Positions 1 through 64,000 of a DNA stretch of 64,000 bases are shown here, in pieces. A model generated the notes under the pieces. The model saw only the letters and a program-made list of their open reading frames with translations, did not search any database and had not been told where the DNA came from. Made by a program: the position numbers and the translations under genes. Within the stretch, counting starts at the first letter, position 1. Each line of letters begins with the position of its first letter. The DNA is from Paraspadella gotoi (lineage: Eukaryota > Animalia > Chaetognatha), in assembly GCA_051294375.1 (NCBI GenBank), contig CM119266.1, positions 17,354,087-17,418,086 of the forward strand. Direction: 5' to 3'.

Positions 1-564
1 TGTTTTTTTTTTACCAATAGGGATAAGACTACCATGTAGAATTGTATGTTCTGATAGGGATACATATGTAAGATACACATGTAAGATTTCTGAATGCATA
101 ATCAAAGCGTCAAAAAGGTAAGAAATACATTAAATATTTAACAATTTAAACATATTTCTTATAATCTTCCTAAAATTTTGCTTTACTTACCTTTAATTTT
201 GATAGTGATGAAAATCTTAAAATAAGGTGAATTAAAGATGTTCAGACACGACCAGTGAAAAAAATTAACAAATATGGCTTTTATAGAGTGTAATACATAA
301 AAACGACTAAATGTTTTAAAAACATCTACTACACCTTGTAGTTTCGTCAATTTTTTTTTCATTGTATATAAAAGTAAAATTAAAAAAAAAACGATTACCA
401 CTTATTTAATTATTGTATCTCAAATCGTTCAGACAGGGCAGGACGTTAAGTGTCGTCTCGATATAGGGCCCCACCCCTGTATAAACAAAAGCACTTTTCA
501 CTAGGGTTTTAACATAAATTGTACGTAAAATCTGTGCCAAAAAAATATGTACCCATTCACTCAC

Positions 565-765
565 TTTTATAGCGTAGAAGGGTTTCACCCTGGGCAAAAG
601 ACGTCGCCAATTGACAACAGCCTCAACCGCGACTGAGTTGTCCATGATGAGGATCGGATTTTCGGGCGTAGGTGCCTCGTCGCGGAGAATTCGGACGGCG
701 ACGTTCAATTTGCGTTGAGTTATCTCGTCGGGAGCGTCCAGAGAGTGGAGAATGAAAGAGGACAT
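565..765 (-). CDS. ODC1: Ornithine decarboxylase (or ODC-like), first coding exon; rest of gene lies left of the window
   Basis: MSSFILHS...PILIMD...WRRLLPRVKPFYAIK matches the ODC motif W...LPRV.PFYAVK with the PLP lysine. GTGAGT donor right after the Lys codon (564-559); acceptor tttcag 7 nt before the ATG. Confidence 0.85.
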
Positions 766-1714
766 TTTGGCACTGAAAGGAGAAAGAGATATTGACAGTA
801 GAGGGAGAACAAGTTGGAAATCTTAGCACTAAAGGGGGGAAGAGATGCCCCATCCCAATGGGCATCACAGGCGACCCGGGTGTTGCCATAGAAGAGATAT
901 TGACAGTAGAGGGAGAAAAAACTGGACGTCTCAAAACTAAATGGGAGAAGAGAATGAGATGAACATCTCATCATTTATTCTGTTGGTTACAAGGCCGTTC
1001 AGATAAATTAAAATGGAATAGCAAGCAATGTTTTGTTAATTATTTTTTTTTATAATTTGTATTGTTTATCAGTTGATTAATTGATGTATTGGTTTATTAG
1101 TTTTTACCTTGTTATCGATTTTGTTGGGATTTTTTTGTTTTTAAAGAAACGGGACAACAGATGTTATCTTCTCGGTGACAAATCAAGCAGTGATTTAACG
1201 GTTGACGGTTGACCTCCGTCATAAAAATGACCTTAGTCACAAAGATTCTTTTCACCGAACTACAGTTTAGCTTCACTGGCCTGAGTCGTCGTTATTGTCT
1301 CCGTCATCGGCTGTCTTCTTTCTCCCTTTTTTCACATTTTAAAAATTCATAATTCGAATCTTAAGCAAAGATCCAAAAACTGCATTTACTCTATTTTTAC
1401 ATCGACGTTTAAATCATATATTATTATTCACATTCAACCCGGGACCTTTAGGCATTAGGTACAAAGAAAACCGTTTGCGTGCCTGACAAATTATAGTTAT
1501 CCCTGTGATTCTTTTCACACAAATGAGACTCAAGCGGGATTGGACATCTAACCCCCCTAAAGTGATGGACAACATTCAGATCCTAAGTTGTAGTTAATTC
1601 AAATAGCGATGTCGCCGGCGAAGAAAATATAATACGGGAATTTGCGTTGAAGTTATTTCAACGTAAAGTAAAGTTTGTTCTGTAATTTGACTAATTGGTT
1701 AAATATTATAGAAC

Positions 1715-1884
1715 TATGGTGGACTAAAATCCACCAACCGTTCATCAGCGGCCATTGGTGCCGGAGGCAAGTCATTCGCCTCCCAACCCAAAGGTCCGGG
1801 GTTCTAGCCCGGTGGTCGTCTGTAACACTGCGTTACAGCCTGATCCGAAGCTCAGGGACTGCTTATATTGAACGGTTCTGTCAC
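1715..1884 (-). mobile_element. HINE/Helentron-like mini-element carrying a tRNA(Gly)-like module
   Basis: Sub-terminal inverted repeats AACCGTTCA (1736-1744) / TGAACGGTT (1869-1877). Adjacent palindrome TGGTGGA-ctaaaa-TCCACCA (1717-1736). Internal + strand A-box/B-box-like tRNA sequence. Partial inverted copy at 10128-10219. Confidence 0.5.
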
Positions 1885-2669
1885 TAACATATAACAATAA
1901 TTACTGTCTCTTCAGAACTGAATAATGCGTTATTATAATAATAAGTTATTACACAATCCACGATCAATATACAGGACAGAATCATACTGAAATAAAACGT
2001 TCAAATAGGATCCTAAAATCTTTGACATATATAATAAAACATACAATGAGATAGAAAATTGGCAAATATGCAAAGCCGCTAACTCAACAGGGTTGCACCA
2101 GCCGCCACGCGACGGGTCAGGGGAAACTTTGAACAGGCGCAGAAAATTGAACGACTTTTTAAGTCAAATTTTTAGAAAAGGAAAAAAAAATTAGGTGATA
2201 AGAAAAAAAAAAGGTTATGAACAAGAAAATAATAAAATGAAAGAAAATTTAAAAAAAAAGTCAAATTGCATGAATGTTCTCAATTTCTCTCAGACTATCC
2301 GTCTCTATTTTTCTCTCAATCTCTCTCTTTCTCATCCTCCATCCACGTATCGTAATTGTCATAATGCGACCCACTTTTTCTTGATATAATCTTTCCATTC
2401 CTTTCCGGTTTTCAATCAACTTTTTTCAATCGCTTTATCATTCGATTTAGTTCATCGAAAGCTCATTGTTTTCTCATCGTTCGAGATGACGAGAGAAAAA
2501 TGGAAAATTGATTTCATTTTCCAATCGTAATAAAAAAAAAATGATGAAAAAAAAATATTCATATCAAAACAGTAAGAGACGAAAAGGAGTTTTTTTTTCA
2601 ACGTGTAAATTTTCTTCTTACTTTTTAAAGTAACAAATTTATAATTTCGAATCGTTGTTGTTGATAAGT

Positions 2670-2990
2670 TTTAGTTACGTTTTTTTTTATTGTTTAAAAA
2701 CAACGGTAAAATCGAAACAAAAAATAACGGACATGTTTCGGCTCTGATGAGAGCCTTCTTCAGCGCGAAACTATTGTTTTGTGAGAATAGTTTTTCACAG
2801 AATTTGAGTTGAGAGGGAGAGATAGAGAGGGACAGAGATAAAGGTTTCCAACAAAGAATTGAGAAAAGGACAGTGATAGGCTTAGGACAGGTTAAGTGAG
2901 GACAAATAGAGTGAGGGAGAGTGAAATAGAAATGAAATTTAGTCAAATTATAGAGATACTGAGAAATACATTTGGCAATGTAAGTAAACA
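2670..2990 (-). mobile_element. Penelope-like pseudo-LTR relic with hammerhead motif; inverted copy at ~4005-4320
   Basis: About 320 bp near-identical in reverse complement to 4005-4320. CT-rich stretch followed by the hammerhead core and an A-rich tail. Confidence 0.6.
2727..2767 (-). ncRNA. Minimal type-I hammerhead ribozyme motif
   Basis: Minus strand reads gcg-CUGAAGA-A-GGCUC(ucauca)GAGCC-GAAA-CAUG-UC-cgu: intact core, 5-bp helix II, palindromic helix III, GUC cleavage triplet, 3-bp helix I. Confidence 0.7.
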
Positions 2991-4004
2991 AAACATTAAA
3001 ATATCAAAAATATTAAACTTAAAAATAACAATAAAGTAAATTAATAAATAATAAAATCAAGTAAAATCAAGTAATATGGTGAAAAAATGCCTTTCTTTTG
3101 TCCGGAGGGGGGGTCCAGTTTTATTTTGAGCTCTTCCTTTTTCCTGAGATAAATACTTAATTTTACTTTTAAATCATTTTAGTTCCTTGTTATTTTTCAC
3201 AGTTTAACATTTTTGATATTTACAAGGTGACTCACGACATCCAAAAAAATCGTCATTTGCAAACCTCNNNNNNNNNNGTATTTTTAAAAATGTATAGAAA
3301 GTTAAACAAAAAGATTGAAAAAAATATTTGAGTTTTAAAATGAAAGACGATTTTAAGGCAACTTTTCTCTGCTCATTGCCATGTCAAATCTATAACCAAT
3401 TAATATGAAATTTTGATATATAAATGATTTTGGTTTTTACTACAGAAAANNNNNNNNNNTTATAAAATATATAAAGATATATAAACAAGTCACCTATGTA
3501 AACTATAATTATTGTTTATATAATTATTAAGAAAACTCTTGAAAAAGACTAAATTAAAATGGCTAATAATAATTTAATAATTATTCCAAACATGCTCTTT
3601 AGCAATTTAATTAATTTAATGGTTATCTTAGTTTTGATTACCTTTATTGATTTAAAGCTGGATTGGCTAATTTTATATTACAATATTTTTAATTCTGCCA
3701 TTCTTTTCATATTTTCAAGATATTTCAGAAGATATCAATATTGATACCTTTTTATGTAAAAGTATTTTTAAAAATGTATAGAAAGTTAAACAAAAAGATT
3801 GAAAAAAATATTTGAGTTTTAAAATGAAAGACGATTTCAAGGCAACTTTTCTCTGCTCATTGCCATGTCAAATCTATAACCAATTAATATGAAATTTTGA
3901 TATATAAATGATTTTGGTTTTTACTACAGAAAAAAACTTTCAGATTAAAAAATCTTTGCAGGTTTGCAAATGACGATTTTTTTCTAGCTGCGGGTTGTCG
4001 TGTT

Positions 4005-4320
4005 TCACCTTGTATATTGCCAAGTGTATTTCACTGTATCTCAATAATTTGACTATATTTCATTTCTATTTCACTCTCCCTCACTCTATTTGTCCTCACT
4101 TAACCTGTCCTCAGCCTATCACAGTCCTTTTCTCAATTCTTTGTTGGAAACCTTTATCTCTGTCCCTCTCTATCTCTCCCTCTTACCTGAAATTCTGTGA
4201 AAAACTATTCTCACTAAACAATATTTTCGTGCTGAAGAAGGCTCTCATCAGAACTGAAAAATTTCCGTTATTTTTTGTTTCAATTTTACCGTTGTTTTTA
4301 AACAATAAAAAAACCGTTGT
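4005..4320 (+). mobile_element. Second, inverted Penelope-like relic with a degraded hammerhead (4229-4268)
   Basis: CTGAAGAAGGCTCTCATCAGAACTGAAAAATTTCCG: helices II and III are mutated relative to the copy at 2727-2767. Confidence 0.55.
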
Positions 4321-5693
4321 AACTTTGTAGTTTAATTTAATTAATAAGATTTTACTATTTTTTTATTTCATTATGATATTTAATAATTTCCAATGATTTT
4401 TTTTATAAATTACGTCGAGACAACTTTAATTGGATAAATAATTAGCTTAATAAGAATTATTCACTGATAATGATATCTATTTTTAAAAAAGTTATTATTA
4501 TCTCTTCATCTTTGATGTTTACTAAACAGTGTTTAGGAAAGCAACTAAATAGAAACAGTAGAAGAAAAAGGAACCAGTGGCTGAGCCAATACATCTAAAT
4601 CCCTTTCAAGTGCTTAAACTGAACTGTTACTGCGGCACTATTAACATTTTGTACTTGCAAAAATATTTAATAAATCAAAACAATATTATTTTTGTTTTGA
4701 TATATGATATGTGCTTAAAATGCTTTGATCCAAACATAGAATAAGAAATATAATAAAATAAAATAGAATAAGAAAAAAATGTTTGTTAAAAAATATCAAA
4801 TAAAAATTTAAAAAACAGTTGCTATTTTGTTGAAGAGCAGGTGCAAGTGCAGATCTAGTGGGTGCAGATTTTTTTGAATGTTCCTTTTCCCTCGAGTAGA
4901 ATAGGGTAAAAACAGAAAATTTAATGGGACTGTTTTTTTGTTTCAGAAAAAATATTTAAACCTCTGGTTGATATACTTAAACTAACTTTTATTGCTATTT
5001 TGTTTTTAAAAATTATCTTTTGTTTGTACAGCCATCTGGTTTATTAATATTAAAACATGTAAAAATTTGCTATTTTGTGTAAAGCAATTCAAGTGAAGAT
5101 TTTGTGGGTGCAGACAGAAGAGCAAATTTCTACAGAAAGTAAATGGAAATGCTTATAGTAGAGAATAGTAGGAAGGAAGAGTTATATAGATAGATATTAT
5201 TTTTAAATTGAGGAAAAAAATTTTACAATTTTAGGGGTTCAGCGTTTTACAAACGATATTTGTTAAAATCAAACTTGCCTTTTTTGAAGTGTAGAGGATT
5301 GTATCCGAGTAAAAAATAGGTAAAACCTGATAAAACCGACCAAATATTTATTCCTCATGGTTTGGTTTTCATTATATTTTTTTGTGATAACTTTTACCTT
5401 AAACTTTTCAGCTTATTTATTCATTCAATCAAACCGGACAAAGTTGACCGTTATTCTGGTGGCGTAACGGCCCGCCTTCTCACTTTTAACTTTGCCACAT
5501 TGGTGTACATTGGCATTGACACGTTTAACCCGACTATAGAGACAAATTGTAGGCAGAGCTACTGCTATAAACCTAGTAACATATGGTGATATGTACTTAA
5601 ATCCTTAAATATTTAAATACTTTAATACTTAATAGATATTATAACATTTGTTTAGGTTAATAATTGCAAGGATTAGATCTACTAGAAAACAAC

Positions 5694-8600
5694 ATGGATC
5701 CTCAAAGGATCATAATGCTCGTTTTGGTCTTTCTCAACATCTTTGACACCATTACTGATCTGTTAACGATGATCAAATTTTACCAAAAAGATTTTTTTCT
5801 GGAGCAATATCTCGGTATTGCTATGGGCGTCGTGCTTTTGATTCACAACAGCATTTCCGGCGTTCGAGTCTGGCGAACTATATCTACCAGCCCATGGTTG
5901 TATCCACGACTCTGTTCTAGCTTTTGGAAAAAATATGGAACTTTTGGTCTTAGCCTTTTTGGTCTGGGAAACGTTTTATTCTACTTGGATGAGCGTCTCG
6001 ACCATTACCAACAAGGGAATGCTCAATCTGCAATAGCAATAGCAACAAAGATGCCTTGCATCAATTCCCTGGATTTTCTGCACATATTCTTTGAGACTTT
6101 TCCTCAATTTTTGCTTCAAGCTTTAGCTATTACATTAGCCTTGACAAGTGGCACCACGGAGCAGTGTTTTCGAAATGGGTAAATCTGTATTTGCTAAATA
6201 AAGTAATGTAAATATTAAATCAGCAGATAACGAAAATTTTATTTGTAAATGATTTACAACAATTACGTTATTTAATGTGAAAAGTGTTGTGGACATCTAA
6301 AGATTGAGGGCAGCAGAGATGAAGAAAATTAAATACCATGTTGGAAAATAAAATTGTCGCGGTTACTTTCCAGCTATTTTTTGGTATTTTAATATAAGAA
6401 TAAAAAAAATAGATATTGAGAAACTTTGTCCTCTTGTAATTTATATGAGCTGTGTGTCATTTATGTATGACAAAAAATACAAGAGTTCCCTGCAAAAAAA
6501 ATACTTCCTTTTTTATCTTTTTCATATGTAGACTTTTCATTTATACTAATTTTTGGTTCTTTTTTATTACTTTTTAAGTTAAACTATTATTATTAAAAAT
6601 CCCTGCCTTTTCTCTATCTTATGTCAAATGCTTATAACATCAACTCTATTAGAATAGATTCAGGGATGAATCTTAATTCATATATAAAAAAAGATCGGTA
6701 TCAAAAATACATTAATGCTGTATATGCTCCTGAATGACTTTTATATAGTAAAGTATCAATAAAAGTTATAAGGCTCTGAGTAACTTTCTGTGAGCAAAGT
6801 TATCGGCACTTTTTTCCATCGATGCCCCCTTGCTACGGCTCCTAAAGCAGGGAACTAAAACACATGCACAAAATTGTTTTTTTTGCTGCTTCCATAGTCG
6901 CTTTATGCGTCACTCCTTTCGTCGTCGCTCTCACTGTCGCAACTGAATTATTTTCTACTAAAAATACTATCCTCCACTCCTCCATTGTTCAAATAATCGT
7001 CGTCGTTTCTTTCAATCTCGATCCTGACCCAGTCACCCAGCAAGCCNNNNNNNNNNGACCTCTCCTAACACTGTATATGCTCCTGAATGACTTTTATATT
7101 GTAAAGTATCAATAAAAGTTATAAGGCTCTGAGTAACTTTCTGTGAGCAAAGTTATCGGCACTTTTTTCCATCGATGCCCCCTTGCTACGGCTCCTAAAG
7201 CAGGGAACTAAAACACATGCACAAAATTGTTTTTTTTTGCTGCTTCCATAGTCGCTTTATGTGTCACTCCTTTCGTCGTCGCTCTCACTGTCGCAACTGA
7301 TTCCTCCATTGTTCAAATAATCGTCGTCGTTTCTTTCAATCTCGATCCTGACCCAGTCACCCAGCAAGCCATAATTTTTTTGTTGTAAAAGTAGCGTGAG
7401 GAAAGACAACCCTAATCCCTAACCTTCATCCTTAACCCTAATCCCTAACCCTAATCTCTATCCCCTAATCTAACTAGCCATAGCTGATGAAATTTAAATG
7501 CTAATGTATACAGCGTTAAAATAATCTATCATGACCATAGATTATGGTAATAAAATATTTTTTGTCAAAAATGCTCTCTTCTGAGGGTACTAGCCTAATT
7601 AAAAATATTATATTACTATATAGAGCAATTTTTTTTTTTAAATCTTAAAATTTGTTGATGGATTCTGATAGAGCATAAAAAGTTAAACAAGAAATATAAT
7701 TACAGCTTTTAAAAATTCTTATGTTTTCTAAGTGAAAATATAAAAAAACTGATAAAATCATCGAAAGATGATGATGATGATGATTTTTTACGGTTTTTCT
7801 TATTTTTGACTCACTTATCGTAAAAATATTTAAAAAAGAATTATACTTTGTGTAGACAACTTTTTATAAGCTATCTTAATCTGGTCTTAAAATTTAAAAA
7901 TTCTAAAAAAAATTTGTGGCCTTTCCTATCTATAAATAAATATTTAAAAAATAATTATTAGGGTATAGAGCCATATTAGAAATTTTTTGTCCATTGAAAG
8001 TATTCGTTTGAGCATGTACTCACTCTAAATTTTTGACCCACCCCATTGAGTGCGACTACCCCTAATCTAACCTTATCCCTAACCGAAACCCTAAACAATT
8101 AATCCATCGTTCAAATTATCGTCGTTTTTGTCGATCCCGATCCTGACTGAGTCATTCATCCAGAGAAAGAGAGAGGGAAAGAGATTTACTGCTCCGTCAT
8201 ACGGCAAGGGGGCATCGAAGAGCATTTCGCCCAAAATTTGAATCATAAAAAATAAATATTGATATATAAAAAAATTGTTTGTTAATTTTTCAATTTCTGT
8301 ATTAGCCCATATTTATACATAGAGAATACCATAGAAAATGTCAAAATACCATAGAAAATATCAAAATTTTTAAAAAATTTTTTCTTAGTTTTGAAAGCAG
8401 ATTCGAATACCTCATAAAAATACAAACTTAGGGCAGTGACGATTATACCGGGTTATGGGAATGTAAAAGTTTTTTGAGAGGTGAGGGTTTTTTTGAGTTT
8501 TTGGCTTACACTTTGACCTAAACATGTCTGTTTTTTATTTAAAAAAAACCAAATTCGTAGTCTGTAAACAATACAATATTTTTTCATTTTTTAATGCTAC

Positions 8601-11600
8601 TAACGCATTGAAATGAAAAGATAGAACCGAAAGAAGTTATTTTTAAAAATTATATCTCCTTACTTTAGTTCTAAAAATATCTTGTACAAAATTGGAGAGA
8701 ACGGAACATTTATCAAATCATCCAAACCTTGCGTCTGCAACAAAAAAACCTGCATGTGGGAGATTAATGAATACAATACTATCATCTCGTTTTGTCTGTC
8801 CAGCATCAGCTTAGCCTCTTTCGCTATTAAATCTCGTGATAAACCGGCATCGTTAGTAGGGTTAATTGGGCTAATAGAAAGTTGTATTGGTCTAGTTTTA
8901 AATGTGTACTTAATATATGTTTGGACCTTAAAGACGTCTATCTGGTTGGCAATTTTATCACCATTTGCACTCTTTAGGATTTTCACTTTCTCAGAGTTGA
9001 GAGATAATCTGTCCAGATTGTTTGGGCGGAATTCTTCAGGAAAGAAACAAATCTCATTTGCCCAATATCTTGTTATGATTTCATGGTCAGTTTTAATGGT
9101 CTCTTTTCATTTGAATCTTGATGAACGCGTCACTATAAATTTGTTTTTAAAAGAAATAAATAGAAAAAAAAGTACATACAAAAATATATATTGGGCTCAG
9201 TCTCCAAAAATTGTGTATTATGACGCACTTTACCCTTATGGTATTAAGTTAAAAAAGGTATGTTTCATGAAAACGGGTATGATTGATCGTGAGAGATGGA
9301 GCAGAATTATAACTCATGACATAATGGTATCTTGCGAACAATACAAGGCTTCACATCAGAAAAAATCGTCAATCAGGTAAAATCATATAAGTTTTGTACT
9401 ACTTATTATAGTAGTTTACAATGAAATAGTACAGTCCTGAGCAAAAAAAATAGGAGACCCAAAAACATTATGAAAATAAATCAAATTAGATTCCTTTAAA
9501 ATAAAAGAGATTATAAGTGAATATTATTTATGGAAAAAAGAACTATTGGTGTAAATTTGGTTAATACAAGGTGACCGGTAAAAAAACGCTGCCATTTGCT
9601 CTCTCTCTTTCTCTTTCTTAGCTCTCTTTTTTTTCCCCTCATTTCACTTTTACCCTGAAAGATGATCTGTCAAGTAAGATCGAAATATTGGTTTTCAATT
9701 AAACAAGGAACCAAGGTGTTGCGCCGCATTACTTTTCTTTTTACTTATCATTAAAAACAAAAGGCGACGTCAGTAGTCGCTTAGAATTGATTTTCAATAA
9801 ATGAGCAACAATCTATAGGCAAGTTATAAGCGTTATTGCATTACATTTTTTTTTAAATTACATTATTTTTTCACTTGATTAATTAATTAAAACATTCATG
9901 AGTAAGCATAAATAATAAAAATTCAAGTTAACTTGACTTTGGTTTTTTCCATTCTAACTCATTTCCACTCTTCGATTTCATCGAAACTTTATTTCGTGCT
10001 CAATCACACACTTATCTACCCACAGTCCCACACACAAAATTTAATTTCAATCTATCCATCCAATTATGATTAATTCGATTAATTATGGATTAAAATGATT
10101 AAAAAGTGAAGAGACAGTGATAATTGTTAGAACCCCGGACCTTTGGGTTGGGAGGCGAATGACTTGCCTCCGGCACCAATGGCCGATGATGAACGGTTGG
10201 AGGATTTTAGTCCACCATAAAAGATTCAAATAAAACTGATTTATGTTTTTTTCCATTTAAACGCACGATTCCATTGAAATTTTATATCAAGCTCAATCAT
10301 ATACTTTCCTAACCTCACACAATATTTCTTTCCAATCCATCCAATCACGAGTAATTGGAGTTTTATGCTAAGGTGGGACGGATGGACGGACATCGTTTTT
10401 TATTGCTTAATTTTGCATAATATGATGTTCTGATGTGATAAAAATGATTTACCGACAAGATTTAGGGGTGGAAACGATGGACTGACAAAGTAAATTATAT
10501 AGTCGGAATCTGATCCGACTAAAAAAGCGTAACGCCGACGCAGACGACAACAACGACGACAACGACGTCACAAAGAAGCTAATGCGATCCAAAATATAGC
10601 CAAGACACTTTCCTACCAACACACAAAATTTCCTTCTAATCCAACCATCCAATCACGAGTAATTGAGGTTTTTTCCTAAGTTGGGACGGATGGACAGACG
10701 GACATCATTTTTATGCATAATTTATCTTAATTCTATGTGACATGATAAGATTTGGGGGGCGGACCGACGGATATAGATTATAGAGTCGGGATCTGCTGAT
10801 AAGCTGTTAAGTATTGTGTCGTTAATATGATTGCTCTTTTATTCAGTCGCAGGCAACTACTTCATTGGTACCTTATTCCATCTCAATACGACGCGATAGG
10901 AAATTACAACTTTTTTGATCCTTCTCACTTTCGAATTATGCTGATGTTGTTTGCCGATTTGTTTTTGGGCGTCATTTACCTCTACGTCTATTTGCTGCAG
11001 AGGAAACAACGGACAAAGGTAGCTTTGTTCTTAATTGCATCAGTCTCGCCTTTGACCGTAATTGCCCTCAACATCTATGCAACGATCAATCACAAGCGTC
11101 AAATCACAGATTTGGGCTTTAGTCAATGCAAAAATTTTACGTGTTTAGTTGGTTTGAATCTTAATTCACTTTACGAGTTAAATGAATTTCGGTACAAAAG
11201 TTTTGCCACTCTTACCAAATATCCATTCGTTTTAGTTACATCTTACTTCGTTCTTTCATTTTTGGAGTCCTTTGGCAAAAGGACTTTGTCAAATTTGTCT
11301 CTTGGTAATCAAAAGTTATTCTATTTAATTGGGATCATTGCACTCTGGCTTTCGGTCGCTGGTTGTTTGATGTTGGGAACTCCTGATACAAGGCATGAAA
11401 TGGAAATAATTTTTCAAATGAAGTTATATAAACACAATTCTAAAAATTATCCTTTTGAAAATTATCATCAGGATATAATAAGTCTAAGCCAGAAAATGCT
11501 ATCATATTCTCTTTATTTTAACATTTCATTTTTGCCATTGATCATTTGGATAGGAGTCGCACTTTCAAAAATGAACAATACAAGAATATGTAAATATTGT

Positions 11601-11972
11601 GTAAAATTCTTATTCATGATCTTTATGGTAATACCTCCTATGTACTTTTTTAATAATATTAATCTAATTCCAAAAACTAATGGAACTCATTACGATGATT
11701 TAATCTTATTGCAAAAAATAATTTCCGATTTTAACCAATTTTCTCTTATAGATTTTCTTTCAACACCCTCTTTTTCTTTTTCTTTTTTTTACTATAAAAG
11801 ATTAATGTATTTAATTTTTATGAAAAGATATAATTCAAGAAAAAAATTAGAACCTGGTATTGTTTTCCAAGAGCTCATCAAGTTTACTGAATTAGAAAAT
11901 CAAAACAAATTTAATATTTGGCTTTATTTTTGCATGTTATTTCCTATCCTTTGTGGGTTTATATATTTTTAA
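5694..11972 (+). CDS. XK-related (XKR/scramblase-family) multipass membrane protein, 3 exons, 772 aa
   Basis: Exons 5694-6178, 8669-9376, 10847-11972 join in frame through phase-2 GT-AG introns. XK-like motifs FDTITDL and LHIFFETFPQFLLQ; many hydrophobic segments. Confidence 0.7.
6335..6790. repeat. Interspersed AT-rich repeat (MITE/DNA-transposon-like); inverted copy at ~12740-13292
   Basis: aaattgtcgcggttactttccagctattttt at ~6351 is the reverse complement of ~13250-13280, and homology continues (e.g. aaaaatccctgccttttctc vs ~12910-12930). Confidence 0.6.
9652..9692 (+). ncRNA. Minimal hammerhead-like motif (variant core) in XKR intron 2
   Basis: ACC-CUGAAAGA-U-GAUCU(gucaagua)AGAUC-GAAA-UA-UU-GGU: helix I ACC/GGU, 5-bp helix II, palindromic AAUAUU. 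Second copy at 53986-54026. Confidence 0.55.
10128..10219 (+). mobile_element. Truncated copy of the HINE-like tRNA-bearing element
   Basis: Reverse complement of ~1715-1806 with about 2 substitutions. Confidence 0.6.
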
Positions 11973-13299
11973 AGCATTTACATTAACTGATAAAGTTAAC
12001 ATATGAAGTATTATTGATTGTTTCGTTGCACTAACTTTTTCTTAATAATATGTACAATTCATGTGCCTTTATTAAAAGGTAATTTTTTGAAAAAATCCAC
12101 TCCTTGAATAGTAATTAGCAATTATACGTATAGTTAAAGAATACCATGATTGAAAAAAAAATTGTCGCGGTTTGGAAAAGTCGGTTAATTTCATTGTCAA
12201 ATATATTTTTTGGCTGTGAAATATATTTTAATATGTAATATGACCTCCTAGGACTGAATAAAATATTATTTCTCAACAGCATAAAATTATTTATTGCATA
12301 CAATTACTTCCAAAAGAGGTTGTCTCTAACTGTTTTCACCTCTTTTTGATCAAGAGGACTACTCATATTATTATTAATACTATACTCTGACATAATATTT
12401 TTTATCAGATTTTGGGCAAAAATGGTCTTTGGCAAGCAGTGAAAAGGATTGATCCCTATAAAGTAAACCAGGCTTGAGTTGTTACTGTATAATATGATGA
12501 TGCATTATCTTTCCCTTCAACAAAATCTTTGATTTTTTTTGGCTTGTTTGATACTTCCTTCTGATAATACATCCAGAGGTAAATAAAAATGATAACTTTG
12601 TAAAAAATTTTGACATTTCCTATCTATAAATAAATATTAAAAAAATAATTACTAGTGCTTCTAGCCATTTTAGAAAATTTTGGTCCATTGAAAGTTTTCT
12701 CAGAAATGTATGAAGTTTCATTTAGGAAGGTTGCCAAATCTAACTTATAACTTTTATTGATACTTTACAATATAAAAAAAATATTCTGGAGCATCTACAG
12801 CATCAATTTATTTTTAATATCGCATTTTTTTTGTCATATAAATTAAGATTCATCCCTGAATCTATCCTAATAGTAATAGAGATGATGCAATAACCATTTG
12901 ACATGAGACTGAGAAAAGGCAGGGATTTTTAATAGTAACGGTTTAACTCAAAAAGTAATACAAAAGAACCGGAAATTAATATAAATAAAAAGTGTAGACA
13001 ATGAAAGTGTAGACATGAAAAAGATAAAAAGAAGGAAGCATTTTTTTGGACAACTCTTTTTTTTTTGCATGAAACTTTTGTATTTTTTGTCGTACATANN
13101 NNNNNNNNACAACTCTTTTTTTTTGCATGAAACTTTTGTATTTTTTTGTCGTACATAAATAAGATACAGCTTATATGAATCACAAGAGGCCAAAGTTTTT
13201 TGATACGTATCTAATTTTTATTTTTCGATTCTTAAATTAAAATGCCGAAAAATAGCTGGAAAGTAACCGCGACAATTTTTTTCCATCATGGTACATTCA

Positions 13300-13500
13300 T
13301 AACTGTTATTTGTTATATTCATATATTTGTGATTCTTTAATCGTAGTCTATATAACCCCTATATTAATTTTTTTGAACTTTTAAATTTCAAGTTTAAATT
13401 TTTTTTACCAAAATAAAATTTTTCAGCAAACAAGTTAGAACTGGGTACGGTTTTCAAAGAGCTCAAAAAGTTTATTCTTCAATGTTATTTTTCATCTTAT
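13300..13500 (+). pseudogene. Degenerate duplicate of the XKR 3' exon
   Basis: 13429-13476 encodes NKLELGTVFKELKKFI versus KKLEPGIVFQELIKFT in the XKR C-terminus; flanks weakly similar. Confidence 0.5.
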
Positions 13501-14470
13501 TGCAATAAATCTGTTTTTAAATCAGTATCCTTAAAATAATCAAAATAATATAGAAATTAATGATTATCTCGAATTAGCGTTACTACTTTGTAATCGTATT
13601 ATCCAATTTTAAGTAAATAAAAGTAAAAGGCAATCGGCCTCTTGCATAACGGCTATTAAAATTTTATTTCTCCTTGACATTTAAAGTTACTAATAACCTC
13701 CACAGCAGATATAAAAATGATGGATGTTGTAAGAAATAAAAGATAAAAGAAGAATACAGAGAATACAGAATACATGAAGAATAAAGCGTAGCAAAAATAT
13801 AACAATCAAGTGGAATCAAAATTCGAATAGTAGATCACGAACAGGCTTGTACTTGTGAACATTTTTAAATAAAAAAAAATTAATTTTTGCATACGCCCAT
13901 ATTTATGCATAGTACTTTAAATTTTAAAATGTTTTTTTTCTTATTTTTAAAAGCAGATTCGAATTCCTCACGAAAAGTTGATTTAAGAAAATTAGAAATT
14001 TATTTCATTAAGTGGGTCTAAATCTTAAAAAACTATTATAATTAACCTAAAATTAAATTTTAGTATAAAAAATATAATTTTTTTGAATTTTTGGCTAACT
14101 TAATGAAGGAATTTTTGATTAAGACAATTTTTTTCACCCCCAGGGGATCTGCCATGGGGCCGCCCCTAAACGCTAAAGAAACTTTCCCCCCCTGGCGGCA
14201 CACCTATATGTATTGTTTTTGCCCACCCCCAGAGGTTATCCCGAGGTATGACCCCTCGTCGTCGCCCCTAGCCACCCGCCAGGCGGAAAGCTTTTATTCT
14301 GATGGTATATTTGTAAAAATCAGAGTACAAATGTTAAACGGTATTTAATAATTGAACAATTAAATATTTGATAACAATCTTTAAGACAGGCCGGTCCTCA
14401 AAAGTTTCTGCAAAGTTCAAGAAATTCGAATTTCGGGAAACCGGTAAATCTACGGAAACAATAACATGAT

Positions 14471-14940
14471 TGATTGAAAGCTTGCAGGGACCTGCTATGT
14501 CATTATCTTGTAAGAGTGATGGAGGCCTTAAACCACCAAAGCCTGTCCAAAGTCAGGGGCAAGATAGCTTATTTATTAAATGAATGGATAATTTTTATAT
14601 TGGGTGTACAATTTCATAAAATTCAGCTCCTTGTATTTTGATGCTAGTGCGGAGTACAATAAGTATTCCCCGATCTAATACTAAAGGGAGTGGTCTTTTC
14701 ATACAATTGAAACATTCTTTGAAATATTTTACACTTCATTGATAGGGAAGCCAGGTACTCTGGGAGTGAATAAAGGGACTGTGAGAGAGTCTTGATTGAA
14801 AGCTTGCAGGGACCTGCTATGTCATTATCTTGTAAGAGTGATGGAGGCCTTAAACCACCAAAGCCTGTCCAAAGTCAGGGGCAAGATAGCTTATTTATTA
14901 AATGAATGGATAATTTTTATATTGGTTGTACCAATTTCAT
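14471..14940 (+). repeat. Dispersed repeat family, here as two direct copies 322 bp apart
   Basis: tgattgaaagcttgcagggacctgctatgtc...ggggcaagatagc at 14471 and 14793. Related copies at ~26905-26995(-), 37255-37348(-), 41240-41335(-), 50808-50920 and 56008-56200. Confidence 0.75.
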
Positions 14941-14994
14941 AAACTTGTAAAGGTCGACAACTTAACTTTTTAAACCAGAAATCCTGTGACTAGG

Positions 14995-15259
14995 ATTCGG
15001 GCTTACCAGTATGGACAAGGCACTAAGTGGGCTGAAGACTACTATACCTATTTTTTGAGCCCCTTCAGCAGCAATGGAGCCAGGCTTGAGGGTTTTCCAG
15101 ACCCCCAAAGGGGTTTACAACCATCCTCACCCTTCAAGCATCGAAGGTACCATTGGGTATCAATCCCGGTACCTATTGGTCATGAGCTGTTGGTTTTACT
15201 CAATGAGTCACCGTGTAATGCCTATAAGTTGGGTGAACTTATAGCAATGCCCGACTACA
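14995..15259 (-). mobile_element. Copy of tRNA-containing LTR (15010-15259) followed by a PBS-like TGGTAAGCCC
   Basis: Starts TGTAGTCGGGCATTGC on the minus strand and carries the tRNA-like A/B boxes. Homologous to 41601-41884 but lacks the internal P4-like hairpin. Confidence 0.65.
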
Positions 15260-15661
15260 GGTCTTCCTCTCCTTTCCAATATTTTATGCATAATATTATT
15301 ATTTATAAAAATATACAGGTATAAAAATATAAGAGATATAGTTATAAAGATTATGAATTGACCTTCTCCTCGTTGCTGATGGAAGGGAAAAGAAAAAAAG
15401 TTTCAAGTCTGGAAGATCTCTTATCCTAACAACTGATATTCTAAAATTGTGTATAAATCATGTTACTTTGTATTAACTATGTTTTTCTTATGTCCTTACA
15501 AACAGCAGATAATTAATTGTAACATGATATAATAACATAGCAAAAAACCTGAATAATAACAGCTAAAAGTATAACAAATTAACAATTAACCAGAGAGTCT
15601 TTGAGTTACAATTTCCTCTGACTCATGAGGAATATATTTTCTAGTGGCTGCAAATAGCGGA

Positions 15662-18600
15662 TTAATTGCATTCCATTTTTTTTCTGATTTCATTGATTAA
15701 CTTTTCATGGGCGCCAGACAAAAATCTATAAGTTGGAAAGGCGTTGATGTCCAAAACATAATGCATGGGGTTCCTTTCGTCTTCTCCATTTCTTTTTTCA
15801 ACAATGATGTCAAAGTTGTAGAGGGAAAGGCCCAAAGAAGAATGAATTTGATTGACTATTTTGTCAAAAGTTGTGGTGTTGATTGATTCTCTTTGTATTT
15901 CATCTGTCTGAAAAATAATATTTATCACAAACCTGTAAAAATCTACACACAGATTGATTTAAGATTTTTTTAAATTATTTACTTTCACCGCTACCATAAA
16001 GTGTCCTATACATAAATTTATTTAATAAAGTTTACACAAATGTGTTTTTACCTGACTTAACCAGTGCCCAGAATCTGGTTTCGTGACATTCCGAGTGTTA
16101 AATAAAATTAAGTCCTCTTTAGAATATTTGATGATTTTTATTGAAGGCCTCTTCATGATCTGATAGTAATTTCCTGATTTAAAAAAGTTCTCTTCTTAAA
16201 TGCGATGATTTCGAAACACATTACAACTAGGTCTAAAAAAACAGATGCATTGTAAATAAAAAGTATAACAATTTTTATTATTTTAAAAAAGGTAAAAAGG
16301 AATAGTTTTTGAAGAAGTGTTATTTCAATAAATGTATGTGTACCTTAAAAGAAAGAATATTTTTTAACTGACCTATGACATATATTTTCCATAATGTGGC
16401 TCCGTGGTCGATAAACGTTTGCACAATGCAGGGAAATTCGGTCCAAGATAACAAACCATTTTCATTTAATGCGATTCCCATGTTATGTTCCGTCTGACTA
16501 AGTCCTTTTATAACTGATAAAATAGTATATCTTTAATTTTTTAAGAAAAAAAATAAAATCACAAACTTGAAAAATATTTAAAGAAAATGAAAAAATTTAA
16601 AAAAACATAAATCAAGTAAAAATAAACTTACATATTTTATTGACCAAAATTCAGATATAATTATTTAAAAATCTAAAAATAAAAACTTACTAACTGGGAA
16701 GTCAATTTTATGGTCTTTTAAAACTTGAAAATTAAAGCAGTTGTCTTGTTTCATTAGTTTCACGTATCTTGGCTGCAACGCGATATCTATAAAAATATTA
16801 AACAAAATTAGTAAGATAATATTGTAAACCCTAAAATTTACTATAAAAATAAAATTATTTGCATTATCACTGTTCAGAGTTTAATTGATCGCACGAACTT
16901 TAATCATCAAAGTAAAAGAATATTACCATTTATTGGTGACAAGGCCTCATTTAAAAAAGCAGTGAGTGTTATTCTGTTTTCAATTTTTTCCACATTTTTC
17001 ATTGGATTAAGAAGTGCGACATTAGTTTGATTCTTCATAAACTGGTCTACCCTTGCATAATCTGAAACATAAATTTAAAAGAATTCACAATGATTTCTTT
17101 TTTAGTTATAGTATTTTAGGGTATCAAATTCAAATTATTACTGATACTTGTAATCTTGTCTCACCTTCCTCGTCTTTTACCAAATGAAGAAGTAAATCGT
17201 AGTTAGAAAAAGTTTGGTTAGGATGAAAGATGAAATCCAGAGTGATTCCTCTTTGCCTCGATTATAATAAAAAGGATTTCATGTCATGAAAATCAAAACA
17301 TGAATTTAAAAAGATATTCAGACACGGAACCATGCAAAAAGAGAAATATAAAGAATTTGCGGCGGTATAATCACACCACTTCACCTCCGACCTCCTTCAG
17401 CCAATCCCAGCGGCTCAGCTAGGGATCGCAAATACCAAACATGCCCTTCTATCCATACACATCCAATTCCCCGTCGCGTTGGCAAAGCGTGACGTTACTA
17501 TTGTACCCGCGCCAGCAGTTGGGGTCACTACTGAGTAAGGCGTAGTGAAAGTTACATACGAAAATTTTAAAAGTATGAACAACATACCATCAGTGAACAT
17601 TAATTTGTAAAAAAAATTAATTTTATATTTTTTAATTTTTGCAGTAGGCTATATTTATATATAGTACTATCCTTATAAAATCGAAAAATTTAAAAATAGG
17701 CTTTTCTTAATTTTGATTGCAGTTTTGAATTCCTCTTAAAAAGTTGTTAAAAAAAAAAACATAAATTATTTTTAAAAATTCTTTCATTAAGTGGGGTTAA
17801 AAATTAGAAAAACTATATTTAATATATAAAAAGTTAATTTTCAGCTTAAAATATAGCTTTTTCTAATTTTTGACCCACTTAATAAAGGAATTTTTCAAAA
17901 AGAGTTATATTTCTTTTTATGACGAATCCAAATCTGCAAAAAAAATTTTACAAAAAAACTGTTTTGANNNNNNNNNNTAAAAAGTTGTTAAAAAAAACAT
18001 AAATCATTTTTAAAAATTCTTTCATTAAGTAGGTTAAAAATTAGAAAAACTATATTTAATATATAAAAAAGTTAATTTTCAGTTTAAAATATAGCTTTTT
18101 CTAATTTTTGACCCACTTAATAAAGGAATTTTTCAAAAAGAGTTATATTTCTTTTTATGACGAATCCAAATCTGCAAAAAAAAATTTACAAAAAACTGTT
18201 TTGAAATTTTAACATTTATTAGTTTAGTACTAGTATAAATATGGCCTACTGCGTAAATTGTAAAATTTATTATAAATCTTTTTATTACATAAATGTTCAT
18301 TAGTATAATGTTTTTCGTTCCTCACTTTTAGAATTTTAATTAAAGTAAAATTTAGAAATTTTACTACGCCTTACTACTGAGGGTCCGAAGCCACAAACGC
18401 TAACGTGGAGATAACCTCCAACCTGGCTGTTGCTATAAAATGTTTATTGGGTCGATATAAAATAATCTTAGTTTGTTAATAAAAAACAAATTACATTGTT
18501 ATGTGGGTGACGTAACTTTGGCGTTGCGATGACGTNNNNNNNNNNAGAATATCATATTGTAATATATACTTTAAAGGAGTTCTATTTGATTTATGATAAT

Positions 18601-18968
18601 GTTTATCAAAAAAAAAATTTATATTAAATATAAATCTGTCCTTATTTTTACTTCATCCCAACCCTTATTCTCCCATTTTTAAATCACCCGCATTTTAGTT
18701 TCAGCGACTCCAAACCAGTTTTAATCGCTCTTTTCTCCTTCATCATCAAAGCAACGCGGATTTGTTTGTCTCCAGAGACATAGGGATTCGCATCATTTAA
18801 ATTTTTGTCGATCTTGCGCCAAACTCCCAATGGATTATAAACATTATTGTTATGCAGAATGGTGAGGGATTGAGGCCATAATGTTGACAACAGAGAGCAA
18901 AAATAGTTCCATAAGCGACCCATGCTGTAGTAATATTGACTGAATGTTTCGTTCAGGAAAATTGCCAT
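15662..18968 (-). CDS. ITPK1: Inositol-tetrakisphosphate 1-kinase (ATP-grasp), 7 exons, 370 aa
   Basis: Exons 18968-18688, 17256-17165, 17061-16927, 16786-16691, 16513-16373, 16173-16052, 15907-15662 all splice in phase. Motifs FPVIIK, HNMGIALNENGL, PCIVQTFIDH...KIYVIG, KRPS, LGLSLYNFDII, VLDINAFP match ITPK1. Confidence 0.92.
17535..18374. mobile_element. MITE-like element in ITPK1 intron 1 with TIRs and 6-bp TSD
   Basis: Ends GTAAGGCGTAGT...ACTACGCCTTAC with imperfect TIR extending inward. TACTGA is duplicated at 17529-17534 and 18375-18380. Contains an assembly gap. Confidence 0.65.
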
Positions 18969-19341
18969 GATTATATCAACAGTAAAACAATTACTGTTTT
19001 AAATCTAAGATCGTATCTGTTGTAAATCACAATGAACACATTGCAAATCAAAACATTTTTGTTCTATAAATGTATGATAAAACAAGTTTGAGCAAACGAT
19101 GGCCGCGATCCGCCCTCGATCATAAGCGGTAAGCAGCTGATCAGATAATTAATTAATTAATTAATTTATTATTAATTCATAATTAATTAATTTATTTATT
19201 TTCATAGTAAATGTAAATTTCCACGATCATTAGCGGTAAGCAGATGATCAAATAATTAATTAAATAAAATCAATGATTAAATAATAAGTTTAGACGTAAA
19301 GCATTTGAATTAGAAACTAATATTATAAAAGCACTTCGTAA

Positions 19342-19480
19342 CTATGACATAAATTTTCCATAAGGTAGCTCCATGATTGATAAAAGTTTTGTGCAAGGCA
19401 AGGATTTCAGTCCAAGATAAAATCATTTTCATTCATAGCAATTCCCATGTTGATATCCGACTGACTTTGGCCTTCATGAC
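19342..19480 (-). pseudogene. ITPK1: Frameshifted duplicate of ITPK1 exon 5
   Basis: Clear similarity to 16373-16513 (NMGIAMNEN..., TFINHGATLWKIYVI across frames). Acceptor retained; frameshifts present. Confidence 0.8.
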
Positions 19481-21212
19481 TGACAATTATTGAAAGGGAA
19501 TTTATTCAAACAAAGTTTGTCAAGTATTATAACTTATCATTTCTTTAAACTTGAAGTAAATGTCAAACCTTCGTCATATTTAAACTAGTTGAAGCATAAA
19601 ATCGTATTGTATATAAGCTTCCGTCGGATCCATACGATTCCTCTTTTCCTAAATGTAAATATGGGTATGTATAGTTGTATACGCACAATTTGAAAATTAT
19701 ATTTATGTAGAACTTAACTGGTGACTCGTGTTGACCTCAATCATTTGGATGACCTAAGTCACAAATATCCCTTTCACCAAACTACAAGTCGTCGTCGTTG
19801 TCTGTCGTCGTTCATCGTCGTCGGCTCTCTTTCTCTCTGTTTAACGGGATATTGCAAATATATTGCGAATAACAAGTCAAGTTCGGTGAAAAAGGATCTT
19901 GGGCATCTTTGTTCATCCCGAGTTAAAACATTAAATTTTACTCTCTTTGTAGTTCCTCGAAAAAAATTTACCTGCATTTGTTCCTTAACTTTTCAACACC
20001 AAAGGAGTGATATCGTTTTTCGTTCATGAAGAGAGCGACTCGAATAGGCTTGTCTGCGTGAAATTGCTTCGTCCACATCGGATAGTTGCTCATCGATTTT
20101 GCTCCAAACTAGGACAGTGAAATGTTCAGTTGTTTTTGTGCGAGTCGTCGTGGGATTCTAGTCACAATATAGGCAGAAGGCGCGAGAATAAACGGAGTAT
20201 ATAAGTTTTGTGAAACATCTTTGCTAATAGGATTTGAAGAATATGGTAAAAAAAATTTTTTCGAAGTGTTGATGTAAGGATTTTGTTACGATTTTCATCG
20301 TGAAGTTCAAAATTGTAAAAAAATAGAAATGATATAAATTTTGTGCTGAAAAAATGCGTGAAGATTTTATTACGAGTTTTACTTGATTTTCCTATTTGAC
20401 CCTTCAAGGGTAAGGTAGGGTAAGACTCTCTCTCTCTCTCTCTCTCTCATTCTCTTTCTCTCTCTTTCCCTTGACGATTACCTTAGGAATTCTTTAAAAC
20501 TGGTTCATCAACTTTCGTTAATTGATTTTTAGTCTGTGGACAAATTTAATAAATGAAGATAATTAAATCCGGAACGCTAAGTTACGAGCAATTTATCGAG
20601 CAACAACTTCATAGGATGAGTTTAGTTTTAAACAAACATATTCTATATGATTCCTAGTAACCACAAGGAATGACTTTTTTTTTACATGGAGAACTTAACT
20701 ACATTCTATTCGATTACTGATCGAGCAGCAGTAGCCGTTGATAAAACAACCTTGAAAGATTTTTTTAAAAAATCATTATTAATTTGGTTTTGGCTTGCCA
20801 TAAAAACTGATGAAAAAAAAATATTGATCTTTTTTAAACTACAATCCTTACCAAAATGATCATTCTGAAAAACTACATAACCTTAAAAGAATTCCCATTT
20901 AAAAAGAAATTTTATATTATTAAATTATTATTTTATATTATTAAAAAATATCAAATAGAGCATTGATTTATCTTGCAAACCTTTGTCTTTGCGTTTGCAA
21001 TATTCTTGACTTCTGATTTTTAGTATCGTCGCTGTCATTGTCGTCTTCAAACTTAGAAAAAAGCAGGTATATATAACTAAATTCAGGAATTTATTAACCA
21101 TTAGCTTTCAAAACTCAATGCCATGGCTCACGTTCCAGGGAATTGTCACATGACGTGGCTTTTTTGTTAACTGAAAAAAACTGGTTTCCTTTGGTTCGGA
21201 GATAATGTTGTG

Positions 21213-21214
<2 letters not shown>

Positions 21215-21273
<59 letters not shown>
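21215..21273. repeat. (GA)n microsatellite
   Basis: Perfect dinucleotide run. Confidence 0.95.
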
Positions 21274-21279
<6 letters not shown>

Positions 21280-21595
21280 TATAAACCGATTAAACGAATA
21301 CGGCCTTGGGCACGCCTATTGCGGCCAATGTCGCCTCTGGGCTCAGATATTAATATCGTTAGATTCGTTACGTATAACAACAACAGACGACTGTTAAACA
21401 TTACAACGGACATAGTTGTAGAACACGATTTAAAAATTAATGTGGTTAGGACAATCGAAAGCGTAAAATTTAAGATAACAATGATTAGACGATCTATCCT
21501 CATGGTAACAAAACGTAATTGGAGATCTGTACGTCTGAGGGTCATCCAGTTCGATTTCTTTTACGATGTCTTGAAAAAGTATTTCTCTTTTCTTA

Positions 21596-21726
<131 letters not shown>

Positions 21727-22211
21727 TTTTCTTTCTTTCTATTTCCTTTTTTCCCTTTTCTATTCTTTTTTTTCTTTCTAATTTCTTTCTCGTGTTCATG
21801 TCTTATGTTTTTCCATAACCTTCATTTTTCGTTCGTGTTAAGGTCAAAAGTGTCAACGGAGAACTTTTCTCCATGACAACGGAAACATCGAAGACACGAC
21901 ACCATAAACTATAAAAGGAAAAAAAATTATCATCCTCCTCTTCCCCCTCCTCTTCTTCTTTTTCCTCCTCCTCCTCTTCCTCCTCCTATCTTTTCATTCA
22001 TCGTTTATCCTTTTAATGCAATAGATTTTCCTTTCAACGTTTACGAGCAAAACGATTTTTCATATCATCAAATTACAAATCTAATGGAATCATAAAATGG
22101 CATGAATGCCCATGTTAGATTCAACATGCCATGTCCGTGTTTTCGGTCATTTTTTTATTGAGATCATTTGGGTATATCATTCGACGATAATGAACCTTTG
22201 AACTTTTCAAG

Positions 22212-25200
22212 ATGCTCTCGTTGTCCAGCATCAGGAGGGCATCTAATACAGTAGGTAAGACTTTGATGCTCGATATCTTTACGCCGGATTTTTCGATTAT
22301 GAATCACGATAACAATACACTGTGCACTGTGTGCAGGTCTTCGATCCGCGACAACTGTGCAAAGCTACGATCCTGGACAGGCCAAAAGCGCTTTCGGTCA
22401 ATTCGTCAAAAATAGAGGTAACGTTTAGCCGTCTATTTTTCTGTGTGTCAATCAGTCAATTTGTCGATCTCTCAAAATGTCAGCTCCGTTAACATGTCTA
22501 TCACTCTGTCATTTTGTCTGTCGATTGTTATCAGTAAGTCAATATGTCAGGTGGTCAATCTGTCCCTCTACCTCCTCCTTCTCTCTCCCGTTCCTACTCC
22601 TCCGCCCTCCTCTCTCTCTCTAACTCCCTACCTCCCCGTTTTTATTCTTCTCTCCTCTCCCTTCTTTCTTTCACCCATATATACTTTTCCCCCTGTCCCT
22701 TCTCTCCTCTGCCTCTCTTCCCTTCCACCTCCCTCCCTCTCTCCTTTACCTTTCGTTCCTTCCTCTCCCTTTCCTTCATCCTGCCCTTCCCCCTCTCGAT
22801 CTCTCTCCTCCCCATCTCTCCCTCTTTTCACGCCCCTCTCCTTCCTTCCTTCCTCCCTCCTCTTCTTCACTTCTCCCCCTTCTCTTTCTCTTCTTCCCTC
22901 TCCTTTCCTTCATCCTACCTCTCCCCCTCTCTCCCTCCCTTCTCCCTCTCTCCTTCTCTCCCTTCCTCTTCCTCTCCTTCCTTCATCCTACCTCTTCCCT
23001 TTCCCTTCCTTTCTCCCCCTCTCTCCTTCTCTCCCTTCTTCTCCTTTCCTTCATCCTACCTCTCCCCCTTTCTCCTTCCTTTCTCCCCTCTCTCCTTCTC
23101 TCCCTTCCTCTTTCTCTTTCTCTCCTTTCCTTCATCCTACCTCTCCCCCTTTCTCCTTCCTTTCTCCCCATCTCTCCTTCTCTCCCTTCCTCTTTCTCTT
23201 CCTCTCCTTTCCTTCATCCTACCTCCCCCCTCTCTCCCTCCTTTCTCCTTCTCTCCCTTCCTCTTCCTCTCCTTTCCTTCATCCTACCCTTCCCCCTCTC
23301 TCCTTCTTTTCCCCTTTTTCCTCAAAGCCTCCCGCTCGGGTTTCCACAGCAACATCGACGCAGCAACTGAAGGCGACGGAGTTGAAGAATATGAAGAGGA
23401 TCTCTTGGCCACGGGTATCGTCGTCGTCGTCGTTATCGTCGTAGTAGTTGTTGTCCGAATCACTAAGGTTATAATTATCGATAAAATTGGTAAATTTTAT
23501 ATTTTTAAGTCTGTCTTACGTTAAAGATGCTCATAGCTCATAACTCATAACTCATAACACATTTGTTAATACCTAAAAAAAACCTAAAATCTAAGCGACC
23601 ACTAGCGCCGCCATTTGTTTTCTAAGGAAATCTTATATAAACTATACAAAATAAAAGACTTTATTCCAATGAATGAAGTACGTGTCGAATATAGACGGAA
23701 ATAAACTGCGGCGCAACACAACATTTGGATTTTCGTTCTTGTTCGGTTATTGTTCAGTTTTGAAAACATGGCCCAAACTTTTAATTAATCAGGCGAAATG
23801 TTTTTTGACAGGCGACATTCAAGAGATTAACAGGCGACTAAACGCGGCATTCAGAGAAGGCCTGGCTTGGGAGAGAGTGGGAAGATACGATAAGATGAGC
23901 TCTTGCTATCATAGGTTATTTACACTATTTTTTAAGGTGAGTGAGACAGAGAGAGAGAGAGAAAAGAAATAAAAGAAAGGCAAAGAAGACGCACACAGAA
24001 GAATACAGAATTAGACATTCCCCCTTTTTCTTTTCAGTATTGCCGCAAACTCGACGTCCCTCTAATGAAGCAAGGCTATGGCGCCCTCTTCTACGAACTC
24101 CACGCCCACTATGGCGTCGCGTTGTCGCACGTTGGAGAATATAAGAAAGCGGCGAGAGAATTCACGAAGGCGGTGGAGGCGGTGTCGACTCCAAAGGTGT
24201 GGTCGGGAGGGTAGAGGAATCTGGTGGAATCTAGTGAAAAGAAATAAAAAGAAGAAAAAAGTAAGAGATGTTGAGGATATAATTGTATCTCTCTCTCTCC
24301 CTAATACAACCAGGGCACCTGTCGCGCCGGATGCAAGACGCTCTCCTGTCTGCACCCACCGCTTTTTGCCAAACGCGCCATCGCCAACGCGTTGACCGGA
24401 AGTAAAAAACAGGTATAGCTAAAATACTGAAATATATATATTTTTTTAAACTAAATTAAATGATAAACGTTATTAAAAGTATTCCCTAATTAGTAAAAAC
24501 GGAATCAAAACATATAAGAAATAATTTGAACTGCTACAATATGCAAATGAGGTTGAACAACTCGATCTCAGTTAATTAGTAATGAACCAGAAGTTACATG
24601 CGCTACACAGGCGTTGAACGACGCTAACCGGGCCTGCATGTTGGACTCAAAAAACCCGGATGTGTATTGCATACGGGCTTTGGTGAAGGTAAAAGGGGAG
24701 GAGGAGAGATGGAGGAAGGGCAGGAAGAGGAAAGTGAGGAAAAATAAGAGGAGAGAAAAGGGGAGAAGGGCAAAAAAAGAGGAATAGGAGCTTTTTTTTA
24801 CCTTGTTTAAATTCATTATGATGCTGTTGGATTTGATGATGATGATGATGATAATAATAATGATAATAACTGCTCACAACTGCACTTGCGTTTGTCATAG
24901 TCATATCCCAATATCCCCAATTCCATATTTTTCACATGTCACAATATATGCCAATCCCCTATTATCCTAAGGTCCTAATGCCCCTTTAACGCCTCTCCTG
25001 TCCAGGGCACCATCAACAAGGCCGTCTACATAGACGAGATTCTCTCCGACCTCGATCGCGTACTCGAGATGAACTCCCATCACGTCCCCGGCCTCGTCCT
25101 CCGCAGCAGCTTCGACCCGGCAGAGCGGGAGCAGCGACTCTTCGCCTGGAAAGCCTGCAGGCGGAACCCGGACGCGCAAGTCTTTATTCCTTTGACGGAT

Positions 25201-28200
25201 TTGGGTCATCCGGACATCAACAGGTCAGGGGGAAAGTGGGGCCAGCCGAGTAGAAAATAGGTTGTACGGAAGGACATCCGGAGGTGACCGGGAGAGTAGA
25301 CTGACAGGTAGACTGCAGGACTGGAAAAGCGACAGTGGAAACGTCTGACCTACTTTAATACAAGAGAACATTCTCTTTCATTTATCAAAATATTTTACTA
25401 GATTTACTCTGTTAGCGTTTTTATTCGGTTTCATTTTACATAGATAATTCGTCAGCTTTCGAAAAATGAAGGTAACTCCCACCAGACTGCATTACACGCA
25501 GTCTCTCTTAATTTTACTTAATATTTTCCAGATTAATCGTCAGTCAGAACTAGTAATGACAGACAAAAATTGTATATGAAATAATCTTTTATGTGACGTT
25601 ACACCGATGATAAAACAATGTAGTTAAAAACAATGTAGCTGCATAGTAGAATAGCAGAAAAAAACAAAAATACAAATCGAGGTTATATACGGAGAACAGA
25701 ATATAAAATATTGAAAAATATTGCAGACAGAAACGAACATTTAAACCGAAAAAAAATCCGAATAATTCTGTACAAATACATGAAAATCCTTCGTCCCAAG
25801 TGGATTTCTAAAGACAAAAAGACAATGCGACAAAAATGACCTTTAATTAAGGACTAGAAATGCTTCTGCCGCTCCGGCTCGGTGATCAATCACTCCACCA
25901 GAATCTTAAGCGCGGCTCCAGTGCTGCTGATCCCGTCGGAGATGAAGGAGCCCAAAATCTCGACTGTTCCTCTTTTCTTGGGGCGAAACCGGACGATCTC
26001 CTCCAAGGTTTCGCCTGGTTCGAGACTCTTGGCCGGACTGGATTTGAATCTGTAGGGAAAGGAGAATTTGCAAAAATAGGGGAAAAAAATAGATTCGTAT
26101 CGATAAAGTTTAAAGGGATATAATGACCATATAGCATACTACTTATAATCTCAGTCAATTAACACCCTATCCCTAAAAGGTGGCATTTATATCCACATGG
26201 ATTCATCATTTGACCTATCCATCTGTTGACATGACATGAGCAATTAACATAATAGAACATAAAAAATGCCTATTACTTTCCTACTTGCCTACTTGCCTAT
26301 TACATGTCCATCACTTGGCAAGTTCATAATTTGATATGATATTATATATGTCCATCACCCGACATATCCGTCAAACAAACCTCTCCATCATCACCCCATC
26401 AATCGTTACTCACTTATCCATCAATCCTCCTTCCAAACGAAAAACGCAATTTTTCAACTTTCGATCCAACGAATTCACGAAAGACATTTTCACGCGATGA
26501 GTCTTCCTCGGCAACTTCTCCTCTTTCTCTTCCTCACTTCGTCCCTCTTCCTCCATCGCTTCCTCCTCATCCTCAGACTCCAGCTCCTCCATCAAAACCT
26601 CCGGCAGATCAACGTCGATGACGAATCGATCGAAGAAGACGTCCGTTGGCGTCGCGTCTTTCGGCGTCACTTTGGCGATCACGTGAAGGAAGGCGTCGTC
26701 TTTGACGAATCTTTTGATTGGTCGAGCCCCGACAGCCAATGAGAGAAGAGAAAGAGGGAATCCGTTTTAATGAATTCGGACAATGGGTTTATGAAAATGG
26801 TACAATCGATGTAAAAATTATTTATTTATTTGAAAAAACGAGCTATCTTGCGACCTGACTTTGGAGAGGCTATGGTGGGTTAAGATCTCCACCCCTCTTA
26901 GAACATAGCAGGACCCGGCAAGCTTTCAGTTCAGACTCTCTCTCAGCCTAGTTTATTAAAGCCCAGGGCACCTGGCCTCCATATCAATGAAGTGGTATTG
27001 AAATCTCTGCATAAATAAACTTAGTTTCTACTGATACTGTATTCAAAGTTAGGTTAACTTTAGGTTTAAAGATTATGTTGGAGTTAGGGGTTAATGATTA
27101 GGTTTTGGGATATGGGTTAAAAATTAAGGAATAAAGTTATGAAATAAGTAAAAGGTTTTTGTTATCAGTTATGGGTTGGGTAATTAGTTAATTAGCTTTA
27201 ATATTAGGAATATTAGGTTTAGAGATTAAGAAACAGATATGGAACGATTTTAAAAAAGAGAGCTGATACTTGTTCCTAATATAAAAAAAACTCATTAAAT
27301 AAAATATTAATACGAAACAAAAAAACATCAACATCAACGACATTAAAAAATGATCTTAAAAACTTCAAGAAGAACAACATTAACAACCACAACATCAATA
27401 ACAAATCAACATCAACTGCAACCACTCCAATAACCGTCCACCGACCTGAGATATTCCTTCGAATCCACGATCAGATTGAAAACTTTCTTCCCACCCGCCG
27501 CCAACTCCACGCCCGTTTGCTGCGTCGACAGAAAGGCGTCGGCGAGGGGTTTGGCCATGTAGTCGAAGGGACGGACGGAGATGTCGAAGTCAAAGACGAC
27601 GTCGGCGCCCGTGGAGAGATGGAGGGTGGCTTCGAGGCTGTCGCCGGCCTTGATTGATTTGCTGGGGTTGACCTGGAGGTAGAAATGAATCTTAACTGAA
27701 TATATGAATCAATAACGGGATCGTTGATTGAATGGAAGGAAACAGGAATGAAGCAATTGCATGAAGTATTGCATGAATATTACAATGAAGTATTGCTTGA
27801 ATATAAAAATAGGAAGATTACATCGTCCATAACAATTACGCAAATACGACCAAAAGGCCTCCGAAACAATAAGAATTCGAGCGAAGTAAAAAATCGAATT
27901 TGAAATCAAATGATCACTGCAAAGTCGATGAGTTCTCTGCAAATCATTATCAAAGAAAATACGAAACTTGTATAACAATGACGAAGAAACAAAAGATTTT
28001 GAAGAAATTTGGCTGAGTTAACTTCATCAACATAATTCTCAAAGTTTTTTTTTCGCTCCATAATAATAAAAATATTTACCCAGAGAGAGATATTGGAAAT
28101 GATAACAATAAAAGAATATCTTAAAAGCCAAAATTTGGTCGAATTGATTTAAGTAAATATTTACTTTCTGATTTGTCATTGTTTTCATTCTTTATTTTTT

Positions 28201-31200
28201 TGTATGGTGTTTCTGATTTTTATAATTTAATAAATTTATTTTTAAATCTTCTAAGTTTTAATATTTTACTCTCCTTAAGTTTACCCTTTTTTCATGTTTC
28301 CCTTAAACGATAAATCCTCCCTTTACATCTAACTTACCCACCTTCCTACTCCATCAGGCAGTCGGCAGCGACGACCGCCTGGACCTGACCCACCTCTACA
28401 AACACCAGAGGGATCAGCGGAGGAGGAGGCTGTGCTCGAGCGAGTCTATCCGCGAGAGAACACCAAATCAAAAAGTTGCTGGAGCACATGGAGGAAGAAA
28501 AGAAGAAGCTCAAATGCTCCTTTAAGGTGAAAAAGATATATCTTTTTGTATGTATGTCCATCCGTCAGTCTATTTGCCTTACTTTGTTTCTCTCCATTAT
28601 TTCTCTTTTCACTTCTCTCTCTCATCTTTCAGGATAAAAACTTAAATCTTATTTGCATATAGAAGTATAGAACATTTTATTGTGAAATATAGGTTACATC
28701 AAGAAAAAATCATAGATAAGAAAAACCTGCAGTCTTTAAAATANNNNNNNNNNNNNNNNNNNNNNNNNTAATCCCTTAGACGAGAATCTCGCTTAAAAAA
28801 AAATTCAACTATTTTTTCTAATAGGGAATTCCGTTCAAATCTGACTAACCCAAATTTTGCAAACGCGTTTTGCCAGAATTCGGTTTAAAAACACTTGTAT
28901 TAAAACCACACGGATTCCCTGAGAGCGTTACATCTGAAGGACTTGTCCTATTCATTTTAGTGGCATTTGATAAAGGATTTAATATCAAACAAAGCCAGGG
29001 GAAATGCAACTATCATCTCCGAGGAATTTTCAAACCTCATTTTTACTATAGAAATGAAAGGGAAAGTTTACCAAACTTAAAATTGCAAACAGGGATTGCT
29101 ATATGTTCCTGTTACATGTACGTCGACTGTCGATTTCGGCGATTCTGATAGCTTTGTGTCTTGAAGAGCTAGTCCATTTTCTTTTTTATTCTTTATGAAT
29201 GATTTGACATAAAATATCAGTTTAAATTGAAATAGTCCGGTTTGAATCGGCGAAATTTTTATTTAAAAAGAAATAATATAAGGAAGGTTTGAGAAAAAAA
29301 CGATTTTTCCTAATATCTTTTGAAAGAATAAAGATTAAAGGGATTGGTAATTAGTACCAAAATGAGAAGCCATAATCATAGGGCACATACAAGATACAAT
29401 TTTAGAATTTACTTATCGAAAACCTCCTTACAGTGTGAGTGTCAAACTAAGTCAAAATTAAATGAATTTAAAACTAATTGACACCCCATAAGAATAAATG
29501 AAAATTTAATCTTTTTATATATGTTTCTGAAAGAAAAAAGCCTAAATTGTACTCCTAGTAAAACTTTTTAAAGTTTTTTTGGATAAAGGAAAATTGTGGA
29601 TTTTTTGTCACTTAAATATTTGCTTGTCTGATTTTACAAGCAGTGCTACAAAATTCTACAAAATATTATTCACCCCATCACAGCCCGTAAGTATTTATCT
29701 TTCTTTCCACCAGCAAAAGTTAAACATTATTTTATGCTTAGGATTAACAGGGTATGTTTACTGAAAATGAGCCGGAAGGACATTCAACTTCTTCGACTTT
29801 ACTGTCATTTTTCAATAATAAAAATAGGTGCGAAATTTTTAATTATTTTAACTGCTCATACAGCTTCACAAGGACATACTTCATAAGATATCCCAAGTGT
29901 TAATGTAATTTATATATATTTTTTTACAGAATCATAAAATAACAGAAAGTTGTGTGATTCCTTCGCTCATTTAAGAAAAAAAATAATAACTACGGGAGAT
30001 TATAAGAGTTTGTAAGAGAAGTCAGAATCGTGCGAAAATCTTAAAGGCAGTGATTTTGATTGTGTATTTTCAACAATGAATATTGAAAACTTAATAACTA
30101 TTATTTCTTTTTTCCACTGATAAATATTGAAACACTCTTTTCTTTAAAAAAACGGTTTGGGCTATAGTTATCTCTCCTCTTATAAACATAAGATCTCACT
30201 GGTCGTGAACTTTCTTGCTTTCATATATACGGTAAGGAACATGATTTCTTTTTACGACAATCATTTCTAATTACGGTATCTGACATAAACTAAAGATTTG
30301 GGGGGCGAACTAAAAACGATTTTTTTCACCGGTAAGGGGAACTTTTTTAAAGATTAAATTGCTCGTCAGATCTATCCGTTTTTTAGATTACTACTCGCTT
30401 AGGCAAACCAATGGCACGGTATATTTTAAATCGTTTCCTTTTTTTATCCACTATTTTTTTCTTCTCTTGAACCTTCTCTCTTCGTCTCTTTCTTTTTCTC
30501 TCTGTTCTTTTCTCTCCCTTCTCATACTTTTCTGTCCTCACGATTTCTTCTGTGTCATCCCTTCTTTCTTCCTTAACCTTATTTTCCCCTTCCTCTCATC
30601 GTCTTTTTTTTCTCTCCCTCTCTGATTCTCTTTCCTAACCCTGTTTTTATCTTTTCTTTTCTCTCAATTGTCCTCGTTTTCCCTCCCTCTCCCCATATAT
30701 TAATTCCTTTCCAATTCTTTTTCCCTCTCCCTTCAATTTTTTTTCACCCTTCTCTCTCTTCTCTCATTCTCTCCTCATTACATCCTCTCACAATGTTAAG
30801 AAAGAAAAATCTAGGTTGGTAGTGTGTATGATTTTAGCGGAAGCTTGGTTGCCAGCCACGATTTTAAAATAAATCGACAGATTTTTGGAAATTTTTCCGC
30901 AAAAACCTGTTTCGATTGAGAGAATATTAATCTGCTGACGTTCCCCTTTCAATAAAATGGAAGCGTTTTTTTTAATTCGTCAACTTTAGTATGTTTCTCA
31001 GCTATTAAAAACTTATTAAAAATAAGTCAAAAACCGAGTTTTAGTTTTCAAATTAAAACAGCAGCCTCACAAATCCCTCACAAATTAAAAGTAGGCTTTA
31101 AAAAATATTTTTTTTCAGCTTTAAAGTGAGTTAACACTAGTTGCTTTCTGAAGAGTCCTAATTTTCTAGTTAGCGGTACTAGAGCTATGCGAAGCATATG

Positions 31201-34200
31201 ATTTTGATATCATTATTAGTATATTGTGGATCATTTGAGTATATGTTTCGTGGTATACAAAGTAGAAAATGTAATAAATGATTTGTGCGTGGATTATGGC
31301 GTATATTGATGAAGAGAGTGTATATTTCATAGCAAACAGATAGCATGATACATCAAGTGAAGCAACTCAGATGGTAAAAGAAGATAAGAAGGACACGAAA
31401 GCCAGAAGTAAAAAATGTTTCTTCAGATGTATCTTGCAGTTCAAACTCAAGACAAAGTCAAAATGGAAAAATATGGACATCCAATTGTGTTTTATTAAAA
31501 GTAGCAAAAATGTCAGTGATTCTTAATTAGAAAAGCAGCAGGGATGATTTTCAACTTAATCCGTTAAGTTGTCTAGCCAATCTTTGTCTTAGAGTTAAAA
31601 TTTATCATTTGTGGAATATTACATAAACAAATTTGAAAAAAGTGGTTTTTTGCCTAAATTCTAGTATAAGAAAACATCACTTGCTCTAAGAAGCGAGAAT
31701 GTTTGTGAAAAAAATGGTGGGATTTTGGTTCATGGGGTTCCTAAGATTCTCTACATGTGAGGTCCGATTAGAAGCGAAACTATTGAATTAACGAAGATTC
31801 CCGTCACCCTCCACATCTAGTCTGGATATTAAAAATATAAGAAAAAATCACTGGCTTCTATTTTCTATAGCGGTGCCTAAATTCCCTACCGCCTGATCTT
31901 TAAGCTACTCCCTAACCCTAAATTTTTTTAATTCCAAAATTAAAAATGTTTTGGAAAATTTATCCCTATTTAAAATCACTACAAGTACTTTAACCCCATC
32001 CATTTTTTAATTCTCATCATCATCTTAAATTTCCTTTTTTTAAATTTAATTACATAACTTTAATCTTTATCCCTTCAACTCCAGCTCTGGTCACGACACC
32101 AACGAGAATCTCGTGCTGGAGTTCTACGTCACCCCAGATGGTTCTGATCGCAATGATGACTCCGCATGGAACTTCACGTTTGGAACGAGGCCTGGTGTAA
32201 AAGAGGGATCTACCAGGCGGGTTGGATGGCTGGCAGGTGAGAGAGAGCGAGTTTGTAGATCCGTCTCCCCCGCCCCACTTTTAACATCTTTTCATCCAAC
32301 TCTCCCAAACTCAACAGGCCTTCGACGCAACCCCGCAAGAATACTCTGACGGCCTTATGCGATGCGGTCCGGCTTCAGTCGCTGACAATCAAAGAAGGAA
32401 AAGTTCAAATTCCCTCATGACGCAAAATTCATTTCGCTGAAGTCAATGGAACCAGGATTTACTACACGTGCACTTGCGAGTACAAGTGGTTAGTTCCATG
32501 ATGTTGAGGCTGGAGATGGTGAGGGATGATGAGGTTGATTTTTATGCTGTGGTTCCTGCTATTGCTGTACACAACACTGATTTATAGGTTGATTGGTCGT
32601 TGTCTCTATCTAATTATATGGTTAAATACCTAGTACACTCGTCTCAGATAAAAGTAGTTTGATTCGGTTGTAACTTGGAGATTAAGAGTATCTAGATACG
32701 TTTGTTGTAATCAAGTTTTACATCAATGCGTTATAATAGCTTATATTATGTAGATAAAAATAAAATAATGCAAAAAGTAAATGAATTAAATAAAACAAAA
32801 TATTATTTAAAATGAAATTCTTGAATCCAAAATTCCACAGGTTCCGCCACAATGGACCCCACAAGGTCATCAAGGTCGACTCCAAATCCATTGGGAAAAA
32901 AATCAGCACCAAGGTAGAAACGCAATTCGTTAAATACTATTGAAAATGATAACAATAAAAGAATATCTTAAAAGCCCAAATTTGGTCGAATTGATTTTAA
33001 GTAAATATTTACTTTTCTGATTTGTCATTGTTTTCATTCTTTATTTTTTTGTATGGTGTTTCTGATTTTTATAATTTAATAAATTTATTTTTAATCTTCT
33101 AAGTTTTAATATTTTACTCTCCTTAAGTTTACCCTTTTTTCATGTTTCCCTTAAACGATAAATCCTCCCTTTACATCTAACTTACCCACCTTCCTTACTC
33201 CATCAGGCAGTCGGCAGCGACGACCGCCTGGACCTGACCCACCTCTACAAACACCCAGAGGGATCAGCGGAGGAGGAGGCTGTGCTCGAGCGAGTCTATC
33301 CGCGAGAGAACCACCACATCAAAAAGTTGCTGGAGCACATGGAGGAAGAAAAGAAGAAGCTCAAATGCTCCTTTAAGGTGAAAAAGATATATCTTTTTGT
33401 ATGTATGTCCATCCGTCAGTCTATTTGCCTTACTTTGTTTCTCTCCATTATTTCTCTTTTCACTTCTCTCTCTCATCTTTCAGGATAAAAACTTAAATCT
33501 TATTTGCATATAGAAGTATAGAACATTTTATTGTGAAATATAGGTTACATCAAGAAAAAAATCATAGATAAGAAAAACCTGCAGCTAAGGGAAACCCAGT
33601 GATCCGAGGGGCGGTAAAAGTGCTGAATCATGTAACGTAGTCCTTCAAACTCCCCCGATCCCAAAAAGTGGTAATTCCTTTTTTTCTCTAGTTCAATGGG
33701 ACAAGTGCGTCAAAAAAATTCCCATGTGTTAAGCTCCCCCCGATTTTTGTTTAAAAATTCGCGTAAGGGGCAAATCTTTTCCAAGTTTTATCTTTTTTTT
33801 TCACGTAAAGATGTATAGAATTTTCTTTTTTGTTTCCAACTTTACACTAAAAGATTAATTCTTGAAAGTCGACAATCGAGTAAACAAATGACTTAGAACA
33901 AAACGAGGACCAAAAAACCGAAGATTGCAAAAAAGTCGTCGACACAAGTACTAACTCCGGCGACAATGACGACAAAACGAAAATAACGAAAAAAGTTCTG
34001 TTAGAAGAGACGAAAAAGACAAAAGCGATTACCCCCAATAAGTGACCGAAAACAACGGCGTAAGACAAAAAAATTTGACAACAAACGACAAACAACGACA
34101 AAGACGTCCCCACGAAAATGATAAGACAAAACAAACAAAACAAAAAACGATGATGAAAGGCAATAACAAACTACACAACAACGACGACGACGAAGACGAC

Positions 34201-37200
34201 AACCAAAAACCATAAACAACAAAGACGATGACAAAAACACAACAAAGACGACGACAACGACGAAGAGACGACAAAAAGCGAGAGGCAAAGACAAAGACGA
34301 AAAACGGAAGGCGAAAACCATGACAAATACGACGAAATTTCTTCTGGAACCTTCTTTATGAACTGAAACGAACTGTCAGCAATCCAAAGAAAAAATAAAG
34401 GAAAAAAGTAAAAAAAAAAGAGAGAAAGAAGGAAAGAGAAAAAAGAAAAAAGAAAGAAAGAAAAGAAAGAGAAGAAAAAAGAAAAGAAAGAAAAAAACAA
34501 CAAAACAAGATATGAAGCAATAAAGCAAAAAAAAGAAACAATTGAAGCAAACAATGCCGGCATCTGCTCACGATTATTAAGGCGTAATTAATTAATTAGT
34601 TAAAAGATTATTTAATAATTGTTTTTAATTCTGTTCGTCAGGTCATTGAGCACGCACAAAAGCTAACGAGCGACGACGTCATAAGCGTGACGACAGATTA
34701 ACATCGACGCATGATTAATTGAATAAATTCATTCTAATCTTTTAATAGATTATTTAATGATGATTGATAATGATTAATTGATTGGCTTAATTGATCTAAT
34801 TAATTATTAAAGGAATTATTAATAATGCTAGACATTTACATAAAAAGCATAATCAAACTAGTGAAACCACGTGTTTTTGTTTTATTTTTCCATTTAAACT
34901 CATTTCCACGAACCGGACGATTCGTGATCGCAACTTGAGATTCCTCTTATTCACACACTTCTTACACACACAAAGAATTTCAAGTCCAACATCGCCCCAT
35001 CCACACGAGTAATTGGCGTTCAAAGCGAAGGGGGACTGGATGAACACGACGGTAACTGAACGGACCATACGTAACATAGAATTTCAATATAATTCGCCAT
35101 GTTCTCTAAGAGATATATAAGTGACTATTTTCAACCATCCCTATAATGTAAGGCGACGACAGACGACAAAGTGAAAAAACGAAGAAAAAAGGAAGGAGAG
35201 AGAGAGAGAAGAGAGAGATAGATAGATAATTGTAACATGGACCTATGTTACCTTGCTGCAAAGAGACCTATAAGACGGGTAACAGTGGGTCCGTTCATTT
35301 AAATTCCTTTAAAAGGTTTAGAAATAAGTCTACCAATCAATAATCTGCTAAAAGGTCGATAACTAATCATAAGTTAGTACTCAATTACAAAAAAACGGAA
35401 AAATTGTCGCCTTATATAACCTACGAGCTAACCGGCAAAAATGATATCATATTTAAAATAAAACACCATGAGAAATTAAAGTAATTAGTCTGGAACATTT
35501 GCATCGTTCTAGAATTCGTGTCCAGGATTGATGGATCTGGATGATTGTGAGGTCTCTTTCCCTTATTTTGGGACAAATCCCCAATAACTTTCTGTTGTGT
35601 TTTGACGATGTGTATGAATAATTCCTGGTTTTCGGCTCTTGTTTTAATGGGTTTCTGAAGCTTATTTCGGCCAATGCGCTCGATACACGCCCGCTTTCTG
35701 TTTGTTGAGAATTTGCAGAAACGTTTTACCAGCTTCTACTGAATCATGGATCATCTTTTGCAATGAACTCCAGCTTCCCTCGAGTCAAGGTATGCTGAGG
35801 GGATTAGTTTAGTGATTAGTGTTTGGGATTAGGGTTAGGGACCAGGGTTTTGATTTAGGGGCTTGGGTTAGATATAAGAGATTATGGTTATAACTTGGAT
35901 GAGGCACTGGGTAATAGATTAAGGTTAGAAATTATGTTAAAATCGAACGTGAAAAAGGTGTCGAGGTTAAATTTTGAATTATGAGAGAATTGATTGTATT
36001 ATGTAAATAAATAAGGTTGCAAGGTTGTGAGGAAATTGTAATGAAGTTTACAATACCAATAATTTAAATATCTTTTCACGTCTCATATTAACTCAATTCA
36101 TCCCACCAATTATGCCCACTTTGCCCACCGATACTCCCACGTAAATCCTTTTTCCCTCCTTCACCTGAAATTCGTTACGCTCCTGCAAGGAATACCCAAG
36201 GCTCGGCAGACGGTGGTGACCACGGCTGAGAAGACCCAACATTGGGCCCACTTGACGGGATGCCCCTCCTTGAGCCAAAGTTCGAGGATCCTGCCAGATC
36301 CGACCCAACTCCAAGGGCGAGGGTGGTTGCCATAGTCACCGCCCCACTTTCCGGCCAAAACGCCTTTTTAAATAATATTTTTAAAAAGGGGGGGGGGAAA
36401 GTGAAATTAAGTCTTCTGAAAAAAAGTATAAATTCAATTATATTGGGATGAATAACTTAAAAATTAATTACTTAAAAATAATTTGTGAAAAACTTAAATT
36501 AAATTAGGTTTAGTGAATAATCTAAATGGAATTCTATTTCGTGAGATTTTTCTACCCTTATTTTCCTCAATGGATTTACCGTCTCTCCCCTTACCTTTCC
36601 TCACCAGACTATCTTCTCCCTCCCATTTCCCTGTCACGCCATGCCATGCCCTGCTCACCATTATCCCGATCCTCTCCGTTGACCATCTGACTGACAAATC
36701 TCAAAACCTCCACCACGTCGGATCTCGTGTCGAAGACATCGAGACGGCCGATGATCTTAAAGGCGGCTTCGTAGCAGGACCTCTCGAACTGGGCGAAGTT
36801 CCAAGGGCGTGCCCAGGGTTTCCACCTTGTTGGGAAAGAATACAGGTGGTAGAGAGACGGATTAGAGAAGGAATAGAGAAGGAATAGAGAGGCTGACACG
36901 GTATAGAGAAGAGAGAGAGAAGGCATCGAGAAAAAATGGAGACCGAATAGAGACGGGATCAATAACTTGGTTGTCAATCAATCTTTAGGAGCCAATCATC
37001 ACCAATCATCACTGCAAATCCCATCGCCGCCTTTTTGGTTTCTCACCGTGTGCCGCAATAGACTTTTCCCGAGTCGTTGAGGACGAAATTCATTCGTTCT
37101 TCTTCGTTGTCCAGGAAGACGTCGTCATCGGACACCAAGGGTTGAAGAAGAAGGAACCACTTGGTGAGTAGTCTTTGAGAAGAGACCAGCCTAAGGAGAT

Positions 37201-40200
37201 CGGGGACGAGAGCGTTGGAAATGATTGAAGGGATGAAAAGTAAAAAAAATTATTATGAAATTGGTACAACCATTATAAAAATTATCCATTCATTCAATAA
37301 AATAAGCTATCTTGCCCATGACTTTGGACAGGCTTTGGTGGTTTAAGGTATTTTTAAGGTTTTTTTGTTATTAAAAAGGTGTTGCCTGATTGGTTTATGT
37401 AATGATAGAAAGGTGCATAAACAGTCGGGAACGAAAAGAGAGAGATTATTGAAAACTAAAACTCGTTTTGACTTATTTATAAGTTTTAATAGCTGAGAAA
37501 ACATACTAAAGTTGACGAATTAAAAAAAAACAGCCTTCTTTATTTGAAAGAGGGAACGTCAGCAGATTAAATTTCTCTCAATCGACAGGTTTTTGCGGAA
37601 AAAATTTCCCAAAAATCTGTCGATTTATTTTAAAATCTGCTGGCAACCAACTTCCGCTAAAATCATACCACTACCAACCTAGATTTTTTCTTACAATTGT
37701 GAGAATGAAAAAAGATGAGAGAAGAGAGAGAAGGGTGAAAAAAAAAATTGAAGGGAGAGGGAAAAAGAATTGGAAAGAATTAATATATGGGGAGAGGGAG
37801 GGAAACGAAGAACAATTGAGAGAAAAGAAAAGATAAGAAACAGGGTTAGGAAAGAGAATCAGAGAGGGAAGAAAAAAAAGAGATGAGAGGAAGGGGAAAA
37901 TAAATGGTTAAAGGAAAAAGAAGGGATGACACAGAAGAAATACGTGAGGACAGAAAAAGTATGAGAAGGGAGAGAATAAGAACAGAGAGAAAAAGAAAAG
38001 AGACAGAGAGAAGGTTCAAGAGAAGAAAAAAAATATGATAAAAAAAGGAAAACAGATTTAAAATATACCGTGCCATTGGTTTGCCTAAGGAGTAGTAATC
38101 TAAAAACGGATAGAATCTGACGAGCAATTTAATCTTTAAAAAAGTTCCCCTTACCGTGAAAAAATCGTTTTTAGTTACCCCCCCCCCCCCCCAAAAATCA
38201 TCTTAGTTTATGTCAGAATACCGTAATTAGAATGATTGTCGTAAAAGAAATCAATGTCTTACCGTATATATGAAAGCAAAGAAATTCACACCATGAGATT
38301 CTTATGTTATAAAGGAGAGAATAACTATAGCCAATAACCGTTTTTTTTAAAGAAAAGAGTGTTTCAATATTTATCAGTGGAAAAAAAGAAATATAAGTTA
38401 TTTAAGTTTCAATATTCATTGTTGAAAATACCGCAATCAAAAATCCACTGCCTTTAAGATTTTCGCACGATTCCTGACTTCCTCTTACAAAACTTATAAT
38501 TCCCGTAAGTTAATTTTTTTTCTTAAATGAGCGAAGGAATCCACAACTTTCTGTTATTTTATGATTCTGGGTAAAAAATAATATAAATTACAATTAACAT
38601 TGGGATATTATGAAAGTATGTCCTTGTGAAGCTGTAGAGTTAAAATAATTAAAAATTCGCCTATTTTATTATTGAAAAAATGAAGTAAAGTGAAGAAGTT
38701 GAATGTCTTCCGGCTCATTTCAGTAAACATACCCTGTTAATCTAAGCATAAAATAATGTTTATACTTTTGCTGGTGGAAAAAAGAAAGATAAATACTTAC
38801 GGGCTGTGATGGGGTGAATAATTATTTGTAGAATTTGTAAAGCATGCCTTGTAAAAATCAGACAAGCAATATTTAAGTGACAAAAAATTCCACAAATTTT
38901 TCCTTTATCCAAAAAAAACTTTAAAAAGTTTTACTAGAGTACAATTAGGCCTTTTTTCTTTCCAAGAATACATTTAAAAAGAAATTAAATTTTCATTTAT
39001 TCCTTTATGGGGTGTCAATTAGTTTTAATTCCAATTATAATTTTTGACTTAAGTTTGACACTCACAGCTGTAAGGAGGTTTCAGATAAGTAAATTCCTAA
39101 AATTGTATCTTGTATGTGCCCTAATGATTAATGGCTTCCATTTTGGTACTATTACCATCCCTTTAAATCTTTATTCTTTCAAAAAGATATTAGGAAAAAT
39201 CAGTTTTTTTCTCAACCTTACCTTTTATTTCTTTTTAAAATAAAAAATTTCGCGGATTCAAAACCGAGACTATTTCAATTTAAACCTGAATCATTTTATG
39301 TCAAAATCATTATAAAAATTGAAAAAAGAAAAATAGGAACAAGCTCTTCAAAGACACAAAGCTATCAGATTCGCCGAAAATTCGAAGTCGCGCTCATGTA
39401 ACAGGAACATATAGCAAAATCCCGTTTGCAATTTTTAAGTTTGTAAACTTTCCCTTTCATTTCTATAGTAAAAAATGAGGGTTTGAAAATTCTCGGAGAT
39501 GAGTAGTTGCATTTCCCTGCTTGTTTGATATTAAATCCTTTACAAATGCCACTAAAATGAATAGGACAAGCCTTCAGAATGTAACGCTCCCGAACCCGTG
39601 TGTTTTAATACAAGTGTTTTTAAACCGAATTCTGGCAAAACGCGTTTGCAAAATTTGGGTAGTCAGATTTGAACGGAATTCCTATTAGAAAAAATAGTTG
39701 AATTTTTTTTTAAGGCGAGATTCTCGTCTAAGGGATTAGTTTAGTGATTAGTGTTTGGGATTAGGGTTTAGGGACCAGGGTTTTGATTTAGGGGCTTGGG
39801 TTAGATTTATTAGAGATTTATGGTTATAACACTTGGATGAGGCACTGGGTAATAGATTAAGGTTAGAAATTATGTTAAAATCGAACGTGGAAAAAGGTGT
39901 CAGAGGTTAAATTTTGAAATTAGAGAGAATTGATTGTAATTATGTAACATAAATAAGGTTGCAAGGTTGTGAGAAATTGTAATGAAGTTTACCAATCACC
40001 AATAATTTAAATATCTTTTTCAAGGTCTCAATATAACTCAATTCATCCACAACCAATTATGCCCACTTTGGCCCACCGATTACACCCAACGTAAAATCCT
40101 TTTATCCCTCCTTCACCTGAAATTCGTTACGCTCCTGCAAGGAATACCTCAAGGCCGTTCAGACGGTGGTGAAACCACGGCTGAGAAGACCCAACATTGG

Positions 40201-43200
40201 GCCACTTGACGGATGCCCCTCATGAGCCAAAGTTCGAGGAAATCCTGCCAGATCCGACCCAACTTCCAAGGGCGAGGGTGTTAGCACATAGTCAACCGCC
40301 CCACTTTCCCGGCCAAAAACGCCTTTTTAAATAATATTTTTAAAAAGGGGGGGGAAAGTGAAAGTAAGTCTTCTGAAAAAAAAAAGTATAACAATCAATT
40401 ATAATTGGGATGAATAACTTAAAATTAATGACTTAAAAAATAATTTGTGAAAAAAACTTAAATTAAAATTAGGTTTAGATGGAATAATCTAATGGAATTC
40501 CTATTCGTGAGATTTTTTACCCTTAATTTCCTCAATGATATACGTTCTCCCCTACCTTTCCTCACACAGACTATCTCTCCCTCCCATTTCCCTGTCACAC
40601 AGCCATGCATGCCCTCGCTCACCATTATCCCGATCCATTCTCCCGTTGACCATCTACTGAACCAAATATCAAAACCCTCCACCACGTCGGATCTCGGTCG
40701 AAGACATCGAGACGGCCGATGAATCTTAAAGGCGGCTTCGTAGCAGAACCTCTCGAACTGGGCGAAAGTTCCAAGGGCGTGCCCAGGGTTTCCCACTGTT
40801 TGGGAAAGAAACAGGTGGTAGAAGAGAGCGGAATTAGAGAAAGGAATAGAAGAAGGAATAGAGAGGCTGACCACGGTATAGAGAAGAAGAGAGAAGGGCA
40901 TCGAGAAAAATGGAGACCGAATAGAGACGGGATCATAAACTTGGTTGTAATCAATCTTTAGGGAGCCAAATCATCACCAATCATCACTGCAAATCCATCG
41001 CCGCTTTTTGGTTTCTCACCGTGTGCCACGCCAATAGGACTTTTCCCGGAGTCGTTGAGGACGAATTCATTTCGTCTTCTTCGGTTGTCCAGAAGACGTC
41101 GTCATCGGAACACCAAGGGTTGAAGTAAGAGGAAACCAACTTGGTGGAGTAGTCTTTGAGAGAGACCACAGCCCTAAAGGAGATCGGGACGAGAAGCGTT
41201 GGAAATGATTTGAAGGGATGAAAAGTAAAAAAAAATTATTATGAAATTGGTACAAACCATTATAAAAATTATCCATTCATTCAATAAATAAGCTATCTTG
41301 CCCATGACTTTGGACAGGCTTTTGGTGGTTTAAGGTATTTTAAAGGTTTATTTTGTTATTAAAAAAGGTGTTGCATGATATGGTTTAATGTAATGATAGA
41401 AAGGTGCATAACACAGTCGGAACGTAAAGTTAAGAAAGGTAGTCACTTTTGTGTTTGTGAAATGTAATGTAATTGTTTACTACGTTTTTGAAAATGTTAA
41501 TGAAATACAATACACTGATATANNNNNNNNNNNNNNNNNNNNNNNNNTAACTGATATAAAATAATGTTAATAATAACTTTGATAATGCTAATAATAAAAT
41601 TGTGGATAAGGCGCTAAGTGGGCTGAAGATGACTATCCGCAACTTCTTCAACCCCTCTAGCAGCCATGGAACGGGTCCTGGGCTTGGAACCAGGCTTGAG
41701 GGTTTTCCACGCCCCCAAGGCGGCTTACGGCCGTCCTCATGCTTCCCGCAGGGTAGGTACCGGGTTGGGATTGAACCCAGTACCTAGTGGTCATGAGTAG
41801 ATGGCTTTACTCAATGAACCACCGCGTCACAACTGAAGGTGTCATGCTTATAGGCGGGGTGAATTTAGGCAATGCCCGACTACATGCCCCCCAGATTGTA
41901 ACCCACCCTGCACTGCTTCCAGTAGAGGGAGGGGAGCAATCTTCAGCACATCCATGGGCCTGGAATCAGAAGGTTGGAATACGCTCGACAGGATGGGCTC
42001 ACCAGTGTGGATAAGGCTCTATAGGTGCTTATAAGTGGGGTTAACTTATGCAATGCCCGACTACAAAATGATGTTTTTAGTACTTTTATTAATAATCTTA
42101 CCATTTTAATAATTACCAATATTGAATTACCAATATTATTATGTAGAAATATTATTATTACTGATATTGCCATAGTCGTTGAACTTACCTTCGTACAAAT
42201 CCTCGTCGTCGTTTAGGTCATCGACTTTTTGTGTCCAAATCTCGAACTTGACGTCGTATTTGCTGACGGCTGCGTTGACGGGGACCACAACCTCAAAGTC
42301 GGTCCATTTGTCGTTGTTGTGATCGGTGACCCGTTTGAGACGCCAATCAAAATCGTCGCCCTCATCGTCCTCCTGAAAAAAAAAGGGAGAAAGAGGGAAG
42401 CAAATCAATTTCATTGATTGATTGATTTCTCACTAAACCAACCATATGAACATGATTTTTGCATAACTACACAAAGTACACATCCATGAAGCTCTCCCTT
42501 TTGGCAAACAATCAAATCAATTAATCATTCATTCAATATATGATCATTAAGGTGGGATAAAATGAAACACTTTTTATAACATGTAAATCTCTCAAAAAAA
42601 TTTCTTTTTTCCTTTTACTACTAAATCGATTTTTATTTAAATTTTTTGAAATAGTTCATTGGGTTGTTACACTGAAGCTTTTAAATATTTATTAATATAA
42701 AAAAAAGTTTAATTTTTTTAAGAACGGATTCTGATAAAGCTTAAAAAGTTAAATATAAGTTAGTCCTATATTTATTTAAACTTTTTACAATAAAATGGTT
42801 AAAAATTTAAAAAACCTTAAAAAATTATAATCAATCATCATTGGCTGAATTTATGATTTTTTTATCATTTGAATTTATCATCTGTTAATGAATTAATCAA
42901 TCTATACAATCAACCAATCAATCCAATCACCTCAATTGAAATGAAGCTTCCCCTGAACCGACTGACTGCGTCGGCGTCGCTTTGCAACGTCACCCACAGC
43001 GAAGATCTTTCTTCTTTAAGCATCGAAGTCGAGACGCGAAATTGAAAAGACTTGTCCGCGACGAGAGAAGATCGCCTGAAGAGGAGTTGGGAGTGGTGGG
43101 GAAAGTGAGGGGGAGTGGATGGGGTTGTGGAGTAAAAGGTGGGGTGATGGACGGAGAGGGCAAGGGCGTGGGAAGAGAGGATGGTTTTATTCTGTTGGAT

Positions 43201-44070
43201 TAAAAATATTGTTTTGTTTCAGTTTAAAAAAAAATAAAATTGAAAGTAAAGGTGGGGAGGGAAAGTGGAGAAATTCAATACCAAATGACAACGCTAATCA
43301 GCGTCGATTTTGAAAAAAAAAGAATAAATTATTAACAATTACACTAACTGAACTATAGGCGCATAATCAACAATAATCGACTCCAATTAAATAGAAAAAA
43401 GTAACGACAACTTATAATAGCGACAATCAACAACAATCAACTACTAACAACGATCAACAGCAACTAACAACAGCAACCGCAATCCACAAACGGCTACAGC
43501 AAACAGCTCCTATAGCAAATCAGCAGCTAAAGCAATCAAAACAGCAATCGAAAACAACAGCAATTAACAGCAGTAACAGCCTTCACCAACAGCAGGATAA
43601 ACAAAAAGCATCCACTGCATCAACCTGTGGATAATCCTCCGGATTCTCGTATCCTTTCGTTCGATGAAGGAAACGATTCGTCATCTTACGGAGATCGAGC
43701 CAATCGGGCAGACGGTTGCCGCTCATGTCGGTCGCATCGTCGACAGCGGCGGGTGTGCGGGGATCGCGGCGAGAAGCGGCTCCAGAGACGACGTCGGAGA
43801 AGAGACGCGATGGTCGAACGCGACGCCAGCGGGGATCGCGTAGGGTTCGTAGCGAGAGCCATGTCGGAAAAAAGGAAGGAGGAGGAAGTATCTGGGGGGG
43901 AGAGAGAGGGGAGAGGGGAGAGAGAGAGAAGGTAGAAAGAGAGGGAGGAGGGAGAAAAGAGAGGGAAGGGGAGGAGGAAGGGAGGGGAAAGAAAAGAAAG
44001 AGGAGTAAAGAAGAGAGGATTGGCAGGGAAGAGATAAAATGAGAAGGCGAGAGAGGGAGGAGACGGAAAT

Positions 44071-44101
<31 letters not shown>

Positions 44102-44102
44102 C

Positions 44103-44138
<36 letters not shown>

Positions 44139-47100
44139 AACAAGAAAGGAATAAGGAAAAGGAAGAGGTTTATCAGTTATGAATTTGAATATATAATTTT
44201 AATGTATAATGTATAATTATAATGTATAAGGTACGATTCAAATAGTTAATAAATCGGACATTGCGGAGGTTCGCCCCGCGTCTTTCTCTCCGTTGTGACC
44301 CGGTGGCTCATTGAGTAAAGCATTCAGCTTATTGCTCCTAGGTTGCGGGTTCAATCCCAACCCAGAGTCTACCCTGTGGGAAGCGTAAAGACTACCGTAA
44401 GTAATCTGGAAAGATCTGTAATCTTTAAAGCTCGGGAAACGTTTTGTAGTTGCGACAGGGGGTTAAAAAAAGATAAGGAAAGTCCTATTTAGCCTACTTA
44501 GTACTATTACCCCTCGAGCAGCTAAAAACAGGTCCTGGGCTTGGAAGGTCTCAATGCCCGGAAGGCAGTTTACGGTCGTGCCAACACTTTACATATGACA
44601 GGAAATGGGTTGGGACTGGACCCGTTTCCTACTTGTGGTCATAAGCAGACATCTTCACTAAATTAGCCAACCGGGTCACGAGGAAATGAGGGCGGAGTAA
44701 ACCTATTTCCGAGGCAATTCCCATTACAGCGAGTTTCTTTAACGAAGGAATTGTAAAAAAAAATTGTTATTTAATAAAAACGAAATTTAAAATTTTTTAT
44801 TTGAATATTCCATCTGCGAAAATCCGTTGAAAAAACCCCAAGTTGATAAATGAGAGAATTCGCGCCAAATTCAAGTTTTGAATAAAAAAGGGCGGGACTT
44901 GAAATGAAAAGAAAATGAAAAGAAATCTGGTTTTTCAGGTCGGAATGCGAATCTTAATCTTGACAAGATCCGACAGGTTGAGATGTGGCATTACAGGGAT
45001 GACTGGATGAAGCATTACTGGATGTGGCAGGTCGGGATCGGGCACAACATGATCAAGTATGAAAAGATAAGGCATGACGGAATCAGGCGTGACAGGGTCA
45101 TGCATTACTGAATTNNNNNNNNNNTGAAAATATTGTTTTGTTTCAGTTCTAAAAGAAAATAAAATTGAAGTAAAGGTGGGGAGGGAAAGTGGAGAAATTC
45201 AATACCAAAATGACAACGCTAATCAGCGTCGATGTTTGAAAAAAAAAAGTTATAAATTATTAACAATTAGCACTAACTGAACTATGGGCATAATCAACAA
45301 TAATCGACTCCAATTAATAGCAAAAAGTAACGACAACTATAAATAGCGACAATCAACAACAATCAACTACTATCAACGATCAACAGCAACTAACAACAGC
45401 AACCGCAATCCACAACGGCTACAGCAAACAGCTCCTATAGCAATCAGCAGCTAAAGCAATCAATAACAGCAATCGAAAACAACAGCAATTAACAGCAGTA
45501 ACAGCCTTCACCAACAGTAAAAAAAAAAAAAAATAACATTCCATGTCAGATCCTGCGCCCCTCCGCCCCTACCATGTCACGCCTGATTCTGTCATGCCTT
45601 TTGTCGCCCTGCCCTAACTGTCTAGCCTCTTTCCGTCATGCCTAATTCAGTAATGCATGACCCTGTCACGCCTGATTCCGTCATGCCTTATCTTTTCATA
45701 CTTGATCATGTTCGTGCCCGATCCCGACCTGCCACATCCAGTAATGCTTCATCCAGTCATCCCTGTAATGCCACATCTCAACCTGTCGGATCTTGTCAAG
45801 ATTAAGATTCGCATTCCGACCTGAAAAACCAGATTTCTTTTCATTTTCTTTTCATTTCAAGTCCCGCCCTTTTTTATTCAAAACTTGAATTTGGCGCGAA
45901 TTCTCTCATTTATCAACTTGGGCTTTTTTCAACGGATTTGAGATGAATATTCAAATAAAAAATTTAAAATTTCGTTTTTATTAAATAACAATTTTTTTTT
46001 ACAATTCCTTCGTTAAAGAAACTCGCTGTAATGGGAATTGCCTCGGAAATAGGTTTACTCCGCCCTCATTTCCTCGTGACCCGGTTGGCTAATTTAGTGA
46101 AGATGTCTGCTTATGACCACAAGTAGGAAACGGGTCCAGTCCCAACCCATTTCCTGTCATATGTAAAGTGTTGGCACGACCGTAAACTGCCTTCCGGGCA
46201 TTGAGACCTTCCAAGCCCAGGACCTGTTTTTAGCTGCTCGAGGGGTAATAGTACTAAGTAGGCTAAATAGGACTTTCCTTATCTTTTTTAACCCCCTGTC
46301 GCAACTACAAAACGTTTCCCGAGCTTTAAAGATTACAGATCTTTCCAGATTACTTACGGTAGTCTTTACGCTTCCCACAGGGTAGACTCTGGGTTGGGAT
46401 TGAACCCGCAACCTAGGAGCAATAAGCTGAATGCTTTACTCAATGAGCCACCGGGTCACAACGGAGAGAAAGACGCGGGGCGAACCTCCGCAATGTCCGA
46501 TTCATAACTTTGTCTCGGACCTAAAGTCATGGTTCCTCCACCAAGTTTTATCGATGTTGTAAATGTCTTTATTCTTATCACTCAAGTTTTTGGATTAATA
46601 CTTTATACATTTAAAATTATATATTTAAAATTCATAACTGATAAACTCTCTCTCCTTTTCCTTATTTCCTCGTCTCTTTCTCTCTCTCTCTATTTCCGTC
46701 TCCTCCCTCTCCTCGCCTTCTCAATTTTATCTCTTCCCTGCCAATCCTCTCTTCTTTACTCCTTTTCTTTTCTTTCCCCTTACTCCCTTACCCTCCTCCC
46801 CTTCCCTCTCTTTCTCCCTTCCTCTTTTTCTCTTTCTACCCTTCTCTCTCTCCCCCCCAGATACTTCTTCCTCCTCCTTTCCCGACATGGCCTCTCGCTA
46901 CGAACCCTACGCGATCCCCGCTCGGCGTCGCGTTCGACCATCGCGTCTCTTCGCCGACGTCGTCTCTGGAGCCGCTTCTGCCGAGTCCTCCGCCACCGCC
47001 GCTGTCGACGATGCGACCGACATGACGGGCAACCGTCTGCCCGATTGGCTCGATCTCCGTAAGATGACGAATCGTTTCCTTCATCGAACGAAAGGATACG

Positions 47101-50100
47101 AGAATCCGGAGGATTATCCACAGGTTGATGCAGTGGAATGCTCTTATTGTTTGATCCTGCTGTTGGTGAAGGCTGTTACTGCTGTTAATTGCTGTTGTTG
47201 TTTTCGATTGCTGTTTTTGATTGCTTTAGCTGCTTTTTGCTGTAGGAGCTGTTTGCTGTAGCTGTTGTGGATTGCGTTTGCTGTTGTTAGTTGCTGTTGA
47301 TCGTTGATAGTAGTTGATTGTTGTTGATTTGATGGTCGCTATTTATAATTGTCGTTACTTTTTGCTATTAATTGGAGTCGATTATTGTTGATTATCGCTA
47401 TGCTATAGTTCAGTTAGTGATAATTGTTAATAATTTATATCTTTTTTTTCAAAGATCGACGCTGATTAGCNNNNNNNNNNNNNNNNNNNNNNNNNNNNNN
47501 NNNNNNNNNNNNNNNNNNNNNNNNNNNNNNNNNNNNNNNNNNNNNNNNNNNNNNNNNNNNNNNNNNNNNNNNNNNNNNNNNNNNNNNNNNNNNNNNNNNN
47601 NNNNNNNNNNNNNNNNNNNNNNNNTTCTTTTTCTCTTTCTACCCCTTCTCTCTCTCCCCCCCAGATACTTCTTCCTCCTCCTTTCCCGACATGGCCTCTC
47701 GCTACGAACCCTACGCGATCCCCGCTCGGCGTCGCGTTCGACCATCGCGTCTCTTCGCCGACGTCGTCTCTGGAGCCGCTTCTGCCGAGTCCTCCGCACA
47801 CCGCCGCTGTCGACGATGCGACCGACATGACGGGCAACCGTCTGCCCGATTGGCTCGTCTCCGTAAGATGACGAATCGTTTCCTTCATCGAACGAAAGGA
47901 TACGAGAATCCGGAGGATTATCCACAGGTTGATGCAGTGGAATGCTTCTTATTGTTTGATCCTGCTGTACCGGCGAAATCTTGTTCGATGAAATCTCGTG
48001 CGGGGAGATCTCGTACGCCGAAATGTCGCAAGGCGATATTTCTTGATAAAAACCGGTTAACCGGTTTTCGTCGGTTATTTTTTTTTTTTTTTCATCTAGG
48101 AACCGAAACATACTATAACGAAACCAAAATAATTGAGATTAATTAATCATTAATCAATAATCATTAATCATTAATCAAGGAAGTTTAATAAAATCTATAT
48201 TGAGAATAAATTTAAAACTACTTTAAAATTTTAGCTTTATATAAACGACAAAAGAAACTGTTAAAAACATAGCATATTCAGCAGGAGTAGTTTTAAATAT
48301 CAGCTTCAATTTTTTGTTTATTCTTCATTTTTTATTCTTTTTTCGCTAAATTTTACGGCACAAATTTGAAGTTAAACATATATTTACACTTACATTTAAA
48401 AGGTAAAAACCGAAAAAATAAAATACAAATTTGTTTATTCATAATATTCGGTATATCATAATTAACTCACCCATGAGATTTGCTGCGTGCATGGTTTAAC
48501 GTTTAAAATTATTCGGTCGAAAGAAATAAAAAGGAAAATAAAAAAAAGGTTTGGACAAATTTTGTCGACGCCTTTTTAAATCAATGATCGAGCGACAAGT
48601 TGTGTAGTAGTCGTCGTCGTCGTCGTCGTTCTCCGATGTTGTCGTCGCTTTTGCTGTTTATCTTTTTTTTTCAATCTTTGGCAGCCAAATAAAAGGGTAC
48701 CAGGATACAGGACCTGTATTACAGGATAGGATATTGTCGTACTTGTAATTTAAAATAGATCGGTAATTGAAATCTTTTTTTTTATAACAAGGGTTCAGAA
48801 TAAACGGAATGAGTTAGGAGGAAATTAACATTCCATCAATATTAGTCATGAGACGGCGAAATATTTTTATTTTAAAATTCTTAACTGCCGAAAGGAACAA
48901 ATAATTTCTTTAAACTTAAATATTGCATCAGAGAGACAAGTAGGAAAGAGTTATCAGCACGAGATGAAGTATCGGCTGCTAATTCTTTTCTCTTTTATTG
49001 GGTGAGAACAGCGTCCTTGTAAGGACACTGAAACTGTATCTGCGTTGGGCCGCGCGGTTCTCCTTCGCGTTTTGGATCGCAAAAATGTGAGCTTCTTCAT
49101 TGGCCCTGGATTGGCTGCCTTTGACCAATCGACGACGAGAGTTTCGAGAAGATAATTTTACCTTTTTTTTTTCCGGCGAATTTAGCGCGAGGTCGACGAG
49201 GAAACGCGTTGGCCGGGGCTTTATTGAAACGCTTTGATCTTGCCCCTTGGACGGCCTACCGTTTCCGAAACCAGCGTTTTATTTTGTAATTGCCTATGGT
49301 TCTCTCTTGGTGCGCGGCTTTTACTTGTTTTTATTCCGTTTTTATAATTTTTTTTTGTTCTGGTTATATTCGTTTCGTGCCCTTTTTGATGCATTACATT
49401 ATTTTACGCTTACCCTCGGAATCGTGTCCGAAATATTTAGTTCTCGTCAGCGCAAGATCAAACGGAAACATCTATGAATGGAAAAATAATATCGCTTACT
49501 CCCTCTCATTTTATTTCGGATTTAAATTGAATCTTAATTTAATTTCTGAAATTTTTATTTTTTTTAATGCAGCCCCAACTTCCTTTACATGCGAAAACGA
49601 AATTGATTTTTTTAAACTTGTACGCTGTGTGAGAATTATCTTAGCGCATTTTAACTGTGTTGGCGTCGAAATTTAGAGATGAAAACAATTTTTCGCCGTC
49701 GTTGTCATCGTACAGCTGGATTTAATTCGATCAAAGTCTTAGAACCTCAGTGTAGATTCTTTATCCAAACAAGGAAATAAAAAAAAATACTCGAGACTGT
49801 TTGCGGCGTTAGCCTTTTTTTCGAGAATCAAACAAAAGTTTACCACAAGGCTCAATTTATAATTTTAAAATGAGCCAAATGAATAACAAACCGAACTATT
49901 TTAAGTATTTCATAAATTTTATTTTAACTGGACAACGACCACAACGACAACGACCACAACGAAGATGAAGTCGAAAAAAGGGACGTTAATGTTTTGAACT
50001 TGAGACACGACGACGAGAAAGACGACGACGACAAGAAGCGCGCCCGTGGAATAAAATGGAATCGGCCAATCACTGACCGAGCAATTTTCCTCTGCTTCCC

Positions 50101-53046
50101 TTGCGCGTGAGGTATTTTAATCTCATTTGCATGTTCCAGTTTGAGTGAAAAAAGAATTTTTAAATACTATGGATGAAGTTATTTTAGAACCATTGCAAAA
50201 AATTGCCAGGGTTTCAATTCAGACTTAGCAAGGAAACGATAGTCGATGATATGAAGTAAACCAAGATCTAAATTAATGACAGAAAACGTGTATTTTCTCT
50301 TTCCGTGAAGAAACGACGCTCAGTTCCCACATCGAAACGGAAGTACATATAAAAGAAAATCGTCTCACCATTATTTGGGGACCTTTATCTCTGTGAACTC
50401 TGCAAACTCTGCAAAACTCGACTCTCAGATTCTCAGCAAACGAATTACGGATACAGTGAGCCGCCATTGGAAGTCAAGGGAAAAGCCAGATGGCGGTGGG
50501 TTTGCAAACCTGACCTCGAAAGAAAGAGAGCGAGTAAAACGCGCATTTCCTTTCTCCGGGAGCGCAACGTACCACACTCCAGACGATAACGCGTCCAGCG
50601 CTGCGCGCTTGTCCCCCCTTTTGATTTTTTTTTAATATTTATTACAACTTTGTTTAACCCCCTCTAGCAGCGACGGATCGGAAACACGCTAATCGAAGGG
50701 CACGGACCGTGTTAGGAACAAACCCAGTAGCGAGTGTGTGTAACTAGTAGTGTCAATGAGGGCTTTAATATATTATTATATTATTTATATTCTTTAAAAT
50801 ATTGTACCACTTCATTAAAACGGAGGCCTCGTGGTCTGGAATGAATAAACTACACTGTGAGAGATTCTTGATTGAAAGCTTGCAGGGTCATGCGAGGTTA
50901 TTATCTTGTAAGAGTGATGGAATTATCGAATAACAAGTGACGAGGTAGAACAGTGAAAAAAGTCAGAAAAGTCAGAAAATGTCAACTAAGAAATAAGATG
51001 ACCGAGAAATAGGACGCGAGGTCACAAAATTTTTCAGGCCAATTCAAAGTCAGGAGGCAAAATACATTCTTAGTTAATTCAATAAATAACATTTTTTTCA
51101 CTAATTTGATATACATCATATAATTTTTATCAGTGATTTTTTTTTTAAACTTCAGTTGCATATCGTCCTTTCTTATCCCTTCTTATCACGATCATGGACC
51201 GCTTTGTCTTTCCTTCACTCCATCATTGATTGATTGATTGATTGATTGCCTTCCAATTAGGTTTATGGACCGGTACTTCCACGCTCTCTCCATACCTCAC
51301 TCCATCTTGGAAATTCGAGTGGACTGTTCTCTTCTGAAACCGACGGCGAATCGATTGCGTCGGCAAATGTCGGCGAGTGCCGGGTCTCCGGGTAGCGGCG
51401 GTGGCGGCGGTGGCGGCGGAGACGGTGGAAGAATTTCAGTCGCATCCCAGGTGAAAAAAAAAAACAAATTAAAATTTCGAATTACGTTAATATCTTGCAT
51501 AATGATTATTTTTATCATTTTATTTATAGCTAATTATTGAGTTAAATCATTTAAAAATTATATTTCAATAAATGTTTGAACCGTTTGAAATCAGAGGCCT
51601 TGGCTGCGATAGGGTCGTAAAAAATCGGACCGTGTTATTTTGTTTTATTTAAAGTTTTCAATTTTCCTTGAAACACTCTTTGCTCCCTCAGGGCGGCGCC
51701 ACGAGTCGGCCTCCCTTCCGCTGCGGAACCCCGGGACAAAAGACAAACGACGGATTCAAGTTTCTTCGTCGGAAGGAATATAGTCGCGCATTAAAGAGAG
51801 AGACAGAGCTGGCTGAAATGCAAGGGGTCGTCCCCAAAGGTTTAGTTTAAATAGTATTAAATTATAGATCGATAATTAAATTTAATTTCATTTAAAATCA
51901 ATAACGACCTATTCGATAAACCAAAATATGACTGATCCGTCGGTCAATCAAACAATCAAACATATCGTTCAATTAATTAAGGAATCAATAGATTAATTAA
52001 ATATTTGAACAATCAATCTATACCAGTCATGCAAAAACAATGAACGCCAATCGGCTTTTCAATCAAATCAACCGCTATTTCAATAAATAAATCAATAACT
52101 AATCAATCATAACCTCATTCAAACACTCGGGTCAATTAACCAATCAATTAGTCACTCAATCAATCAATAAAATAAATCAACGAGACAACCTATCAATCAA
52201 TCAATCGGTAAATCCAGTAATTTATTCATCGAGCAACCAACCAATCAAACAATGAGTAAATGAATCAATTAATCAAACAATCGCCATCTCAATCAATCAA
52301 TCAATCGATCAATCCGACCCAGAATCGACCGGCGGGAGCATCTCGGACATCCTCGGAATCGAAGAAGATCGAATGATTCCGATCAACTCGAAATGCAGCG
52401 GGAAAATGTGGGCGAATCTCAGATACGCGACGGAGAAAAAGTGGGGAGAGGAGAGGAAGGTAAGGGTTTGATGGAGTGAGTTGATGGAGTGAGTTTATAG
52501 AATAAGTTTATCAACTCGTTCCATGAACTCACTCCATCAATTCACTCTGTGAACCCACTCCATCGTCACAATTCTTTGACTCATTGTGGCATGAGTTGAT
52601 TGAGGGAGTAGAGATGGAGTGAGTTGATGCAGTGATTTGATGGAGTGAGTTTATAAAGTGAGGTGAGTGAGTTAATAAAGTGAGTTGAACGAGTGAATTG
52701 ATGGAGTGAAATAAATTTATTTTATGGAGTGAGTTTATGGAGTGATAGAATAATGTATGTTGATGGAGTAAAAATGGAGTTACTTGATTTGATAGAGTGA
52801 TTTGACGGAGTGAGTAAAGATGGAGTGAGTTGATAAAATGATTGATGAAGTTATTTTTTTCTTTTTTCTTCCTCTCCCCCTCCCCCCGCGCCCCATCCGC
52901 AGCCCCAAGATTCTGCTCAACTCAAGGCCTTCGAACCGGTTCTCGCTTCTTCCTCCAGGATGTACTGTCGTCCTTGGGCCGGAGATCAAATCCCGACCAT
53001 CGAAGTCAGACCTAAACCTGATCATGTGGTTCCCTTCGTCGTTTGA
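22212..53046 (+). CDS. TPR-repeat protein, 12 exons, 502 aa, with a ~26-kb intron 8
   Basis: Exons 22212-22254, 22337-22417, 23328-23414, 23812-23936, 24038-24196, 24314-24412, 24611-24688, 25006-25223, 51261-51450, 51692-51839, 52323-52459, 52903-53046 are all GT-AG and phase-compatible. TPR-like motifs LHAHYGVALSHVGEYKKAAREFTKAVE and ALNDANRACMLDSKNPDVYCIRALVK. The exon 8-9 link is inferred from phase only. Confidence 0.7.
22560..23320. repeat. Long polypyrimidine/minisatellite tract filling TPR intron 2
   Basis: About 750 nt of almost pure C/T with recurring unit tctcctttccttcatcctacctctcccc. Confidence 0.85.
25890..48492 (-). CDS. Transglutaminase (hemocyte TG/annulin type); locus scrambled in this assembly
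   Basis: Minus exons 48492-48471 (putative), 43891-43625 (NRFLHRTKGY), 43075-42931 (RRGQVF), 42372-42189, 37190-37046 (FFNPWC), 36825-36659 (PWNFAQFE), 36363-36165 (VKWAQCWVF, catalytic Cys), then four exons on the plus strand, then the beta-barrel exons 27672-27446, 26710-26414, 26049-25890. Several exons carry indels. Confidence 0.9.
28358..28527 (+). pseudogene. Indel-containing duplicate of TG exon 33207-33377 (probable assembly duplicate)
   Basis: ~28095-28730 duplicates ~32945-33585 and abuts an N gap. Confidence 0.7.
28769..31050. repeat. ~2.3-kb inverted duplication of ~37450-39738 (same TG intron assembled twice)
   Basis: 28769 taatcccttagacgagaatctcg is the reverse complement of ~39716-39738. 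The copies differ largely by small indels. Confidence 0.85.
32085..33377 (+). CDS. Transglutaminase catalytic-core exons (His/Asp) lying in inverted orientation
   Basis: Exons 32085-32236 (SGHDTN...WNFHVWNEAW...DGWQ, with indels), 32318-32485 (AFDATPQE...CGPASV), 32841-32913 (IGKKISTK), 33207-33377 (AVGSDDRLDLTHLYKHPEGS). Phases match the flanking minus-strand exons. Confidence 0.88.
39731..41420 (-). pseudogene. Error-rich direct duplicate of 35798-37430 containing three TG exons
   Basis: Same sequence with many 1-nt indels, next to an N gap; looks like unpolished long-read sequence. Confidence 0.75.
41601..42065 (-). mobile_element. TRIM-like mini LTR retroelement with a tRNA-derived module in the LTR
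   Basis: TG...CA repeats at 42065-42006 (60 bp) and 41884-41601 (284 bp). PBS-like TGGTGAGCCC 1 nt after the first repeat; GGGGGCA before the second; 121-bp internal region. AAAT at 41597-41600 and 42066-42069. Confidence 0.65.
41760..41828 (-). promoter_or_regulatory. tRNA-derived Pol III type-2 promoter module (Met-like CAT loop) inside the LTR; not a functional tRNA
   Basis: GGTGGTTCATTGAGT (A-box-like), CTCATGA loop, GGGTTCAATCCC (B-box). The stems do not form a full cloverleaf. Confidence 0.65.
44254..44730. mobile_element. Two diverged copies of the tRNA-LTR family fused tail-to-tail; repeated inverted at ~46025-46500
   Basis: + copy: gtgacccggtggctcattgagt...gggttcaatccc...tttagcctacttagt. 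- copy: gtgacccggttggctaatttagtg...ttccaagcccagg...gctcgaggggt. Confidence 0.65.
46861..47123 (+). other. Inverted duplicate of TG exon 2 (cleanest copy); third copy at ~47665-47927
   Basis: Encodes MASRYEPYAIPARRRVRPSRLF...TKGYENPEDYPQ then GT. ~45640-46500 is the reverse complement of ~44250-45115; N gaps flank the block. Confidence 0.75.
52470..52840. repeat. GGAGTGAGTTGAT-type minisatellite with a short inverted block
   Basis: Recurring atggagtgagtt units; reverse-complement units at ~52525-52563. Confidence 0.8.
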
Positions 53047-53086
53047 TCGCTCTGGCTCAGTCGGGTTGGGTCAGGATGGGTCGGTT

Positions 53087-53149
<63 letters not shown>

Positions 53150-53985
53150 TCTCTCCTTCCTTTTTTTACACACATCTTAACAAAAAGCAGTTCCTATCAC
53201 AAATGTGCCTTTATACCTCAAAAATTCAAGCTCGCTATGATCTTTTGTCTACGGCAAAACAAACAATATTTTTAACGTTCGTTCAGCTTATTACGTAGAA
53301 CAAAATTGTGCTTTTTGTCTTTACTCAACGTTGTATCTCTGTTTCGCAAAATGTAACTCGTTACCTCTCAATAGTGAAATAACGTGATTAACATGACATT
53401 GATTTAATTTCTGGACACCGCTTAGTCAGAAATTTGTGAAAAGATTGTACTATTTTTCGAAATCATCCCATTTCTGTTTTTTAATCCCTATAATTATTTT
53501 GAACCTTATATTTAAACTTAATCTTTCATCAGGTTTTAATCCGATCCCTATCCCTTAATCCGAATCCTTTTTTTTAGCCTTAATGCTAAACCTTAAATCC
53601 ACTTAATTCCTAACACCTAAATTTAATTCTAAATTTAAGCTGAAATAGGGTAGTTTTGTAAATTATAGCTAACGTAACTTTCCTTGTTATAAAGTGTTTT
53701 AAACTTTTGAGACGATTAAACTGAGTTGGGAACTGGTTGGAAGGGTCCCTCAGCCAGACCCTGTGGCCCGGGCAGAGGCCTCAATGAAGATATGGGGTCT
53801 TATGTCAAAACCGATGCATGGAAACCGATCCTTAATTCCCTGGGAAGAAATGAGACTAGACATTGAAACAAGGGGGGGTGGAGGGATCTATCCCTGTTGT
53901 ATTGTCTGACTCTCACCTGTTCTCTCTCTCTCTCTATCTCTCTCTCTCTCTTCCTTAGCTCTCTTCTTTTACTCATTTCACTCTT

Positions 53986-54026
53986 ACCCTGAACGATGAT
54001 CTGTCAAATAAGATCGAAATATTGGT
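53986..54026 (+). ncRNA. Minimal hammerhead-like motif (second copy of the 9652 family)
   Basis: ACC-CUGAACGA-U-GAUCU(gucaaaua)AGAUC-GAAA-UA-UU-GGU, preceded by the same CT-rich leader as ~9600-9650. Confidence 0.55.
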
Positions 54027-54498
54027 TTGCACTTGATCCCAAATTCGACGTTTTCTTAACCATATAAAAATATATTTAAATCTCACGAATTCACTTTTTC
54101 TTTAGTTTTTGAGATTTTTTGCACGAAGACAAGTCATCGTTTTGTTCCAGAAGTTTCTTTCGTGAAAATCTTTCTGGTCGGAGAAGACGAGGAGTAAACT
54201 GTGTATTGTAAAAGTCGAGTAAGATTTTTAGCCATATTCTCCAAAAACGCCCCATTACTGCTTACTGCTTTAGAATCAAATTAATTTTATACTTAGTATA
54301 TGACAATAGAGGGTAAAATTGGGAATTAAGACAAGAATGAGTTCAAGTGAATAGAATAGGGGTTTGGTAAGCCATATAGGCTAAGGATTAAGATTCAGGG
54401 TGATGGAATAGATTTAAGGATTAGAAGTTGGTTTAGGGATCAGAGTTGGTGATTTGTTTAAAGTTTGGTGTTAAATATTATCTAATTTAGAGTTCAAA

Positions 54499-54771
54499 TT
54501 AAGTTAAGGGATTATGAAACAGAAAAGGGGTGCTTTCGGACCAAAGGGCTAGATTTTCTTCACTGTTCATTATCTTATCCACTTTCTTGGCCCGCCAAAA
54601 AGTAGGTTCTTTATTCGACGGTAATACGCCCACTGAATTCCGCCGCCGCCGCTTACGCCTCCCCTGCTGTCGCCGCCAGCAGCGGCTTTCCCCCTCCGTT
54701 CGATTTCGGCGCCATTCTTCGATGCAGAGCAGAGCCGCCGGCTCCGCAGTCGTCATGTCGAATTTGTTGAT

Positions 54772-54841
<70 letters not shown>

Positions 54842-55601
54842 AGCTTAAAGACTTGAAACCACGTGAACACCTGAACAGTCTCATTCAGAGAGATGTAGTA
54901 TGGACTGTCAAACACAGAGAGACAGACAGATCTGCAGATGGAAAGGCAGACAAGAGAGACAGACTGAAAGTCAAAAAGTAAAGCAGACAGACTGAGAGAA
55001 CAAAGAACAGACGGACGGACCTGAATGTGCGGCATCCTTGTCAACGCCTTTAAATCGCCGACGCCGAAGAGACAGACTTCGTTCCTTGCGACGCCTGACG
55101 CACAGGCAACGTCGAACGGGGCCGAGGCGTCATTAGCGGCGCTGTCATTGATAATCGGCGCCATTTTGGAAAAGTCGTTTTTCGGAATCCATTTGACAAA
55201 GATGACGGGGAAGAAAGTGGAGTGAAGGGCGTGGGCTAGGGGTGAGCCGCCAGGAGCACTAAGAGCCAAGAAAGGAGTTTAAATAAATTAAGTTTTTTCG
55301 CTTGGCTTGGTGACCACTGACCATCTGACAATGTTTACACATAAAAAAGTCACTATTTCGCATGTTGCCTTCCTCTTCCAACTTTTTCACCTCAGTCCAG
55401 CGTCGTAGTTCAGCGTCGCCCAAAAGAATTCGTCAGGGATTATTGTTTCTCGAAGCCACAACCGGAAGTCACGTGACCTAACGTCATTGAGCGCGAAATC
55501 AATGAAGGAGCGAGTGTAGGCGCCATATTGTGTTCCCTTTTGGAGGAAAGGGAGAGAGATGGAGAAAGAGTGGAAGAGAAAGATATAATGAGATAGAAGG
55601 A

Positions 55602-55693
<92 letters not shown>

Positions 55694-57906
55694 AAAAAAC
55701 AGAGATATAGAAAAAGGGTGAGAGAGAGAGAGGAATAGAGAAATAAGACATTTCTTTGCTCATTATAATTTCTTTGTTTTCCTCTTCCTCTCTTCCCTCC
55801 CATCCCTTCTTCTCTCTCTTCTCTCCTTTCTTTCTCCCTCTATTCTCTCCTCTCCTTTCTTTCCTCCCTCTCACCTTGACCAACCCAATTCCTCCAGGTG
55901 GTGGATCTTTTTTCATCTTCGTCCTCGACTCGATAAACTCTTTATCGTCGATTCCTTCCACGAGATTCCGTCCTTCGAAGAAATCCAAGATGGCGGCAAT
56001 CTGTAATATTGATAGGAAAGCCATGTACTCTGGGAGTGAATAAACGAGACTGTGAGCAAGTCTAGATCGAAAGCTTGTAGGGACCTGCTATGTCAATATC
56101 TTGTAAGAGTGATGGAGGCCTTAAACCACCAAAGTCAGGGGCAAGATAGTTTATTTATAGAATGATTGGATAATTTATATATTGGTTGTATCAATTTCAT
56201 TAATAAATAATATTTGAGATAAGAAAACTTTTCTCATCTCAAATTCTAAACTCACGATCACATTTGAATATATAATATATATTATGTATATACTCTCTTT
56301 TCGTTGTTTTTGAGGTATTAGGAGAAAAACAGTTTTGGTTTGACAACGATTTTTTGACATAATTAGCCAGACATGCTTCGGCTCAGTCAGTTAGAGCCTT
56401 CATCAGTGCTGACTGAGCCCAAACATGTCTGGCTAATTATGTCAAAAAATCGTTGTCAAACCAAAACTGTTTTTCTCCTAATAATATATATTTAAACAAG
56501 CCTAAAACTATTAACCAAAAGGCCGACCTCGTCGTTGGTCCGCAGCGGAAAAGCCGTCGCCGCCAAGTTAACCACGTGACTCCAAGATACGTCGAGGGCG
56601 AGGAGCATCTCACCGCAGGAGAGAAAAGCGTCGACGAGCGAAATGTCACCCCAAATCACGTGATGTCTAGTGAAGGGTGGGGGAACCCAGAGACAGGAAA
56701 AGAGAGGGAAAGAGGGGCAAAGAGGGGTGTGGGAGTTGAGCGAAATGAGTGAGAAAAGAAAAGAAAGGAAATGAGAGAGAGAGGGGGAGATAGGAAAAGG
56801 GAGAAAGGGGACAAGAAAAAAAAAATACAGTACGTAAAATAGAGAGAGAAACAGAATAACAGATAACTGACCTGTTCTCCACGAAGAAAACACCGTCCAG
56901 ACACGCCCCCACTCTTCTCAGCGCCCTCCACGTGGCGTCATCAACGCCGGCATCGACGTGAATGCACACTACATCATTCTTGCCACTGAGGGCGCGCAGG
57001 AGACGAAGGGTCTGTTCGAAATGACCGTGAGTCAGTACGGCGAAAGCGAGGGGCGATCTCTGAGGGGTGAGTATCATAGAGGAATTAAAGGGGTTGGTAT
57101 TTGCAGTGCGAGTCTTTGCATTGCTGGTATTTGCAGTGCGAGTCTTTGCAGGGCCAATCTTCGCGACGCTGGCGAGAGACGTGGCGCTCTCGCTCTGGAA
57201 TCCGAGAAGCGAATTGAGAGTAGAACATTTGAGGTTAAGGGGAAGTCGGTTGACGTCTTCCGGTAAAAGGAGATCGTATGTCTGGAGAGAGAATGAGGGA
57301 ATTTATTCCTTTAATTAAAAAATGGATTAATCAATACTTTTAGCCATGTTACATGTCAATTATTCTTTAATTATGTGAATATATAAAAAGTTTTAATGGC
57401 CGTTGAAATTGAATGTTATGGAGTTATTTTCAAAATTGTTAATTCATTCATAGCCAGTAATGCCTCGACCTTTAGTAGCAAAACGTTTTGCCAACAGATC
57501 CGAGCACTATGCGTTGGAATGCTGTGTTAACCCCCAAGGCCATTGGACATCTCCCATTACCTCAATTAAGTCTCCCGAATTCATGTTATACTTAATTTTT
57601 CAAAGATCCAAAGATAATTGCAGTTTCTATCGCCTACGATTCTATATTCAGTATTTCATTGTTTACCCATTTGCTTGCTTCATCCACGGCTTGGGCGTCG
57701 CCTCGGACAACGCCACCGCAGTCGAGGCCCAATTCGCTGGCAAACTTGAGCTCCACCTTACGCCACCAGCGCCACTGACGCCACGCGCGCCACACACGCC
57801 ACTCACGCCAAGCGCGTCGCGCCAATCGGAAGTCGATCGCGAAAAACGCCAACGCGAGGAGGAAGAGTAAGAGAAGGAGAAACAGGAATTTGCGTCGAAG
57901 GATCAT
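54499..57906 (-). CDS. Core-2/I-branching beta-1,6-GlcNAc transferase-like (GT14), 7 exons, 523 aa, type II membrane protein
   Basis: Exons 57906-57667, 57281-56872, 56666-56528, 56000-55875, 55536-55391, 55258-55021, 54771-54499 splice in phase. Motifs PLAFAVLTH, RLLRAL, CIHVDA, VIWG, FPLRTN, KGTQY, IPDEFFWATLN, CLFGVGDL, NKFD. Confidence 0.9.
56316..56483. mobile_element. Penelope-like inverted pseudo-LTR pair (75-bp arms) with a hammerhead motif
   Basis: Arms 56316-56390 and 56409-56483 are inverted with 2 mismatches. Minus strand reads CUGAUGA-A-GGCUC...GAGCC-GAAG-CAUG-UC. Confidence 0.7.
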
Positions 57907-58557
57907 AATTTAGAATTTATGTTTCATGATTTAGAATTAATGTTTTTTTTTAATTACGAGTGCATGGTTTACGATTTAGACCTTATTATTCGCGATTTGA
58001 AATTGGTTAATAACAATGTTTTTCACGCTTTAGAATTACCACTTTAGTCTTAATATTTATAAATGACGATTTGCTGGCTCAGTCAATGTTTTCGTCGTTT
58101 TCGTCGCAATAATACGATTAAATTTATCTTTTTATTTATATTTTATTGAGTTTCAGAATTGCCTTCTATTGCGAACTCTTTCGACATTTGCCTGAAAGAG
58201 CTTGTATCGCCCTGTTGGACTTTGTTCCCAAAGAGCGGACTTGAGGATATTTGATATGCCCAGCGATTTTTGTAGAAAAACAATAGGTTGATCGAATTGA
58301 TTAACCGAAAGATTTTGAAAAATGAAAAATATTAGTGTAGCGGAGTCACTTTTGATATTTTATATGTGAGAATGATTTTTGTCAATTTATTCGCATTTCT
58401 TTTTTATCAAATTTATATGTGAATTTCTAAATTGTGTTGTGTCGTGATCAATTTTCTTCTACCCAGTTCACAGACTCCCACTCAGAGTCACAGCCTTAGA
58501 TCCGACAGCTTTATGTGAGAATTAAATTTGTTATTTTTTTCTCAGAAGTTTAAGGAT

Positions 58558-58559
<2 letters not shown>

Positions 58560-58627
<68 letters not shown>

Positions 58628-58702
58628 CTCACAAGTTTGCAACGTGGAAGTCTTCCTCTTCCTCCTTAAAACTCTCTCATCTTGGATGTTTCTCTCTCTC
58701 TC

Positions 58703-58772
<70 letters not shown>
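58560..58772. repeat. Opposed (GA)n and (TC)n microsatellites between two divergent genes
   Basis: (GA)n at 58560-58622 and (TC)n at ~58690-58771. Confidence 0.9.
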
Positions 58773-58774
<2 letters not shown>

Positions 58775-59907
58775 CCTCTCCCTCGCTCGATCCAGTTCAA
58801 AATACGCCAACCAGCATACGATGAAACTGCGGAAAGAAAAAAATAAATAAATAAAAAAGGAAAGGAGGATTAAGTTCTAAATGGCATTAGTGATTATAAC
58901 AACAAAGCGTAACAGCAATTAAATAATTAAGCTTCAGTTGAGTTAAAATTCAGCAAAAACATCGCCGCATTTGCAAAAGCTGTTCTTTTGTCAAAATCGG
59001 AAAGAGTGTTTCGGATGAGCTCTCACGGCATTACGAGGAAAGACAAATTTACTAGACTATTAACTAGTCTTTGATACATGGGAGAAATTAAACTTGGTCA
59101 TAGAGTGAATTTCTAATTAATTCCAATTAGTTAGCAAATAATATGTATTCTTAAAGTGTCATCCCGTACTTTAAAGCCAAAAGTCATGCTTTTTTACAAT
59201 TAGTACTTATTTTAGTTTAATCAATACTAATAATAATTAATTTTTCGTTTCATATCTTCAACGAAATTCGGCGATAAGCTCTCCCACCTTTACGCACCTT
59301 TTTGTATAGCTCTCTCAGTGGTAAATCTTTCGTTATAACCGGTTTTTACCCGAAAATCAAAACTCGTTTCAACTGAAGAATTTGTTATGAATCAAAAATT
59401 GAAAAAATATCCACGCAGTTATGCACGATTTTTCTTAAAAATCTAAAAATATTTTAATGTATTAAATTAGTGTATAAAAGGATTTCTTTTTAGAAGATAT
59501 CAAATTTCAATTTTACATTTACCCTATACTAAACTACTTCTACTACTTTCACAAAATTAAAATCAACAAATACGACAACAATTAAACAATTAAACTAACA
59601 AAGAGAAAAACAAGTAAACAATCAAAAAAACAAATTAACAATTAAACAAATAAAGGCGTAAAGTAAAGTAAACGAATTTTTAAAAAACAGTTTATTAATG
59701 TGACACATTGAAGTGACCGAGGGTCGCCATGATGGAGACAGAATCGTGAAGAGGAATCTCGCTCGCCGGCATCGCCCACAACAATCACCCTGTAACAGCC
59801 ATGCCTCTCTGTGAGTGTAGATAGCCCCCACACTTAGTTTGCCCCGTGGGTCTGGGAGATTTTTCCGTCAGTTGCCTTGCTAAGAAAAAAATAAAAACAA
59901 AAAAACA

Positions 59908-62900
59908 ATGCACTCCGACGGCCTCTTGCTGGTCGTCCTCTTCCTCTTCCTCCTCCCATTGATATTGCTTAGCCTCCTCTTCCTCGCCCCTTGCGTCCGC
60001 CGGCGCCGCCACACGGGATGGATCGTCGCCGGCGTCTTTTTCCCGCTGACCCAGAGCGTCCCCCTGACCGACGATCTGGCCGACGACGACGGAGACGTTG
60101 AGAAAAAACAACATAAACCACAACATCAACCACCCCAGAAACCAAACGAACTACATCTTGACTCTGAGGAACTCCAACATCAAACCTCGCCTCTTCTAAA
60201 CGGACCGGGGCAGCCGCAGCAAGAACAACATCATCAAAAGCAGCAACGTCGCGGCTGCTGCGGATGGCGCGCCCCGCCCAAATCGGTGACCGCCTTTCGA
60301 CTTCGCGACCGCCGCTTTCGTTTGGCGGCGACGACTTCGACCGCCTGGACGACGACGGCGTTGAACTTCGCCGCCTGCGTTGTCGTCGCCGCGGGGTGCT
60401 TCGGGTTCGGGAGGGTGTGGTTGTTCGATTCCGATCAGGTACATATGAGTGGGGGGTCGTGTGGAGAATGTGTGGGAATTGTAGAGTGGAATGTAGAAGG
60501 TTGAAAATAGTGACTCAGGCGTAGGGGAAAGAGTGGAACGTAATCCAGTGGTTATTGATCATTTTTACATTTTTTTACGTCTGCTCTCGATTTGCTGGTC
60601 AATCTCTGAATACAAATCAGGGCATCGACAAAAATTCCGTTCTACGTAAATATAAATCAAATCTTAAATATAAATCTATAAATCTATATCTAAATCTCAA
60701 CGCATCTAAATCTAAATCTAAATGTATCTAAATCCCGATAAATCCAAAATAAAATTGGATCGCATCTAAATCTAAATAAATCTAAATTCCAATTCGAAAT
60801 CCCCCATCATCCTTCCCTTAAGAAATCCGAAATACTCCCATCTCGACTTCCGGGTTGGACCTGCACCGGCAAGACTCCCATCTCCTCCAGAGCTCTCTCC
60901 GCTTCTCCGCTGCGATCCTGCGACGTCGCCGCCCTGCGGTCCGCGGCTGCGGCGGAGGTGCGCGGTCGGGACTGGGCCGAGTTCAAGGCCGGTTGTCCGA
61001 AGGTCTTGGCCGAGAATCTATTCTACGCTTGCAAAATGAGTTGAGTCTCGGGGGGTCGGACGCTCGGTCAATCTTCTGTATTGATTCATAAAACCAGGAG
61101 TTTAACGATTAGGGTTAGGGGTTAGTGATAAGGATTAGTTTGGGTTAAGTAATAAGTATATATATATATACTATTATATATATATAAGTAATAAGAGTTT
61201 GGAATTCGGGTTGTGGATTAGGGATTATGTTAAGTAAGACATTAGGGTTATACGTTCTAGTTAAAGTTAAGTTACCGGGTTACTGGCTAATCAGACCAAC
61301 GCTGTTTAAATTGATTCAAATTAATTGAAACTGATTTTAAATCTTCAAACAATCAGATTGTTTGTTTTTTTCATTTATTAACATTCAAATCTTTTAGACT
61401 CATTAGCCAAGCATCTTCTTTTCTCTCGTCATCCTCTCAATCAGTTTCATAATCAATTTACCAATCATCTGCCAATCAACTCCTCAACAATTTGCTAATC
61501 ATTTTTTTTTCAGCCTCTGCCGATCAAATGCCTTCCCGCCGGAAACGACAGTCCTCCTCTTCTTCTTCTTCTTCCTTCCACACCGCCCGATTCTGCTGCT
61601 CCATCTTCGCCGACGGCTGTTGGGTTCCTTCAGCCGCAGCCCCGACGGCACGCCCGAGCCAGACGGGCCGTTGTCTCTCGGGCCGCCTCTGCGACGCCTG
61701 TTCCTTCGACCATTGCGTGTGCCCCAAGATGGTCGCCGAAGCCGCCAAAGCCGACTGCGGCGGACGACGGGCGGCGCCGCCGCCGCCGCTGCAGAGCCCC
61801 GACGTAGTCGGCTGCGGTGAAGCTGATGTAGCCGACGCCGTGGAAGGAGCGATGAGGGAAATATTCGTTGGGCAGAGGTAAAGTTTGGGGGTCTCTGTCT
61901 CTCTTTTATTCTCTTTCTCTCACTGACTCTTTCTTTCTCTCTCTCTTTCTGTCTCTCTCTCTCTCTCACTCTCTTTCTCTATCTCTCTTTGTCTCTGTCT
62001 TTATAATGTTTAAACTGTACGAAAAAGTACCACTTTTTATCATAGATTAAGTATTTTCGTCTATTAATAATTATCAGACGCGGGTAATTAATTATTAATT
62101 GAATAATGACGTCTCTCGAAATAGATTTGCGGATTCCGTGACGCGGTCCTCCTGCATCGGCGGCGGGCAGCGTGGGCGGGCTGACGACACAACTGACGAC
62201 CAAACTGCCGACGCAACTGCCGACGTAGGCGCCATCTTCCGTCGAGTCGCTCGCGTCGGCAACGCGTCGATCGAGACCAGAGGAGGAGATGAATGCGACG
62301 GGTTTTGTCACAGGTGATGACAGGGGGAGGTGATAGAATCGATGACAGCGGGAGGTGATAGAATCTGTGTCAGATGGACCATAGACCACATAGCTTTGAT
62401 TGAATGAAAAATTTAGGCGACAAAATACTAGAAAATTCTACAAGAAATTGGTAACTGGTCACAAATTTTAATAAATGACAATTAGGTGGCAGAATTAGTT
62501 ATAGAATTACTGACAGCCCTCGATTCACTGATAGATGGTATCCAAACTGGAACGATGCGTTGGTCGGCGTCGTCGTCGCCTTGGGACTGCATCTGGGATT
62601 CGCGCTGCTTTTTCAGGTAGGCAGTCGGAGCGTGGAATTGTGGTGGAAATGTGAGGTGGAGTCGTGGTGAAAATTTAGAAAGGATGTGGGTGGAATCGTG
62701 GTGTGGTGTGGTGTAATGGAAACGTGGCGTGAATTTATTAAGAAACTATGATGTGAAATTGTGGTAGAAATGTTAGAAGGAATTGAGGTAGAAATATAAT
62801 AGTGTGAAAATGTGATGGAAATGTATAGTGGAATTGTGGTATAAAGTGTGAATGCAAACGAGGGATTGTGGTGACGTCTTCATCTTCATCTTTGTTCCAA

Positions 62901-63880
62901 CTTTTTTTTTCAATCCTTCTAATGCTCCCTCTCTTCCTCCTCCCCTCTTCCTACTCATCCTCGCTTTCCTCCACTTCCCCTTCTCACTCTCTCGCTCCCT
63001 CCCCTCCTCCCCCACTCCCTCCCTTCTTCCTTCCCTTCTCCCTCCCTCTCCAGTTCACCGTCGTCACCGTCATCTCTCTCTTCCTCTCTCCCCTTCCGTC
63101 CAACTCCGATCTCGTTTTCCGCCGACGAGGAAAAGGATTTCCTCTCGTCAGGAAATTCCTACTTCCGGTTTTGGTCCTCCTCGTGGCGTCGTTGGTCGCG
63201 GCATTGCATCTCACGACTTGCGGCATCGACGGAATCGTCGCCGCCCAGGTTTATTAGTTGCGCCGGGAGTACTCGCGGAGCAACTCTATAAGTCACTTTT
63301 CGGTCGGTCGGTCCGTCGGTATGTCTGTCCATCCGTCTGTCCCACTTACATTAAAAACGCTTATAACTTGCCTATAGTTTGTTGCTCAAATCTAAGCGGC
63401 GACTGGCGCTGCCTTTTGTTTTTAAAGAAATAAGTAAATAAGTAAATAAGTAAAAAAAAAGTAATTCGGCGCATTACCTTGGAATAACCGTTCCTTGTTT
63501 TTCGGGTTTTCGGCTTTGGTTTTTCTTTTTTTCTTTTTTTAGTTTAATTTTTTGTTTCCGTTTGATTTACTGCATGTATATGAAGAGAAACTGGTACAAC
63601 CTTTTTAAAAATTATCCATTCAATCGATTAGCTATCTAAGATAATAGCATTTTTTAATGATAACGATTTACTTAGGAATCCTTTTAGCGTGAAAATAAGA
63701 GAACCGTAAAGATAATAATTGAATTGATCTCATTTGCATTAATTTTTTTTATTTTTATCTCAGGACCTCGTTTTTGTCTTTTGTTTCATCGTCGTCGTTT
63801 TGGCGGGAATTCTTCTGCCGTGGGAGGACGCCAGGGGGCTTCCGAGTTGTGGCTGTCGGCACATATGTCGGGTGAATTGA
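59908..63880 (+). CDS. Unassigned multipass membrane protein with a Cys-rich central region
   Basis: Candidate exons 59908-60438, 60823-60964, 61514-61877, 62125-62313, 62517-62616, 63054-63248, 63764-63880 are GT-AG, phase-compatible and GC-rich. About 5-6 hydrophobic segments. The 3' end may continue beyond the window. Confidence 0.6.
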
Positions 63881-64000
63881 ATATGAATTAATGAATGAAT
63901 AAAGACTAATGTGTAATTTGTACAAACTACAAAGAAAACTTAAAAAGAACAAAGCAAAATAAATATGATATTCCTATTCATATCGATTTATTTGAAAATA

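Follow-up and report, generated by a model that had tools for sequence, protein, structure and literature searches.

The element between 41597 and 42069, on the minus strand of the window (the whole 64,000-nucleotide stretch that was analysed), is best explained as a damaged copy of a repeated, non-coding miniature LTR element with a tRNA-derived module and a twister-like fold in its LTR. In this explanation, which is given a probability of roughly 0.4, full members would be transcribed by Pol III, cut in both LTRs, circularised and copied by a Gypsy partner. The LTR carries a predicted twister-like ribozyme fold, which the first-pass annotation overlooked. That annotation had proposed an animal, tRNA-based analogue of plant elements with Pol III promoters in their LTRs. 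The kind of element is correct but is not new: TRIMs of animals whose LTRs are tRNA-like and whose target-site duplications (TSDs) measure 4 bp are already published under the name Helenus/TRIMp3 (Kojima 2024, PMC10886601). The features of the element, in minus-strand order, and of its relatives in the window are as follows.

42066-42069, minus strand: upstream 4-bp flank ATTT, a candidate TSD (sequence match of the flanks)
42006-42065, minus strand: 60-bp TG...CA repeat, a 5' LTR remnant with both ends of the long LTR and with the tRNA and ribozyme-like parts deleted
41885-42005, minus strand: 121-bp non-coding internal region (no Pfam match; repeated in four runs), which begins with one C and includes this spacer base, the PBS and the PPT
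41995-42004, minus strand: candidate PBS-like TGGTGAGCCC, 1 nt behind the LTR (position and sequence)
41885-41892, minus strand: short PPT-like run GGGGGGCA adjoining the 3' LTR (sequence; joint seen in other contigs)
41601-41884, minus strand: full 3' LTR, 284 bp, TG...CA (each terminus marked by sharp loose ends in four runs)
41760-41826, minus strand: tRNA-derived segment (A/B box pair, tRNA profile match)
41677-41741, minus strand: type-P5 twister-like fold (conserved blocks, descriptor, Rfam comparison)
41613-41661, minus strand: long imperfect hairpin at the 3' end of the LTR (predicted fold)
41597-41600, minus strand: downstream 4-bp flank ATTT, a candidate TSD (sequence match of the flanks)
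14999-15259, minus strand: older relative, with an LTR at 15259-15010 and a PBS-like sequence at 15008-14999, then truncated (70% identical, L4 loop deleted)
44254-44466, plus strand: diverged unit in which a leader and A/B boxes are present and the twister blocks are decayed; its duplicate lies near 46290-46500 on the minus strand
44467-44728, minus strand: second diverged unit with a TG start, in which UAA, GC and the L4 loop are retained; its duplicate lies near 46026-46290 on the plus strand
50640-50736, minus strand: short, very decayed family fragment (weak BLAST match, E 0.086)

The order of parts in the first-pass annotation (60-bp repeat, single nucleotide, PBS, 121 bp, PPT, 284-bp repeat and AAAT flanks) is confirmed at these positions. 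The ATTT flanks, AAAT on the plus strand, are identical; the caution that they might agree by chance retains some force, with a chance of about 3% in these AT-rich flanks and a single TSD locus. The element is 465 bp long at this locus, and a full member would measure 689 bp. The five frames that overlap it contain no Pfam matches. No empty paralogous site for the element is found, and the duplicated segment ends at 41429. Elsewhere in the window, proteins of molluscs, crustaceans, chelicerates, insects and annelids are similarly close to the transglutaminase exons (about 45-60% identity), and a protein search with an ODC-like exon gives no match; by these exons the host is placed no more closely than as an invertebrate-like animal.

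The 60-bp repeat matches the first 40 nt of the long LTR with 5 mismatches and its last 12 nt with none; there are 4 mismatches across the last 20 nt. From these matches it is identified as a 5' LTR with an internal deletion, from which the tRNA part and the ribozyme-like part are gone. This deletion was missed by the first-pass annotation. The 60-bp repeat occurs only at single-copy depth, and its deletion junction is crossed by contigs at flank depth in runs X1 and X4. An origin of the repeat as the ancestral LTR, before the SINE insertion that would mark the birth of Helenus, is unsupported: the junction-crossing pieces are at flank depth, among the 32 of 905 pieces listed. With the promoter and the ribozyme gone from its 5' LTR, the copy described here is most likely dead.

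The relative at 15259-15010 was correctly described as a further copy followed by a PBS-like sequence. It ends in TA instead of CA, followed by C and TGGTAAGCCC, and its P2 is fully paired. Two diverged units, on opposite strands and arranged tail to tail, make up the sequence at 44254-44730, which was previously taken as a single copy; a duplicated segment carries this sequence again at about 46026-46500. The twister motif is decayed in all three relatives within the window.

Evidence from other copies comes from contigs of four public runs (X1, X4, X5 and X9), which represent at most four samples and three studies, one of them possibly the source of the window itself; X9 may be an RNA run. 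Three biofilm-metagenome runs with small shares lie outside this set. The family is highly repeated, with fixed ends at 41601 and 41884 in all four runs. Contigs with flanks before 41601 number 109, 105, 47 and 22 in X1, X4, X5 and X9, and those with flanks behind 41884 number 100, 105, 38 and 25. Outside the fixed ends, the contig flanks are AT-rich and unlike each other (agreement 0.38-0.43), and no SINE-type tail is present at these ends in contigs of the four runs. The internal region is repeated in all four runs. The long-LTR/PBS and PPT/LTR junctions are found in contigs of other copies, so that the paired-LTR layout holds at the family level from junction contigs; no single contig spans the whole element. 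The PBS-like sequence at 41995-42004 has no variant among the family polymorphisms listed. Two metagenome scans, one with the LTR start and one with the L4 loop and downstream block, give 0 matches. The fixed ends, the two junctions and the tRNA-like sequence support the earlier interpretation as a non-autonomous LTR element with a tRNA-derived module, whose Pol III function is predicted.

Within the long LTR, an A box (41821-41810), a CAT loop and a B box (41776-41768) are present, in agreement with the first description. By shuffling, 0.08 matches to the A/B box pair at 41821-41768 are expected per window. A profile of 41 phage tRNAs has its best window match at 41826-41760 (nhmmer, E 3.9e-4, profile positions 3-69 of 76), and the best E in the reversed-window control is 0.33. 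ARAGORN and Rfam find no tRNA, and 41760-41826 contains no cloverleaf. In the predicted fold, the B box is placed within a 13-bp hairpin. A leader of 56 nt lies upstream of the tRNA part. The motif GGTTC is present, TRGCY is one base off in this LTR and present in the unit at 44304, and YGG, found in most but not all Helenus (PMC10886601), is absent; the A box here ends in GAG. The tRNA origin of this segment holds at the sequence level. The PBS-like sequence begins with TGG one base behind the LTR. Its best match (9/10) is the end of a bee tRNA-Trp printed in Fig. S2 of PMC10886601, and no tRNA end printed in that figure matches perfectly. Self-priming was rejected, as the longest complement of the PBS within its own LTR is only 5 nt.

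The blocks of a type-P5 twister are all present, in order, just behind the tRNA part, the catalytic A and G included. On the minus strand, these are P2' (41741-41739), GAGGA (41738-41734), a palindromic P1 region of 6 nt (41733-41728), UAA (41727-41725), P2 (41724-41722), GC (41721-41720), P3 (41719-41695) and P4/L4 (41694-41677). The predicted cut falls between 41727 and 41726. Both pseudoknots are complementary (UCC/GGA and GC/GC) and P4 is paired. One descriptor, composed after the motif had been seen, is matched by the LTR and by 71 distinct phage motifs; its strict form is passed by 0 of 200,000 LTR shuffles and a looser form by 10. The 18-nt P4/L4 string of the LTR is exact in six viral loci, four of which are Rfam Twister-P5 above gathering. 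When 20 phage motif loci were submitted to Rfam, 19 were above the Twister-P5 gathering threshold. Among the 71 phage motifs, 33 have a 3-nt P2, 14 have a linker of at least 13 nt, and 26 share the GAGGA/UUCC pseudoknot pair of the LTR. A profile built from 62 phage motifs matches 41735-41678 (E 0.0024; reversed control 0.18); its training pattern is partly derived from the window, so it is given no weight. Among the 40 of 56 variants listed, family polymorphisms affect 0 of 50 core positions. The P3 loop, by comparison, is polymorphic at 3 of 9 positions (p 0.003), and the other positions at 19 of 234 (p 0.022). This contig-based test excludes the six positions of P2, of which 2 are polymorphic; with P2 included, the difference is weak (2/56 vs 17/228, same listed variants).

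Several features count against the twister-like fold. The LTR scores 16.8 bits against the Rfam Twister-P5 model (RF02684), with a gathering threshold of 37.6, and only model positions 38-58 of 58 are matched. Phage twisters with a P3 score 42-55 bits and pass as controls, and therefore the failure of the LTR is real. The shortfall is due to the 6-nt palindromic P1 and to the poor pairing of P2. With its 6 nt and at most one pair, the P1 region of the LTR does not close as a hairpin; in 70 of the 71 phage motifs this region measures at least 14 nt. In the window copy, P2 has one wobble and two mismatches, of which only one mismatch is private to this copy. In favour of the fold, imperfections of P1 and P2 are tolerated in natural twisters and those of the pseudoknots or catalytic bases are not (available text of PMC11662667). 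In the predicted minimum-energy fold, single or two-strand, GAGG and P2 are buried in another hairpin. Across the window, Rfam gives 0 matches at gathering, and Rfam scans of the element and window find no hammerhead. BLAST of the LTR against phages returns only four chance matches. A type-P1 twister formed with a downstream GAGGG was also rejected: it has a gap of 5 nt ahead of the catalytic G and does not pass the strict descriptor.

Nearly as likely as the best explanation is an ordinary Helenus-type TRIM, with a Pol III transcript, long terminal redundancy and normal strand transfer, in which the twister-like fold is a relic of a captured SINE or retroelement tail and is non-cutting or structural only. 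All of the LTR-like features and the tRNA similarity fit such an element, as do the Rfam failure, the 6-nt P1, the weak P2 and the competing hairpin. Like Helenus (311-1263 bp), the element is a TRIM of less than 1 kb with an A/B-box, tRNA-like sequence in the LTR, TG...CA ends, a PBS-like sequence, a PPT, a non-functional tRNA and many more LTRs than internal parts (PMC10886601). The candidate TSD, here at one locus only, has the 4-bp length found in animal Helenus (PMC10886601), and the short PPT-like run resembles the G-run ends of Helenus internal parts printed in the available material of PMC10886601. Kojima proposes that Helenus arose when a SINE was inserted into an LTR (PMC10886601), and twisters are known at RTE 5' ends. 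In contrast to Helenus, the LTR here carries a twister-like fold; the word "twister" is absent from the text of PMC10886601, and four L4-loop strings are absent from the available part of its supplement. Unlike several Helenus LTRs printed there, this LTR has no T-run behind the B box, and its PBS is outside those in Fig. S2. Of six family strings, five are absent from Data S1 of PMC10886601, in a search blind to strings split across lines, and the sixth is a chance match in an internal region. Against a relic, the catalytic bases are preserved, as are both pseudoknots, and the listed variants spare the 50 core positions, which is not readily expected of a long-dead sequence. The UAA, GC and L4 blocks also persist in a unit only 67% identical to the LTR.

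It is unlikely that the fold is active on linear RNA, where, in the 5' LTR, it would trim off the tRNA head or, in the 3' LTR, define the 3' end, with normal strand transfer and no circle. The element contains no TTTT, so its LTR is without a T-run terminator; in Schistosoma Perere-3, retroelement 5' ends are defined by twisters (available text of PMC8501958), and a slow ribozyme could cut at one site only. A full element, however, has the motif in both LTRs, and the palindromic P1 would favour joint cutting. Less probable again is a non-autonomous derivative of a Penelope-like element (PLE; Naiad) with a tRNA head, in which the repeats are pseudo-LTRs and the PBS, PPT and TSD occur by chance. 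The available text of PMC8557442 describes partial tandem and inverted repeats in such insertions, as at 44254-44728, and non-autonomous PLE derivatives that were previously mistaken for LTR elements. Here the position of each end is constant to the base in four runs, whereas PLE copies are mostly 5'-truncated. The TG...CA ends, the TGG one base behind the LTR and the G-run adjoining the 3' LTR also disagree with this origin, and the short repeat retains both ends without the middle and is not a partial tandem copy. Two further readings, an assembly artefact and the chance placement of an ordinary tRNA SINE amid LTR-like scraps, are largely refuted already: the window assembly is fragmented (10 N gaps and duplicated segments) and the TSD may be fortuitous, but a 56-nt leader precedes the tRNA part, a point that the first-pass annotation raised in separating the element from SINEs, the ends are fixed without a tail, and the junctions recur in other copies, with the deletion junction in contigs of two samples.

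The preferred reading, a tRNA-promoted LTR element that passes through a circle, has a more specific form that is put forward tentatively. It would be an animal LTR retrozyme with a tRNA (Pol III) promoter and a twister in each LTR, whose palindromic P1 would confine ribozyme activity to transcripts in which the two LTRs pair with each other; a 405-nt circle, copied by a Gypsy partner, would thus come from complete elements only. Pol III transcription would begin in the 5' LTR, at its tRNA part, and read through, because the sense strand of the element is without TTTT. Pol III activity of the tRNA-in-LTR design still needs validation (Kojima 2024, PMC10886601). The 6-nt P1 palindrome would form no normal hairpin but would allow pairing between the two LTR copies of a transcript (predicted self-duplex, -10.7 kcal/mol). 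Paired in this way, the two LTRs would act as a swapped double ribozyme, with a cut in each at U/AA. This pairing needs two LTRs, and solo-LTR transcripts would therefore stay uncut. The released 405-nt piece (LTR and internal region) would be ligated into a circle because it is without a terminal repeat. A host tRNA would prime at the PBS, and the reverse transcriptase of the partner would run round the circle and restore both LTRs and the promoter. Integrase insertion would then produce the 4-bp duplication.

The circle route has a precedent in plant LTR retrozymes (available text of PMC4918200 and PMC7761336). Like these, the element is non-coding, with a self-cleaving motif in each LTR of about 300 bp (here a twister-like sequence only), a PBS (here PBS-like), a PPT, a 4-bp TSD (here a candidate) and a presumed Gypsy partner. 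The plant elements contain type III hammerheads and use tRNA-Met, and their cleavage and circles are shown, whereas the element here is from an animal, is twister-like with a tRNA-type promoter, and is described from sequence (same sources). Metazoan retrozymes are stated to lack LTR, PBS and PPT in the accessible part of PMC7761336. The block order, UAA, GAGGA and GC are those of the type-P5 twister (RF02684) and the T-variant twisters of Schistosoma Perere-3, and the P4/L4 loop is identical to those of Sma-1-119 and of Rfam-passing phage twisters (PMC8501958, available text). Unlike those twisters, the motif here has a 6-nt palindromic P1 and a weak P2, is below Rfam gathering, and lies within an LTR behind a promoter and not at a LINE 5' end (PMC8501958, same portion). 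Cassandra and Ajax also have a Pol III module inside a TRIM LTR (PMC10886601); theirs is derived from 5S rRNA, with no ribozyme reported in PMC10886601, and the module here is derived from tRNA.

In the literature searched, with most subscription papers, Repbase and Dfam outside its scope, no paper that places a twister inside a TRIM or other LTR element is found. If true, a twister in a tRNA-LTR would join Helenus and retrozymes, two lines known separately, and would carry the LTR-retrozyme cycle beyond plants and hammerheads, into animals and twisters. A twister that depends on two copies would parallel double hammerheads. The problem of a ribozyme behind an internal promoter has been noted for SINEs (Kojima 2018). 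The preferred reading, if true, would explain how such a ribozyme can persist without loss of the element: the promoter would be recopied from the 3' LTR, which is impossible for a SINE.

The minus-strand layout claimed by the first-pass annotation, with two repeats, a PBS-like site, a 121-bp internal region and 4-bp flanks, is present as described:

Directly before the 60-bp repeat, minus strand: upstream 4-bp flank ATTT
42065-42006, minus strand: 60-bp TG...CA repeat, then a single C
42004-41995, minus strand: PBS-like site, TGGTGAGCCC
Minus strand: internal region, 121 bp in all, ending in GGGGGGCA (PPT)
41884-41601, minus strand: 284-bp TG...CA repeat (long LTR), then ATTT

The 60-bp repeat combines 40 nt from the start of the long repeat (5 mismatches) with 20 nt from its end (4 mismatches); the final 12 nt match perfectly. 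The 4-bp flank match, for the single TSD examined, has a chance probability of approximately 3%. The element is intronic: on one side is a splice-bounded exon (42372-42189), and on the other are transglutaminase-like exons (41136-41071 and 40256-40119). A single contig from run X9 covers 42188-42374 alone.

Transglutaminase-like genes occur on both strands at 32175-43218, and the exon at 40316-40080 is seemingly frameshifted relative to its duplicate (36367-36164). Large duplicated segments with 89-91% identity, some inverted, lie beside N gaps (28769-31051 / 37449-39738, 35800-37438 / 39732-41429 and 43293-45114 / 45644-47470). These would be either uncollapsed haplotypes or local gene duplication. 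The window also contains palindromic MITE-like repeats (17561-18337, 52468-52547, 56316-56483) and another family of dispersed repeats, present in at least six copies (14470-14946, 26787-26997, 37248-37348, 41234-41335, 50789-50921, 56008-56203). A second, unrelated tRNA-derived repeat, probably a SINE, is found at 1715-1811 (+) and 10219-10128 (-), with 98% identity. A search with the first exon at 565-765 (-), which we take to be ornithine-decarboxylase-like, returned no match. The region 55387-57302 (-) has a match below cut-off to Pfam Branch (E 0.001), suggesting a Core-2/I-branching glycosyltransferase.

The family was followed in Logan contigs from 4 of 12 public sequencing runs (X1, X4, X5 and X9), representing at most four samples and three studies, one possibly the window's own source. 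The X1 set comprises 7,251 aligned contigs. Summed depth, which is not equal to copy number, reaches 1.5-5.6e5 on the long repeat and 3.9-7.6e4 on the internal region, compared with 18 on the flank. The family is highly repeated, with LTR sequence in large excess over internal sequence. In X1, X4, X5 and X9, respectively, 109, 105, 47 and 22 contigs break exactly before 41601, and 100, 105, 38 and 25 break exactly behind 41884; at both ends the flanks are AT-rich and unlike one another. Flank agreement beyond both LTR ends is 0.38-0.43 across the four runs. The family ends are fixed at these breaks, with no variable SINE-type tail.

Contig junctions in other copies show the long repeat running at its 3' end into the PBS, with loose ends behind 42015-42021, and the PPT running into the LTR start. 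Among the best 32 of 905 pieces, those that span the junction of the 60-bp repeat do so at flank depth, in X1 and X4. The family layout is therefore long LTR, PBS, internal region, PPT, long LTR, from which we infer a full member of 689 bp. The paired repeats first proposed for this locus hold at the family level; in this copy, the 5' LTR (42065-42006) is a deleted form. The element is not young, since its 3' LTR departs from more than 85% of contig depth at 10 or more positions.

The tRNA-derived module proposed within the LTR is borne out by paired A and B boxes at 41821-41768, a combination for which shuffling predicts 0.08 matches per window, and by a tRNA profile built from 41 phage tRNAs (42 found, one dropped for a bad character). 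The best profile match in the 64 kb is 41826-41760 (E 3.9e-4), compared with 0.33 in the reversed window. The box pair is also present in the diverged 44304 unit (44254..44466, +) and its duplicate. ARAGORN and the Rfam tRNA model find no tRNA in the element, and the predicted fold of this part contains no cloverleaf, which points to a promoter relic rather than a tRNA gene. TTTT is absent from the sense strand, so Pol III read-through could be possible, though by itself this absence is a weak indication. Between the PBS and the bee tRNA-Trp end in Fig. S2 of PMC10886601, 9 of 10 bases agree; against the element's own LTR, the PBS gives no match (5 nt at best). The B box sits within a long hairpin (41786-41754) that is retained with compensatory changes in a diverged unit (44622-44590).

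The LTR also contains a twister-like fold, which the sequence-only annotation missed. Rfam gives a partial, weak match to Twister-P5 at 41698-41678, with 16.8 bits (E 0.17) against a gathering score of 37.6. The 18-nt stem-loop of the LTR is found exactly at six viral loci, four of which are Twister-P5 above gathering. The block order in those loci is P2', GAGGA, P1, UAA, P2, GC, linker and P4/L4, and the order is identical in the LTR from 41741 to 41677, where the linker holds an 8-bp P3 hairpin. The labels P1-P5 and L4 and the catalytic roles follow, in part, PMC8501958 and PMC11662667.

Two pattern scans returned 75 viral loci and, with the first six, 71 distinct phage motifs. A 3-nt P2 occurs in 33 of the 71 and a long linker in 14. 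The pseudoknot pair of the LTR (GAGGA/UUCC) occurs in 26, GAGGG/UCCC in 42 and mixed pairs in 3. Nineteen of 20 phage loci submitted to Rfam pass Twister-P5 gathering. One descriptor, composed after the motif was seen, fits both the LTR and the 71 phage motifs; none of 200,000 LTR shuffles fits it, and 10 fit a looser one. Several phage contigs (labels L020, L024/L025/L065, L026/L027/L028/L072, L037 and L063/L064) contain two to four type-P5 twisters lying within a few kb.

Among the best 40 of 56 rows, family polymorphisms fall at 0/50 core positions compared with 3/9 P3-loop positions (p 0.003) and 19/234 non-core positions (p 0.022); this test left out six P2 positions, and counting them gives 2/56 compared with 17/228, a weak contrast. 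The 67%-identical unit at 44728-44467 (-) retains UAA, GC and the L4 loop, and P2 is paired throughout in the older relative at 15259-15010 (-). The motif is nevertheless decayed in all three relatives within the window. The LTR P1 region is 6 nt, compared with at least 14 nt in 70 of 71 phage motifs. The LTR P2 contains a wobble pair and two mismatches, just one mismatch being private to the copy at 41601-41884. The predicted LTR fold sequesters GAGG and P2 in a different hairpin. Because phage twisters with a P3 reach 42-55 bits, the presence of P3 cannot account for the low LTR score. Given the short P1, poor P2, low score, competing hairpin and decayed relatives, the motif is best regarded as twister-like and outside RF02684. 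In favour of the motif, an assay of more than 2,600 natural twisters shows good tolerance of imperfections in P1 and P2, but not of those in the pseudoknots or catalytic bases (PMC11662667), a comparison that presumes relevance to P5-type forms.

The 6 nt of the P1 region form a palindrome, with a self-duplex energy of -10.7 kcal/mol. Pairing between two LTR copies would place GAGGA of one opposite UAA of the other and give two swapped ribozymes, and one transcript of a full element would supply both copies. Cleavage in both LTRs would release a piece of 284 + 121 = 405 nt without terminal redundancy, which could be circularised and copied round the circle from the PBS, as in plant retrozymes. 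Animal hammerheads with a weak helix cleave as dimers (PMC7761336), and plant retrozymes overcome the lack of terminal redundancy by circularisation and copying from the PBS (PMC4918200). We put the proposed route for this family at roughly 40%. An ordinary Helenus element (a TRIM with tRNA-like LTR sequence) carrying a relic ribozyme is a realistic, if tentative, alternative. Linear trimming of the RNA by the ribozyme is unlikely. A Penelope-like derivative is improbable, as a 5'-truncating element is not expected to give exact ends at 41601/41884. Craig et al. 2021 (PMC8557442) report that Naiads have no canonical hammerheads. The same exact breaks argue against a variable-tailed SINE, and a SINE or artefact is very improbable.

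The LTR 3' hairpin and the PBS that follows it (41661-41601 and 42005-41990, -) resemble a second, degenerate twister. This stretch has a 4-bp P2, GAGGG, a hairpin and GC, and the PBS is similar to the P4/L4 loop with three or four bases missing; UAA and the pseudoknot CC are absent. If this twister is real, a ribozyme could be the source of the 'PBS'; alternatively, the stretch may be a mere long hairpin. The arms of a small hairpin in the LTR leader (41868-41850, 42049-42031 and 15243-15223, -) co-vary between copies. The 60-bp repeat has the states of the 15259 copy, whereas its own 3' LTR differs, which may mean that this locus combines repeats of different subfamilies.

Helenus elements are TRIMs with tRNA-derived LTR sequence from fungi, one plant and six animal phyla, and those of animals have 4-bp TSDs and Gypsy-type PBSs (Kojima 2024, PMC10886601). 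The animal tRNA-type TRIM analogue first suggested fits the definition of a TRIM with tRNA-derived LTR sequence and is of a kind already published there. Family-specific strings are not in Data S1 of PMC10886601, where line breaks may conceal a string, and the family is thus probably undescribed. A 2020 review (PMC7761336) and a 2026 preprint assign LTR retrozymes to plants and non-LTR retrozymes to animals. Known plant LTR retrozymes bear hammerheads (PMC4918200, PMC7761336), whereas the fold here is twister-like. Twisters are reported at RTE 5' ends (PMC8501958), whereas this fold lies inside an LTR. The literature search found no paper on a twister within an LTR element, although preprint supplements might contain such elements. 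Helenus, plant LTR retrozymes and RTE twisters are each already known; the new part would be a twister-like fold in a Helenus-type LTR.
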